A DNA stretch of 64,000 bases from an uncultured Chloroflexia bacterium. Its GTDB lineage: Bacteria > Chloroflexota > Anaerolineae > CG2-30-64-16. A program made the translations under genes and the position numbers. Positions 1-64,000 of the stretch are shown in pieces. Location of the stretch: contig CAWEMM010000011.1 of the NCBI GenBank assembly GCA_963810095.1, positions 288,001-352,000 on the forward strand, written 5' to 3'. The notes beneath the pieces were generated by a model, which saw only the letters and a list, made by a program, of their open reading frames with translations, had not been told where the DNA came from and ran no database searches. Position 1 is the first letter of the stretch. Each line of letters begins with the position of its first letter.

Positions 1-1
1 C

Positions 2-1501
2 GCTCGCCGGGTGCGCGGTCAATTAGGCGGTGGGCCGCTGCGACACGGCCAGGACTCCGGACGTGAGGACCGTGCGCGGACAGCCGCCGCGCCATCCGCG
101 CCCGCGGGTGGGCCGCCCCCGCACCTCTCGTATGTGGGACGGGCCGGGCGGAGCGTGCCCGCGCCTGCCGTCACGGGCAAGGACGGTATCTACCCGGACC
201 TTGATTCCGCAGTCGCCGCAGCACGGCGCGGCTTCCGCAGCCTCGACGAACTCACGCTGGAGAAACGCGTCACGATCGTGGCGGCCATGCGCGAGGCGAT
301 GCGCCGCAATGCTGAATTGCTCGCGACCATGGCGCAGGAAGAGACCGGGCTGGGGCGGGCCGAGGACAAGGTCAAGAAGAACCTCCTCGTGATCGACAAG
401 ACACCCGGGCCAGAAATCCTACAGCCGTCCGCGTGGACCGGGGATCGCGGGCTAACGCTGGTCGAGCGTGCGCCGTACGGCGTGTTCGGCGTGATTACCC
501 CGAGCACCAACCCGACTTCCACGATCATCAACAACGCCATTGGCCTGGTCTCCGCCGGCAATGCCGGCGTCTTCAACGTCCACCCCGGCGCAAAGCGCGT
601 CTCTGCGTACCAGATCCAGTTGCTGAATCGGGCCATCGTGTCGGCAGGGGGTCCGCCCGACGTGCTCACTGCACTGGCCGAGCCGACCGTGGAAAGCGCC
701 CAGGCGTTGATGAAGCACCCGGGCGTCCGCATCCTCCTCATTACGGGTGGGGGCGCGGTGGTCAAGTTGGCCATGGCCTCGGGCAAGCGCGCCATCTGCG
801 CCGGCCCGGGCAACCCGCCCGTCGTCGTCGACGAAACCGCCGACATCGACCTGGCGGGCCGAGAGATCGTCTTCGGCGGCAGCTTCGACAACAACATCAT
901 TTGCGTGGACGAGAAAGAAGTCTTCGCCGTTGCGAGCGTGGCCGACAAGCTCAAGGCCGCGATGGTGGCAAACGGCGCGGTGGAATTGCCCTCGTACCGG
1001 CTCAAGGCGCTCGAGAAAGTCATTTTCGAAAAGCTGCCCGGCCCGCGCGAGCACGGCGTGATGAAGAAGGAATGGATCGGCCAGAATGCGGGAAAGATCC
1101 TGGCGGAGCTGGGCATCTCGGCGCCGAACGCCAGGCTTGTGCTGGTCGAGACGCCGGCCGATCACCCGCTGATCTGGACCGAGCAGCTGATGCCGGTGAT
1201 GCCGCTGGCGCGCGTGCGCAACGTGGACGAGGCCATTGACCTGGCGATCGAGGCGGAGCATGGCTTCGGCCACACGGCCAGCATGTTCAGCCGCAACATC
1301 GACGCGCTCAGCCGGATGGCCCGGGAGATCAACACGAGCATCTTCGTGAAGAACGGGCCAAACCTGGCCGGGTTGGGTTACGGCGGCGAGGGCTTTACCA
1401 GCTTCTCCATCGCCAGCCCTACCGGCGAGGGGCTGACCAACGCGCTGACGTTCACGCGCATTCGCCGTTGTACGATGGTCGACCACTTTCGAATTGTTTA
1501 G
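2..1501 (+). CDS. BMC-associated CoA-acylating aldehyde dehydrogenase (EutE/PduP family), 5' end outside the window
   Basis: Motifs PYGVFGVITPSTNPT, ITGGGAVV, AGPGNPPVVVDETAD, FDNNIICVDEKE (catalytic Cys), EQLMP and C-terminal PTGEGLT...FTRIRRC. The frame is open to the window edge, and a BMC shell gene follows. Confidence 0.9.
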   Translation, partial: ARRVRGQLGGGPLRHGQDSGREDRARTAAAPSAPAGGPPPHLSYVGRAGRSVPAPAVTGKDGIYPDLDSAVAAARRGFRSLDELTLEKRVTIVAAMREAMRRNAELLATMAQEETGLGRAEDKVKKNLLVIDKTPGPEILQPSAWTGDRGLTLVERAPYGVFGVITPSTNPTSTIINNAIGLVSAGNAGVFNVHPGAKRVSAYQIQLLNRAIVSAGGPPDVLTALAEPTVESAQALMKHPGVRILLITGGGAVVKLAMASGKRAICAGPGNPPVVVDETADIDLAGREIVFGGSFDNNIICVDEKEVFAVASVADKLKAAMVANGAVELPSYRLKALEKVIFEKLPGPREHGVMKKEWIGQNAGKILAELGISAPNARLVLVETPADHPLIWTEQLMPVMPLARVRNVDEAIDLAIEAEHGFGHTASMFSRNIDALSRMAREINTSIFVKNGPNLAGLGYGGEGFTSFSIASPTGEGLTNALTFTRIRRCTMVDHFRIV

Positions 1502-1559
1502 TTTGTGCGCATCGCGGGCACGCTGTGCGTGCCGTGATGCGCACAAAAAGTAAGGGACT

Positions 1560-2256
1560 ATGCAGCCAGCCCTCGCCCTCATCGAATTCGACTCTATCGC
1601 GGCAGGCGTACAGGCCGGCGACGCTATGGCCAAGAAGGCCCCGGTCGCGCGCGTCGCCGCGGGCACCGTCCACAACGGCAAGTACCTGGTGCTGGTGGCG
1701 GGCGAGGTCGCCGACGTCGAGGAGTCGTACGCCGAAGGGCTGGCACGTGGGCGCTAGCAGCATCCTCGACAGCGTTTTCCTTCCTGGCGTGCACCCCCAG
1801 GTCGCCTCTGCAGTCGGACGACAGCGCCTCCCCGAGCCTGTGGACAGCCTGGGCATCGTCGAGACACGCACGGTCGCGGCGGCTATCGCTGCAGCCGACG
1901 CCGGGCTCAAAGGTGCCGAAGTCAACCTGATCGAGGTGCGCCTCGCGGATGGGCTGGGCGGCAAAGGGCTCGTCTTTTTCTCCGGCCTGGTGCACGATGT
2001 CGAAGCCGCGGTCCACATCGGCGTCGAGTGCATTTCGTCAACCTCGGCGCTGATCCAGGCGGTCGTCATCCCCCAACTTCACCCCGACATGGCGGCGAAC
2101 ATCCTGGCCGACACCCGCTGGCAGCGCCAACATCTAGGCTCGCCGCGCCGTTGTTATGTCCTGTTGGGGGCGGGCTCGCCCCCAACACCCCCGCTTCGGT
2201 GGCTGCGCCCCCGAAACCCCCAAAGGCTACGCTCCCAGCACTGCTTACGCCCCTAG
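1560..2256 (+). CDS. Tandem-domain BMC shell protein (BMC-T, PduT-like), frameshift near 1745
   Basis: ORF 1560..1757 (ALALIEFDSIAAGVQAGDAMAK...GKYLVLVAGEVADV) joins the 1468..2256 frame (SLGIVETRTVAAAIAAADAGLKGAEV...GLGGKG...DVEAAV), giving two BMC domains. The last ~30 codons run into a repeat element, so the true end is uncertain. Confidence 0.85.
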
Positions 2257-2585
2257 CAATCACGCTGCCAGTACACAGGCAACCTCATACATCACGCGCC
2301 CCACGATGCCGGTTCTGCGGAATTTCGTCACTGGCAGCCCCGCACCGGTTCGGAAGCTACATCCGTCATCTCGCAGACGCACCATCCCCCGAGCTAATTT
2401 TGGGAGTCAAGGGGCGGAGCCCCTTGTCGAGGGTGCTGGGGGCCGGGCGGCCCCAGCAGAGATACTCGCTGAGCCAGAGCCACGCGGGGTGCTGGGGGCC
2501 GGATGGCCCCGAGCAAGAGCAAACCCCGAACCACTGCCGGCGCGGGGCGCTGGGGGCCGGGTGGCCCCCGGCAAGAGCAAACACC
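2162..2585. repeat. GC-rich inverted-repeat element (family C) plus two extra partial right-end units
   Basis: Unit tgttgggggcggg...cccccaac-cccc-gc...ggctgcgccccc...acccccaaa at 2162-2224, a reverse-complement unit at ~2399-2458, and partial units at ~2486 and ~2544. Homologous to 17584-18122. Confidence 0.7.
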
Positions 2586-2630
2586 GGTCCATTGCCTCGG
2601 ACGCAGGCCTTCGCGTTCCGGGCCAGGCGG

Positions 2631-2639
2631 TGCTACAAT
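2631..2639 (+). promoter_or_regulatory. Extended -10 promoter (TGcTACAAT)
   Basis: 30 bp upstream of the nitroreductase start; GGAGG RBS follows. Confidence 0.5.
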
Positions 2640-2669
2640 GCCCCCAGCATGCGTGGAGGCTGAGCACCG

Positions 2670-3449
2670 ATGACCCAAACCCAACCCAACCCCACTCTCG
2701 ATCTGATGCACCGCCACGGCTCGGTACGCCGCTACCGGCCCGACCCGGTTTCCTCCGACATGGTTACGGAGATCGTCCGTGCCGCTCAACGGGCGTCCAC
2801 ATCGTCCAACCTGCAAATGTGGACGGTGATTGCGGTCACCGGCGCCGAAAAACGGGGCCGGCTGGCGGAGTTGTGCGGTAATCAGTCGCACATCCTCGAC
2901 GCACCTGTCTTCCTCGCCTGGTGTGCCGACCTGGCACGCCTGGACCGGGCATGCGAGTTACGTGGCTACACGCAAGTCACGGAGTACGTCGAGAACTTCC
3001 TGGTGGCCGCGACCGACGCGGTGATTGCGTCGCAGCAGGCGGCGCTCGCGGCCGAGTCGTTCGGGCTGGGCATCTGTTACATCGGAGGCCTGCGCAACTG
3101 CCCCGCCGAGGTCATCGAACTGCTCGAGATGCCACGGCTGACCTTCCCGGTGGCCGGTATGACGCTCGGCTGGCCCGCGGCCCACCCACCCATCCGCCCC
3201 CGGCTCGATACAGAGGCGGTGCTCCACTGGGAGCGTTACGACACGCGCGAACAAGACCGGTTGCTGGCCGCGTACGACCGTGCCATGATCGACACGGGCA
3301 TTTACCAGGGGCGACAGGTCGCGACGCCCGGCCAAAGCGGCGAGATGCAGGACTACGGCTGGCTGGAACACTCGGCCCGCCGGGTGTCTCAACCCTCGCG
3401 CACGGGGCTGCGCGAGGAATTGGCGAAACAGGGTTTTCTGTTAGAGTAG
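2670..3449 (+). CDS. NADPH-dependent flavin oxidoreductase, nitroreductase NfsA/NfrA family
   Basis: HGSVRRY, RASTSSNLQ, AAESFGLGICYIGGLRN, GMTLGWP, RPRL...LHWERY. Confidence 0.9.
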   Translation: MTQTQPNPTLDLMHRHGSVRRYRPDPVSSDMVTEIVRAAQRASTSSNLQMWTVIAVTGAEKRGRLAELCGNQSHILDAPVFLAWCADLARLDRACELRGYTQVTEYVENFLVAATDAVIASQQAALAAESFGLGICYIGGLRNCPAEVIELLEMPRLTFPVAGMTLGWPAAHPPIRPRLDTEAVLHWERYDTREQDRLLAAYDRAMIDTGIYQGRQVATPGQSGEMQDYGWLEHSARRVSQPSRTGLREELAKQGFLLE

Positions 3450-3496
3450 CAGACATCAAGCAACCATGATGAAGTCGTAAGAGAGGAGCGTGGGCT

Positions 3497-4690
3497 GTGG
3501 CGATGCAGGCAGACGACGTTGTCATCCTAAGTGCGGCACGGACGCCAATCGGCAAATTTCAGGGTGCGCTCGCCGAAACCCCGGCGACGAAACTGGGAGC
3601 CATCGCAATACGGGCTGCTTGCGAGCGGTCGGGCGTGGATCCGAGTTTGATCACCGAAGTGTTCATGGGCAACGTGGTTCAGGCGGGCGAAGGCCAGGCC
3701 CCTGCTCGTCAGGCGGCCATCGGCGCGGGCATCCCCCCGACCACCGGCGCGACAACCATCAACAAGGTGTGCGGGTCGGGCCTGCGCGCCGTCATGTTCG
3801 CCGCATCTGCGATACGGGCGGGCGAAGGCGACTTCTTCGTCGCCGGCGGCATGGAGAACATGAACAGTGCGCCCTACCTGCTGCCCAACGCGCGCTTCGG
3901 CTACCGGCTGGGCAACGGAGAGCTGGTCGACGCAGTCGTCCACGATGGCCTGCTCGATCCTTATGACAACAAGCACATGGGCGAGTTTGCAGAGTGGACC
4001 GCGGAAACCTTCGGCATCAGCCGGCAGGATCAGGACGAGCTTGCCCTGCGCAGCCACCGGCGGGCGGTTGCAGCGCAGGACGAAGGCCGCTTCAAGGCTG
4101 AAATCGCACCGGTGCCCCTGCCCCAGCGCCGCGGCGATCCCATCCCCTACGACACCGACGAAGGACCCCGCCGCAACACGTCCGCGGAACTGCTCGCGGG
4201 TCTGAAGCCCGTCTTCCGTGCGGGCGGCACCGTCACGGCGGGCAACGCGCCGGGCATTACCGACGGCGCGGCTGCGCTAGTCGTGGCGCGGCGCGCGGCG
4301 GCTGATGCCGCAGGGCTTAAGCCCATGGCCAGGATCGTTGGCTATGCGCAAGGACAACTCAAGCCGAGCGAAGTATTTATCGCGCCCGTCAAGGCCATCG
4401 GGCGGCTCTGCGAACGGCTCGGCCGCGAGCCCGGCGACTTCGATCTCTACGAGCTCAACGAGGCTTTCGCGGCGCAAGCAGCGCACAACATCCGTGAACT
4501 GGGACTGGACCCAGAGCGGGTCAACGTGAACGGCGGAGCCATCGCGCTCGGTCACCCCATCGGGGCCAGCGGCGCGCGGGTCCTGACCACGCTTCTGTAC
4601 GCTCTGGCGAGCCGCGGGCTGCACACGGGACTCGCGTCGCTGTGCCTGGGCGGCGGCGAGGCGGTCGCGCTTGCGGTGGAAATGGAGTAA
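3497..4690 (+). CDS. Acetyl-CoA C-acyltransferase (thiolase)
   Basis: NKVCGSG, NEAFAAQ, GHPIGASG and CLGGG thiolase motifs. Confidence 0.95.
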   Translation: MAMQADDVVILSAARTPIGKFQGALAETPATKLGAIAIRAACERSGVDPSLITEVFMGNVVQAGEGQAPARQAAIGAGIPPTTGATTINKVCGSGLRAVMFAASAIRAGEGDFFVAGGMENMNSAPYLLPNARFGYRLGNGELVDAVVHDGLLDPYDNKHMGEFAEWTAETFGISRQDQDELALRSHRRAVAAQDEGRFKAEIAPVPLPQRRGDPIPYDTDEGPRRNTSAELLAGLKPVFRAGGTVTAGNAPGITDGAAALVVARRAAADAAGLKPMARIVGYAQGQLKPSEVFIAPVKAIGRLCERLGREPGDFDLYELNEAFAAQAAHNIRELGLDPERVNVNGGAIALGHPIGASGARVLTTLLYALASRGLHTGLASLCLGGGEAVALAVEME

Positions 4691-7600
4691 TGATCGAACA
4701 CTTGCACCAGGGTGGGCTGCTGCGGGCAAAGCTAAGCCCGCCACAGCCATACCGCCGCACGCTCGCGCGACCACGCGTGCTGGCGTGCCTGACACAGGCG
4801 CTGGAGCACCGTCTGACGGTGGTTCATGCCGGCGCAGGGTACGGCAAGACCACCGCGCTGGCTTCACTGTGGCGTGAGTTGGGCGGCGGGGCCACGAAAC
4901 CGGTCGCTCCAGACCTTGCAACGGCCGCCGGCGGCCCCCACGAGATTGAGCCGGCCTGGCTGACCCTGGACAGCACGGATCGCGAGCCGAGGCAGTTCCT
5001 CGCCTACCTCAGCGCCGCATGCAATGCTGAAGCCGAGTCCTTGGCGCTCGAATGGGAAGGCGGCGCCGGGGCCGACTGGCGCAGGCAGATCGACCGGCTG
5101 TTGAATGCGCTCACGGTGCCCGAACGCGATGCCCGGCTGCTGATCCTCGACGATTTTCACCTCCTGGCGGGCGAGCCAGACGTGCTCGCGATGATGGAAC
5201 GGCTGCTCGCCTACCTCCCCGCAAACCTGCACGTGATCCTTGCGACGCGGCAGCCGGTTCCATTCGAATCCATCGCCGCCTGGCGTGCTCGAGGCGAAGT
5301 GCTCGAGGTCGGGAGCCGGGACCTCGCGTTCACCAGGGACGAGGTGCAGGCGCTCTTCGAGGAGAGCTACGGCGCGGGACTAGACCCGGACGACGCCGCG
5401 ACGCTGACCGAGTTAACCGAAGGCTGGCCGATTGCGTTGCAACTGGCCTGGCAAAGCCTGCGGAGCGGGCTGGGCCCCGGGCAGGTCCGCCTGGAGCCGA
5501 GCCGCGACATTCGCCGGCTGATCGAGCAGGGCAGCGGCCCCTCACACGTCCTTTTCGAGTACCTTGCGCACGAATTGCTCGACCGCCAGCCGCCGAGCGT
5601 CGTCAACTTTCTGCTCGACACCTCGGTCCTGCGCGATCTGACCCCGGGCGCGTGCGCCGCCGTGCGTGAGGACGAGGCGGCGGGAGACCTGCTGATCCGC
5701 GTCCACGAGCTGGACCTGTTCACGGTGTCCCTCGGCGACGGTCACTACCGCTATCACCACCTTTTCCACGACTTCCTCCGCGCGGGCAGCGGCCGACCCT
5801 TCGGGCGTCTGTGTGCGTCACGCCCGCGCCGCCGGTCACTTCGCCAGCGTGGGGCAGGCCGAAGAGGCAGTCTATCACTGGCTGCAAGCGGACGAGTTCC
5901 GGTCGGCGGCCGGGGCGATCGAATCTGCGGCCCCGGCCCTGCTGACGGCCGGCCGGCTTGATGTGGTCGCCGGATGGATCGACGCACTCCCGCCGTCTCT
6001 TCTGGCCGAGAGTCCGGCACTGCAGGCCCTGCTCGGAGACATCTGCCGGCTGCAGAGCCGGTTCGACCAGGCCCTTGGCTGGTACGCGGAGGCCGAGCGC
6101 ATCTATCAGAGCCGCGGCGATCGAGCCGGGATGAGCCGGGCCCTGCACGGGCAGGCGTCCGTCTACCTCGACACGGTCCGCCCCGCCCAAGCCGAGGGGC
6201 TGCTGCAGGAAGCGCTCCGGCTGAGCGAAGGCATTGCCGATCGCGAATCTCAGGCCCGCTTGCTCGACCTGCTGGCCGAGAACAAGCTGAATGTGGGCAA
6301 GCCGGGCGAAGCCGAGGCCCTGCGGGCAGAAGCTCAGAACCTGCGCGAGGAGGGGCCGACCGCAGATGCCTTGAGCGTGCGCGTGAAGCTGCGGACGGGC
6401 CAACTGGCGCAGGCGCGCGCGATGCTGGAGGCGCGCGTCGACGCCGAACGCCGCGCCGCGGAGGGCGGACAAATGGGACCGCCGCGCGCCCACCGGGAGA
6501 CGCGTCCTGATCTTGTCGCTGATCGCTGCGTTACAGGGAAGCGCCGAAACTGCGCTGACGCTTGCGCAGGAAGGCATCCAGCTTGGCGAGCGCCTGAACT
6601 CGCCCTTTGTGACCGCCGTGGGCCAGATGCGGCTCGGGCATGCGCTGCAGATCCAGGCCCACCAGGCCGCTGCCCGAGGCTGGGAAGGCGTCCTACCCGG
6701 TGGAACCGGCCCAAGCCCCGCAGCCAGCCGCGACGAAGCCATCCGGGGATACCGGGCCGCGATCGCGCTGGGCGATGCATTGGACGTGCGCCGGACACGC
6801 GCGGAGGCCATGTGGGGACTCACCCGAGCGTTCGGTTACTTCGGCGGCGCGGGCGAAGGCGGCGGCGACATTAAGGCCGCAGAGGACGCGGCGCGCGAAG
6901 GGCTGGAAATCGCACATTGGGCCGGCGACTTGTGGGTGGGCGCTCTGACCGAAATGACCCTTGGCGCCAGCTATGTCCTGGTAGACCAGCCCCACGAGGG
7001 CCTGCTCGCGCTGAGCCGGGCCACAGCCGCGTTCCGCGACTGCGGCGACACCTTCGGCCGCGCCGCCGCGCGACTTTGGGAGGCCCTGGCCCACGCCGCG
7101 CTCAAGCATCAGGAAGCCGCGCTGGGCGCGCTGCACGAAGCGCTGGGCCTGTGTGCCGTCAACGGGTACGACTATCTGTTGACCGCCCCGACCCTGCTCG
7201 GGCCGCCGGATGCCCGTCGCCTCGTGCCGCTCCTGCTAAAGGCTCGCACGCATCGCCTGCACACGGCATACGTGGGGCGCCTGCTGGCGCTGCTGGATAT
7301 CCCTGCCGTTCAGGCGCATGCCGGTTACCGTCTCCACGTCCAAACGCTTGGGGCGTTCCGGGTCTGGCGCGGCGCGGCCGAGGTGGCGCCGCGCGATTGG
7401 CAGCGCGACAAGGCGCGGCAGTTGTTCCAACTGTTCGTCACGGAGCGCGGACGGTGGCTGAATCGGGACGAAGTGGTCGAGCGCCTGTGGCCGAGCCTCG
7501 GGCCGGAAGCGGCCGTGCGCGACTTCAAGGTGGCGCTCAACGCGCTGAACCGGGCCGTCGAGCCGGGCCATGCGCCCGACGAACCGTTCGCGTTCGTCGC

Positions 7601-8108
7601 ACGCGAAGGCGCGGCATACCGCCTGCGCCCCGACGCAGATTTGTGGCTCGACCTCGCGGATTTTGAGCGCCGCTGCGAGGCCGGCCTGCGCGGGCCGCTG
7701 GGCGGGCCGGAGGCAGAGGCCACGCTGGAGCACCTGCGAGCGGGACTGCGCCTCTACCAGGGCGACTACCTGCCGGACGCGCTCTACGAAGATTGGGCGA
7801 CCGAGACGCGCGAGCGAATGCTCACGCTCTACCTGCGGGCGGCCGACCGGCTGGCCACCGCCCTGCTCGAACGCGGCCAGCACGAAGAAGCCCTGGACGT
7901 CTGCGGCGCAATCCTGGCGCGCGATGCTTGCTGGGAGCGCGCGTACCGCATCGAAATGCAGGCGTGCGCGCTGCTGGGCAATCGACCGCAGGCGCTGAAA
8001 TCTTATCAGCGCTGCCGCACCGTCCTCGCGGCCCAACTCGACGTCCCTCCTTCCCCAGAAACGGTCTCCCTCGCCGCCGCGCTCGGTCTGCACGGAGGCC
8101 GGCTGTAA
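4690..8108 (+). CDS. MalT-like STAND ATPase / TPR / wHTH-BTAD (SARP-type) transcriptional activator, frameshifts near 5800 and 6505
   Basis: LRAKLSPP, Walker A AGAGYGKT, LILDDFH, TEGWP and YRYHHLF in the first fragment; TPR-like middle; C-terminal VQTLGAFRV...LWP...LYQGDYLPD...WERAY BTAD domain. ATG overlaps the thiolase stop. Confidence 0.85.
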
Positions 8109-8136
8109 CTCACCTGTGACTCCCCCTCGCTATACT
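8103..8136 (+). promoter_or_regulatory. Candidate SARP/BTAD operator and promoter
   Basis: CTGTAACTC (8103-8111) and CTGTGACTC (8114-8122) form an 11-bp-period direct repeat ending 8 bp before TATACT (8131-8136). Confidence 0.6.
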
Positions 8137-8173
8137 CGTCCCAGCCATTTCGCGTGCGCGAGGATTGCGAGCT

Positions 8174-8428
8174 ATGCCCGACGACTCTCTGCCAACACCT
8201 GCCGAACCCAACCTCGACTCTTTCGTCTTGCGCTTCGTGTCCAACCGTGAAGGCCCTTCAGTTCGAGCAGGCGCCGAAAGCGGGTCCGACGACGGCTGCG
8301 GCGCAGTTGGATGGCACGGCGTCATCCGCCACGTGCAGACGAATCGTGAGCGGGCTTTCAGCCGTTGGACAGATGCCGTCGCATTTATCTCCGAATTCGT
8401 GCACGTGGGAGAGAACAAGGATGAGTGA
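8174..8428 (+). CDS. Small hypothetical protein (SFVLRF...WHGVIRHVQT...F type)
   Basis: GAGGA RBS, overlap with the next start codon, and a compact globular-looking sequence. Confidence 0.7.
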   Translation: MPDDSLPTPAEPNLDSFVLRFVSNREGPSVRAGAESGSDDGCGAVGWHGVIRHVQTNRERAFSRWTDAVAFISEFVHVGENKDE

Positions 8429-9467
8429 GTCCAGCGCCGGGATCGTCAGCGTAGGCATGTATGTGCCGGAGCCCGTGATGACGGCGGCCGACATCGCCGC
8501 GGCCAGTGGGATCGAAGAGTGGGTGGTGCGCGAGAAGTTCGGCATCACGCAGAAGCACGTGCCCGGCCCCGACGACCACACCAATGCGATGGCCGTGCGG
8601 GCCGCGCTCGACTGCCTCGCACACGCGGACATAAAGCCCGAGGACATCGACGTCGTCCTGTGCACGACGGAAGAGTGGAAAGAGTACCTGCTTTGGACCG
8701 CCGGCATCAAGCTGGCGTACGAAATCGGCGCAACGCGGGCGTGGGCCATCGACGTACAGATGCGCTGTGGGACGACCATCGCCGCCATGAAGATGGCGAA
8801 GGACATGATGCTGGCCGACGAGGAGATCCGGACTGTGCTCATCGCCGGAGGCTACCGCAACGGGGACCTCATCAATTACCGAAACCACCGCACGTCGTTC
8901 ATGTTCAACCTTGCAGCCGGCGCCGGCGCGATGCTGCTGCAGCGAGGGTATCCCCGCAACCGGGTCTTGGGCAGCCACCTGATGACCGACGGCTACATGA
9001 GCGAGCACGTTGTCGTGCCCGCCAGCGGTACCAAGCGCTTTCCCACCGATGCGGCCGTGGCAGAGGGCCTGTTTTACCTGGACCTCGTCGAGCCGGAAGC
9101 CATGAAGAGCCGGCTGAACGCGGTTTCGATGGACAACTGGATGCACTGCGTGGACGAGGCGCTGCGCAAGTCTGGGTCCAAGCCCGACGGCGCGGGCGGA
9201 ACCCGCTCCTACACCCGGGCCGACATCGGCTACCTCAACGTCCTGCACATGAAGCCATCGGCGCACAAGGACATGCTCCAGCGACTGGGGCTGACCGAAG
9301 AACAGTCCGTCTACCTTTCAGACTACGGCCACATCGGGCAGCAGGATGCCATGGTTTCGATCGTCGAGGGTCTGCGGCAGGGCCGGCTCAAGGACGGCGA
9401 CCTGATGGTCATCGTCGCAGCCGGCATTGGCTACACCTGGGGCGCGGGGTGCGTGCAGTGGGGGTAG
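8421..9467 (+). CDS. KAS III (FabH)-like condensing enzyme 1, Cys-His-His active site
   Basis: GIVSVGMYVPE, DVQMRCGTT, VLHMK, YGHIGQQD, AAGIGYTWG. Confidence 0.85.
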   Translation: MSESSAGIVSVGMYVPEPVMTAADIAAASGIEEWVVREKFGITQKHVPGPDDHTNAMAVRAALDCLAHADIKPEDIDVVLCTTEEWKEYLLWTAGIKLAYEIGATRAWAIDVQMRCGTTIAAMKMAKDMMLADEEIRTVLIAGGYRNGDLINYRNHRTSFMFNLAAGAGAMLLQRGYPRNRVLGSHLMTDGYMSEHVVVPASGTKRFPTDAAVAEGLFYLDLVEPEAMKSRLNAVSMDNWMHCVDEALRKSGSKPDGAGGTRSYTRADIGYLNVLHMKPSAHKDMLQRLGLTEEQSVYLSDYGHIGQQDAMVSIVEGLRQGRLKDGDLMVIVAAGIGYTWGAGCVQWG

Positions 9468-9563
9468 AATAGCCCGGAGATCCAGCTGATTGAACTGATC
9501 TCGGCGATCTATTTTGGAAAGGATCATGGGGATCAGTCTGGTCAGTCAAATCAGCGTCCCATT
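9468..9563. repeat. Palindromic intergenic repeat family A, copy 1
   Basis: aatagcccggagatccagctgattgaactgat...atcagtctggtcagtcaaatcagcgtcccatt; similar to the copies at 11407, 36102 and 51781. Confidence 0.75.
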
Positions 9564-9575
9564 AAGGAGTGTCTT

Positions 9576-10379
9576 ATGCCGACGATTTGCGTGAACGACA
9601 TCGACCTCTACTATGAGCTTTACGGCGACGGCGAGCCGCTCGTGCTCATCTCGGGGCTCGGGTATGGGCTTTGGCAGTGGCACAAGATGATCCCCTTCCT
9701 GGCCGGGCGGCGGCAGGTCATCGCCTTCGATAACCGCGGCGCAGGGCAAACGGCGAAGCCCGCTGGCCCCTACACCGCACCCATGCTCGCCGAGGACACG
9801 GCCCGCCTGATCGAGGAAGTGGTCGGTGGGCCGGCGGCAGTCATGGGCCACTCGATGGGCGGCTTCATCGCCCAGCAGCTTGCGCTGGCCCGGCCCGACC
9901 TGGTCAGCAAGCTCATCCTGGCCTCGACCAACTTCGGCGGCCCCAATGCCGCGCCGGTAACGCCCGAGGCCCTGGCCGCCATGCTGGATCGTTCGGGCGA
10001 CCCGGCCGACGTCGTGCGCCGGGGGGTCGGCATCGCCACCGCGCCCGGTTTTATCGACGCGCATCCTGACGTTCTCGCCGAGCTGATGAACTACCGGTTC
10101 ACGAACCCCGTGCCGCCCGAGGCCTACCAGGCCCAGATGGCGATCGGACTCGGACTGCTTTCGCCCGCGGCCGCTTTCGAGGGGAAGCTCGGCGCGGTCC
10201 GGGTTCCCACGCTCATCCTGTTCGGCGCGCACGACAACGTCGTGCCGCCCGCCAATGCCCGTCTGCTTGCCGCTCAGCTGCCGCAAAGCAAAATCGTGAT
10301 CCTGCCCGGCGCAGGCCACATGTTCCCGATTGAAGCGCCGGAAGAGGCTGCGCAGTCCGTATTGGAGTTCCTGGGATGA
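9576..10379 (+). CDS. Alpha/beta hydrolase
   Basis: LVLISGLG, FDNRGAG, nucleophile GHSMGG, GAHDNVVP, GAGHM. Confidence 0.9.
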   Translation: MPTICVNDIDLYYELYGDGEPLVLISGLGYGLWQWHKMIPFLAGRRQVIAFDNRGAGQTAKPAGPYTAPMLAEDTARLIEEVVGGPAAVMGHSMGGFIAQQLALARPDLVSKLILASTNFGGPNAAPVTPEALAAMLDRSGDPADVVRRGVGIATAPGFIDAHPDVLAELMNYRFTNPVPPEAYQAQMAIGLGLLSPAAAFEGKLGAVRVPTLILFGAHDNVVPPANARLLAAQLPQSKIVILPGAGHMFPIEAPEEAAQSVLEFLG

Positions 10380-11432
10380 CGGGCAACGAAGCCGCACGCC
10401 ACCAACCAGCACGCTATGCCCAGATCCTCGCGACCGGCCGCTACGTGCCCGAACGGGTGATGACCAACGCGGAGTTTGAGCCGCTGGTGGGTAAGCCCGT
10501 CGACCAGTGGCTCGTCGAGAAGGTCGGCATCCGCGAGCGACATGTCATGGCGGACGACCAGGCAACGTCGGATCTCATCGTGCCCGCCTGCCGGCAAGCA
10601 TTGGAACGCGCGGGGCTCGAGCCGGCGGACGTGGACCTGATCGTCGTCGCGACCGACACGCCCGACTACATCAGCCCGGCCACAGCTTCGGTGGTGCAGG
10701 CGAAGCTCGGGGCGGACCAGGCGGGGACCTACGACGTCAATTGCGCATGTGCGGCGTGGGTGACAGGGCTGGACGCGGCTGCGCGCATGATCGCGACGGA
10801 CCCGGACGTGAACCGGGTGTTGGTTGCGGGTGCGTACGGCATGACCAAGTTCCTGGATTGGCACGACATCTACACGGCAACCCTGTTTGCCGACGGCGCG
10901 GGCGCGGTGGTGCTTGGGGCCGGCGCCGAGCCGGGTTTCGTCGCCGGCAAACTCGTCGGCGCAGGCGACTATCACGACGCGCTCGGCATCTACTCCGGGC
11001 GGCACCTACCGCCCCGTCACCGACGCCAGCATGGCCGAACACGGACGGCCGCGGGTGCAGTTCGTCAAGAAGTTCCCGGCGACGTTCAACAGCGAGAACT
11101 GGCCGCAGTTGGTCAATGACGTCTGCCGCAAGGCCGGGTGGACGGTGGACGAGGTCGATTTCTTCCTGTTCACCCAGCTGAACCTGAGGACGATCGAGGA
11201 CGTGATGCAGCGGCTCGGCCAGCCCATGAGCAAGACCCACTGGATCATGGACAAGTGGGGGTACACCGGCTCCGCCTGCATCCCGATGGCCCTGGACGAC
11301 GCGGTGGAGCAGGGCAAGCTAAGCCCGGGCATGAAGGTGGTTTTCTGCGCCACGGGCGGCGGCATGGCCATGGCCTGTGATGCGTGGGTGTGGACGAGCG
11401 AGCTGGCATGGCACCCTGATCCAACTGATTGA
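10376..11432 (+). CDS. KAS III (FabH)-like protein 2 with degenerate His/Asn sites, frameshift near 10998
   Basis: TGRYVPERVMTN, GIRERH, DVNCACAAW, LFADGAGAVV, then FTQLN and WGYTGSACIPMAL in the second frame. Confidence 0.85.
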
Positions 11433-11501
11433 ACTGGTGTTCCTGATGCACCGTGGAAGAATCAGGTAAATCAGTCCGATCTGTTCAATCTGCGTGCTAT
11501 T
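11407..11501. repeat. Palindromic repeat family A, copy 2 (supplies the stop codon of KAS III-like 2)
   Basis: catggcaccctgatccaactgattgaactg...atcagtccgatctgttcaatctgcgtgctatt. Confidence 0.75.
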
Positions 11502-11521
11502 TCCTCCCCGGAGGGCGTGAT

Positions 11522-13066
11522 ATGTACATCGGGGACTATCTCGGGCGGCGAGAGATTTACAGCCCGGAAAAGATCGCCATTATCGACGCGGGCAAGCCCG
11601 GCGAGCCGCAGTATACCTATCGCCAGATGAACGAGCGCGCGAATCGCCTCGCGAATTACCTGCGCGACGAGGTCGGCGTCGGCAAGGGTGACCGGGTGGG
11701 CATCTTTGCCCGCGATGGCATCGAGCACCTGGACCTCTTCTTCGCCCTGTCGAAACTCGGTGCGATTCACGTCGCGTTCAACTGGCGCCTCCACCCCCAG
11801 GAGCTATGCCGCCTCGCCGAGCTGACGACGCCCAAGGCCCTCGTCTTCTCCGACGACTTCCGCCCCACGATCGCGCAGCTCCAAGCCAACCCTGCCTCGG
11901 GCACGATCACGCGCTACCTGCACATTGACGGGGAGGGCATCCCCGGGAGCAGCTTATTTGCAGAGGCGCGCGACGCTTCGTCCGGCAGTCCCGTCACTTG
12001 CGAAACCCTTGAGGCCGAGAATATCGCCGCGCTGCTCTTCACCGGGGGCACAACCGGGCTGCCGAAGGGCGCGGAGATCAGCCACCGCCAGATCGCCTGG
12101 AACACGCTCAACACAGTGATTCACGACGTGACGCACAACGACGTGTACCTAAACGTCTTCCCCATGTTTCATACCGGCGGCTTGTTTGTGTACACGCTGC
12201 CGCAGGTCATCTTCGGCGGCACGACCATCCTCACCCGCCAGTTTGATCCGGGGCAGGTGCTCGACTTGATCGGGCGGTACAGGGTGACCGTGTTTGGCGG
12301 CGTGCCGACGATGTACCAGATGATGACGCAGGCGCCCAACTGGGAAACGGCCGATTTATCCAGCCTCCGGTTTTGCACTTCGGGAGGCGCACCACTGCCG
12401 GTGCCGTTGGTTCAGAAGTACACTGCCGAGAAAAGCATTCGCTTCAAGCAGGGCTTCGGGATGACCGAGTTTGGACCGGGCATTTTCGCACTGGCGCCGG
12501 AGGATGCTTTGCGAAAGGCCGGTTCGATCGGCCGGCCGAACTTCTACGTAGATGCTCGCATCGTGGACGAAGACAACCGTGCCTTGCCTCCCTTGCAGGT
12601 CGGCGAGCTGGTGCTAAAGGGACCGAGTTACTGCTCAGGCTATTGGGCGAACCCGGACGCCACTGCGGGAGCGGTAGACACGGAGGGCTGGTTCCACACG
12701 GGTGACGCGGCCTATTGCGACGAGGAGTGGTACTTCTTCATCGTCGACCGAATCAAGGACATGTTCATCTCGGGCGGTGAGAATGTGTACCCGGCCGAGA
12801 TCGAAGCGGTGCTTTACCGGCACCCGGCCGTCCACATGTGCGCGGTCGTCGGCGTGCCCGACCCTAAGTGGGGGGAAGTCGGCGTCGCGTGCGTTATCGG
12901 GAAGCCGGGGGCAACTGCCAGCGCAGAGGACCTGCTGAGCTTCCTGTCCGAGAACCTCGCCCGGTACAAGGTGCCCAGGCGGGTAGAGTTTGTCCAGGCG
13001 CTGCCTATTTCGGCGGCCGGCAAGATCCTCAAGCGTGAACTGAGAGAACAGCTGCTGCATTCGTAG
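11522..13066 (+). CDS. Acyl-CoA ligase (AMP-binding) 1
   Basis: FTGGTTGLPKG, GFGMTE, WFHTGD, DRIKDMFISGGENVYPAEIE, GKILK. Confidence 0.92.
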   Translation: MYIGDYLGRREIYSPEKIAIIDAGKPGEPQYTYRQMNERANRLANYLRDEVGVGKGDRVGIFARDGIEHLDLFFALSKLGAIHVAFNWRLHPQELCRLAELTTPKALVFSDDFRPTIAQLQANPASGTITRYLHIDGEGIPGSSLFAEARDASSGSPVTCETLEAENIAALLFTGGTTGLPKGAEISHRQIAWNTLNTVIHDVTHNDVYLNVFPMFHTGGLFVYTLPQVIFGGTTILTRQFDPGQVLDLIGRYRVTVFGGVPTMYQMMTQAPNWETADLSSLRFCTSGGAPLPVPLVQKYTAEKSIRFKQGFGMTEFGPGIFALAPEDALRKAGSIGRPNFYVDARIVDEDNRALPPLQVGELVLKGPSYCSGYWANPDATAGAVDTEGWFHTGDAAYCDEEWYFFIVDRIKDMFISGGENVYPAEIEAVLYRHPAVHMCAVVGVPDPKWGEVGVACVIGKPGATASAEDLLSFLSENLARYKVPRRVEFVQALPISAAGKILKRELREQLLHS

Positions 13067-13097
13067 CCCATACTCCGAGAGACAAAGGAGCGTTGAC

Positions 13098-14162
13098 ATG
13101 AATGATGACATCCCAACCTTGCTCGGCATCACATCCACCTTCGTCGACACGCCGCGGCTGCGCACGCACGTCCTCTCGTGTGGCCCGACGAGCGGCGTTC
13201 CGATCGTCTTCATCCACGGCAACTTCTCCGCCGCGACTTACTGGGAAGAGCTGATGCTGGCCCTGGCCGAGCGCGGCTTCCGCTGCGTCGCGCCCGACCT
13301 GCGCGGCTACGGCTGGAGCGAAGATAAGCTGATCGACGCAACGCGCGGTTATCGCGACTGGAGCGACGACCTGCACGCACTCGTGACCGCGCTGGCCCTG
13401 CCCCCCTTCCATCTTGTTGGTTGGTCTGCGGGAGGCGGGGTTGTGTATCGCTACCTGGCGGATCACCCCGCCAACCTGCTCAGCGTCACGCTCCAGGCCC
13501 CGGTCAGCCCGTACGGCTTTGGCGGCTCGAAGGGGCTCGATGGAACGCCCTGCTACGCCGACTTCGCCGGCTCGGGTGGGGGCGTGGTCAACCCGGTCTT
13601 CGTCCAGCGCATCCAGATGGGCGACCGCACGGCCGACGACCCGAATTCGCCCCGCAACGTAATCGCCGCGTTCTATTACGCGCCGGGTTTCGTCTCCGAG
13701 CGGATGGAGGACTACCTGACCGCCGCGCTCCAGGAAAAGACAGGGCCCGAGCGCTACCCGGGCGACTTCGTACCGTCGCCCAACTGGCCCAACGTGGCGC
13801 CCGGTGTGCTGGGGCCGGTCAACTGCTGGTCGCCCAAATACCTGGCCGAAGATGCACCCGACGTCCTGGCCGCGGAGCCCAAGCCGCCGGTCCTGTGGAT
13901 CCACGGCGACAAGGACCTGATCGTGGGCGACATGTCGATGTTCGATTTCGGCGCGCTGGGCAAGTTGGGCTACGTTCCCGGCTGGCCCGGCGACGAAGTG
14001 TACCCGCCACAGCCGATGGTCGGCCAGACGCGCGCTTTCCTCGAGCGTTATGCGGCGGCGGGCGGACACTTTCAGGAAGTCGTGATCGAGAACACCGGTC
14101 ACTCGCCCCACATCGAGAACCCGCAGGAATGGCTGAATGCGTTCCTGGAGATGGTGGGATAG
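13098..14162 (+). CDS. Alpha/beta hydrolase with GWSAG lipase box (PhaZ-like esterase/depolymerase candidate)
   Basis: VFIHGNFS, APDLRGYG, VGWSAGG, HGDKDLIV, GHSPHIE. Confidence 0.85.
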   Translation: MNDDIPTLLGITSTFVDTPRLRTHVLSCGPTSGVPIVFIHGNFSAATYWEELMLALAERGFRCVAPDLRGYGWSEDKLIDATRGYRDWSDDLHALVTALALPPFHLVGWSAGGGVVYRYLADHPANLLSVTLQAPVSPYGFGGSKGLDGTPCYADFAGSGGGVVNPVFVQRIQMGDRTADDPNSPRNVIAAFYYAPGFVSERMEDYLTAALQEKTGPERYPGDFVPSPNWPNVAPGVLGPVNCWSPKYLAEDAPDVLAAEPKPPVLWIHGDKDLIVGDMSMFDFGALGKLGYVPGWPGDEVYPPQPMVGQTRAFLERYAAAGGHFQEVVIENTGHSPHIENPQEWLNAFLEMVG

Positions 14163-14215
14163 GCGGGGCCAACAGGTCCACCGCACCGCCCGTAACCGTG
14201 AATTGGAGTGGAGTG

Positions 14216-15274
14216 ATGCAGCGAGAACCGAAGATGACGTTGAGCCAGATAGAAGCAATGCGTTCTGGGGCCCGCACCGCCGTTCGCACGTGCATGGGCG
14301 TGGGTCCGGCCGACCGGGTGTTTGTGCTGACCGATCGTGTCACGAACACGATCGGCCGGTTGTTGAGCGAAGAAGCGGACGAGGCCGGTGCGCAGGCAGT
14401 CATATACGACCTGGAGCACTTTGGCCCGCGGCCCATGACCGAGTTTCCCGACAACCTGCGCCGCGAACTATTGAACTACCGGCCGACGGTCACGTTCTAC
14501 GCTGCGGCAAGCCAGCCGGGCGAACTGCCGTTCCGCATGGCGCTCCGGGTGTTCCTCGTGCAGGACCTGAAGGTGCGGCACGGACACATGCCCGGGGTGA
14601 CGCCCCAGCTGATGGTGGAAGGTATGCGCGCGGACTATAAGGTTGTCGCCGCGCTGACCCGCGCCGTGTATGACCTGGGCCGGGAGACACGCACCATCCA
14701 CGTCACGACGCCGGATGGCACCGACCTGACCGCGCTGATCAGCCCCCGCCTGCGATGGGTGCCGTCGACCGGCATCTACCACGAACAGGGCCAGTGGGGC
14801 AACCTGCCCGAGGGCGAGACGTTCACCTGCCCTGAAACGCTCGACGGACGGCTCGTCGCCCATATCCTCGGAGATTACTTTAGCGAGAAGTACGGCGTCC
14901 TGGAGCACCCGGTGATCTTCCACCTGGCAGACGGCCGCGTCACGGCGATCGAGAGCCAGAATCGCGACGTCGCCATCGAGGTCACTGAGTACCTGGACTC
15001 TTCTGAGAACGGCCGCCGGGCTGGCGAATTTGCCATTGGCACCAACGTCGGGCTGAAGAAGCTCATTGGCAACCTGCTGCAAGACGAGAAGCTGCCTGGC
15101 ATTCACGTCGCGTTCGGCAATCCCTACCCCCACGAGACGGGGGCTGACTGGACGTCCAACGTCCACGTCGACGTGATCCCGATCAACTGCACCATCACGA
15201 TGGACGGCCAGACGGTGATGCAGGATGGCCGTTTCGACTACGAACTGCTGGGGGTCTCACCCAGCGGACGCTGA
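14216..15274 (+). CDS. Aminopeptidase T-like (M29) metallopeptidase
   Basis: GNLPEGETF, GEFAIGTN, LQDEK...HVAFGN and HVDV in the C-terminal part of ORF 13421..15274. Confidence 0.8.
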   Translation: MQREPKMTLSQIEAMRSGARTAVRTCMGVGPADRVFVLTDRVTNTIGRLLSEEADEAGAQAVIYDLEHFGPRPMTEFPDNLRRELLNYRPTVTFYAAASQPGELPFRMALRVFLVQDLKVRHGHMPGVTPQLMVEGMRADYKVVAALTRAVYDLGRETRTIHVTTPDGTDLTALISPRLRWVPSTGIYHEQGQWGNLPEGETFTCPETLDGRLVAHILGDYFSEKYGVLEHPVIFHLADGRVTAIESQNRDVAIEVTEYLDSSENGRRAGEFAIGTNVGLKKLIGNLLQDEKLPGIHVAFGNPYPHETGADWTSNVHVDVIPINCTITMDGQTVMQDGRFDYELLGVSPSGR

Positions 15275-15305
15275 CGCGCACGCGGAACCGCAAGGAATGT
15301 GAGCC

Positions 15306-16857
15306 ATGTTCATCGGCGACTGGCTCGGCCGGCGAGCCAACCTGACACCGGACAAGGTCGCACTCATCGACGCTACGGGCGCCGCCGAGCGCAGCATCAC
15401 GTATGCAGAGTGGCACCGCCAGGCCTTGCGCACGCAGCACTTCCTGGTTGACGAGCTGGGCGTGACCAAGGGCGACCGGGTGGCAGTGCTTGCCGCAAAC
15501 AGCGTCGAGTATCTGGATGTATGGTTTGCCCTGGGCAAGCAGGGGGCCATCCTCCAGAATCTCAACTGGCGGCTGGCCGTGCCCGAGCTCGAGCGCGTCT
15601 TGCTGGATGCGGAGCCGGTCGGCACTGATCTACTCGTCTGAGTTCGGCGGACAGGTGGACGAGCTGCGGGGCCGAGTGCCCTCGATTCGTCACTGGATTG
15701 CGTTCGACCGGCCCAACCGCGATGACATGCTCTTCGGCCGCCGCGAGCTGCACCCCGACACGCCGCTCCCAGACGTAGAGCTCGCCTGGGACGATCCGTG
15801 GGTGCTGTGCTACACGGGCGGCACGACCGGATTACCCAAGGGCGCCGTGCTCACCCACGGCAGCATGGCCGCCAATTCGATCAACACCGTCATGAGCTGG
15901 GGCGTGACCCCAGACGACGTCGTACCGCTGATTAGCCCGCTCTTCCATACGGGTGGACTCAACGTCTTCACCCTGCCCCTCGTCCACATCGGCGGTACGA
16001 CGGTCGTCACCCGGGGGTGGAACACGGACCAGATGTACGACCTGGTCGCGCGCCGCGCAATCACGCTTTTCTTCGCCGTGCCGACCATGTTCGTCATGCT
16101 CCAATCGGACCCGCGCTGGGAGAGCACGGACTTCACCTACCTGAAATACGTCATCAACGGCGGTGCACCCTGCCCACTGCCCATCTTCGAGAAGTGGTGG
16201 GCGAAGGGCGTGCCGTTCAAGACGGGGTACGGCTTGACGGAGGCGGGGCCGAATACGTTCTGGCTCCCCGAAGCGGACGTGAAGCGAAAGCCCGGTTCGG
16301 TCGGCCACCCGCTGTTCCACGTCGACGTGCAGGTTGTCGACCCCGACTCCGAGCGGCCGTGCAGCCCGGGGGAGGTCGGCGAGCTGCTGATCAGGGGCCC
16401 GCACGTCTGCCGCGGCTACTGGCGCAACCCCGAGGCGACCGCGGCGGCGTTCCGCCCCGCGAAGGGCGACCCCGATGGGCCAACATGGCTGCACACGGGC
16501 GACCTGGCGCGCTGCGACGAGGAGGGTTTCTACTACATTGTCGGGCGCTGCAAAGATATGATTATCTCGGGCGGTGAGAACATCTACCCTGCCGAGGTGG
16601 AGAGCGCCATGCACGCGCACCCGGCGGTCGCGTCAGCTGCCCTCATCGGCGTGCCCGACGAGAAGTGGGGGGAGGTCGGCAAGGCGTTCGTCGAGCTCAG
16701 GCCGGGCGCAAAGCTCGAGGAGGCCGAGCTGCTCGACTTCCTGCGCGGCCGGCTCGCGCGCTACAAGGTGCCAAAGTCGGTCGTCTTTGTTGCCGCGATG
16801 CCCGTGACGGCCGCCGGCAAAATCGATAAGCAGGAACTGGCCCGCTCGTTCGCCTGA
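15306..16857 (+). CDS. Acyl-CoA ligase 2, frameshift near 15620
   Basis: MFIGDWLGRRA N-terminus joins YTGGTTGLPKG, GYGLTE, WLHTGD, GGENIYPAEVE, GKIDK. Confidence 0.9.
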
Positions 16858-16860
16858 GCC

Positions 16861-17548
16861 ATGCAGATGGAAGCACTGGAAGCCATTGCCACCCGCCACG
16901 GCGTGCTGCGTTACCGGCCCGACCCGGTTGAGCCGGACAAGATCCAGGCGGTGCTGGAGGCTGCGATCGCGGCCCCCAGCCCGGCCAACCTGCAGCCTTG
17001 GGCCTTCGTGGTCGTTACAGACCCCGGGGCGTGCAGACCAATTGCGCGCTACCTGGTCGACGTGCAGGAGCAGCGGGTGTTCCGCGAAATGCTGGGGATG
17101 CCAGCCGGCTCCACCGAACGGCTCATGGGCTTGTACGAGTCGTTCGACCGTGCGCCGTGCTTCATCCTGCTGTGCCTCGAGCAGAAGGCGTCGTTCGCCC
17201 GGCCCGAGCACGAGGGCGTGCTGCGGCAGTGGCACCTGGTGAGCCTGGGCGCGGCCATGCAGAGCCTGATGATCGCCGCAACCGCGCTCAGGATTGGGCA
17301 CGCGCTGGTTTGGCGGTTTCGCGCTGGACGACGGCGGCGGGCCCTTGAAGGAGATGCTTGGCATCCCTCCGGCGGTCGAGATAGTGGCCGCCACGCCGCT
17401 GGGTTACCACGACGAGCCACCCAAGCCCAGACCCGGGCAGGCCCGGGAGGATATCGCCGGGTTCGCCCGGGGCGACAGCCGGGCCCTGGGCCGCTTGCTG
17501 AGGGGCAAGCTGCCGCTGGCCGAGGTCGTCCATTACGGGAAGTGGTGA
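16861..17548 (+). CDS. Nitroreductase family protein, frameshift near 17290
   Basis: TRHGVLRY, AAPSPANLQPWAFVVV, then GTRWFGG and TPLGY in the second frame. Confidence 0.85.
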
Positions 17549-17583
17549 AGTGACCAGCCGGCGCCCGGCTGGGGGTAGGTCTT

Positions 17584-18122
17584 TGTTGGGGGCCGGTCCC
17601 CAACGCCCCCGCCGGGGGGCTGCGCCCCCTCGACCCCCAAAGAGGTTAGGGGGAAGGATCATCCGCCGAACGATTCCTGCGGCCTGGATGGGCGGCGGGG
17701 CCAACAGAAACGAGCTCGCACAGAACTGGCATTGCGGGGTTCGCGATCCAATCGGTCCCGAGGCCGTGGAGGCCTGGTATGCGCGAAGCATGAGGCACGC
17801 CAGGAGCGTAGCATTTGGGGGTCTCGGGGGCAGCGGCCCCCGAGGCGGGGGCGGCGGGGGCCAGCCGGCCCTCGCCAAACAATCGAAGCACCTTATGCCA
17901 GGCTGACAGAAACGAACTCGCACGGAACTGGCATGGCGGGATGCACAATCCAATTGGTCCCAAGGCCCTGGAGGCCTGGTATGCGCGAAGCATGAGGCAC
18001 GCCAGGAGCGTAGCAATTGGGGGTCTCGGGGGCGAGGCCCCCGAGGCGGGGGCGGCGGGGGCCAGCCGGCCCTCGCCACAACGATGATAGGTCCCAGGAC
18101 GCGGGCCAGCCGGCCCTCGCCA
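17584..18122. repeat. Family C inverted-repeat element with an internal ~175 bp tandem duplication
   Basis: Forward unit 17584-17641, reverse units ~17813-17877 and ~18015-18078, partial unit ~18103-18122. 17704-17880 and 17906-18080 are near-identical direct repeats. Confidence 0.8.
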
Positions 18123-18175
18123 AAACGACGCAATCGACATCCGGGCGATGATGCTCACCTCAGAGAGGAGCAGGG

Positions 18176-19696
18176 ATGTACACATTCGATTGGCTGGCCA
18201 AGCAGGCCGACATGCGGCCGGATAAGCTTGCGCTCGTAGACGCGGCAACCGACCGCTGCTTCACCTATGCGGACTTCCACCTCCGCGCCAGCCGCTTTGC
18301 CGAGTTCCTTCGCGACGAGTGGCGCATCGAGCCCGGCGAACGAGTCGCTCTGCTCGCCAACAATTCCTCCGACTACTTCGAAATCCTCTGGGGCTGCGCC
18401 AAAATCGGCGCGATCCTCGTCTGCCTTAACTGGCGCTTGGCAGCGCCCGAGCTCGAGTTCATCATGCGCGACTCCACCCCCGTCGCGCTCATCTATGACC
18501 CGCCCTTTGCCGCCTCGGCCGGCGCGCTGAAGGAACGCCTGGGGCTGCACCGGATGATGACGCTGGCGCCGGAAGCCGGGGCCGGCGAATGGGCGTACGA
18601 GCCGGCCCTGGCACATGCGTCGGGGAAGCCCATCGTCATGCCCCCGCGCAGCTTGAACGACGTCTGGCACATCCTCTACACCGCGGGCACGACCGGCCAC
18701 GCGAAGGGGGTCCTGCAGACGTTCGGCATGGTCTTCTACAACGCGCTCAATATCGGGCTCAAGATCGACCTGACCTCCGAGGACGTCACGCTCAACCTGC
18801 TGCCCTGCTTCCACACCGGCGGCCTCAATATGTACGCCAACCCCACGTTCCACGTCGGGGGCACCGCCATCATCCAGCGCACCTTCGAGCCCGCCGAGAC
18901 GCTGCGCCTGCTCTCCACCCGCACGACCGCTTTCTTCGGCGTCGCAGCGATCTACCTCTTTCTGAGCCAGCACCCGGACTTCGAGCACACCGACCTGTCC
19001 CGCGTCCGGTCCTGGGCCGACGGCGGCGCGCCGATCCCGACGAGCCTGCTGCAGCTCTACCGCAAGAAGGGCATCGACATCCGGTTTGGTTTTGGCATGA
19101 CCGAGACCGGGCCCACCGTCTTTCTCATCGACCAGGGCTATCCCGACAGCAAACTCGGCTCGGTGGGCAAGCCCTGCCTGCACGTGGACGTACGGATCGC
19201 CGACGCCGAAGGGCGCGATCTGCCGCCGGGCGAGCGCGGCGAGCTCCTGATCAAGGGCCCGGGCGTGACGCCGGGATACTGGCAGCTGCCGGACATCACG
19301 GCCAAGAGCATCGAAGACGGCTGGCTGCACTCGGGCGACGTGGCTATGCGCGACGAGGACGGCTACTTCTACATCGTCGACCGGGTCAAGGACATGTACA
19401 TCTCGGGCGGCGAGAACGTCTACCCCGCGGAAGTGGAGAACGTCATCTATCAGCTGCCGCAAGTGTCAGAAACGGCAGTGATCGGCGTGGCCGACGAGAA
19501 GTGGGGCGAGGTCGGCCGTGCGCTCGTTGCCCTACGGCCGGGCCAGGAACTGACCGAGGCTGCGATCATCGAGCACTGCCGGGCCAACCTGGCGCGCTAC
19601 AAGGTGCCGCGCTCGGTCGTCTTCGTACCGGCGTTGCCGCGCAACCCCGCGGGCAAGGTCGTCAAGGGCGAGTTGCGCCAGCAGTTTGGGAAGTGA
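18176..19696 (+). CDS. Acyl-CoA ligase 3
   Basis: YTAGTTGHAKG, GFGMTETGP, WLHSGD, GGENVYPAEVE, GKVVK. Confidence 0.92.
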   Translation: MYTFDWLAKQADMRPDKLALVDAATDRCFTYADFHLRASRFAEFLRDEWRIEPGERVALLANNSSDYFEILWGCAKIGAILVCLNWRLAAPELEFIMRDSTPVALIYDPPFAASAGALKERLGLHRMMTLAPEAGAGEWAYEPALAHASGKPIVMPPRSLNDVWHILYTAGTTGHAKGVLQTFGMVFYNALNIGLKIDLTSEDVTLNLLPCFHTGGLNMYANPTFHVGGTAIIQRTFEPAETLRLLSTRTTAFFGVAAIYLFLSQHPDFEHTDLSRVRSWADGGAPIPTSLLQLYRKKGIDIRFGFGMTETGPTVFLIDQGYPDSKLGSVGKPCLHVDVRIADAEGRDLPPGERGELLIKGPGVTPGYWQLPDITAKSIEDGWLHSGDVAMRDEDGYFYIVDRVKDMYISGGENVYPAEVENVIYQLPQVSETAVIGVADEKWGEVGRALVALRPGQELTEAAIIEHCRANLARYKVPRSVVFVPALPRNPAGKVVKGELRQQFGK

Positions 19697-19699
19697 GCG

Positions 19700-20101
19700 A
19701 TGGAGCTTAGGGTAGGGGCCGTTGCCGTGGCGCGGCGCACGTTCACCCAGGAAGACTTCAACCGCTTCGCCGGCCTCAGCGGCGACGACAACCCGATCCA
19801 TGTGGATCCCGAGTTCGCCGCCCGCACGCGCTTCGGCCGCACGGTGTGCCACGGCATGCTGCTGTACAGCTCCATTTGCGCTGCCCTGAGTCGGGAGCTC
19901 GACCCCGCGTTCGTGCAGCACGAGCAGGAACTGATGTTCCTGACGCCCACGTTTGCGGGTGAAGAGGTCGAAATCCGCCTTGAAGTCACCGGCCTGGCGC
20001 CAGACGCGGGGCTCGCCGAGCTCGCGACGGTGATCTACCGTCCGGACGGCGCCATTGCCTGCCAGGGTCGGACACGGATCGGCGCGGGCCGGCGCCGGTG
20101 A
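19700..20101 (+). CDS. MaoC/PhaJ-like (R)-specific enoyl-CoA hydratase
   Basis: FAGLSGDDNPIHVD...HGMLL hydratase-2 motif. Confidence 0.88.
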   Translation: MELRVGAVAVARRTFTQEDFNRFAGLSGDDNPIHVDPEFAARTRFGRTVCHGMLLYSSICAALSRELDPAFVQHEQELMFLTPTFAGEEVEIRLEVTGLAPDAGLAELATVIYRPDGAIACQGRTRIGAGRRR

Positions 20102-20156
20102 GTCGGCGCGGGAGGCAGGGGAGCAGCACGCCGCGCACGAGGCGGCGAGCGAGGGT

Positions 20157-20598
20157 GTGACACTCAAGGGGCTGCGCATCGGCCAGACCGCTCAGGTCGA
20201 ACGCGTCTTCACCGCCGGCGACCTTGCCGAGTATGTCGCGCTGACCGGCGACACGAATCCCGCCTACCTGGCCGGCCGCAGTGCCGAGGTCACGGGCTTG
20301 CAGGTCCCGAACGGGCTTCTGGGCGGCCTCTTCTCGTTCCTCCTGGGCACTCGGCTGCCCGGGCGGGGCACCAACTGGCTCAAGCAGCGCCTGGTCTTCC
20401 CGTCGCCCGCTGCCGGCGGCGCGCTGGCCCGGCCGGGCGACCCGGTCACCGCGCAGGTCGAGATTGTGCGGCTGCGCGCCGGATAAAGACCTGGTGAACC
20501 TGCGAACCACCTGCACCTGGCCAGCGGAGTGCGCCGTGTGCCGGGGCGAGGCTCTCGTCCTCGTGAAGGATCTCGAATCGGCTCGGGCGCCGGCGTGA
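20157..20598 (+). CDS. Second MaoC-like hotdog domain, frameshift near 20480; possibly fused to the preceding gene
   Basis: YVALTGDTNPAY, GLFSFLLGTRLPGRG, then DKDLVNLRTTC...GEALVLV. Confidence 0.75.
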
Positions 20599-20730
20599 CA
20601 TGCCGTCGCTGAGAGTTTGCCCGGCTCACTGTGGGCCGGAGAGGAGGTGCCTGACTCACCGCACATCCTGCGCTTGAATAACCGGCCTGTCGTTCATCCA
20701 CTTGGACACATAACCATGGAGGGGAGAAAC

Positions 20731-22157
20731 ATGCATTCCAATGTCAGTCGAAAATGGCTTGTCGTCAGCCTGGTGGTCGTGCTGAGCATGCTGCTGGCGG
20801 CCTGCGGCGGCGCCGCGCCCGCCACCGCGCCCACCCAGGCGCCTGCGCCCACGACCGCGCCTGTTGCGGAACCGACCAAGGCTCCTGAGCCGACCACGGC
20901 CCCTGAGCCCACCAAGGCGCCAGAGCCCACTGCGGCGCCCACCGAGGCCACCGCGCCCACTCGGCCGCCGAGCCCACCAAAGAGACTGCGGCTGCCACGG
21001 GCAAGGAACTCGTCATCGGCGAGTTGACAGACGATTCGGGGCTCCTGGCGCCCTACGGCCCGCTCTTCGAGCGCGGCTTCGAAATCGGCCTTGACTATGC
21101 GACGGACGGCAGCCGGGTGATCGCCGGGCGGCCGGTCAAGGTTGTGCTCAAGGACACCGTCAGCAAGCCGGACGTCGGCGCAACCTTGGCACGCGAGGCG
21201 CTGGAGAAGGACGGCGCCGAGATCCTCCTGGGCGTACCCAGCTCGCCGACGGCGCTTGCTGTGGGCGGCATCGCCACCGAAAACAAGAAGATCTACATCG
21301 CCGGTCCCGCGGCTGCCGATGCCATCACGGGCGCCAACTTCAGCCCGTATGTCTTCCGCTGTGGCCGCCAGAACATCCAGGACGCGCTGACCATGGGCGG
21401 CGGCCTCCTCGGCCTGGGCAAGAAGTTCGTCCAGATCTCGCAGGACAATGCGTTCGGGCAAGGCTCGGCCGCGGGCTTCTACAAGATCGTGAAGGCTGGA
21501 GGCGGGGCCTTCCCCCTCAATGACACTGAGAAAGGCGTTGGCGCAGTCTTCGCCCCGCCCGACACGACCGACTTCACCCCCTACATCAACCAGATCCTGG
21601 ACTCGGGGGCCGAGGTGCTCATCGTGACGTGGTCTGGCAACGGCTTCGTGCCAATGTTCCAGCAGATGCAGCAGCTGGGCGTCTTCGATTCCATGAAGGT
21701 CGCCACCGGCTTCGGCGACAACCAGGCGCTGAAGGCGGGCTACGAGGCGGCGAAGGATTCGTACGGCGTCAGCGTCTACCACTACTCGTTGTTCGACAAC
21801 CCGGTCAACAAGTACCTGACCGACGAGCACATCAAGCGCTTCAACGTCCCGCCGGACCTCTGGGCCGAAGCGGGCTTCAACTGCGCGGTGATGGTGAAGC
21901 AGGCTCTGGAAGCCACGAACGGCGACACGGACGGCGACAAGATGATCAAGGCCCTCGAGGGCATGAAGTTCCAGGGCCCGAAGGGTGACTACGAGGTGCG
22001 GGCGACCGACCATGCGCTGCTGCAGCCCATGACTTATGTCAAGCTGACGAACACCACCGACCCGGACTTCAAGTTCTTCGACCTGGTTACGCTCTTCAAG
22101 CCGGAACAGACTGCGCCGCCGTGTGCGGTGCCGGCCGATCAGAACCGCTGCAAGTAG
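20731..22157 (+). CDS. LIV-family ABC substrate-binding lipoprotein, frameshift near 20960
   Basis: Lipobox LAAC, a PTKAPEPT repeat linker, then a type I periplasmic-binding domain (SGLLAPYG, DNAFG, DFTPYI, GPKG). Confidence 0.88.
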
Positions 22158-22183
22158 CAGCCCATCCCGAGCCGGGAAGCTCG

Positions 22184-22256
22184 CCACGAAGACTCGAAGA
22201 CACGAAGGCGCACTGAAGCAATCTTCGGGCAACTTGGTGTCTTTGAGTCTTAGTGG
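22184..22256. repeat. Palindromic repeat family B (8-nt periodic CACGAAGA arms), copy 1
   Basis: ccacgaagactcgaagacacgaagg...cttggtgtctttgagtcttagtgg. Confidence 0.7.
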
Positions 22257-22287
22257 TGAACACCGGCTTTCGCCAGGGAGACCATCT

Positions 22288-23046
22288 ATGCCCGACACGA
22301 TCATCGAGACCCGCCAGGTCGCAAAACACTTTGGCGGCCTGCACGCGGTCGACGGAGTGGACCTGAAGGTGACTGAGGGCGCCATGCACTCGATCATCGG
22401 TCCCAACGGTGCAGGCAAGACCACGCTCTTCAACCTGATCAGCGGCTATCTCAAGCCGACGTCGGGCCAAGTATTCCTCCGCGGCCGCGAAGTCACCGGC
22501 CTCCCCCTGCATCGCATGGCGCATCTCGGGCTCGGACGCTCGTTCCAGATCACGAACGTTTTCCCCACCCTCACCGTGCTCGAAAACGTCCGTCTCTCGG
22601 CACAGGCGCTCGGGCACGACAACTTCAAGCTCTGGCAGGGCGCCGGCAAATTCCACGGCTATGAGGACAAAGCACGGGCCGCGCTGCACGACGTGGGGCT
22701 GGAAGAGAAAGCCGGCGTGCCCGCCTTGGTGCTGCCCCACGGCGACAAGCGCAAGCTGGAGCTTGCCATCATCCTCGCCGGCGACCCACAGGTGCTGCTG
22801 CTGGACGAGCCCACGGCCGGCATGGCGTCCGAGCAGGTGCCGGCACTCGTCGAAATGATCGCCCGCATCCGAGCCGCGGGGAACAAGACAATCATCCTGG
22901 TCGAGCATAACATGGGCATTGTCATGAACATCTCGGACCGCATCACCGTGATGCACCAGGGCCAGGTGCTGGCGGAAGGCAGCCCGCGCGAGATTGCGGC
23001 CAACGAGGCCGTCCAGAAGGCGTACCTGGGGGAAACGCATGACTGA
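22288..23046 (+). CDS. ABC ATP-binding protein, LivG-like
   Basis: GPNGAGKTT, LLLDEPTAG, LVEHNM. Confidence 0.92.
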   Translation: MPDTIIETRQVAKHFGGLHAVDGVDLKVTEGAMHSIIGPNGAGKTTLFNLISGYLKPTSGQVFLRGREVTGLPLHRMAHLGLGRSFQITNVFPTLTVLENVRLSAQALGHDNFKLWQGAGKFHGYEDKARAALHDVGLEEKAGVPALVLPHGDKRKLELAIILAGDPQVLLLDEPTAGMASEQVPALVEMIARIRAAGNKTIILVEHNMGIVMNISDRITVMHQGQVLAEGSPREIAANEAVQKAYLGETHD

Positions 23047-23825
23047 CATCCTTGAGGTCAACGCCATCCATACCTTCATCAACCAGTTCCACATCCTGGA
23101 AGGGGTCTCGCTCACGGTGCCTCAGGGCAGCATCACGGCGCTGCTCGGCCGCAACGGAGCGGGCAAGACCACGACGTTGCGCTCCATCATGGGACTCAAT
23201 CCCCCCCGGGAAGGCACGATCGTCTACGCCGGCGTGCCGATTCACGGCCAGACAGCCTACCAGATCGCCGCCCGCGGCATCGGCTACGTGCCCGAATACC
23301 GGGCCATCTTCCGTTCGCTGACCGTCGAGGAAAACCTCAAGATCGCGGAGCGTTCCAAGAACGACCTCGCGAAGCGCGGCGACCTCATCTTCGAGCTCTT
23401 CCCGGATTTGAAACGGTTCTACCGCTTGCCCGGCGGGCAGCTCTCGGGCGGCCAACAGCAGATGCTCGCCATTGCCCGTGCGTTGGTGCCGGAAAACCGG
23501 CTCCTGTTAGTCGACGAACCGAGTGAGGGGCTGGCCCCGATCCTCATCGACGCGATCGTGGTTGCACTGCGCCGGCTCTCGGCGCACGTGACGATCCTCC
23601 TCGTCGAGCAGAACTTCCGCATGGCGTCACAGCTCGCCGACCGCTACTACATTGTCGACGATGGCCAGACGGTCAACTCAGGGCGGATGGCCGACCTGAT
23701 CAACGACCGGCGCGCTCATCACGCGGTATCTTGGGGCAGGCTACGCCGGGGCGGCAAGTCACGCGGCCCCGCCGAACGAAACAGCCGCAGCCGCGGAAAC
23801 AGGTGTGGAGGGAGTGAACCAATGA
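23039..23825 (+). CDS. ABC ATP-binding protein, LivF-like, frameshift near 23710
   Basis: GRNGAGKTT, LSGGQQQM, DEPSEGLAP, LVEQN. The shifted frame ends LITRYLG...TGA, overlapping the next ATG. Confidence 0.88.
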
Positions 23826-25334
23826 CCGCCTTCTTTCGCCGCAACCGGCCACTCCTGGTCACGCTCTTGATCGTGCTGCTGGTGCTGGTCTGGATGGTGA
23901 ATCGCTTTCCGGCGCGGGTCAGCGCCAGCATCCTACTGTCGGGGCTGACGCTGGGTGCGCTCTATTTTCTTGTGGCGGCCGGCCTGTCGCTGATCTTCGG
24001 CCTCATGGACGTGCTCAATTTTGCGCACGGTGTCATCTTCATGATCGGGGCCTATTTTGGATTCACGGCCTACGCGAACCCCCGGCTCCTCCTCAACACG
24101 CTGCCCTTCGTGCTCGCCCTTCTGGGCGGTGCGCAGATCGGCCGGTGGATCGGCGGCATGCTGCCGCCGCGCTTCGGCAAGCGCTGGCTCGACACGGCCG
24201 CTCTCGTCATCATGTTCCTGCTCTCCGGCGCACTCCTGGTGTTTGCGCTGCGCGGCTTCAACATCACCGTGCTCACCGCGGCTGCGTCGACCGTCGCAGG
24301 CGGCGCGGTCGCCACGGACGTCGCCCAGGAGGTCGCGGCCGTCTTCCTGCCGCGCATCGTGCTCCTCACGGTGTCGGGCTTCTTCCTCGGCCTCGCCCTG
24401 AGCCGGACGAGCCCGGTCGAGGTGCGCCAGAAAACCCGTTGGCCGGCCGCCGCCATCGGCGCAGTCCTGGTCGCTGCGGCTTTCGCCATCACGCCGGTCC
24501 GCAGCCCCGCGGAAGCCTTTCTGCTGGCGACATCGTCCAACGCCCGCTTCGTCCTCGCGCTTCTCGTGGGGCTGCTGGTGGGCGGCGGACTCGGTGCTCT
24601 CGTCGAAACGTCCGTGATCCGGCCGCTATACGCCCGGCCCGTCTACCAGGTGCTCCTGACACTCGGCCTCAGCTATGTGGGCACTGAATTGGTCAGGAGC
24701 GTTTGGGGCACGGCCGGCTTCTTCATGACCACCCCCGCGCTTATTCGCCGGGTCGGGTGAAGGCTGTCCATCTCCCAACCTGTGGTCTTGGTTCAGCGAC
24801 CACTGCCAATCCATCCTCGTGCTGGGCAGGCCTTTCCCGTCCTACCGGCTCTTCATCATCGCGCTCGGCGTGGCGATGTTCGTAGTCATTTGGTTGATCC
24901 TGAAGAAGACGCGGCTCGGTATTATCATCCGGGCCGGCGTGCAAGACAGCGAGATGGTGCAAGCACTCGGCATCAACGTCCGCCGGGTCTTCACCATCGT
25001 CTTTGCGATTGGGTGCGCGCTGGCCGCCGTGGGCGGCGTGGCGGCCGCCCCGTTTCTGGGCGTCAACCTTGGACTCGGCGCGGAACTCCAGCTGCAGGGG
25101 TTTATTGCGGTCGTGATTGGCGGCATGGGGAACTTCGTCGGCGCGGCAGTGGGCGCGCTGCTGGTCGGCATGGCACGCGCATTTGGCGACCAGTTGGTCC
25201 TCTCCGGCATCCAGCTGCCCTGGATGAACGAGGCGCTGCGCATGTCGCCGGCGATCGCCCGTGCTTCGACCGTGCTCATCATGGCGCTCGTGCTGCTGCT
25301 CCGGCCCGCGGGGCTGTTCGGGAAGAAGGAGTAA
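23822..25334 (+). CDS. ABC permease, LivH-like with a large membrane insertion, frameshift(s) near 24740-24800
   Basis: GLSLIFGLMDVLNFAHG, TRLGIIIRA, VVIGGMG, RPAGLFG. Confidence 0.85.
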
Positions 25335-25338
25335 CGAC

Positions 25339-26403
25339 GTGGACCAGACGAGCTCACGCACGCGCGCCGTGCGCGGCGCCGGCAGATGGGGCGGCCTCCT
25401 GGTGCTGCTTCTGCTGGCCGCGTTGCCGTTCCTCCTCGCGCTGTTCACCGGGCAGCCGGTCAATGCCGGGACGCCCAAGTTCTGGCAGGGCTTGATCATC
25501 CAGGTATTTATCGCGGCAGTCTATGCCATGAGCTATGACCTGCTGTTCGGTTACACCGGCATCCTCAGCTTCGGCCACGCCATGTTCTTCGGCACCGGCG
25601 CGTATGTGGCCGGCATCCTGCTCAAGGAAGCCGGCTGGTCACTCGGACCGGCGGTGCTTGCGGTGATTGGCGTCGCAGTGCTCCAAAGCCTCCTGGTCGG
25701 CGTGGTGTCGCTCCGGGTCCGGGGGGTGTACTTTGCCATGGCCACCCTGGCCTTCTCGCAGATGTTCTACATCCTCGTCCAAGCCACCGACTTGCGCGAC
25801 ATTACCGGCGCAGAAGACGGCCTGCACGGCATCCCCGTGCCCGCCTGGTTAAGCCCGACCGACCATCGCCTGACGTTCTACTTCGTCGCGCTGGCGTTCT
25901 GCGTGGTGTGTTACCTGATGGCCCGGCGCCTGGTCGATTCGCCGCCCGGTCGCGTCATGGTGGCGATCCGCGAGAACGAACCGCGAGCCCAGATGATTGG
26001 TTACAACACCTTCGCTTACAAGCTCCTCGCACTCACGGTTGCTGGCGTCCTGGCGGCGCTGGCCGGCATGATGAATGCGCTGTGGAACGGGAATGCAACG
26101 CCCGAGGTCCTCAGCGTCGAGACGACGATCAACGCGCTGCTAATGACCATCATCGGCGGGGTGGGCACGCTGATCGGGCCCATGCTGGGCGCGGCCGTCT
26201 TCCAGCTGCTGGGCTACTGGCTGAACAGCGTGTTCGGCTCGCAGTGGCAGCTCATCTTCGGCGCGGTCTACGTTCTGCTGGTCGTCTTCCTGCCCTATGG
26301 TATCGTCGGGACGTACTATGCCCGGCGCAACGATATCCGAGCCGGCTGGCAGCGCCTGCTCCGTCCGTTGCACCCGCCCGCAAAGCCATCCGAGCACCTG
26401 TAG
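25339..26403 (+). CDS. ABC permease, LivM-like
   Basis: GYTGILSFGHAMFFG, RGVYFAMATLA, AIRENE, IIGGVG. Confidence 0.92.
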   Translation: MDQTSSRTRAVRGAGRWGGLLVLLLLAALPFLLALFTGQPVNAGTPKFWQGLIIQVFIAAVYAMSYDLLFGYTGILSFGHAMFFGTGAYVAGILLKEAGWSLGPAVLAVIGVAVLQSLLVGVVSLRVRGVYFAMATLAFSQMFYILVQATDLRDITGAEDGLHGIPVPAWLSPTDHRLTFYFVALAFCVVCYLMARRLVDSPPGRVMVAIRENEPRAQMIGYNTFAYKLLALTVAGVLAALAGMMNALWNGNATPEVLSVETTINALLMTIIGGVGTLIGPMLGAAVFQLLGYWLNSVFGSQWQLIFGAVYVLLVVFLPYGIVGTYYARRNDIRAGWQRLLRPLHPPAKPSEHL

Positions 26404-26518
26404 TGAGCCGGATGTTGTTTCCGGGGCTCCACCGCCACCGTCCGTGAAGTAGCCACGGCGATCGACGACGCAGGAGTGAGGTCCGCCGGTTCAGCGGCGC
26501 CACGTGCGCCCTGCCTTT

Positions 26519-26547
26519 TTGACGGACCCCTTGGGAAGGATTATACT
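26519..26547 (+). promoter_or_regulatory. Sigma70-type promoter of the MFS gene
   Basis: TTGACG-N17-TATACT. Confidence 0.7.
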
Positions 26548-26595
26548 TTCGTTCGGCGGCCGACTGGCCGCCGAATCTTTTGTAGTTCACGTGTC

Positions 26596-27912
26596 ATGCC
26601 AGAAAGCCAATCCATCCCGCGCCCCGCGCCACCTGCTGCGTCGCGGCTGAACACCCGCCTGGACGAGTTTCTCGCCGGGCCGTACGATCCTGAGACCGAC
26701 GCTCGCCCCGGCAGCCGCCGCGGCCGGCGCCTGTTCTGGGCCGACGGCTTCACCTCGAACGTCTCCGAGTCGGTCGTCACAAACTTCACGAACCCGTTTG
26801 CGCTGGCGCTGGGCGCCACGAACCAGCAAATGGGCATCATGAGCAGCATCGCCAACCTTGCCGCTGCGCTGGCGCTCCTACCCGGCGCCCGCCTCGACGA
26901 GCGCGTGCCCAGCCGCAAGCGCATCGTGGTAACGACGAGCTTCCTGCACCGCCTGCTGCTCATCGCGATCGCGCTCCTGCCGCTCCTGTTCGGGCCGCGG
27001 GCCATCTACGTCTTCATCTTCCTGGTGGCCGTGCGGTCGTTTTTCGCCCAGCTCGGCTTCCCTGCGTGGTCCGCCTTCAGCGCGGACCTGGTGCCCGCAC
27101 GAATCCGGGGCCGCTATTTCGGCGCGCGGAACATCGGGCTCGCCGTGGCGGCGCTCGTCTTTGCGCCGCTTTTCGGCCGGCTCGCCGACGTTATCGGCCT
27201 GCCGAAGGGCTACCAGGTCCTTTTCGTGATCGCCGCACTGGTGGGCTTTGGCGCGGTCCTGGTCTTCAGAAGCATCCCGGAGCCGCCGCGGTCGCGCTCG
27301 GCAGAGCAGGCCCCTGCGCAAGGGAAACAGCCTGTGCTGGCCCTGCTGCGAACGCACCCCCGCTTCGCCGCGTTCAGCGCGGTGGCCGTGCTGTGGAACC
27401 TGTCAATCATGGTCGCGGGGCCCTACTTCAGCGTCTACATCGTGCGCAACCTGGCAGCAAGCCCGACGATCATCGGTCTGCTCGCAGCTTCCAACGCTAT
27501 CTTCAACATCATCGGGCAGCGGGTCTGGGGCCGCACCAACGACCGCCGCGGTGCGGCATGGGTGATGGCCGCAACCGGCCTGATGATCCCGCTGATCCCG
27601 GCGTTCTATGCGGTGGCGCCCAACGCGTGGTATCTGATCGCCGTCGAAGCGTTCTCGGGCTTTATGTGGTCGGGCTATGGCCTTTCAAGCTTCAACATGA
27701 TGCTGGGGCTGGCGCCCGCCGAACAGCGCGCGCGCTTCTCGGCCGTATACCAGAGCGGCGTCTTCCTGGCGTCCTTCCTCGGCCCGCTCATCGGCATGGC
27801 GCTCGTCAGCGTCTACGACATCCGGCTTCTCTTTTGGATCTCCGCCATCGGCCGCCTGATCGCCTCGCTCCTCTTCATGGTTGCGGTGCGTGTCGGACCG
27901 GATCGCGAATGA
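26596..27912 (+). CDS. MFS transporter
   Basis: About 12 hydrophobic segments; LVPARIRGRYFG and WGRTNDRRG loop motifs. Confidence 0.88.
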   Translation: MPESQSIPRPAPPAASRLNTRLDEFLAGPYDPETDARPGSRRGRRLFWADGFTSNVSESVVTNFTNPFALALGATNQQMGIMSSIANLAAALALLPGARLDERVPSRKRIVVTTSFLHRLLLIAIALLPLLFGPRAIYVFIFLVAVRSFFAQLGFPAWSAFSADLVPARIRGRYFGARNIGLAVAALVFAPLFGRLADVIGLPKGYQVLFVIAALVGFGAVLVFRSIPEPPRSRSAEQAPAQGKQPVLALLRTHPRFAAFSAVAVLWNLSIMVAGPYFSVYIVRNLAASPTIIGLLAASNAIFNIIGQRVWGRTNDRRGAAWVMAATGLMIPLIPAFYAVAPNAWYLIAVEAFSGFMWSGYGLSSFNMMLGLAPAEQRARFSAVYQSGVFLASFLGPLIGMALVSVYDIRLLFWISAIGRLIASLLFMVAVRVGPDRE

Positions 27913-28000
27913 CGGCAGGGCGCAAGAATCACCTTGTGCCCGCTGCACCGCTTGTGCTAGAATCCCCAATGAACCCGCGACCTTTCAGTGGAGAGCCTCG

Positions 28001-28219
28001 ATGAACTGCCCGAACTGCGGCCAGTGGAACCCCGAAGACAAGCGCGTCTGTTGGCGCTGCGATGCGGAGCTGCCCAGGCCCGTCGAAAAGAAACCCAAGC
28101 CACCCCGGACGCTTTTTCTCGGCCTGCCGGTTTGGACGTGGGTCGTCCTGGTGCTGATGTTCGCGCTCCTGGCAGCCGCCCAGTGTCTTGGTCCGTCGCT
28201 CCTGAACCGGGGCGGGTGA
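28001..28219 (+). CDS. Small zinc-ribbon membrane protein
   Basis: CPNCG...CWRC followed by one TM helix; GGAGAG RBS; TGcTAGAAT at 27955-27963. Confidence 0.7.
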   Translation: MNCPNCGQWNPEDKRVCWRCDAELPRPVEKKPKPPRTLFLGLPVWTWVVLVLMFALLAAAQCLGPSLLNRGG

Positions 28220-29303
28220 GCACACGAGCAGGATCCCCGAGAGCTGGCGGCCCGCCTCCTGGAATGGATGCAGGCCGCACGGCGCGATCTTCCCTGGCGG
28301 CGCGACCGCACCCCGTATGCCGTCTGGGTCTCTGAGATCATGCTCCAGCAGACGCAGGCCGCCACTGTCGTACCCTACTTCGAACGGTGGCTGGCTCGTT
28401 TCCCCGACGTCGATGCGCTGGCAGCCGCCCCGCTTGATGATGTTCTGAAGCTGTGGGAGGGTCTCGGGTATTACGCGCGCGCCCGCAACATGCAGCGCGC
28501 CGCGCAGATGATGATCGAACGTCATGGCGGCCGCGTCCCGCGATACGGCCGGCGAACTTCTCGCCCTGCCCGGCATCGGCCGCTACACCGCAGGTGCGAT
28601 CCTGAGCATTGCGTTCGGAGAACCCGCGCCGATACTGGACGGGAATGTCCGCCGGGTCCTGTGCCGGGTTTCAGACGTAGATGGCGACCCGCGCAGCCCC
28701 GAGGTGGAAGATCACCTGTGGGGCCTCTCCACGGTGCTGATGCAGGCTGCGCCCCCCGAAGCGGTAGGGGAGTTCAACGAGGCGCTGATGGAGCTCGGCG
28801 CACTTGTGTGCACCCCAAGCGCCCCGAATTGTCCTGACTGCCCGATCCGCGCATTCTGTCTCGCCTTCGCGCGCGGCACCGTGGGCCAGCGTCCCACCAC
28901 CCACACCAAGCCCCCGACCCCGCACTACGACGTGACCGCCGGCGTCGTCCGCAACGAATTGGGCCAGGTTCTCATCGTCCGGCGGCCCCCTTCGGGCTTG
29001 CTGGGCGGGCTGTGGGGCTTTCCCGGGGGCGTCGTTGCGGCCGGTGAGGACCTGGGGGAAGCGTTAGCACGCACGGTGCGCGAACAAACGGGATTAAGCG
29101 TGCGGGCGCGCACGGTCGTTCGCACGGTCAAGCACGCGTACACGCACTTCCGCATCACCTTACATGCATTCACGGCGGAGATTGAGTCAGGGCAGGCGCA
29201 AGCCGTTACCTGCGCCGAGGTGCGCTGGGTCGAGGTGGACGAGCTGGAGGAATACGCGATGCCGGTGACGGACCGAAAGGTGGCCCGCGCCATCGAAAGG
29301 TAG
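28216..29303 (+). CDS. mutY: A/G-specific adenine glycosylase, frameshifts near 28240 and 28540
   Basis: [43 protein letters not shown], Fe-S motif [14 protein letters not shown]-terminal NUDIX-like domain. Confidence 0.93.
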
Positions 29304-29333
29304 ACCTTCGAGGTGTTCGAAACCTCGAAGGTC
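29303..29333. repeat. REP-like palindrome between convergent genes (possible bidirectional terminator)
   Basis: gaccttcgaggt-gttcgaa-acctcgaaggtc, 12-bp perfect arms. Confidence 0.65.
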
Positions 29334-29351
29334 GTGTGCGACAAGACGTGC

Positions 29352-30401
29352 TCAGCTCTTCCGGTCGACGAGCATGTCGAGCAGTTCGGCCAGCAGGCCG
29401 TGAGAGGCGCTCCCGTTGCTGCCGGTCGCGGCGATGACCTGCAGGGCCGCGTGGCCGCGGGTCGTCGCTTCCAGCACTGCCTGCTCGGTTGTCCGGCGCA
29501 CGCCGGCCTCTTCCAGCAGCGAAAGCACCCCGGGAACGTGCTCGGGGCCAAAGTCGGGTCCCGCGTACATGATCCGCAGCCGCTTCCCCACCCCCTCGTG
29601 GTTCAGCGCCAGCACGACCGGCAGCGACTTCTTCTTCGTGAGAATGTCGCTCGCTGCCGACTTGCCCGTCTGCTTCTCGTCACCCCAAATGCCCAGAATG
29701 TCGTCCTGCAGCTGGAATGCTCGGCCGAGGCTTGCGCCGTACTCGCGGTAGGCCAATGCCACTTCCGGCGACGCCCCGGCGACCAGCGCACCGATCTCGG
29801 GCGCCGCGCCCAAAAGCGCTCCGGTCTTCCCCGCGATCATGGCGTAATACTCGTCGACCGTAACGTCGAGCCTGTCCTCGAACGTCATGTCCATGTACTG
29901 GCCTTCGGTCAGCGCAAGGTTCATCTCGACGAACCGCTGCAGGGCCGCCAGCACGGCCTGCTGCGGGACGCCATGCGTTGCCAGGTCGAAGAACGCGGCG
30001 TGCGCCAGGCTGAACATCCCGTCGCCCACGTTGCATGCGATGGGCACGCCCCACACCGACCAGGCCGTCGCTCGGTGGCGGCGGGTCTCACTATTGTCCT
30101 CGATGTCGTCATGGATCAGCGAAAAGTTGTGGAGCAACTCGAGGCCGGCCGCGGCAGGCAGGGCCGTGCCCGGATCACCGCCCGCAGCCGAGCATGCAAG
30201 CAGGCATAGCACCGGCCGGATGCGCTTGCCCGAGGGCGCGACGGCCGGCTGAAGCTCCTCGTCGCGCCAGCCCATGTGATACTGCATGATTTCGTAGTGG
30301 CGGGCCGCTCGGGGATTGCGCGGCTCCAGCAGCCGGCGCATCTCGCCCTCGACCAGCGGGACATACTCGGCAAATGCCTCAGCCAGGTTCACGATACTCA
30401 C
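29352..30401 (-). CDS. Polyprenyl diphosphate (GGPP-type) synthase
   Basis: [35 protein letters not shown]. Confidence 0.93.
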
Positions 30402-31424
30402 CCCACCTTCACCAGCCGTTCGGGCTCGCGCAGAGCCGCCACGCTGCCTGCTCCCGCGCAGAACATGGCAACCCGTAGCTCGGCAGCCAGTTGGTCGATC
30501 GTCGCCACCACCTCTTCCGGCCCTGCTGCGGCCGCCTTGAGGAATGAAGATGCAACCCCGACGAGCGTTGCGCCCAGTGCCAGCGCCTTCGCTGCCTCGA
30601 TGCCGGTTCGCATTCCCCCGCTGGCAATCAACGGGAGGCCGGGGGCACCCTCTTTCGCCATCAGCAGCGAGTCCGCCGTGGGGATACCCCAGTCGGCAAA
30701 GGCGCGCGCCAGCTTGCGCAGCGAATCGGAGGTGGCACGGTGGTACTCGACCTCGGTCCAGGAAGTCCCGCCCGAGCCGGCCACGTCGATGACGGCGATC
30801 CCGACCTCCATGAGACGCCGGGCCGTCGCCGTGCTGATGCCCCAACCCACTTCCTTTGCGATGACCGGCACGCCGACCTGGCGGACCACCTGCTCGATCT
30901 TTGCGTAAAGCCCGCGCCAGTTCCAGTCGCCGTCGCCCTGCACCGCCTCCTGGAGGGGATTCAAGTGCAGAATCAGCGCGTCGGCCTCGATCATCTCGAC
31001 GGCCCGCCGGCATTGGTCCACGCCGTAACGATAATTCAGCTGAATGGCGCCGAGGTTGGCAAACAGCAGGATGTCGGGGGCCAGGTCGCGGACCTTGAAC
31101 GTCTCGGCCGTCTCAGGCTGTTCGATGCCGGTGCGCTGCGAGCCCAGCCCCATCGCGATGCCGTGGGCCTGCGCGCCTTCGGCCAGGTTCCGGTTAATGA
31201 CGCGGCGCAGCCTCGGTCCCGCCCGTCATCGACGAGATCAGGAACGGCAGCCGGAGGTGCTTGGCCAGGAGCTCGACGTGGGTGTCAATCGCCTGGAGGT
31301 CCAGTTCGGGCAGCGCCTGGTGCACCAGCCGGTAGCACTCGAACCCCGTGGTGAGCGCCGGAAACTGGACATTCTCTTCCAGGTTGATGCGGATGTGATC
31401 GGCCTTTCGGCGGTCGTGGGCCAT
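30398..31424 (-). CDS. fni: Type 2 isopentenyl-diphosphate isomerase, frameshift near 31215
   Basis: RKADHI, ISSMTGG, GLGSQR, HLNPLQE, KEVGWG, GGTSW, DWGIPT. Confidence 0.92.
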
Positions 31425-31652
31425 GACGCCTCGCAGGTTTCTCGCATAATTACGGATGAGGAGGACGCAACTTCCGCCCGCTGACGGTGTTTTAGGATCA
31501 TGGGCCGCTCGTAAAGCACCCGACGGCCCGGGCTCGGCCTCGGGTTACAGCAGAGCGCCGAACGGCATCTTACCAGCCTCACCTGCCCCTGTCAAAGCTC
31601 AACGTGGCTTCTGACAGCCGAGGTGGCCGCTCAACAGCTGCCCCAGATGCGT

Positions 31653-31681
31653 TTGACACTCACACAGCGAGTGATTACAAT
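31653..31681 (+). promoter_or_regulatory. Sigma70-type promoter of acpP
   Basis: TTGACA-N17-TACAAT. Confidence 0.75.
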
Positions 31682-31755
31682 TCCGGACGTTATGACCCTG
31701 AGTTTACCGATCCGCGTCACAGGGCCCCAAATTGCTCAACAACAAGGAGATCTGC

Positions 31756-32004
31756 ATGAACCACCAGGAAATCTACGACGAAGTCAAGAAGATCGTCATC
31801 GACAAGCTGAACGTAACCGAAGACCAGATCACGCCCGAGGCGCGCTTCCGTGAGGATTTGAAGGCGGATTCGCTTGACCTTGTCGAGCTGATCATGGCCT
31901 TCGAAGAAGCATTCGGCGGCGAGATTAAGGACGAGGACGCTCAGAAGATCACGACGGTCGGCGAGGCCGTGTCCTACCTGGAAAAAGCGCAGGCTGGCGC
32001 CTGA
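31756..32004 (+). CDS. acpP: Acyl carrier protein
   Basis: [20 protein letters not shown] phosphopantetheine site; AAGGAG RBS. Confidence 0.95.
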
Positions 32005-32021
32005 TCACGCGAGATCACGTT

Positions 32022-32057
32022 ACGAGCCCACACGGTGCGTGTGGGCTCGTTTGTTTT
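32022..32057 (+). terminator. Intrinsic terminator after acpP
   Basis: acgagcccacac-ggtgc-gtgtgggctcgt followed by ttgtttt. Confidence 0.8.
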
Positions 32058-32080
32058 GACGAGGGGGCGCTTTGCCCGCG

Positions 32081-32714
32081 ATGGAACCCCTGACGGTCCT
32101 CATCCTGGCCGGCGGCCAGAAGCTCACGCATGCGGCAGGACAAGGTCTGGCTCGATCTTGACAGCGCTCCGCTGGTCGAACACGTCGCCCGCCGGCTGCT
32201 GCCGCTAGCCAGTGAGATCATCTTTAGCTCGAACGACCCGGCAGCATTCGATGGCCTCATCGCTCGGCTGCCCATCCCGGCCCACGTGGCCATCGACCTC
32301 TATCCCGGAGCCGGACCCCTTGCCGGGCTGCATGCGGGGCTGCAGGCGGCCGCGTGCGACCTGGTGCTCGCCGTAGCAACCGACATGCCCTTTGTGAACC
32401 CCGCAGTGGCCGCGGCGATGGCCGCTGCTTGCGGGCCGGCCGACGCCGTGGTGCCCCGGCTTCATGCGCGGGGCTTCGATGCGCCCCAGCCCGAGCCGCT
32501 CCACGCGCTTTACCGCAAACGGTGTCTGCCCGCGGTCGAAGGGGCCCTCAAAGCGGGGCGCCGGCGGATGATAGGGTTTCTGCCCGATGTGAGCGTGTGC
32601 TACCTGGACGAAGATTTCCTGCGGGGCATCGACCCCGCGCTGAACTCGTTCCGGAACATCAACACCCCGGAGGAATGGGCCCGGGCCAAGGAGGAACTGA
32701 CCGGCCTAGGCTGA
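32081..32714 (+). CDS. mobA: Molybdenum cofactor guanylyltransferase, frameshift near 32120
   Basis: ILAGG..SRM.QDK, GPLAGLHAGL, DMPFV, EPLHALY, NINTPEE. Confidence 0.9.
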
Positions 32715-32764
32715 GGGGCGTTGGGACCCGGTGGCCCGGAGCGATGGGCGCGCGCCCGCTCTGC

Positions 32765-33187
32765 CTAAACGGCACAGCTCAAGTACAAGAGCGCTTCCCC
32801 GTAAGCCTCGCAGGCATCGCCACCCCTGAACGCGAGCGCCTCGCCCTTCCACTCGAACCGGCACGTGAACTCGCCGTCCGCGTAGAACAGGTCATACATG
32901 GGTTCGCCCTGCAGCGCGAGGACGTCATGGAGCCGCTGGCGCAGCTGGCCCTCGTCGGGCAGCCAGACGGCGTCCGCCAGGAGGACGTAGTCGAGCGCCC
33001 ACTCGGGCGTGCCGTGGAACGTAACTGCAGGCGTCCCTTGGAGCAACTCGATCACCGTCGCCATGTCGTTGATGACGAAGGTGCGATCGTCCAGATCACG
33101 ATCGAGAAGCGCGAACTTGTCGCCCTGCGCTGGCTCCCACTTGACGCCTGCTTCCTTGAGCCGCTTCGACATATCCAGGCTAATCAT
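32765..33187 (-). CDS. Conserved hypothetical protein
   Basis: MISLDMSKRLKEAGVKWEPAQGDKF...FHGTPEWALD...WLPDEGQLR; GAGGTG RBS; typical codon usage. Confidence 0.75.
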   Translation of the reverse strand: MISLDMSKRLKEAGVKWEPAQGDKFALLDRDLDDRTFVINDMATVIELLQGTPAVTFHGTPEWALDYVLLADAVWLPDEGQLRQRLHDVLALQGEPMYDLFYADGEFTCRFEWKGEALAFRGGDACEAYGEALLYLSCAV

Positions 33188-33550
33188 ACGCACCTCACCT
33201 CGCACGGGGACTCCTGGCCATTATCACCCGATATGGAAATCAAGCATGTAATGAAGCGCACGAACCAGAGCCCGTCGGAGGACCACCGGCAGCCGGTCCG
33301 TACGCGCACCGCACCCCGGTGTGCTTGCCGATCCGCGTGATTTGCGTTACGCTGCCCGAAATCTCGGATACGTCCCATTCGCATCCCGGCCGCCCCGGCC
33401 ACATTAGGCAACTGCGATGGAGCTTGCAGACCGCCGCACAAGAACGCGCCATATTACGCAAGCGTCACGCGTGGCTTTGCTCGCGTTCTGGCTCGGTCAT
33501 CCCGTAGAGCCCGATTGGGAGGGTTAACGCTCAGACAGGAGAAGGGGTCG

Positions 33551-34436
33551 GTGGCCCCCGCTTCATCCACGCTGCTTTCCGACCTCGTGGTTCTCTTCAA
33601 GCTGAGGATCGTCTTCCTGCTGCTCCTGGCCGCGGTCGGGGGCCTGTTCCTCGGCGCCCACGGCTGGCCGGGCGGCGGACCCCTGGCGCTGACCCTCGTG
33701 ACCGGCGGGCTCGCCGCCATGGGCAGCTCCGCGTGGAACCAGTACCTGGAGCGTGAGAGCGACGCGCAGATGACCCGGACGCGACGCAGGCCGCTCGTAA
33801 CCGGCGCGATTGCCCGGCCCAGCTGGGTGCCCTACGTGGCAACGGCGATGATCGCGCTGCCCGTCCTGGCGGTGCTGCCTTTCAACCCCGCGTTGGCGTT
33901 CTTTCTGTCGCTCGGCGCATTCATCTACGTGGTCATCTACACGGTCTGGCTCAAGCCGCGCACGCCCCTGAACATCGTGATCGGCGGGGCGGCAGGGAGC
34001 GCGGCCGTGCTGGCCGGCGCAGCCGCGGCCAACGCCTGGACGGACCCCGGCGTGATCGCCTTGGCGATCCTGCTCTTCTTCTGGACGCCGATACATTTCT
34101 GGGCGCTGGCGCTGGTCTATCGGGAAGACTATGCTCGCGCGAAGGTCCCGATGTTGCCGGTGACGTCGGCGCCGCGCGACGGCCGCGGCCTGGGGCTTCG
34201 TGCACGGTGTGGGTGCGGGGCTGGCAGGAATGGCCATGGCCTTCCTACCCTACCTGGGGCTGGTCTACACCGTGCCGGTGGCGATCATTACGGCGATCCT
34301 GCTGTTTCAAAGTGCGGCCCTGATCGTCGAGCCAACCAAACGCAGGGCGTATGGGGTCTTTCACACCTCGAACCTGTATCTCTTGATCGTCTTGTTGGCC
34401 GTGGTCGCCGGCTCGGTGATACGATTCCCGCGCTAG
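33551..34436 (+). CDS. cyoE: Protoheme IX farnesyltransferase (heme O synthase), frameshift near 34175
   Basis: KLRIV, NQYLERESDAQMTRTRRRPL, YTVWLKPRT..NIVIGG, FWTPIHFWAL...DY. Confidence 0.9.
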
Positions 34437-34447
34437 AAGGCTGCTAA

Positions 34448-34514
34448 CGACAAAGGCACGAAGACGCAGGGCACAAGGGCTTTGTGTGCCTTGGTGTCTT
34501 CGTGCCTTTGTGGC
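34448..34514. repeat. Palindromic repeat family B, copy 2, between convergent cyoE and galE
   Basis: cgacaaaggcacgaagacgcaggg...ccttggtgtcttcgtgcctttgtggc. Confidence 0.7.
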
Positions 34515-35488
34515 TAGCGATCGTATCCGTTTGGAAATCTGCTGCGCCACTCCCACGCACTAGCCATGATATCGATCAGGCCGGCCACCCGGGGCTGCCA
34601 GCCCAAGAGCTCGCGCGCACACGTAGCATCCGCCACCAGGATCGCCGCGTCGCCGGGCCGCCGCGGAAACTCGTCGGCGGGGATGGCATGGCCGGTCACC
34701 TGCCGGGCTGCGTCGATCACCTCCCGCACCGAATAGCCCGCACCGTTGCCGAGATTGCAGGTGAGCGAATCGTGCCTTGCAAGTGCGTCCAGCGCCAGCA
34801 CGTGAGCCGACGCCAGGTCGCTCACGTGGATGTAGTCGCGGATGCAGGTTCCGTCGCGCGTGGGGTAATCCGTGCCGTAGATTCTGATCTTCTCGCGCTT
34901 ACCCTGCGCCACCTGCAGCACCAGCGGGATGAGGTGGCTCTCAGGCTGGTGATCCTCGCCCAGCCGGCCCATTGCGCCGCACGCGTTGAAGTAACGCAGG
35001 ACGCCGTAGCGCAGCCCCTTGATCTGCCGGTACCACGCCAGCATCTGCTCGACCCACAGCTTCGACGCGCCATACGCGTTGACCGGCGCAATGGGGTCGG
35101 TCTCCTTGATCGGCTCGTCCTGCCCTGCGTACACCGCCGCGGTCGACGAAAAGACGAAGCGCCCGACGCCGTGCCGCACCGCGTTCTCGATCAGGTTGAG
35201 CGCGCCGCAGGTATTGTTCTCGAAGAACTTGCCGGGATCGATCATCGACTCGCCGGCCTCGATGTAGGCAGCAAAATGGATGATGGCGTCGAAGCCACGA
35301 GACATGCATCCCGCGACGGCCTCCTTGTCACGGATGTCGCCCTGACAGAATGCAGCGCCCTGCGCAAGCGCAGCCCTGTGCCCTGTGACCAGGTTATCGA
35401 ACACGGTTACGTCGTGGCCTGCCTCGAGCAGCGCGGCGGTAGTGACGCTGCCGATGTAGCCCGCGCCCCCGGTGACCAAGACCCTCAT
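34514..35488 (-). CDS. galE: UDP-glucose 4-epimerase
   Basis: VTGGAGYIGS, FSSTAAVY, YGASK, LRYFNACG, RDYIHVSDLA. Confidence 0.95.
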   Translation of the reverse strand: MRVLVTGGAGYIGSVTTAALLEAGHDVTVFDNLVTGHRAALAQGAAFCQGDIRDKEAVAGCMSRGFDAIIHFAAYIEAGESMIDPGKFFENNTCGALNLIENAVRHGVGRFVFSSTAAVYAGQDEPIKETDPIAPVNAYGASKLWVEQMLAWYRQIKGLRYGVLRYFNACGAMGRLGEDHQPESHLIPLVLQVAQGKREKIRIYGTDYPTRDGTCIRDYIHVSDLASAHVLALDALARHDSLTCNLGNGAGYSVREVIDAARQVTGHAIPADEFPRRPGDAAILVADATCARELLGWQPRVAGLIDIMASAWEWRSRFPNGYDR

Positions 35489-35541
35489 CAGGATTCCTCC
35501 CCCGTTAGCGTCGCGGAACTTGCCATTCCTTGCGACACGGA

Positions 35542-36090
35542 TCAACGTTTGAGATCGGCGAGATGTTCTTTACGAAACTTGGCTACCTTCGGCGCAATAA
35601 TGGCCTGACAGTAGCCCTGGTAGGGGTTGCGCGCAAAATACTCCTGGTGATACGCCTCGGCCGGGTAGAACCGCTCAAACGGCGTAATCTCCGTGACGAT
35701 GCGCCTGTCCCATAACTTTCTCGCAGTCAGATCGGCAATCACCTGCTCGGCCGTCGCCTTCTGCTCGGGCGAATGATAGAAAATGGCCGAGCGATACTGG
35801 GGGCCCACGTCCGCGCCTTGGCGGTTGAGCGTCGTCGGGTCGTGGATGGTGAAGAACACTTCGAGGATTTGCCGGAAGGAGATGACTGCGGGATCGAATG
35901 TCACCTGCACGACTTCCGCGTGCCCCGTGCGCCCGCCGCACACCTGCTCGTAGCTCGGCTCCACGACCTGTCCGCCGGAATAGCCCGACACGACGTCGGT
36001 GACCCCCCGCAACTGATCGTAGACCGCCTCCAGGCACCAAAAACAGCCACCCCCGAGGGTGGCAACTTCAAGATTGTTGTTCTCGGGCAT
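35542..36090 (-). CDS. msrA: Peptide methionine sulfoxide reductase A
   Basis: GGGCFWC, TGHAEVVQ, QYRSAIF, AEAYHQEY. Confidence 0.95.
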   Translation of the reverse strand: MPENNNLEVATLGGGCFWCLEAVYDQLRGVTDVVSGYSGGQVVEPSYEQVCGGRTGHAEVVQVTFDPAVISFRQILEVFFTIHDPTTLNRQGADVGPQYRSAIFYHSPEQKATAEQVIADLTARKLWDRRIVTEITPFERFYPAEAYHQEYFARNPYQGYCQAIIAPKVAKFRKEHLADLKR

Positions 36091-36101
36091 CGTAGCTCCT
36101 G

Positions 36102-36217
36102 AATAGGACACTGATTTTACTGATGCAACAGACTACCCTGATCTTCGCAGCGCTACCGCAAGCAAGTTTCCGAAGGATCACGGCGATCGGTCAAATCAGT
36201 CTAATCAGCGTCCTATT
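36102..36217. repeat. Palindromic repeat family A, copy 3
   Basis: aataggacactgattttactgatgcaacagact...atcggtcaaatcagtctaatcagcgtcctatt. Confidence 0.8.
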
Positions 36218-36230
36218 GAGCTTACGTCGC

Positions 36231-37715
36231 TTACTTGATGCCCATCGTCAGGTTGTACTCTTCGATGGCCGCAGTCACGGATGCGGCGGCCTTGTCGAGC
36301 GCCTGCTGCGGCGTCGACTTGCCTGCCAGCACCTCTTCGATCGCGCCTTCGATGGTGGCGCGGGCGCTGGGGAAGACGCCGATCAGGCCGCCCTGGGTGA
36401 AGCGGTTGTTCGGCGACGCGTGCAGCTGGTCGATCGCGGTCTGGAACGCCGGGTACTTGGCGCGCCATTCTTTGTCAAGCGCTTCGTCGTAAGCGGCCTT
36501 GCGGATCGGGTAGTAGCCCGACATGGTGTGCCAGTAAGCCTGCTGCGGCGGTGCTGAGACGAACTTGATGAACTCCCACGCGCACTGCTGCTCTTCCGCG
36601 GGCCGGTCCTTCAGGATCCAGACCGAGGCGCCGCCGATGATCGTGCCCGACTTGTTGTAGGCTTCCTCATTGGGGCGCGGCAGGTAAGCCGTGCCGAGCT
36701 CAAACTTGCCCTTCGCGCCGTCCATCATGCCGCGCAGCGTGGCAGTCGATTCGATGATCATGGCGGTCTGCCCGGCCATGAACGCGTTGCGGGTGTCGAC
36801 GGTCTTGCGGCCGAGGTTGCCCATCGTGCCCGCGTCGTACATCCGCTTCCAGAGGTCGAGGACCGCAACGCCTTCGGGGCTGTTGAACACGGCCTTGGTG
36901 GCAGGCGCCGCCCGGCCGTTCTCGTTGTCCGCATAGTACGCGCCGGATGCGGCCAGGAGTTGCTCGAAGAACCAGCCGTAGATGGCCCAGGTGGCGCCGG
37001 GCACGGTGACTTTGCCGTTGGCGTCCTTCTGCGTCAGCTTGGCGGCGGCATCTTCGAACTCGGCCCAGGTGCGCGGCGGCTTCTCAGGGTCCAGCCCGGC
37101 CTTCTTGAACATGTCCTTGTTGTAGTAAAGCATCGGGTTGGACGTATTGAACGGCATCGACCACTGCTTGCCGTCGACGGTGTAGTAGGCCAAGACGTTC
37201 GGCTCGAGGTCGGAGACGTCGTACTTCTCCTTGTCGATGAAGTCCTGTACCGGCGTCGCCACCTTGAGGTCAACCATCAGGCGGGTGCCGATGTCAAACA
37301 GCTGGACGACCGCGGGGATCGCCTTCGACTGCAGGCCGGCCTTGAGCTTGTTGAGCGAGTCATCATACGAGCCCTGGTAGGTCGGCGTGACGTAGCACTT
37401 CTCCTGCGACATGTTGAAGTCGGTGGCGAGCTTGGGGATCGCCTTGCCGCCGATGTCGCCGGCCATGCTGTGCCAGAAATCGATCTTAACGGCGCCCGGC
37501 GGAACGGGCGCGCCCGTGGGCGTGGGCGGCGGGGTGTTCGTCGGCGCGGCCGCAGTGCCGGCCGGGGCGGTGGTTGCTGCGGCTGCGGCCGGAGCTTGCG
37601 TCGCCGCGGCCTGCGGCGCGGCGGTTGGCGCTGGCGCCGCGGGCGTCGCGCACGCGGACAGCACCATGCTGAGCACCACCAGGATGCACAGCACTGACCA
37701 AAGGGACCTCTTCAT
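36231..37715 (-). CDS. CUT1 ABC substrate-binding lipoprotein, UgpB-like
   Basis: Lipobox LSAC, Pro/Ala linker, FWHSM, YQGSYDD, MPFNTSNPMLYYNKD, GGASVWI, SGYYPI. Confidence 0.88.
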   Translation of the reverse strand: MKRSLWSVLCILVVLSMVLSACATPAAPAPTAAPQAAATQAPAAAAATTAPAGTAAAPTNTPPPTPTGAPVPPGAVKIDFWHSMAGDIGGKAIPKLATDFNMSQEKCYVTPTYQGSYDDSLNKLKAGLQSKAIPAVVQLFDIGTRLMVDLKVATPVQDFIDKEKYDVSDLEPNVLAYYTVDGKQWSMPFNTSNPMLYYNKDMFKKAGLDPEKPPRTWAEFEDAAAKLTQKDANGKVTVPGATWAIYGWFFEQLLAASGAYYADNENGRAAPATKAVFNSPEGVAVLDLWKRMYDAGTMGNLGRKTVDTRNAFMAGQTAMIIESTATLRGMMDGAKGKFELGTAYLPRPNEEAYNKSGTIIGGASVWILKDRPAEEQQCAWEFIKFVSAPPQQAYWHTMSGYYPIRKAAYDEALDKEWRAKYPAFQTAIDQLHASPNNRFTQGGLIGVFPSARATIEGAIEEVLAGKSTPQQALDKAAASVTAAIEEYNLTMGIK

Positions 37716-37824
37716 CTCTTTCTCCTCTCGACGATGAAAGATCGGCGGGCGCCTGGACGGCTGTCCTTGGGTGCTCTGCCGCCACAGACGGTCCTGTGAA
37801 GCGGCAAAGCAGCCAGGTGAAAGG

Positions 37825-38659
37825 TCAGCCCTTAACCGCGCCCGCCGTGAGACCGCGAATCAGTTGGCGGTTGCCAACGATGAACAGGATGAACGTCGGG
37901 ATGAGGATCAACACGACGCCCGCCATGACGATGTTGAACATAAACCGCTCCTGGTCTTGCAGCAGCGCGATGCCGATCTGCACGGTCCGCATCTGCTGGT
38001 TGTTCGTGATGAGGAGCGGCCACAGGTACTGGTTATAGGTCTGCAGAAAACTGTAGACCGCGAGGGTGCCCAGGGCCGGCCGTGCCAGGGGCAGGACGAT
38101 GGTCGTCAGGAACCGGAGGTCGCCGCTGCCGTCGATCGTCGCTGCGTCGTGCAGCTCGTTTGGCAGCGTGAGGAAGAACTGGCGCAGCAGGAACGTGCCG
38201 AATGCGGTGGCAACGAACGGAGCGCTGAGCCCCTGGAAGGTGTCGGTCCAGCCAATCGACTTGATCGTCAGGTAGTTCGGGATGATCGTCGCTTCCCACG
38301 GAATCATCATGGTGGACAGGAAGACCAGGAACAGCAAGTTGCGGCCGTGGAACTTGATGAACGCGAAGGCGTAGGCCGCGAGGCTGGCCGTGATCAACTG
38401 GCCGAGCATCACGATGGTCGACTGGACGACGCTGTTGAAGAGGTAGCGCGCGAGGGGCGCCTGTTCAAGCGCGCTCTTGAAGTTGTCCAGCGTCAGCTGC
38501 GTCGGGTCGCAGCAGCGGCGGATAGGAGGCGACCTCCGCGTCGGTAAGCTGGCTGATGGTGAAGGCCGACCACAGCGGGAAAAGCACGAGCAGCGCGACG
38601 ATGACCAGCAGCGCGTACCAGAAGATGCCTGAAACAGTGCGACGTTGTGCGAAGGTCAT
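37825..38659 (-). CDS. CUT1 ABC permease, UgpE-like, frameshift near 38505
   Basis: LAAYAFA, FLLRQFF, DAATIDG (EAA motif), YNQYLWPLL. Confidence 0.88.
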
Positions 38660-38671
38660 GCGGCGAATCCT

Positions 38672-39631
38672 CTATTCGTAGTGGACCCGTTTCTCCACCA
38701 CCCCGAACTGGACGACGGTCAGGGCGAGGATGATCAAGAAGAGCATGATCGACTGCGCGGCCGCGTAGCCGTACTTGCCGTTGAAGTAGAACTCCCGGTA
38801 GATCGAGTAGACGAGCGTGTTCGTCGACTCGAGCGGCCCGCCCGCGGTCATGACATGGATTTGCGTGAACACCTGGAACGCGGCGAGCGAATCGACGATC
38901 AGCAGGAAGAAGAGCGTCGGCGAGAGGAGCGGCAGCGTGATGTGCCGGAACTTGGCCCACGATGTCGCACCGTCAATCATCGCGCTCTCGTACAGCTCGT
39001 CCGAGATGCCCTGCATGCCGGCAAGCAAAATCACGGTGTTGAGCCCGAGCGATAACCAGACTGTGGTGAACGCGACCGAGAGCAGTGCCGTCTGGTCGCT
39101 GATCAGCCATGGCACGGCCGGGATGCCGAACAGGCTTAAGATGTAGTTCAGCCAGCCAAGGACCGGATGGTAGAGATAGGTAAAGATGAGGGCAGCAGTG
39201 GCGCCGGAAACCGCAATGGTGATGGAGAACACCAGGCGGAAAATATCGATGCGGCGCAGACGTAGGTTGCCCAGCAATGCGAGCGCCATGGCGACGACGA
39301 GGGTGGTCGGCACGGTATAGAGCACGAACTGGACCGAGCGCAGGAGGCTGTTTCGGAACTCGGGCGAGGCGAACAGGCGCTGGTACTGCAGCGTGCCCAC
39401 GAACTTCACTGCCCGGCCCAAGGGATCGGTCAGGTACGTGCTGAGCTTGATCGACTGCAGGAGCGGGATGAAGACAAAAGCAACGAAGATGATGAGCGCG
39501 GGCGTGAGAAAGAGCAACGCCTTAAGGAAGGACTTGATTTCGCGCTGCTGGGGCCCGGTGAGCCCGAAAGGACCCGTGGGTAGAACCCGGACGCTGCCGG
39601 CCGGCGAACTGCCAGTAGTGGACTTGGTCAT
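38672..39631 (-). CDS. CUT1 ABC permease, UgpA-like
   Basis: LAGMQGISDELYESAMIDGA, ITLPLLSPT, MTAGGP. Confidence 0.9.
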   Translation of the reverse strand: MTKSTTGSSPAGSVRVLPTGPFGLTGPQQREIKSFLKALLFLTPALIIFVAFVFIPLLQSIKLSTYLTDPLGRAVKFVGTLQYQRLFASPEFRNSLLRSVQFVLYTVPTTLVVAMALALLGNLRLRRIDIFRLVFSITIAVSGATAALIFTYLYHPVLGWLNYILSLFGIPAVPWLISDQTALLSVAFTTVWLSLGLNTVILLAGMQGISDELYESAMIDGATSWAKFRHITLPLLSPTLFFLLIVDSLAAFQVFTQIHVMTAGGPLESTNTLVYSIYREFYFNGKYGYAAAQSIMLFLIILALTVVQFGVVEKRVHYE

Positions 39632-39687
39632 TGTCTCGCTCGGTCAATGGTCACTGCAATGTGCCCAATGCAACGGAGGGCAGTTCG

Positions 39688-39716
39688 AGTATAACAGATG
39701 GCGCGAGGCGCGTCAA
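39688..39716 (-). promoter_or_regulatory. Sigma70-type promoter of the ugp-like operon
   Basis: Minus strand TTGACG-N17-TATACT. Confidence 0.7.
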
Positions 39717-39749
39717 TGCGACGGCGCAGGCTTTGGGCGCACGCCGCGT

Positions 39750-41147
39750 TCAGCCGCCCTTTGTGAGGCTGAATGTGAACTTGCCCGTACGGTTACCGTT
39801 GGCGGACACCCCGTTGGCGTCGCGCGCACGCACCACGTAGAAGTAGTTGTGCTGTACGTCGAACGCGACGTCGGGCTGGCTGAAGCTCAATGCGGCACTA
39901 TCCTGGTCCGGCGTGCTGTCGGGCGTGAAGTAGGGGTCGCTGGCGAACCAGACCCGGTATCCCGTCGCGCCCGTCACGGCGTCCCACGAGAGCTCCACGT
40001 CGTCGGTGCCCGAGGGGATGCGGATGCGAACGCGTGGGGCGGCGAGGCCGAGAATGACACGTGCGAGCTTATTTCGCCCCTGGTCGACCAGCCACACATC
40101 GCCACCTGCCGCAATGCCGAAGGGCGCCGCGTCGACAGGCATGCGAAATGTCTGCCAGTCACCCTGCGTATAGAGTGCGGTGTAGGTCTGAGCGACCCAG
40201 GCAGGTGTGGGTGCCGAAGAGGTGACGGTCGTCGCGGGTGAGGGCGTCACCGGAGCGCAGTCGGGGGTTACAGGCCGGGAACCGCGCTTGCTAGTGCGGC
40301 CCGTGCCGCCCGTGGCGCCGGTGCTGAAGTGGCCGAACGCCGACGGTCCGCTCGGGTCCAGCATCGTCAGCCAGATCAGGTTGCCGTCGATCGACAGCAG
40401 TTCTGGGTAGAGGCTTTGAGGCAAGTCAAACTCGGTGTAGTTGTCCTGCCCCGGCGTCAGCCGGCCCAGGTAGTCGAGCCCGGCGTCGCTCCACCAGACA
40501 TTGTGGCTCGCATCCACGGCAACGCCGAGCGGATTGGCCGACGAGCGCAGCGGCCACCAATACCAGGTGTTCTTGCTCGCATCGAACTGCACGATGCGAA
40601 GGTTGTAGGAGTCTCCAAGCCAGACGCTCGCACCGTCGGTCGTAACATACGTGCCCACCCCGCCGTCGGGGATCAGGTACTTGCAGAGGTTATTGGTGTT
40701 CGGGTTTAGGCTGTACAGGTACGACAGCCAGTAGTCGGACGCCCAGACGACGCCCTGGCTGTCAATCGCGGTCGTATACAGGCCACCACTCCCTGTGACC
40801 TGCCAGGAAGTCCGCTGATTGTTGCCCGTGTCCAGGCGGTTGAGACGGTCTGAGCCGAGGTCGCCCCACCAAACCTTCCCTGCGCCGTCGCCACGGGCGT
40901 CGGACGGCTGCCCGCCCACGCTGTACACCTCGAGCGCGCCCGTGCCGGTGTCGAAGCGCCAGAGCTCGGCGGGCGACTGGTGCGTCACCCACAGCATCCC
41001 CTGCCCGTCGAGGTTCGCCTGGAACGGCTGGCCCTCGGGCGCCAGGTTGGTTTCCTCGCCCGTCTGGTCTCCGGCGAACGCGGGCGCGGCAACCAGCGCA
41101 AGGCACGTAGCGAGCATGACGGCAAAGACAGCGGGGGCTCTGCGCAT
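39750..41147 (-). CDS. Secreted Vgb-like beta-propeller with C-terminal FnIII-like domain
   Basis: Signal peptide ending AFA; ~40-aa D..G.VW blade repeats; VELSWDAV.GATGYRVW...YFYVVRA. Confidence 0.8.
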   Translation of the reverse strand: MRRAPAVFAVMLATCLALVAAPAFAGDQTGEETNLAPEGQPFQANLDGQGMLWVTHQSPAELWRFDTGTGALEVYSVGGQPSDARGDGAGKVWWGDLGSDRLNRLDTGNNQRTSWQVTGSGGLYTTAIDSQGVVWASDYWLSYLYSLNPNTNNLCKYLIPDGGVGTYVTTDGASVWLGDSYNLRIVQFDASKNTWYWWPLRSSANPLGVAVDASHNVWWSDAGLDYLGRLTPGQDNYTEFDLPQSLYPELLSIDGNLIWLTMLDPSGPSAFGHFSTGATGGTGRTSKRGSRPVTPDCAPVTPSPATTVTSSAPTPAWVAQTYTALYTQGDWQTFRMPVDAAPFGIAAGGDVWLVDQGRNKLARVILGLAAPRVRIRIPSGTDDVELSWDAVTGATGYRVWFASDPYFTPDSTPDQDSAALSFSQPDVAFDVQHNYFYVVRARDANGVSANGNRTGKFTFSLTKGG

Positions 41148-41246
41148 GGTGGCAACTCCGTCCGGCGAGCCGTGTAGGGCCAGGCTGGGACCGGGGGCCG
41201 CGGCCGGGCCTCCTGTACGAAGGCCCGGCGGCAGGGTAGTCGATGG

Positions 41247-41275
41247 CCGGGAGCGGAGGACTGCTCCGCTCCCGG
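41247..41275 (-). terminator. Strong hairpin downstream of the giant repeat gene
   Basis: ccgggagcggag-gactg-ctccgctcccgg, about 14 bp after the stop; no clear U-tract. Confidence 0.55.
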
Positions 41276-41288
41276 AAAGACTCAGGAC

Positions 41289-44200
41289 TCAGGGCGCCGC
41301 GTCAGGCTCAAAGTCGATGGGCGCGAACCCATTCGCCTTGACCGTAATCGCGGTGGACAGCTTGTGATCCGGCACCTTCACGGTGTAGGTCGCTGCCTTG
41401 GCCGTGTGTTTGTACGGGTACATGTAGTACCCGTCTTCGTCCGTGTAGACGGTTGCCAGCACCGCGCCCTTCGGGTTGTAGATGACGACCTTCTGGTTGG
41501 CGTGCGCTGCCCCGTCGTACTTTGCCGTCGACGTCACGAAGCCCAGGAAGCCCGCAAACTTCTTGAACTGGTTGTAGCTGGATGGCGTCGTGACCGCCGT
41601 GTCGCTGCCCACGGTGCGGCCGAAGTTGTAGACCTCGTAACCGTGGATGGTGACCGCTCCACCGCCGAAGCCGGTCTGGTTCAGGACGTCGGCGATACTG
41701 GTGTTGGACACCGGATTCAGGGTAGAGGTGCCTGGCTGCTTCCAACTGCCGGTCTTCTTCAGGCCGTAGTCCAGGTGGATCGTCACGTACACGAGGCCGG
41801 TCGCCGGCACCTTGCCGCTGACCGTCACGGTCGTGTAGCTGCCGAGGTTCTTGGTCGCATAGTCCTCCGGCGTGATGATCTGGTTGCCCGCGCTGGAGGT
41901 CGGCGTCATGGACTGGGTCATGATGGTGAAGCCGCTCAGGCTCGGGTTCGGGCTGTAGCAGCCGGCGGCGGTCAGGCTCGTCCCGTCATGCACCTGGATC
42001 GGGTTGCCCGCGCCTTCCTGGGTCATGAACGGATACGGCACCTGGATCTTCATCGTGAAGGTCGAGCCCGGCGTGCCGGAGTAGAAGCCGTTCATGTAGA
42101 ACTGGCCCGGGTTCGACGCCTGCAGCCGGTAGATGTTCGGCGCCACCTCCAGGTGGTAGTTCAGCCGGAACTGGTTGTTCAGCCAGCGGGCAGAAGGAGG
42201 TGTCGGTCAGCTGGCTCGCGCGGCGCCACGGTCACGGTATGATCGTCCGTGTCCAGTCACGTCGTTCGGGAAGCCGGCCGGGTTGTAGTGAACGGTGACG
42301 ACGTTCTTGATCGTCTTCGGCTGCAGGCCCACGTCGGGCACCGTGTAGGTGGCCGTGAAGGAGCAGGTGCCGTTGTAGACCAGGTTGTCGCACCCGGCCG
42401 CCTGCGCGCCGCCTTCAGGTCGCCGAGAACGTCGTCGTTCACACTGACCAGCATCAGGTTCGGGCTGTCGCTCGAGCTCTTGTTGGTGATCGTGAAGTCG
42501 TAGGTGATCACGTCGCCCGAGGTCGCATACGCCGGCCCGGTCTTGACGATCTCGACCGCCGGCTGGAACAGGTTCGTGCTCCACTGCGAGCTGTCGCTGA
42601 CCGAGAAGGTGGAACTGCCCACGACCGGCGCCGTCGCCGCCACCGGCTTGCAGATCACCGACGCAGTGTTGAGGAACGGATCGGCAGCACCGGCCGGGAT
42701 GGTGAACGCCTGGGTCGAGGTGTCGCTTGCACCAGACGCCAGGGTCACCGTCTTGTTGAAGCCAATCTTCGCGTCGCTGATCGTGCAGGACAGGTCGCGC
42801 AGGTTGGCGACAGCCGGGGTGTGTGTTGTCGAGCTTGATCGAGTACGTCACGCCGTCGCCGATTTTGCTCAGCGCGTCGCCCGTCTTGGTCAGCTCGATC
42901 TGCGGCCAGTAGCAGGCCACGTCCACCTTGGCGGTGTCCTTCTGCCCGGTCTCGTTGATCTTGGCCGTGTTGAGAACGCCGTAGCTATACTTGCCGTCAG
43001 TGTACTTGCTGGCGTCCGTCGAGCAGGCGAAGTCCTTGGTGTAGGTCCATTCGCCCGCCTCCGGTTCGCACTCCAGTTCTCGCCGGTCAGGTTGTCGTCG
43101 TCCACGGTGATGACGGGGTTGATCTCGGTCGGGTTCGTGAACTCGAAGGCCTTCGTCCCGGTGGCCGAGCCGGCGGGCGTGAAGTAGGTCACGTTATCCC
43201 AGGTCGCGGTGGCCGTATTCGACCCCTTGTAGGAGGCCGGCATCGAAACCCAGGAGCACGTATACTTCAAGTTCACCAAGCTGTTAGCCGGGACACTCAC
43301 CTACCATCCTCATAGCCACCACACATGTTCCGCCGTTGTCGACCTTGTCGGACACGTCGGCAACGATGGCTTCCCAGTCGTTCGGGTTGCTGACGGTGAT
43401 CGTGCCAACGACCTTCCACGCGCTGTCCGTCGAGGTCGGCGCAACGGTGACCTTGTAGCCGTGTGTCACCGTGTCGCCCGCGAACAGGTTGTAGCTTCCG
43501 TCGAAGTCCTTCGTGATCGTCCAGGTCCACGTGCGGGTGAAGGTGGGGACAGCCGTCTTCGAGACCGTCAGATCCTTCCCAACACACACCGTGACCTTCT
43601 GCGGGTCGGACTGATCCGTCTCGTCGATCATCGCCGTGTTGGTGTAGTCCGTGCACTTCCCGCCGAGGCCCTGCTTGTCCAGCGAGTACTTGTACTCGAA
43701 CGGGCCCGTTATAGTAGTCGCTCGTGCCCACCGTGACCGGGTTCAGCGGGTCGGTCTTGTCGTCGACCACCGTGATGGTCTTGTTCGTCTCGCCCTTCAA
43801 TCCGAGCGTGAGGCCGCCTCCCCCGAAGCCGTACCCGTCGGGGTGAAGTACGTCGCCGCCACCCAGGTCGCCGTCGCCGTATTCTTCCCCGTGTAGCTCG
43901 GCTGGCTGGTAAACGTGCAGCTGTAGTTGAGCGTCACCGACTGCCCCGCCGGCACGACCACGTTCGTGCCGCCCGTGACGGTGCAGCTCCCGCCGCCGTC
44001 GTAACTGTCAGTCACGTTGGCCGTGATGGCCTCCCAGTCGTTCGGGTTGCTTACCTTGATCGTACCGCCCAGCATCCAACCGCTGTCCGTGTAGCCGTCG
44101 GGCGTTACTTTGACGGTATAGTTGAACATCGCCGTCCCACCCTGGGCGATCTCGATCCGCTTGTCGTCCACGCCCTTGTCGATCTTCCACTTGTACGTCC

Positions 44201-47200
44201 GGTCGAACGTCCCCGCCGCCGTCTTCGAGACCGTCAGGTCCTTGCCGACACAGTCCGTTACGCTCTTGCTGGCAGTCTGCTTCGTCTCGGTGATAGTCGC
44301 GGTGTTGTCGTACGTCTTGCAGGTGCCCCCGACCCCCGCAAATCGTTACTGTAGGTGAACGACTTGAAGTCAAAGGGCGCAGCGTCGGTGGCCGTAACAG
44401 TGCCCAGGTCGCCGTCTAACTGTCGGTCACAGTGACGGTCTTGTTGGTCGAGCCTGCCTGCGTAAGGTAAACGCGGCGCTGCCCGAGGCCGAGCCAGTCG
44501 GCGTGAAGTAGGTTGCCGTGGCCCATGTCGCCGTAGCCGTATTGGTCCCGCTATAGCTCGCGGCTGCCGTGGCGTAACGTGCAGGTGTAGTTCACGCTCA
44601 ACCGACCCGCCCTTCAGGCACCACGTCGGCGCCACCGGTCACCGTACAGGCGCCGCCGTTGTGGGCAGCATCCTCAGACTCGCAGCGTGATGTCTTCCCA
44701 GTCGTTCGGGTTGCTGACCGTGATCTTGCCCGTCACATCCAGCCGCTGTCGGTGATCCATTGTCTGCGTCGACATTGACCGTGTAGTTGAAGTCGCCGTA
44801 CCACCGCCCGCCGCGAATCTTACCAGCGTCGGTCCACACCCTTGCTGATCTCCCAGGTACGTCCGGTTGAACGTCCCAGCAGCCGTCTTCGTGACGGTCG
44901 AGGTCCTTGCCCACGCACAGCGTCACGGTCTTGCTTGGCGAGTCTGTTTGCCGTGTCTGGTGATCGTCGCCGTGTTGTCGTACTCGTGCAGGTGCCCGCC
45001 AGGACCGTTGAAGGTCCGGGCGTAGGTGAACGTGCCTTGGAAATGGCGCGGGTCAGTGCGGTCACAGTGCCAAGATCGCCGCCATACGAGTCGGTGACAT
45101 GCCACACTTGTCGTCCACCCGGCTGGCTCGGTGTACGAAGCCCTCCGTGCCAGTGGCCGTATCAGTCGGGCGTGAAGTAGTACCCTTATCCCAGGTCGGC
45201 CGTGGCCGTATTCGTGCCGCTGTAGCTCCGGCCGTGAACGTGCAGGTGTAGTGGCACTGCTCAACCGCTCGCCGGCATGCTCACGCCCGACCCACCGGTC
45301 ACTGCACAGGTGCCGCCGTGGGGCGGCGTCCTCACAGTCGCAGTGATCGTCTTCCCAGTCGTTCGGGTTGCTGACCGTGATCGTGCCGGTCACATACCAG
45401 CCACTGTCGGTGTCCATTATCGTGCGTCGACGTTGACAGTGTAGTTGAAGTTACCGAACCACCGCCCGCCGATCTTACCATCGTCTGTCCACACCCTTGG
45501 TGATGTCCCAGGCAATGTGCGGGTGAAGGTCGGAGCAGCCGTCTTGGTAACGGTGAGATCCGCACCCTGGCAGTCCGTGACTTTCTGGCTTGCCAGTCAG
45601 TTGTGCCAGTGTCATTGTTGGTGAAGGAGGCCGTGTTCGGGTGGCTCGTGCAGGTGCCCGCCGGATCGTTGAAGGTCGAGCGAGTACTTGAACTCTTCGG
45701 GCTCGGGTCAGTGCAGGCCACAGTGCCAAGATCACCGGGTATAGACTGGATCGGTCTTGACATCCACACCGTGATCGTCTATGTTCGTGTCGGTGTGACG
45801 AAGCTGACGGCTGCCGTGCCAGTGGCCGGACCAGTCGGGGTGAAGTAGGCCGCTTTGTCCCAGGTTACGGTCGCCGTGGCGGTATTGGTGCCGTTGCCCC
45901 GCCGTGAACGTGCAGGTGTAGGGCAGCTCAACCGAGCCCTTCTGCGGCAACGACATAGGCGCCGCCCCGGTCACGCGACAGGTGCCGCCCGATGGGGCGG
46001 CATCCGTGCCACGTCGCCGTCATGTCTTCCCAGTCGTTCGGGTTGCGACCGTGATCGTGCCGCCACGTACCAGCCACTGTCAGTTAGCCATCCGGCGTGA
46101 CATTGACCGTGTAGTTGAAGATGGCCGGACCACCGCCGCTGTGCATTCTCAATCTTATTGTCGTCCACTCTCTTGGTGATACCCCAAGCGAATGTGCGGG
46201 TGAAGTACGGAACAGCCGTCTTCGCGACCGTCAGGTCCTTGCCGACACAGACCGTGACTTTCTGCGAGTCGGACTGATTGGTCTCCTCGATCATGGCCGT
46301 GTTGGTGTAGTCCGTGCACGTCCCCGCCACACCACTCTTGTCGAGCGAATAGGTGAAGATGTGCTCCCCGTCCGCCCAGTTCCAGGTGCCCAGCGTCACC
46401 GGGTTCGCGGGGTCGGTCTTGTCATCCACCACCGTGATGGTCTTGTTCGTCTCCGTCGGCGTTACCACGGAGAAGTCGACCGCTGCGGTGCCCGATGCCG
46501 ATCCATTCGGCGTGAAGTAGGTCGCTTTCTCCCACGTGGCAGTCGCGGTGTTTGTGCCGGCCGCGGGATTCGGGGCCGCGGCGTAGGTGCAGGTGTAGTC
46601 GAGGACCACGCTGCTGTTCGCCGGCACCGTCACGTTCGTGCCGCCGGTCACGGAGCAGGAGCCCCCGTTATCGATGGCATCGGTCACATTCACTCCGGCG
46701 ACGTCGAACCCATTCGGGTTGGCGACCGTGATCTTGCCGGCCACCGCCCAGGCGCTATCTGTGTAGCCGTCCGGCGTCACCTTGACGGAGTAGTTGAACG
46801 TCGCCTTACCGCCGTCTGCAATGTTGATCTGAGTCTGGTCGACACTCTTGTCGATCTTCCAATTGTAGAGGCGGCTGAAGGACGCCACGGCGGTCTTGGT
46901 AACCGTCAGGTCCTTGTAGACCATCCGGGCATTGTGGAAAGTACAGCTGGCGTTAGTGGCGCCGCCTGCGGCGGCAGCAACTGTGGCCGTAGCCGTACTC
47001 CCGCTGAAGGTGCAGTTGGTGCCAGAGCCCGAGACAAACGCATAGCCGTCTAGCGCCGACTCGGTGATTGGCGTGTAGGTGCCGCTCTCCAAGCCGAGGA
47101 AGTCGACCGAGCTTTGCCCGGCAGGAACGCACTGCGTTACGTTGTAGCCATTCGGTCCGACAACCGTGAAGCACCACTGGTCAGGCGTGGCGCTGCCGCT

Positions 47201-48223
47201 GTCGACCACCTTCGTGACCGTTATCCTCGCCAGCTGGATGATCGCGCCTGGGTTGATGCCTCCGGTCTTGTCCGGGGAGGCGAGGCGCATTTGCAAACTC
47301 CCGCCCGGGTAGAAGCTGGAGCTGTGACCATAAGTGATCGAAACAGGGTCTGTGTCGCCAGGTTTCGATAGTCGTCCGCCCCACAGTAGGTAGCGATCAG
47401 TGTTGCCGACGGCGTCAAACTTCACGATGACGAGCCGCTGCGTGCTCCCACAGGCGAAAGTGTTACCATCGAGGGTGCCGGATGAGGTACCAGTGTCGAA
47501 GACTTGAAGGACTGTCAGGCCAACTCCGCTAAACGCACCCGACGTGCTGATGATAGTTCCACCAGCGTCTGCGTTTCTACTTGTGTTGAACGGCTGCAGC
47601 TGGGTATATCCGTATACAAGACCGTTGTTAGTACTGATCTCGTAGTCGCGGCACACCGGCGCGTACCACGGATTCCCGGTCGTCTGAACTGCATTCGCCT
47701 TCATCTCGATTCGGAACGGGACCGTCTCGCCTTCCTTGTAGTTTGAGTTGTTCTGGCCAAGCGTTCCAGTGACCCATCCCCCCGTATTCTTCGTCTCCCA
47801 GTTCGTGAGCGAGACGCTCGCAGGCAATGGACCATCCGTGAAGGTTGTGGTGGCTGTTCCGGACGGTCCCGCTGCCGTGACCGTATAGTTTGCCACGAAC
47901 CACGTAGGTAGTTGGAACGGGTAGACGAATGTCCCGGCCGCATCGGCCGTGACATCAGCGGTCAGGCTCCACGTCTGGTTGACGTCGTCGTTGACAAATA
48001 TTCGCACGACTTCGCCTGCTTGCCAGCCCGCGCCTGTCAGAGTAACGATCGCACCCGGGGTATAGTCCGGCTGGTCCGTAACGATCGTGGGCGTCGCGCT
48101 GCCGCCTTCTTGTACCGCCGGCACGACGGCCACGGCGGCGGTGGCGGCGCTCAGCAACAGCGCCAGAACGATGAGGATGACGGAGAGAGGTTTGCCCATG
48201 TGGCCACTACTGCGGAATGGCAT
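41289..48223 (-). CDS. Giant secreted repeat (adhesin-like) protein, ~2300 aa, many frameshifts
   Basis: Signal peptide and AAGGAGG RBS. Six ~665-bp repeats carry NPN(D/G)(W/F) and YFTP motifs (YFTP at about 46512, 45840, 45172, 44503, 43843, 43179). DUF11-like KTGP..GDVITY domains and a C-terminal TDEDGYY beta-sandwich follow. All fragments are collinear on the minus strand. Confidence 0.8.
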
Positions 48224-48538
48224 CTGATCCTCCTTGATCTGCTTGGGGCAACTACGCCGCCGGCACGTGCGCCAGCAGCAGGCAAGACAAGAAGAGTCAG
48301 GCAGCAGTGCGAATTGCGATGTCCCCTATCTCAATACCGAAAAAGACGTCACGCGGGCCGGCTCGAGAGTCCACAGGCACGACGGCCGCGTCACTCACCT
48401 GCAATGAAGCCGCCACAGCACCTCCTTCGCGTAACGGCTGCTGCCGCCCGCCACTATCGACAGCAGCCCCATCGCCCCCCTGGCTTGACCGTGCGCAGGA
48501 ACATACCGCCAAAGTTCCCACTTCGATATCCACTTCAC

Positions 48539-48574
48539 AAAGTAGCACTGTGACTAATCATTGTCAATTGACAA
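48539..48574 (-). promoter_or_regulatory. Promoter of the giant gene; its -35 lies in the palindrome TTGTCAATTGACAA
   Basis: Minus strand TTGACA(48567-48562)-N17-TACTTT with an extended TG. A second TTGACA faces the opposite direction. Confidence 0.6.
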
Positions 48575-48793
48575 AAGCGCGTGTCTAACGCGTAATTCAA
48601 CCCGCAAGCCGTAGGTAAAACCGCGTACCCCTCGCGCGCGTCAGAGTGCCACTGCCCATTCGGCGCCCGACCTGGATTCATGCGGAGATCGTGACGGCCG
48701 GATCAAACGCGCAGTTGTCGCCGGACCGCGCCGGTGGTATCATCTGGCTGTCGTCGCACTCTTGCAACCGGCGACACATTGGTGGGAGAGGAT

Positions 48794-50572
48794 ATGTCGC
48801 CGCAACGCGTTCCACTCGTCGTCCATGTCACACATGAGGCCGGCGTCAAGCTCGGGGGCATCGGCGCGGTGCTCGACGGGTTCCTTGGCTCAGCCGCCTA
48901 TAACGCCTCGGTTGCCCGAACCATCCTGGCGGGGCCCATTAACACCTTCGACACTGTCGAGATGGAGCGGCTGTTTGCCCCGGCAAACAAGCTGAAGGTC
49001 TGGTATTCCTCGCTCTACGGTTACGAGTGGAACGAAGGGCCCGAAGCCACGGTGGCCGCACTGCAGGCGATCGAACAGGCCATGAACGTGCGCTTTCTCT
49101 ACGGCACACGGGTCGTCTCGGGGCGGGAGACCGAAATCCTGCTGGTCGACGCGGGCGCCATCGCCGCCAACGTCATCAACAGCTACAAGTTCTATCTCTG
49201 GCAGCGCTGGGGCCTGGACTGCGGCCGGTATGAGGGCAACTGGGAGTTCAGCTTCTTCCTCAACGCGGGCGAGCCCCTCTACGCCGCGCTCCAGGCCATT
49301 ACCCAAGACATGCCGCCCGGCATCACCCGCTACCTCATTGCGCACGAATGGCTGGGCCTGCCCGTGATCTTCAGCGCGCTGCTGCGCGACGACTGCTGCT
49401 ACCGCACGGTCTTCTACGCGCACGAAGTCGCCACGGCTCGCCTGCTCGTCGAAGCCAACGGGGGGCACGACACCCGCTTCTACAACGCGCTGCGCCTCGG
49501 CCGGCTGCAAGGGGCCAGCCTGGACCAGGTCTTCGGCGACCATTCGTGGTTCTACAAGCACGCGATGCTGCTGCGGGCGGGCGTCTGCGACCGCATTTTT
49601 GCCGTGGGCGATCCCACCGTGGACGAGCTGAGGTTTCTGGGCGGCGTCTTCTCGTCCGCGCCCGTCGATCTGGTGTACAACGGCGTGCCGGCCGCGTCCA
49701 TCGATCTCGAGCAGAAGCTGAGGAGCCGGGCGTTGCTGCTGCAATATGCCGAGAACCTGTACGGCTTCCGGCCCGACTATGTCTTCACCCACGTCACGCG
49801 CATGGTGGCCTCCAAGGCCCTGTGGCGCGACGTGCGGGTGCTCGAACACCTCGAATGGAACCTCGCCGCCCAGGGCAAGAGTGCCGTCGTCTTCGTCGTG
49901 TCCACCGCGTCGCCTAGCGGCCGGCGGCCGGAAGACGTGTACCGCTGGGAGGCCGAGTACGGCTGGCCGGTCAACCACCGCGGCGACAACAACGACCTAA
50001 TCGACGACGAGAAGCACTTCTTCTTCAACGTGGTCGAGCCCTTTCACTGGGGCCGCCGCGCCGTCCGTATCTGCCTCGTCAACCAGTTCGGCTGGGAGCG
50101 GGGACTGTGCGGCAGCCGCATGCCCGAGCAGATGCGCTTCGCCGACCTCCGGGCCGGGACGGACCTGGAATTCGGGCAGTCCATCTACGAGCCATTCGGC
50201 ATCGCCCAGGTCGAGCCGCTGGCCACGGGCGCGCTCTGCGTTCCGTCGAGCATCTGCGGATGCGTCGGTTTCGTCAGCCGGGCGAATGAGGGCGATATCC
50301 CGCCGAGCGTGATTGTGGGCGACTATGTCTTTATACCGCCCGATTGGAAGATGTGGAGCCCGTGGGATGCACTGCGCATCGACCGCTCGGTGCGCGACGG
50401 CATCGAAGCGCGGCAAAGCTGGGAAGTGGCCCAGAAGATCGCGGAGCACCTTCCTAAGGGCGACGAGGATCGCGAGCGGCTGCTAACCGAGGGCTCCCGG
50501 GTGGCCCGGGGCATGCGCTGGGATGTCGTGGTCGAAGATTACTTCTTGCCGGCCCTGATGCGGGCGAGATGA
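48794..50572 (+). CDS. GT-B glycosyltransferase, GT3 glycogen/glucan synthase-like
   Basis: HVTHEAGVKLGGIGAV resembles the GT3 E..NKVGGI motif; also IAHEWLG, FYAHE, VYNG and SIYEPFGIAQVE. Confidence 0.75.
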   Translation: MSPQRVPLVVHVTHEAGVKLGGIGAVLDGFLGSAAYNASVARTILAGPINTFDTVEMERLFAPANKLKVWYSSLYGYEWNEGPEATVAALQAIEQAMNVRFLYGTRVVSGRETEILLVDAGAIAANVINSYKFYLWQRWGLDCGRYEGNWEFSFFLNAGEPLYAALQAITQDMPPGITRYLIAHEWLGLPVIFSALLRDDCCYRTVFYAHEVATARLLVEANGGHDTRFYNALRLGRLQGASLDQVFGDHSWFYKHAMLLRAGVCDRIFAVGDPTVDELRFLGGVFSSAPVDLVYNGVPAASIDLEQKLRSRALLLQYAENLYGFRPDYVFTHVTRMVASKALWRDVRVLEHLEWNLAAQGKSAVVFVVSTASPSGRRPEDVYRWEAEYGWPVNHRGDNNDLIDDEKHFFFNVVEPFHWGRRAVRICLVNQFGWERGLCGSRMPEQMRFADLRAGTDLEFGQSIYEPFGIAQVEPLATGALCVPSSICGCVGFVSRANEGDIPPSVIVGDYVFIPPDWKMWSPWDALRIDRSVRDGIEARQSWEVAQKIAEHLPKGDEDRERLLTEGSRVARGMRWDVVVEDYFLPALMRAR

Positions 50573-50612
50573 CGTCGGGCTAGCCGCCGTTTGGCGAAGT
50601 CGGGGGTGGGCA

Positions 50613-51362
50613 ATGCGCAAGATCGCCGTGGCGCTCTCCAAAGGGGGCGTCGGGAAGACCACCACAGCGGTGAACCTGGCAGCCGGGTTGGCGCTGAGCG
50701 GCAGCCGGGTGCTGCTGGTGGATGTGGACACGCAGGGGCAAGCCGCCAAGCTGTTGGGCTGTGCGCCCGCGATCGGGCTGGCCGAGGTGGCCGGCGGCGA
50801 GGCAGCGCCGCAGCAGGCCGTCGTCACCGCCCGCGAGCGGCTTGACCTGCTGGGGGGCGGCCGCGGACTCGCCAGCCTCAAACGCCTGATTACCCGCAAA
50901 GACTTTGGCGGCGAGCAAACGCTGTCCGAGGCGCTGGCGCCCCTGGAAGGGGCCTACGACTTCGCCGTGCTGGACACCGCGCCCGGTTGGGACGCACTCT
51001 CGGTCAATGCCCTATTCTATGCGGACGAAGTGCTCTCGCCCGTGTCGCTCGAAGTGATGACCCTGCAAAGCCTCCTCGACTTCAACCAGAGCCTCGCCGC
51101 GGTGCAGCGCTACCACCCGGCGCTCACCTTGCGCTATATCCTCCCGACGTTTCTCGACCGCCGGGTGCGGAAGTCCGACGAAATCCTCAGCCAGTTGGCG
51201 GCTCACTTCGGCTCGCGGCTGTCCGCGCCGATCCGCTACAACGTGCGCCTGTCGGAGGCGCCCGGCTATGCGCAAACCATTTTCGAATTTGCCGCGCACT
51301 CGCCCGGCGCGGACGACTACCGCGCCCTGACAGAAAGGATCCTGAGCGATGGCGGATCGTAA
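50613..51362 (+). CDS. Orphan ParA/Soj-family ATPase
   Basis: Deviant Walker A KGGVGKTT, LVDVDTQG, LDTAP, IRYNVRLSEAP. Confidence 0.92.
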   Translation: MRKIAVALSKGGVGKTTTAVNLAAGLALSGSRVLLVDVDTQGQAAKLLGCAPAIGLAEVAGGEAAPQQAVVTARERLDLLGGGRGLASLKRLITRKDFGGEQTLSEALAPLEGAYDFAVLDTAPGWDALSVNALFYADEVLSPVSLEVMTLQSLLDFNQSLAAVQRYHPALTLRYILPTFLDRRVRKSDEILSQLAAHFGSRLSAPIRYNVRLSEAPGYAQTIFEFAAHSPGADDYRALTERILSDGGS

Positions 51363-51765
51363 CCCATCACAGGAACGTAAGCACTCGCCCGACGTCCTGG
51401 CCGAGCTGCTCGGGACGGAACTGCCGGCGGCGCCCATGCCCGATCTCGGGCCCCGGGCCGCGCCGCCTCGCACCGCCCGCGCGCAGCCGCCCGCCGACGC
51501 CAGGCCAAAAGTCGCGCCCAAGCCGGTCCTCGAGCCCGCGCCCGCCTGTTGGGAGACGGAGATCGTTACGCTGCAGGACCACAAGGGCTGGCGGCCGCGG
51601 TACGTCAACGGAGTCGAGGTGCCTAACTGGCTGACCGGGCCGCTCGTGCACGACTATCTCGCGACACGCGGCGCCGAGGGCTGGGAGGTTGCAGGGGCGT
51701 GTGCGGCCGGGCACTTCTACGGCGTGGCCGACGGCCTGCAGCTGTTTCTGAAGCGGCGCCGGTAA
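51349..51765 (+). CDS. ParA-coupled hypothetical protein (basic N-terminal peptide, Pro-rich linker, DUF4177-like C-terminal domain)
   Basis: Overlaps the parA stop; WET...YL..RGAEGWEV...LFLKR pattern. Confidence 0.75.
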   Translation: MADRNPSQERKHSPDVLAELLGTELPAAPMPDLGPRAAPPRTARAQPPADARPKVAPKPVLEPAPACWETEIVTLQDHKGWRPRYVNGVEVPNWLTGPLVHDYLATRGAEGWEVAGACAAGHFYGVADGLQLFLKRRR

Positions 51766-51780
51766 AGTCCCTGATCTACA

Positions 51781-51876
51781 AATAGGACACTGATGCAACG
51801 GATTGAACTGATCTGCACGGTCCTTCGGGAGAAAGATCGTGATAATCAGTCCGATCCGTCCAATCAGTGTCCTGTT
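51781..51876. repeat. Palindromic repeat family A, copy 4
   Basis: aataggacactgatgcaacggattgaactgat...atcagtccgatccgtccaatcagtgtcctgtt. Confidence 0.8.
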
Positions 51877-51911
51877 TCGTCCCTTGTTGTCCAGCAGCGC
51901 CGCCTAGGTCT

Positions 51912-52679
51912 CTATTTCCGGTTCATCTCGTAGATCAGGCGCAGCCCATCCAGCGTCAGCCATGGGTCGACGTGCTGAATGACCGCCGTCTCACGCGCCA
52001 CGACCTCGGCCAGGCCCCCGGTCGCGATGACTTTCATGTCGTCGCCCAACTCCTTGCGGAAGCGCGCGACGAGCCCCTCGACCAGTCCCACGTACCCGAA
52101 AAAGATGCCCGATTGCATGGCGGCCGCAGTGTTCGGCCCGATGGCACGTTGGGGCGCGGCGATCTCCACCCGGTAGAGCTTGGACGCCCGCGAGAAAAGT
52201 GCCTCTGCCGCAATGCCGATGCCCGGCGCGATCGCGCCGCCCAGGTAATCACCCTCCCGTGAGATCGCGTCGAAGGTGGTCGCGGTGCCGAAGTCGACCA
52301 CGCACGCCGGCCCGCCGTACTTCACCTGGACTGCGGCGCAGTCGACCACCCGGTCCGCGCCCACCTCGCGCGGGTTCTCGTACCGGATGCGGACGCCGGT
52401 CTTAACGCCGGTGTCCACCACCAGCGCGTCGCGGTCCACGTAGTCGGCGCAAACGCGGCGGAATACGCCGGTAAGCGCCGGCACTACGCTGGCAATGGCT
52501 GCGCCGGTCACATCTGGGGGGGTGATCCCGCGATGCGCCATGAGTTGGACGAGCATAATGCCGTACTCGTCGGCCATCCGGTCGTGCACGGTCGCCAGGC
52601 GCCAGGTCGCGGCCAGCCGCTCGCCCTCGTACACGCCAAGGGTGATGTTGGTGTTACCGATGTCGATTGCGAGGAACAT
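51912..52679 (-). CDS. coaX: Type III pantothenate kinase
   Basis: LAIDIGNTN, VGADR, VDFGTATT, GGAIAPG, ATGG. Confidence 0.95.
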   Translation of the reverse strand: MFLAIDIGNTNITLGVYEGERLAATWRLATVHDRMADEYGIMLVQLMAHRGITPPDVTGAAIASVVPALTGVFRRVCADYVDRDALVVDTGVKTGVRIRYENPREVGADRVVDCAAVQVKYGGPACVVDFGTATTFDAISREGDYLGGAIAPGIGIAAEALFSRASKLYRVEIAAPQRAIGPNTAAAMQSGIFFGYVGLVEGLVARFRKELGDDMKVIATGGLAEVVARETAVIQHVDPWLTLDGLRLIYEMNRK

Positions 52680-52755
52680 GGGGACTCCCGGACTTCTCGG
52701 GACCTCCGGGGCTGCGCCGCTTTGGTCGACGGTCGAACCCTGCGGAGGTCGGGGC

Positions 52756-53142
52756 TCAGCAGCACAACTCGCGCGCGATCTCGCCGTGGCGGGTTTCGAG
52801 GATATGGTTGTTCTCGCCCATCAGCAGCACGGTGGGCTCCCAGACCTCGGGCAACGGTTCGTCGACCATGGCGTAGGCCATGATGATCACCTTGTGGCCG
52901 ATCTCGACCAGGCGGGCGGCCGCGCCGTTCAACTCGATGGCGCCGCTGCCCGAGGGGCCCTCGATGACGTACGTCTCGAGCCGGTTGCCGTTATCGACGT
53001 CGACCACCTGGACGCGCTCGTACTCGTGGATGCCCGTGGCGGCCAACAGGTCCTTGTCGATGGTGATGGAACCGACGTAATGGATGTTGGCCGCGGTCAC
53101 GGTGGCCCGGTGGATTTTCGCAAAGAGCAGGGTACGGATCAT
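52756..53142 (-). CDS. panD: Aspartate 1-decarboxylase
   Basis: KIHRATVT, YVGSITID self-cleavage site, NGAAARL. Confidence 0.95.
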   Translation of the reverse strand: MIRTLLFAKIHRATVTAANIHYVGSITIDKDLLAATGIHEYERVQVVDVDNGNRLETYVIEGPSGSGAIELNGAAARLVEIGHKVIIMAYAMVDEPLPEVWEPTVLLMGENNHILETRHGEIARELCC

Positions 53143-53216
53143 TCTGACTCCAAGGTGTCGGATGCTAATGTCACGGTTGCCGAACTTACGAGTCCGGCAA
53201 CCGTGACGCACATGCA

Positions 53217-54051
53217 CTAGGCCAAGAGGACATTATCGATCAGGCGGGCGCGGCCTACCCGCACGGCCATCGAGAGCAGGGCACCGCCGGCTGGCCTGGC
53301 CCAATTCGGCCAGCGTCACCGGGTCGGCTGCGCTCACATAGTCGACCTGAGCCAGCGGCTCTGCGCACAGCACGTCCAGCATAATTTCCTTCAGACGCTC
53401 GCCGTGCCGCTCGCCGGCGTCCCACGCCTCCCGCGCTGCCCCCAACGCGCGATGGAGCACGGGCGCTGCGGCCCGCTGCTCGGGCGTCAGGTAAATGTTG
53501 CGCGAGGACTTGGCGAGCCCGTCATGCTCGCGCACGATCGGGCAGACCACGACCTCAAGCGGGAAGTTCAGGTCGGCCACCATCTGCTTGATGACGACGA
53601 CCTGCTGCGCGTCCTTCTGGCCGAAATAGGCCCGGTCGGGCTGGAACACATTGAACAGCTTGGCGACCACGGTCGCGACGCCGCGGAAGTGCGTGGGCCG
53701 GGCTGCGCCTTCCAGCGGCCGGCTCACCTCCTCGACCGTCACGTAGGTCTGAAAGCCGGCCGGATAGACTTCTTCGACCGGCGGCGTCCACACCAGGTCG
53801 ACCCCGAGCTTCTCGAGCAGGCCGAGATCGCGCGCCAGGTCGCGCGGGTAGGCCGCCAGGTCCTCGGCCGGCCCGAACTGGGTCGGGTTGACGAAGATGG
53901 AGACCCCCACATGGTCGTTCTCCCGCCGGGCGGCCTCGACCAGCGCCAGGTGACCCTCGTGGAGGAACCCCATGGTGGGCACCAGGCCCCACGTTCCGCC
54001 GAGCTCCCGGCGAATGCGCCGGACTTCGTTGATTCTTTCGACGACTTGCAT
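53217..54051 (-). CDS. panC: Pantoate--beta-alanine ligase, frameshift near 53290
   Basis: VPTMGFLHEGH, SIFVNPTQF, FGQKDAQQ, SSRN; the shifted frame ends ARLIDNVLLA*. Confidence 0.95.
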
Positions 54052-54119
54052 GGCTGATCTTTCTCGTGGTACTGCAAGCATGGGTTCTTGCGAGAACCAA
54101 TGCTTGCAGTACCAACGCA

Positions 54120-55039
54120 TTACAGCGCCCGCATCAGGCGCCAGACAACCTCGTTGGCGCCCGCGTGGACTCCAAGGCGCCGGCCCTCCGCAATCACAAT
54201 CCCGTTGATGCTGTCGATCTCGGTCGGACGGCCGCGCTCGATGTCCTGCAGCATCGAAGACCGGTTCGCTGCCGTGCTCCGGCAAACGCCTTCGGTGTAT
54301 GCCACGGGATCCTCGAACGGCAGCACAAGCCCGCGGGCCCGAGCCACGTTTGCCGCCTCTTCCGCCAGGCGGGCGAGCAGCCAGCGCCGGTCGGCCGAGG
54401 CCAAAAGCGCGCCGTTAGGCACCCGCCAGAGTGCGGTCAGGGATTAATGGCCGCATTGACCACCGCCTTGCCCCACAGCCGCGCTTCGATGTCACTCCCG
54501 ACCTCGGTCTCGAAGCCCGCGCGCTCGAACACTTCGGCGAGGGCCTCGATCCGCTCGGCGTTGTCCGGCGTCTGCCCCAAGTAGGTGGGGTTGTGGGCCA
54601 CGTGACGCACCTCGCCCGGCGCCAGCAGCATTGCGCCGTTGTACGTCACGCCGACGGCGGCGGAGCCCTCGCCCACCTCGTCGACCAGCGCCTGGTAGTT
54701 GTCCAGCCCGTTCTGCAGCGTCACCGCGAGCCCCTCAGTGGCAAGCAACTGGCGTGCCCACTCGGCAGCGCGCGGCGTTTGGTAGCTCTTGACGAGAATC
54801 AGCGCAATGTCGGCATAGCCACGCGGGGCATCCGGCGCCTCAAGATCTGCTGCCGAGCAGACCGGCACGTCGGCACGCCACAACCGGCCGTCCGGCTCGA
54901 CCACGTGGACGCCGCTCTCGCGGATGGCGGCAATCCCCTCCGGCCAGCTCCCGAACATACAGACCTCGGCGTGGCCCGCCAGCCGTGCGGCGTAGATCGA
55001 AGCGAGCGCGCCCGTGCCAATGACTGCGATACGCATCAT
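54120..55039 (-). CDS. panE: 2-dehydropantoate 2-reductase, frameshift near 54440
   Basis: IGTGALA, LVKSY, LQNGL, KAVVNAAINP, SSMLQD...TEIDSING. Confidence 0.92.
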
Positions 55040-55043
55040 GACC

Positions 55044-55952
55044 TCAGCAACCCACCAACTGCCCGGCCCAGCTGGGTTCATCCTCGGGCGCACCTGAGCC
55101 GTCCTGCGCGCCGCGGCTGCCCAGCCATGCCTCCCACTCGGCGTCGTCGATCGGGAAGGACTGCTCGCAGGCTGGAAAACGCCGCTGCTCGACGTCCTCG
55201 CGGTACGCGGGGAGGGCCTGCTCCATCTCGGGGAAGAGATGGGCATACTGCTTGACAAACTTGGGCGTGAATTTGTCGAAAATGCCGAGCAGGTCGTGGA
55301 GCACCAGCACCTGGCCGTCGCACCCGCCCCCTGCGCCGATGCCAATGGTGGGAATGTGCAGCTTCTTGGAGATGCGGGCCGCGACCCGGTCGGGCGCCAT
55401 CTCGATCACCACCATCGCCGCGCCCGCCTCCTGCACGGCCAGTGCATCTTCGAGCAAGCGCTGCGCGTCGTGCGCAGTCTTGCCCTGCACCCGGTAGCCG
55501 CCCAGCTTCCCGGCCGACTGGGGGGTCAGGCCAATGTGACCGATGACGGTGATGCCGGCATTGCCGATTGCGCGGATGACGGGCGCCATCTCCTGGCCCC
55601 CCTCCAGCTTGACCGCGTCCATACCGGCCTCTTTGAGGAAGCGTCCCGCGTTGCGGACGGCCTCGGCCGTATCGGCCTGGTAGGACATGAAGGGCATATC
55701 GCCGATCAGATAGGCGTTCTGCGCGCCGCGGCGCACGGCTTTGCAGTGATGGAGCATGTCCTCCATCGTCACGGGCACGGTCGAATCATAGCCCAGCACG
55801 ACCATGCCGAGCGAGTCGCCGACGAGGATGGTGTCGATTCCCGCGCGGTCTGCGGCGAGCGCGGACGGGTAGTCGTAGGCAGTAACCATGCTGATGGGCA
55901 ATCCCTGCCGTTTCTTCTCCTGGATCGCCAGGATCGTGACCTTCTTAGCCAT
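55044..55952 (-). CDS. panB: 3-methyl-2-oxobutanoate hydroxymethyltransferase
   Basis: VTAYDY, LVGDSLGM, DMPFMSY, VKLEGG, GHIGLTPQ, DGQVLV. Confidence 0.96.
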   Translation of the reverse strand: MAKKVTILAIQEKKRQGLPISMVTAYDYPSALAADRAGIDTILVGDSLGMVVLGYDSTVPVTMEDMLHHCKAVRRGAQNAYLIGDMPFMSYQADTAEAVRNAGRFLKEAGMDAVKLEGGQEMAPVIRAIGNAGITVIGHIGLTPQSAGKLGGYRVQGKTAHDAQRLLEDALAVQEAGAAMVVIEMAPDRVAARISKKLHIPTIGIGAGGGCDGQVLVLHDLLGIFDKFTPKFVKQYAHLFPEMEQALPAYREDVEQRRFPACEQSFPIDDAEWEAWLGSRGAQDGSGAPEDEPSWAGQLVGC

Positions 55953-55977
55953 ACCTCTCCCCCTGCTCAGACCCACT

Positions 55978-56012
55978 CAAACAGAAAGCCCCACGGCACG
56001 CGCCGAGGGGCT
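55978..56012 (-). terminator. Attenuator-type intrinsic terminator in the panB leader
   Basis: Minus strand agcccctcggc-gcgt-gccgtggggct followed by ttctgttt, about 25 nt upstream of the start codon. Confidence 0.7.
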
Positions 56013-56057
56013 GGATTTCGGTCAGGCAGCGTCCATCACGGGGACGCAAACCCCTAT

Positions 56058-56125
56058 TCCGCCGTCTCGGTCGCGTCGGGCTGCGGCGAATGCTGCAACC
56101 GTTCGATCCAAGCGAGCATCATTGT
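56058..56125 (-). ncRNA. pan RNA motif-like cis-regulatory element
   Basis: Minus strand ...cttGGATCgaac-ggttgcagc attc gccgcagcc-cgacgcGACCGAGACggc in the panB 5' UTR. This matches my recollection of the pan motif core and its known genomic context; no covariance search was run. Confidence 0.65.
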
Positions 56126-56179
56126 CCTGACGATGTCGCGATTTATGCTGGCCGCCCGGTGGGGTCGGCTGCCAGAGTG

Positions 56180-56207
56180 AGTATAGCACGGTTCGTAGAG
56201 CCGTCAA
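56180..56207 (-). promoter_or_regulatory. Promoter of the pan operon
   Basis: Minus strand TTGACG-N16-TATACT with an extended TG. Confidence 0.65.
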
Positions 56208-56379
56208 TTAGCGGGCTTACGATTGTGAGGGGCGAGGCCGGGCGATTGACGGGCCAGGATGAACATATTCATGAAATCCCTCCTGGCCGGCCTCGGCCTT
56301 GAATCAGCTTCGACATAAAGACCACGGGCGCGATCCCTGCGAAATTCTCGCTCTCCTGGATGGAACTGCCTGCCGCTCT

Positions 56380-56804
56380 TGCTCCTTGCACGGCACCCCC
56401 ACCGCGACCCCGAAGAGCATGATCACGGCAACATTCACCCTACGACCTGTCGCGATCACGAAGACGCCCACTCCGGCGAACCGGGCCACGGCCGCCTATC
56501 TCGCGAGCTACGCGACCGCCATCGCGTTCACACCGGCACGGCCACACCGCTGCCAACCTGGGTTTTCATCGCATCCGAGACGCCCACGGCCACGCCGCGT
56601 TCCACTGCCACCCCCCAACCCACCTCCACCCCGCTACCACCACCCACACGCACTCCAAGCTGGTCGCCCAATGGCACAGAGATCGTCTTCCTGTCGAACC
56701 GGACGGGCCGCCAGCAGATCTGGATCATGAATGCGGACGGCTCGGGGCAGCGGCAATTGACCGACGGCACGTTCGAGGCTTGGGACCCGGTGTGGGTGAA
56801 GTAG
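56380..56804 (+). pseudogene. Remnant of a Pro/Thr-linker TolB-like (PD40) protein
   Basis: PT-rich tract joined directly to a single terminal blade, PSWSPNGTEIVFLSNRTGRQQIWIMNADGSGQRQLT...DPVWVK; no clear start or signal peptide. Confidence 0.55.
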
Positions 56805-56898
56805 ACCAAGAAAAGTATCGGGCCGGCGCTTCCGCGCCGGCCCCGCTCGAACCCCCAGCCTCGTCAATTAGCGCCCGGGGGTGAATCTTGCGTTGTAC

Positions 56899-56940
56899 CA
56901 GGCTGAGGGGCGGGACGCGGGCGTCCCGCCCCTCAGCCTG
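56899..56940. terminator. Perfect 20-bp inverted repeat between convergent genes
   Basis: caggctgaggggcgggacgc-gg-gcgtcccgcccctcagcctg. Confidence 0.75.
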
Positions 56941-56949
56941 TTCCGCAGG

Positions 56950-59900
56950 TCAGGGCGCCCAGGGCGAGGAGGCCACGGCGTAGTTGCCGCCCATGAGCGA
57001 GAGGTCGAGGATGTTGACGGACCCGTCGCCGTTCACGTCGCTCGAGCCCGTACCGTTGCACACTCCCGGCGCCTGGCCGTAGGCGGAGCCGATGCAGGAG
57101 GCGTCCAGCACGTCGATCAGATTGTCGTCGGTCGCGTCGCCGCCCAGCAGGACCACGGTGCCCAGCGCCGTCGTCGGCCGCGTGGTGAGCGTCTGGCTGT
57201 CGGCATAGCTGCTCGCAGCCACGGCGGTGGTCGGCAGATACAACGGACGGTCGACGAGCAGCCAGTAGGTGCTGCCCACCGTCAGCAGGTTGGGTGCAAT
57301 GTAGGCCGTCGTGTAGGCGCCGCCCGCCGCGCTGGCCGCACCGGCGTACTGGGTCGCGCCGGCCTTGAGCTCCTGGTCGAACACCTGCACGGCCGCGCCG
57401 CTTTCGTTCGTCCGCCCCTGCAGGTCGATGAAGCCGGTGAACTGCGCGATGCCGGTGATCTTGACCGCGCCGTCGTCCGTGTCGGTGATGTCACGGCCGG
57501 GGGTCGAGGGCGCGCCGTAGCCCGCATTGTTCACGTAGATCTTCGCGCCGCCCACCGCCGCCCCGCTGGTGTCGGCCGGCAGGGCCGAGATATCCAGGTA
57601 GGTCGTCCACGGGCCGGCGCCGCTGCCGGGCAGGGCCGTGAAGTTGAAGGTCGCCACCGTGGCGCCGACTACGTCCTGCTGGGCAGCAGGCGCCAGCAGT
57701 TGGCAGCGGTAGCTCATCACGCCTGCCGCGACCGACAGCGCCGTGCAGTGGCCGTCCCAAGGTGCGACAAACGTCGTGCTGTTCAGCGTCAGGTACGCCG
57801 GATCGTATGTAACTTTGAAGGTCAGGCCGTACAGCTTGGCCGCATCCACCTTCAGCTTCGCGTCGAAGCTCTGGCTTTGCAGGATGGTGCGCGTCGCGGC
57901 CAGCGTGTCGGGGACCATGTCCATGAACGGCTCGACGAAGGTGAAATTCGACGCATCCACCGAGCCTGCGACGCCGTCGCCCTGCGGCCCCGTCGGCCCG
58001 GCCAGGTCGCCCCACGAGTTGTACTGCGCGTTCAGGTTCGTGTTGGGCCCCGCGTTGTTCACGCCGGCGCCGCCGTTGGCCTTGAACAGGTTGCCGTCGA
58101 TGTTGATCACGCCGCCGATGCCTGCCCCAGCATCCACGTGCAACCCGTCGCGGCTGTTGTCGTGGATGTAGTTGCCGAACACCTTCAGCGACACGACGCT
58201 GCCGGCCAGCTCCAGGCCGTCCTGCCAGCCCATGACCGAGGTATCGCGCAGCGTGAAGTTGTCCGCGCCTGCATTGACCAGCACGGCCGGGTCCGCCGTA
58301 CCGCCGCCGTTCAGCGTGCCGGGTCCCTGGAGCACCACGTCGTCGGCATTGATCGTGAACGCCGGCGAGCCGTGGCCCACGGTCGCGTTGTTGAGGTAGA
58401 TGGTCACGCCGTTCTTGGTGACGATGTTGCCGCCCGCATACGTGCCCTCGGCAACGTTGACCGTGCCGCCCTCGAGCACTGCGTCGAGCGCCGCCTGCAG
58501 CGTGGCGAACGCGTTGACGCCGAAGAACTTGCCCGGCGCCACCTCAGCACCCGCCGCGGAGCCGGTCCAGGTAGCATTGACGTAGACGTCGGACGGCACG
58601 ACGAGCGTAAAGTTGGCGTTCGAGACGTCGAAGAAGATGTTGCCCAACGCCTCGATCTTGACGCGCGCCTGGGTCGTATTGACGCTGGGCAGCGTCACAG
58701 CCTCGGAGCCGTCATTCGCGGTGCTCGCAGCCAGGACGTAGGGGTACGTCTGCCCGCCGTCGGTCGACAGGGAGATCTTGACGTTGCTGGCGCCGACCGG
58801 CGCGACGTCTGTGCCTGCGGGGTTCCAGGTCACTGTCAGCACGGAGGGAGCGGCGTAGGGCCCGGCCACGTTGGGCGCAGTCACGAGGAACGGCCCCGTC
58901 CCCGCAGCCAGCAGCAGCGTCGTGTCTGCGTAGTTGCTGCCGCCGTTGCCATCGCGCGCAGTGAAGCGCATGTGGAGCGCAAGCGGGCTGGCGTTGACGC
59001 CCGAGAAACCGACGTAGGCCGAGGTGGGCAGGAATTCCGCGTAGCACTCCCGCACCGGGTAGTCGGCGTAGGGGGCGATGGGCCCTTGCCGGCACGCGCC
59101 GGTGTCGGCGTTGGTGTTGTTGTCCAGGATTTGCTGCAGGTCCGGGAACACCCGGGTCGGGTTCGTGGTCAGGTGGTTCTGGCCGGGCGAGTTGTACTGC
59201 AACGAATCGGCCGTGCTGATGATGCCCGACTTCGGGAACATGGCGAACAACGGGCCGTCGGTCTTCGTGTTGTTCAAGAGCGACGTGCCGGCGCTGCCGC
59301 CCCGGTCGTTCTGCTCCCACGAGTAGATCAACGGGTCGTTCTCGGCATCCGTGGCGCTGCCGGTCAGGCTGAAGGGCGTGCGCAGCGGGATGGTGTACTG
59401 GGCGGGTGCGGTGACCACAGGCGCCGTGTTGCCCGTGGACGTTACCGTGAGCGGGCCGCCTGTATTGTCGACCGCGCCGCCCTTGTCGGTCTCGCCGACC
59501 CAGCCGGACGTGCCCGCGCTGAAGTCTTGCAGCGCAAGCATCACCGGCACATCGGTCGAGGCCAGCGTTCCGCTGAATGTCACCTGGAAGCCGTTGCCGT
59601 TGAACGTGCCGCCCCCGAAGCCGCTAACCGTCACGGTCGCGCCAGAGGGCAGAAGGCCTGCGGCGCCCTTCAACGCTTCCACAGAGGTGCCAGAGCAGCC
59701 GGACGCGTTGGTCACGTCGGCCTGGCTCACATCCATGTTCAGGAGGGTCCCGCCGAAGCTCAACGTGTAACCCGTGTCGGCAAGCGCGTCCACCGTGACC
59801 GTACCACCTGTCGGCCAGCCGGCGACGGCCAGTCGTGCCCTTGACGTTCTCGCGACTGGTCGCGGTGCAAGGCGTGCCGGCCGAAGCGCACGTGCCGAAC

Positions 59901-62900
59901 ACGATCCCGATCGGCGCCATGTCGACGTTCGCAGTCGCAGCGCCAAACGTGACCGTGAAGCCGCTGTTGCCCGCACCTGACACGGTGACTGTGCCGGGGA
60001 ATCCGGCGATGGCGTTGATTGCGGCAGCAACGTTGGCGTTGCTGATGGCCGTTCCGCCGTTGCCAAGCACGGCTGAGAGGTTGCCGCCGATCTGAACCCG
60101 GAACGAATTGCCGGCGGTGCTGGCATTGAAGTTGGCGAGGGTGATTGCCTGCTGTTCGTTCCCACCCTGCATCGCCGCCTTGATGCCTGCGCTGGTATAG
60201 TTCTGGCCGCGTGGTGATCAGCTACGGAATCGGCGCCGTCGTAGTTCAGCGTGTAGACGTCGCCGTTCGTGTCGAAACCGGTCAGGGACACGGTTTGCAG
60301 TTCGCTACCTTGCAGCACCGCTTGGATCCACACAGGCGAATAGCTGCTACCATTCGTGAACAGGGGCGAGACGTTGCCGTTATAGTCTAGCTTGAACGAG
60401 TCGAACCGCCGCCGTGTGTCGTTTCCTCGACCGAGGCGAAGCAGCCGCCGCAGCTCAGGTTGACCAGCTCGATGTTCGGCACGTCGGTGTTGGCCGATGC
60501 GCCGCCGTACGTGACCGCGAAGCCGGTCGAAGCTGCGCTGCCCACGGTAACGGAGCCTGCAAAGCCCGCGATTGCGTTGATGGCATTCTGGATGTTGGTC
60601 GCGCTGATACGCCAGACCGCTCCCGCCGATCACGGCCGAGTCGTTGCCGCCAATGCGCACCTGGAACGGCACGTAGTAAGTCGCGGTGCCGCCGCCCGAC
60701 GCAGCCAGGCCCGACGAGGCGGCCGTGTATTGGAAGCTGCGAGCCGTGGGAACGGCGGTGATGGCGAACGTGCCGTTATAGCCGGCGACGCCCACACTCG
60801 CGATCGTCACGACGTCGCCCACGGCGCGGCCATGCGGCGCGGCGGTGCTGATCGTCACAGTCGTGCCCGACTCGGTCGCACCGGGCACGGCCAGGGTCAC
60901 TGTGCCGCCGCCCGAGCGGGCCAGGCCCGCAGTGGGATTGGTGAACGTGAAGGAGCGCGAGGTCGGTATGGTGTCGACCGTCCACGTGCCGTTGTAGCCC
61001 GCCACGCCCACGCCGGCGATCGTCACGACGTCGCCCGGCTGAAGCGTGTGCGCGGCTGAGACGGCGATGGTGACGACGTTGCCGTCCTCCGTCGCGCCGC
61101 CCACCGAGGCCGCGCTGGGGGCCGCGTTGATGGTCAGGCTGAGCGGCTGGACCGTGGCCGCCTGCGAGTAGCCGGGTCCGAACGTAACCGTCTGCACCTC
61201 GTTGCCGCCGCCGAAGCGGCGCAGCGAAACGGTCTGCACCTCGTTGATCGCGGATTGCGAGCTGGCCGTGTAACTGGAGATCTCCTGCTGGCTGCGCTGC
61301 GAGAAGTACGGATCGCTGTGCGCCTGCAGGTCGTCGGTGAGGCAGATGCCCGCATACGCCATCACCGAGGAGCCGCTGCCCGGTTCGACAGAGTTGGCTG
61401 CGCTGCGGTTGCCACCCGAACAGTTGAGTTGGTTGCCGTTGAAGGGGTGATTGCCGCTGAACTGGTGGCCCATCTCGTGCGCCACGTAGTCTACGGCGTA
61501 GTAATCGCCGTTAGGCGTGGGAATGCCAGTGCACCCGCCCGCCTTGTTCGACCGGCCCACGACGCCCAGATTTGCCACACCGCCGCCCGGCTGGCCCAGC
61601 CCCAGGTGCCCAATGTCATAGTTCGACGCGCCGATGATCTGCCCGATGACGTAGCGGGCGCGGGACGTGCTCGAGCAGCCTGTCACTTGCGACTGCGTGA
61701 AGCAGGCCGCCGCTCCGCACGGCCCGTTCGGGCCGGTCGCCTGCCCCCAGGTGTCAAGGTTGAGCAGATCGTTGTTCGCCACCAGCACCATGCGGATCGA
61801 CATATCGTCCTCATAGAGCTGATTCACACGGTTAATTAACGTCACCTTCGCCGGAGTCACGTTCGCCGAGCCGCCCCAGTACGTCGCGTAGCCGGGATCG
61901 GTAATGAGGGCGAGACGGTAGACGCGCAGGACGTCACCGGTCGCCACGTAGATCGCGGACGGCGCGGCCGCCGGGCCGACCTGGTAACTGCTGTATGCGA
62001 CTGCGGAACCATCCGTGGCCGTCACCAGGTGGGTGTCGGCGTCGCCGTTCGGGTCGGCCACGAACTCGGCGGTGAACATGCCCAACTCGTCGGCCGTCGC
62101 GATAACCTCGCGCTTGGTGAAGTTCTCTTCGGGGTCCGAGATCGTGATCGTCACGGTCGAGTTGGCCGCAAAGCCGCTGCCACTCAGGGTGACGGCCGCG
62201 TCCGGGTGCTTTTCGCGCTGATCCAAAGTCAGGTCAGCCGCATCCGCGTCGCGTTCGACCCAGCTATCGTCGGCATCGCGCGGGAGGTCGCTGCCGAAGT
62301 AGCTGGCGTAGACGCTCTGATCGAGATGGTAGTACGGCTCGAGATACCATGCGCCGCCGGGCGAACGCACCGAGGCGTGGAAGCCGAGCGGGGTGAGGTC
62401 GAAGCGGATGGTGGCGGCGGGATCGTCGATGCCGCGGCCCCGGTACGTCTTGATGTCCGGATGCTTCTCGGCCAGGCCCGGCTCCATGATTGGCGCTTCC
62501 TGCACCGCAAAGCTCACGAACTGGCCGCAGGGGTCGGGCAGCGCGAGGGTGAGCGCGCTCGAAGAGGCAAGCGCGTCGGCCGAACGACCGCGGCTCGCCT
62601 CCCGCGGGGCGGTCGCAAGCAAGGCGGCCATACCCTCACGGTCCAGCGTGTACGCGCCGAAGAAGACGGGATCGACTGCCAGCTGGCTGGCCTGCACGCC
62701 GCGCTGCGCCTTCCCGCTCGCGGGCTGCCACAAGCTGCTGCCGGCGGCGCACGCGCCATCGAGTCCGGCACGCTGGCGCACGCCGGGTTCTGCCTGGCAT
62801 CCGCGGCCGGCGCAGAAACTGCCACCGGCGCGGCTCGCGCCACGGTCGCAGCCGGCGCCAGAAGCGCCGCGACGACCGCAAGCATGACCAAAGCAGAGAA

Positions 62901-62924
62901 CAAGGGCGGGTGGGAATGCTTCAT
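56950..62924 (-). CDS. Secreted reprolysin-like (M12B) zinc metalloprotease, multidomain, ~2000 aa, several compensating frameshifts
   Basis: Signal peptide in ORF 62514..62924; prodomain; VAHEMGHQFSGNH zinc motif with EPGSGSSVMAYAG Met-turn; inserted repeats; beta-helix; cohesin-like domain; dockerin-like GDATDDNLIDVLD...DVNGDGSVNILDL. Confidence 0.85.
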
Positions 62925-63456
62925 CAGGTTCTCCTATCGATGTAGATGGTATAGAAAGCACAGGTCCTAACGAAGATGGGACGGGCCAAGCGTCGCGCCA
63001 ACGCTGCCGGGTGCGCAGCGATAGCTGGCGCGCCGCGGCATATTCAGCTTTGGTCAGGTTTCCAGGACCCCGCCCTTACCGGTGCATGCGAGGGGCTTGG
63101 CCGTAGTGCAATAGAAGGACTAGCGAGCAGTCGGTGCTTCGGGCTTCGAGACGGCGAAGCCGGCGCACTGAAAGAGGACGCTGGCAAACGCACAGGGTCA
63201 TGATATTAGCAGACCGTGACCGATCAGCGTTGATAAGCGTCTCATTTCATCCCTCGTTGTCAAACAGCGCGGGGTGAATGTCAAAACACGAAAGAGAACC
63301 GGAGTGCTACGCCGGGTATCAAGCTGGTAGATCTGGAGGAGTGTTTGGGCTTGTTGGCACAGGCCCAAGCAGGATTGGAGTATAGGACGGATGGCGTGCC
63401 CTGTCAAACTGGGGCGACCAGCGAGGGGTTGCTCCGGTGAGCCCGTGCCCGACGGC

Positions 63457-64000
63457 CTACTGGCGTGAGACACGCGTCAAGGGCTTGAACCCCTCGCCCA
63501 GCACCGAGTGGTTCGGGCTGATGACGACGAAGGCTTCGGGATCGGCCTGGCGGACCAGTTCCTGCAGCCGGGGTGTCTGCCGGTTGTTGATCGCGGTGAA
63601 GATCAGCGTGCGCTCGGAGCCGGTGTAGCCGCCTTCGCCCCGCAGGATGGTCACGCCCCGATCCAGTTCGGCCATGATGCCGTCGCGCACCAGGTCGGGC
63701 TGCTTGGTAATGATGAACGCGCTGCTGCCCGATTCGAACCCATTTTCGACCGCATCGATGACCCGCGCCATGACCCAGGCGGCAATCAGCGCGTAGAGCG
63801 CGGGGGCAAGGCCGAAGAAGAACGCCGCCAGCAAGAGGATCACGGCGTCCATGAGCAGCAGCGAGGTGGACATGCGTACGCCGCGGAAGTATTCGAGCAG
63901 CTTGGCAGGGATCTCGGTGCCGCCGCCTGTGGCACCCGCCCGAAAGATGAGCGCCATGCCGAAGCCGTAGAGCAGGCCACCGTAGGCCGTGTACAGCAGC
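63457..64000 (-). CDS. YitT family membrane protein, 5' end outside the window
   Basis: GATGGGTEI, RGVTIL.GEGGYTG, DPEAFVVI...VLGEGF (DUF2179-type tail). Confidence 0.88.
   Translation of the reverse strand, partial: LLYTAYGGLLYGFGMALIFRAGATGGGTEIPAKLLEYFRGVRMSTSLLLMDAVILLLAAFFFGLAPALYALIAAWVMARVIDAVENGFESGSSAFIITKQPDLVRDGIMAELDRGVTILRGEGGYTGSERTLIFTAINNRQTPRLQELVRQADPEAFVVISPNHSVLGEGFKPLTRVSRQ

Follow-up and report, generated by a model that had tools for sequence, protein, structure and literature searches.

Two FabH-fold families with altered catalytic residues in an importer-linked operon of Chloroflexota and other bacteria

What do two nearby FabH-fold genes do when both have lost parts of the FabH catalytic triad, and do their products act together? 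The question arises from a 64-kb stretch of DNA from an uncultured Chloroflexia bacterium (hereafter the window), in which an initial annotation pointed out two KAS III paralogues, here called K1 and K2, and proposed that they pair into a single enzyme. Both genes are real, as judged by their Pfam domains, with K2 spread over two reading frames. We describe below their residues, their operon and their distribution, which together lead us to a different reading.

Gene content of the locus

Gene calls and domain assignments come from Pfam and NCBIfam profile searches and from tblastn with the proteins of locus L031, a related locus in which the regulator and K2 are intact (Table 1). The stop codon of Hyd1 overlaps the start codon of K2 (ATGA). 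No FabG-like reductase lies between K1 and Hyd1 in the window, and an orthologue of this reductase (77%) is found alone on another contig. We saw no acyl carrier protein (ACP) gene in the importer-linked operon of K1, and the genome carries a separate canonical fabH.

Table 1. Features of the K1/K2 locus, in window coordinates
Feature	Position	Strand	Basis or remark
Nitroreductase-family protein	2670-3449	+	Pfam/NCBIfam; upstream of regulator
Classical thiolase	3497-4690	+	Pfam/NCBIfam; upstream of regulator
STAND/BTAD-type transcriptional regulator	4717..8108	+	Pfam AAA_22 and BTAD
K1, FabH-fold enzyme, 348 aa	8421-9467	+	Pfam ACP_syn_III and ACP_syn_III_C; NCBIfam NF005308 (PRK06840)
K1 Cys116, nucleophile, MRCG	8766..8768	+	Aligns with FabH Cys
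K1 His276, LHMK	9246..9248	+	Conservation given in text
K1 His304...Asp309, GHIGQQD	9330..9347	+	FabH Asn position and five residues on
Hyd1, alpha/beta hydrolase	9576..10379	+	Pfam Abhydrolase_1, 119 bits; between K1 and K2
K2 N-terminal part, frame A	10376..10989	+	Pfam ACP_syn_III; 81% identity to intact L031 K2
K2 Asp94	10655-10657	+	Frame A part of K2
K2 Cys125	10748-10750	+	Frame A part of K2
K2 frameshift site tccgggcggcac	10985..10996	+	Frame advances one base
K2 C-terminal part, frame B	10992..11432	+	Pfam ACP_syn_III_C; 88% identity to L031 K2
K2 Thr	11172-11174	+	Frame B; alignment to FabH structures
K2 Tyr	11262-11264	+	Frame B; alignment to FabH structures
K2 second Cys (five after Tyr)	11277-11279	+	Frame B
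Lig1, acyl-CoA ligase	11519..13066	+	Pfam AMP-binding; NCBIfam FadD/MenE-type; directly downstream of K2
Hyd2, alpha/beta hydrolase with long insertion	13098..14162	+	78% identity to L031 Hyd2
Lig2, acyl-CoA ligase, frameshift near 15621	15306..16857	+	Two Pfam AMP-binding pieces; tblastn frame 3 to frame 1
Lig3, acyl-CoA ligase	18176-19696	+	Pfam
MaoC-type hydratase	19700-20101	+	Pfam
Liv-type ABC importer (binding protein, two ATPases, permeases) and MFS transporter	21024..27912	+	Pfam
Peripla_BP_6 binding protein of importer	21024-22157		

Catalytic residues of K1 and K2

K1 matches the model NF005308 with 458.4 bits (cut-off 315) over positions 3-336 of 339, and reaches 116.6 bits against the FabH model TIGR00747, below its cut-off of 292.1. 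The best 120 homologues listed are 71-89% identical to K1. According to record titles, the family at 60-89% identity extends over Chloroflexota, Acidimicrobiia, KSB1, Calditrichota, Ignavibacteria and Bacteroidota MAGs. The AlphaFold model of K1 adopts the FabH fold (pLDDT 87), and both K1 and K2 find their best structural matches (TM 0.8-0.9) in FabH enzymes, among them those of E. coli (1HN9) and B. subtilis (8VD9), with which they share fold, length, dimer-type architecture and the position of the Cys.

The initial annotation described K1 as a Cys-His-His enzyme. Two of these residues stand: Cys116 and His304, the His of YGHIG that aligns on the FabH Asn, are each kept in 79 of 79 homologues. 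The His of LHMK (His276) does not, being present in only 25 of the 79, with Leu in the other 54, and the conserved third residue is instead Asp309. The G, H, G and D of the GHxGxxD motif are invariant in 80 of 80 K1 rows and in A3, giving C116, H304 and D309 as the family-invariant set. The register around His276 differs by one residue between methods: in the MAFFT alignment the column of the FabH His is occupied by L, V, I or T with His276 one column off, while the secondary structure of the AlphaFold model puts His276 at the FabH-His position. HMMER left this stretch unaligned to the solved FabH structures.

For K2, alignments to solved FabH structures match FTQLN to the pHQaN of FabH, with Thr in place of the His, and WGYTG to ygNts, with Tyr in place of the Asn. 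These substitutions, together with the retained Cys, had been read correctly from the window and are conserved: a multiple alignment of K2-type sequences has Tyr in 19/19 and Thr in 18/19, the exception being Ser (1/19). Among 150 representatives of 50% identity clusters, ordered by their match to the K2 profile, Thr-Tyr-Cys occurs in 21 and His-Asn-x in 107. Two further residues, absent from the initial annotation, are invariant: a Cys five residues past the Tyr (GYxGSxC) and an Asp in TDT, the latter present in 16 of the 20 Thr-Tyr-Cys rows listed, with the other four lacking the N-terminus. The fixed K2 residue set is thus Asp, Cys, Thr, Tyr, Cys. An intact K2 orthologue scores 215 bits against TIGR00747 (cut-off 292.1), 155.6 bits against NF005308 (cut-off 315) and 252.2 bits against the looser subfamily model NF006829, just over its cut-off of 249.

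According to the PqsBC paper, malonyl decarboxylation by FabH needs the His/Asn pair. This pair (His244/Asn274 in E. coli) is missing in both families and, because of this loss, neither K1 nor K2 can be an ordinary FabH, to judge from their residues. The name attached to NF005308, '3-oxoacyl-ACP synthase', implies a condensing enzyme, a function against which the conserved residues argue. We found no paper on NF005308/PRK06840 in a search that covered few subscription journals.

The residues of K1 are reminiscent of the KAS III-like acyltransferases CerJ (PDB 3S3L), ChlB3 (7EQI) and DpsC (5WGC), which likewise combine a FabH fold and the Cys with a His in place of the FabH Asn, followed five residues on by an Asp. 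The catalytic triad of ChlB3 is given as Cys113, His296 and Asp301 in the ChlB3 paper. C-terminal profile matches of K1 cover residues 279-338 of ChlB3, 272-337 of CerJ and 297-342 of DpsC; counting back from the match ends, on the assumption that the ChlB3 and CerJ matches run ungapped from the His onward, His304 and Asp309 of K1 map to His296 and Asp301 of ChlB3. The Cys-His-Asp motif is present in K1 and not in K2, where Tyr and Cys occupy those positions. Unlike K1, CerJ, ChlB3 and DpsC act in antibiotic biosynthesis with ACPs, and K1 is nearer to true FabH in both sequence and fold: FabH matches its sequence at E 6e-27, compared with 5e-7 to 1e-6 for CerJ and DpsC over the N-terminal part only, and none of the three is among the best 50 Foldseek matches listed for K1. 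Because fold searches put the models of both K1 and K2 nearest to true FabH, the likeness of K1 to CerJ and ChlB3 is one of motif and not of kinship, and the motif could serve other chemistry, such as a thiolase-like retro-Claisen cleavage alongside the reductase. By analogy with these enzymes, K1 would transfer acyl groups to oxygen or sulfur acceptors without forming a C-C bond.

Operon context and candidate reactions

Importers recur in these loci. Liv-type ABC systems are found in the window and in four other loci (L035, L074, L091, L095), a TonB-dependent receptor with an MFS transporter in a locus from Cytophagia (L062), and a TonB-dependent receptor in one from KSB1 (L050). L035 encodes an SCP-x-type thiolase along with a DUF35 protein, whereas L045 and L095 encode such thiolases alone; the operon genes further include a MaoC hydratase. 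Because importer, thiolase and hydratase genes are present, the operons look catabolic. In a literature search with the same coverage of journals we found no relevant paper on a degradation cluster combining a FabH-like enzyme, a CoA ligase and a hydrolase. As for the substrate, Hyd1 and Hyd2 reach 83-91 bits in weak, partial matches to polyhydroxyalkanoate (PHA) depolymerase models, whose cut-offs are 250-300, and the reductase scores as FabG/acetoacetyl-CoA-reductase-like; PHA or a 3-hydroxybutyrate ester would be a guess.

We favor, with a probability of roughly 0.55, the view that K1 and K2 are two optional FabH-fold families of non-condensing enzymes in an importer-linked catabolic operon. 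Both keep the acyl-accepting Cys, having lost the His and Asn used for decarboxylative condensation, and would be interchangeable parts of one widespread operon under BTAD/STAND-type regulation. K1 usually sits beside the FabG-like reductase and K2 immediately ahead of a ligase gene of its own and close to hydrolase genes; in 11 of 15 loci the gene following K2 encodes a ligase. The CoA ligases would activate an imported organic acid or ester, to be broken down as CoA thioesters. K1 and K2 would each work alone, as a homodimer like FabH, taking the acyl group of a CoA thioester or oxo-ester onto the Cys and handing it on to CoA, water or an alcohol, with no C-C bond made with malonyl. The non-FabH chemistry on CoA esters that had been suggested from the window is likely, as both proteins lack the His/Asn pair and are encoded among acyl-CoA ligases.

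K1, K2 or both might instead be thiolases that cleave, in a retro-Claisen reaction, the 3-oxoacyl-CoA supplied by the FabG-like reductase, in place of moving acyl groups to or from oxygen. Such a pathway would fit the position of the reductase gene, which follows K1 in 30 of 69 loci and precedes K2x, a K2-type gene, in 9 of 17, as well as the MaoC hydratase. We nonetheless hold it to be unlikely: ordinary thiolases are already encoded in the operons, and the Cys in the FCATGGG stretch of K2, considered as a thiolase C-terminal motif, was rejected since it varies between C, V, T and I among Thr-Tyr-Cys representatives. To our knowledge, no FabH-fold thiolase has been described. A bolder reading deserves a similarly low rating: K2, with its Asp-Cys-Thr-Tyr-Cys set, might constitute a new catalytic class in the thiolase superfamily and, together with the K1 type, carry out CoA-dependent thiolysis of oxo-esters. 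Were this true, ester thiolysis would save the bond energy as acyl-CoA, and anaerobes could live on oligo-esters that they import, at the cost of ATP for a single ligase step.

The gene content also invites comparison with Ole-, beta-lactone- or pyrone-type biosynthetic clusters, in which head-to-head condensation of two acyl chains by a thiolase-fold enzyme is followed by the work of a reductase, an adenylate-forming enzyme and an alpha/beta hydrolase that complete the product. OleABCD is made up of these four protein superfamilies, and the same four lie side by side here. OleA-type enzymes use Cys-His-Asn plus a Glu base and work with OleB, OleC and OleD partners. K1 and K2 retain neither the His nor the Asn, and the partner genes, although of the same superfamilies, score best, among the models compared, against FadD/MenE-type models (ligases) and FabG (reductase). 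Given the importers inside the operons and the genes typical of breakdown, which encode thiolases, a MaoC hydratase and a DUF35 protein, we consider a biosynthetic role of this kind quite improbable.

Distribution of K1 and K2 and integrity of the K2 gene

We searched 400 other Chloroflexota genomes, one per species and some of them incomplete, so that absence here means only that a gene was not found. NF005308 identified K1 in 28 of them, and the K2 profile scored at least 540 bits in four genomes and 315-355 bits in ten. No K2-type gene was found in 27 of the 28 K1 carriers and no K1 in 13 of the 14 K2-type carriers, a single genome (G025) having both. The K2 and K2x genes of these genomes retain FTQ and GYxGSxC and are accompanied by the regulator, ligases and hydrolases of the operon and by its reductase at 70-80% identity; K2-only loci thus carry the remainder of the operon. 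Among 27 K1 loci with at least 7 kb on each side, 16 have no K2-type gene. Of all 80 K1 loci retrieved, 20 hold both genes in one operon, as does the window. K1 and K2 are two separate, well-conserved families that occur independently.

These counts bear on the proposal of the initial annotation, a PqsBC-like heterodimer or obligate relay performing one non-FabH reaction on CoA esters. PqsBC of Pseudomonas aeruginosa is also FabH-like, has incomplete triads and shares an operon with a CoA ligase, and FabH-fold enzymes are dimeric, the PqsBC heterodimer mimicking the FabH homodimer according to the PqsBC paper. In the window K1 and K2 lie in one operon on one strand, as K1 and K2-type genes share an operon in a quarter of the K1 loci, and both have incomplete triads. 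The same paper describes PqsC as keeping Cys and His without the Asn, and PqsB as shortened and devoid of all three. Unlike PqsB, K1 and K2 both keep the Cys and full length. Their genes are adjacent in none of the 20 loci holding both, and each is found alone. The strict co-occurrence across genomes by which the pairing was to be checked fails in both directions. Because the two are separate families, present in the operon with or without each other, an obligate pair is unlikely, and we regard the heterodimer or relay as a whole as highly doubtful; facultative pairing or cooperation where both genes exist is possible.

The frame of K2 is broken in the window. We consider an assembly error most likely, the gene probably being intact in the organism, because similar breaks disrupt the regulator, Lig2 and the fabH gene of this genome. 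The regulator is split over three frames (4717-5793, 5783-6502 and 6507-8072, amounting to two frameshifts), and a tblastn search with the intact L031 regulator (1,178 aa) recovers it as three segments, which lie in frames 1, 2 and 3. At least four frame breaks fall within 12 kb, in otherwise conserved genes. Neither half of K2 contains a stop, and their identity to the intact orthologue is 81-88%; intact orthologues read GIY.GGT over the frameshift point. Sequencing reads searched at this site shared at most 0.44 of sampled words in the best runs and yielded only short, low-depth contigs of relatives; none spans 10985-10996 cleanly, with coverage too thin to decide on the extra base, and a depth-2 contig of a relative, which is weak evidence, has 76 letters for the 77 of the window (10992-11070). 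That the frameshift is real and K2 dead, leaving K1 alone functional, is very improbable: the frame does change at about 10990 and the reads gave no proof of an error, but the clustered breaks, the split fabH, the stop-free conserved halves and, weakly, the shorter contig of the relative all speak against it.

For annotation, these findings mean that pipelines label as '3-oxoacyl-ACP synthase III' two proteins neither of which, on its residues, can act like FabH, and that the heterodimer should no longer serve as the default interpretation of the pair. The residue set of the K2 type is fixed and hitherto undescribed. Solving the reactions of K1 and K2 would give a function to an operon common in sediment and wastewater, and could add a new type of reaction to the thiolase superfamily.

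Active-site residues of K1 and K2

The initial annotation had described two KAS III paralogues with altered catalytic triads, and both Pfam KAS III domains are indeed present in each of the FabH-like proteins, K1 and K2. The alignment took in 79 K1 homologues, 11 K2 orthologues (64-88% identical), eight K2-like proteins at a greater distance (K2x, 36-46%) and FabH from the window's genome; L055, a partial K1, and L005, a K2x with a broken frame, were omitted. The Cys is invariant in every sequence. Alignments to solved FabH structures place the K2 Thr on the FabH His and the K2 Tyr on the FabH Asn, bearing out the substitutions first noted, and these columns hold Thr in 18/19 (one Ser) and Tyr in 19/19 K2-type sequences. 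The proposed Cys-His-His triad of K1 stands only in part: in alignments to the solved structures His304 falls on the FabH Asn, a column that is His in 79/79 K1 sequences, but the His of 'LHMK' (His276) lies one column beyond the FabH-His column (L, V, I or T in K1) and is His in 25 and Leu in 54 of the 79 homologues. In the window's protein, His276 may sit at the FabH-His place, since in the model a strand covers 269-274 and a helix begins at 279; the K1 family has no need of it. GHxGxxD is kept across this family, with His304 and Asp309 invariant, likewise C116, K278, S280, E84 and E85.

According to PMC9573744, the KAS III-like acyltransferase ChlB3 has a Cys113-His296-Asp301 triad, and the active site is common to ChlB3 and CerJ, with the His-Asp pair activating the Cys for acyl transfer. 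The K1 C-terminal profile matches ChlB3 279-338, CerJ 272-337 and DpsC 297-342; counted back from the match ends, assuming a gap-free stretch, the K1 His and Asp fall on ChlB3 296/301 and CerJ 295/300, by which K1 has the Cys-His-Asp motif in common with ChlB3 and CerJ. The likeness is one of motif and not of kinship with CerJ, ChlB3 or DpsC: among the matches listed, the nearest solved relatives of K1 by sequence and fold are true FabH enzymes, as are those of K2. K1 scores 458 bits against NCBIfam NF005308 (cut-off 315), which makes it a clear member, and the intact K2 orthologue is just over the cut-off of a loose FabH subfamily model (252.2 versus 249) and below that of TIGR00747.

K2-type proteins keep the Asp of 'TDT', the Cys, FTQ and GYxGSxC, whose Cys lies five residues past the Tyr. 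When representatives at 50% identity are ranked by the K2 profile, the best 150 include 21 with Thr-Tyr-Cys and 107 with His-Asn-x; the Asp is present in 16 of the 20 Thr-Tyr-Cys representatives listed, the other four being N-terminally cut. This conservation marks the K2 residue set as a fixed signature of a clade rather than drift.

Variants were also observed. In a K2-like protein adjoining a MaoC gene (locus L098, G077:C8, 8004-9002, minus strand), Asn stands where FabH has its His, and Ser replaces the +5 Cys (VNQ ... GYTGSAS), a pattern found again in representative P0132. In a KSB1 genome, the gene after a Lig3-like ligase encodes another K1-like paralogue at 36% identity (L050:14764-15771). 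This paralogue has the Cys, plus a His with Asp five residues on (YGHIQTLD).

The K1-K2 operon

A single row of plus-strand genes spans about 2.6 kb to 28 kb of the window.

Features of the operon and the rest of the window
Feature	Position	Strand	Remarks
Aldehyde dehydrogenase	2-1501		just upstream of operon
BMC-domain protein (bacterial microcompartment shell)	1468-2256		just upstream of operon
Nitroreductase-family protein, then classical thiolase		+	start of row
Large BTAD/STAND regulator	4717-8108	+	between thiolase and K1
K1	8421-9467	+	
Hyd1, alpha/beta hydrolase	9576-10379	+	
K2	10376-11432	+	one frame change
Lig1 acyl-CoA ligase, then Hyd2 hydrolase		+	after K2
M29 peptidase, probable remnant	14684-15136		between Hyd2 and Lig2; partial match, positions 205-352 of 406
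Lig2 ligase, second nitroreductase-family protein, Lig3 ligase, MaoC hydratase		+	after M29 remnant
Liv-type ABC importer and MFS transporter		+	end of row
Open frame, 784 aa	45974-48325	-	no Pfam match at E 1e-5; coding-like base composition
Open frame, 625 aa	48695-50569	+	no Pfam match at E 1e-5; coding-like base composition
2041-aa protein	56953-63075	-	reprolysin-like (M12B) metallopeptidase domain, residues 383-583; no Pfam match outside it

The M29 piece sits where L031, the closest syntenic locus, has no gene.

The reading frame of K2 shifts once, at tccgggcggc near 10990 (10985-10996). Two breaks spread the regulator over three frames, a break at ~15621 puts Lig2 in two, and a split is also seen in fabH of the same genome (G000:C6:1667134-1668109). 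Because these genes are also broken and the K2 halves are each 81-88% identical to an intact orthologue, we read the K2 break as a probable assembly indel. Such dense breaks fit an unpolished long-read assembly (16 contigs, 88.5% completeness), and fragmented gene calls are to be expected throughout this genome.

A Liv-type ABC system is found in the window operon and in L035, L074, L091 and L095, and a TonB-dependent receptor in L050 (KSB1) and L062 (Cytophagia), the latter also with an MFS transporter. SCP-x-type thiolases occur in L035, together with a DUF35 protein, and in L045 and L095; the operons also hold MaoC hydratase and CoA transferase. These importers and enzymes point to a pathway that takes up an acid or ester and breaks it down as CoA thioesters, and argue against Ole-type biosynthesis. 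A polyhydroxyalkanoate ester would be a speculative candidate for the substrate, on weak family matches.

Distribution of K1 and K2

K1 and K2 had been proposed to form a PqsBC-like heterodimer or relay, with strict co-occurrence set beforehand as the test. Co-occurrence fails among 400 other Chloroflexota genomes searched with NF005308 and the K2 profile. NF005308 is present in 28 of them. The K2 profile scores at least 540 bits in four (G019, G112, G250, G322), K1 being found in none, and 315-355 bits in ten, with K1 in G025 only; in G037, which has a further, partial K2-profile match, K1 was not found. Among K1 loci with at least 7 kb on both flanks (n=27), seven have a K2 orthologue, four a K2x and 16 neither.

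The two genes are adjacent in 0/20 loci carrying both. Next after K1 comes a FabG-like reductase (30/69 cases) or a ligase (16); a ligase follows K2 in 11/15 cases, stop and start often overlapping, and the reductase directly precedes K2x in 9/17. In 14 fetched K2/K2x loci the neighbours are the same kind of regulator, FabG-like reductase, ligases and hydrolases, the reductase being 70-80% identical to that adjoining K1 in other loci; the K2 signature is kept in the fetched Chloroflexota loci, L098 being the variant. In the window, the reductase is absent between K1 and Hyd1 (9467-9576); a 77% identical orthologue stands alone on another contig (G000:C12:117925-118659), where ligase, hydrolase and KAS-like genes are absent within 10 kb of it.

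PqsBC is different in kind: according to PMC4807248, PqsC retains Cys and His, whereas PqsB has zero catalytic residues and a shortened C-terminal half. The heterodimer is thus unsupported as proposed, a facultative one being possible in genomes holding both genes. The failed co-occurrence, the lack of adjacency and the difference from PqsBC lead us to place K1 and K2 in one pathway family as alternative or parallel components rather than as an obligate pair. Both are real, unusual and uncharacterised enzymes, the K2 residue set being the most novel item.
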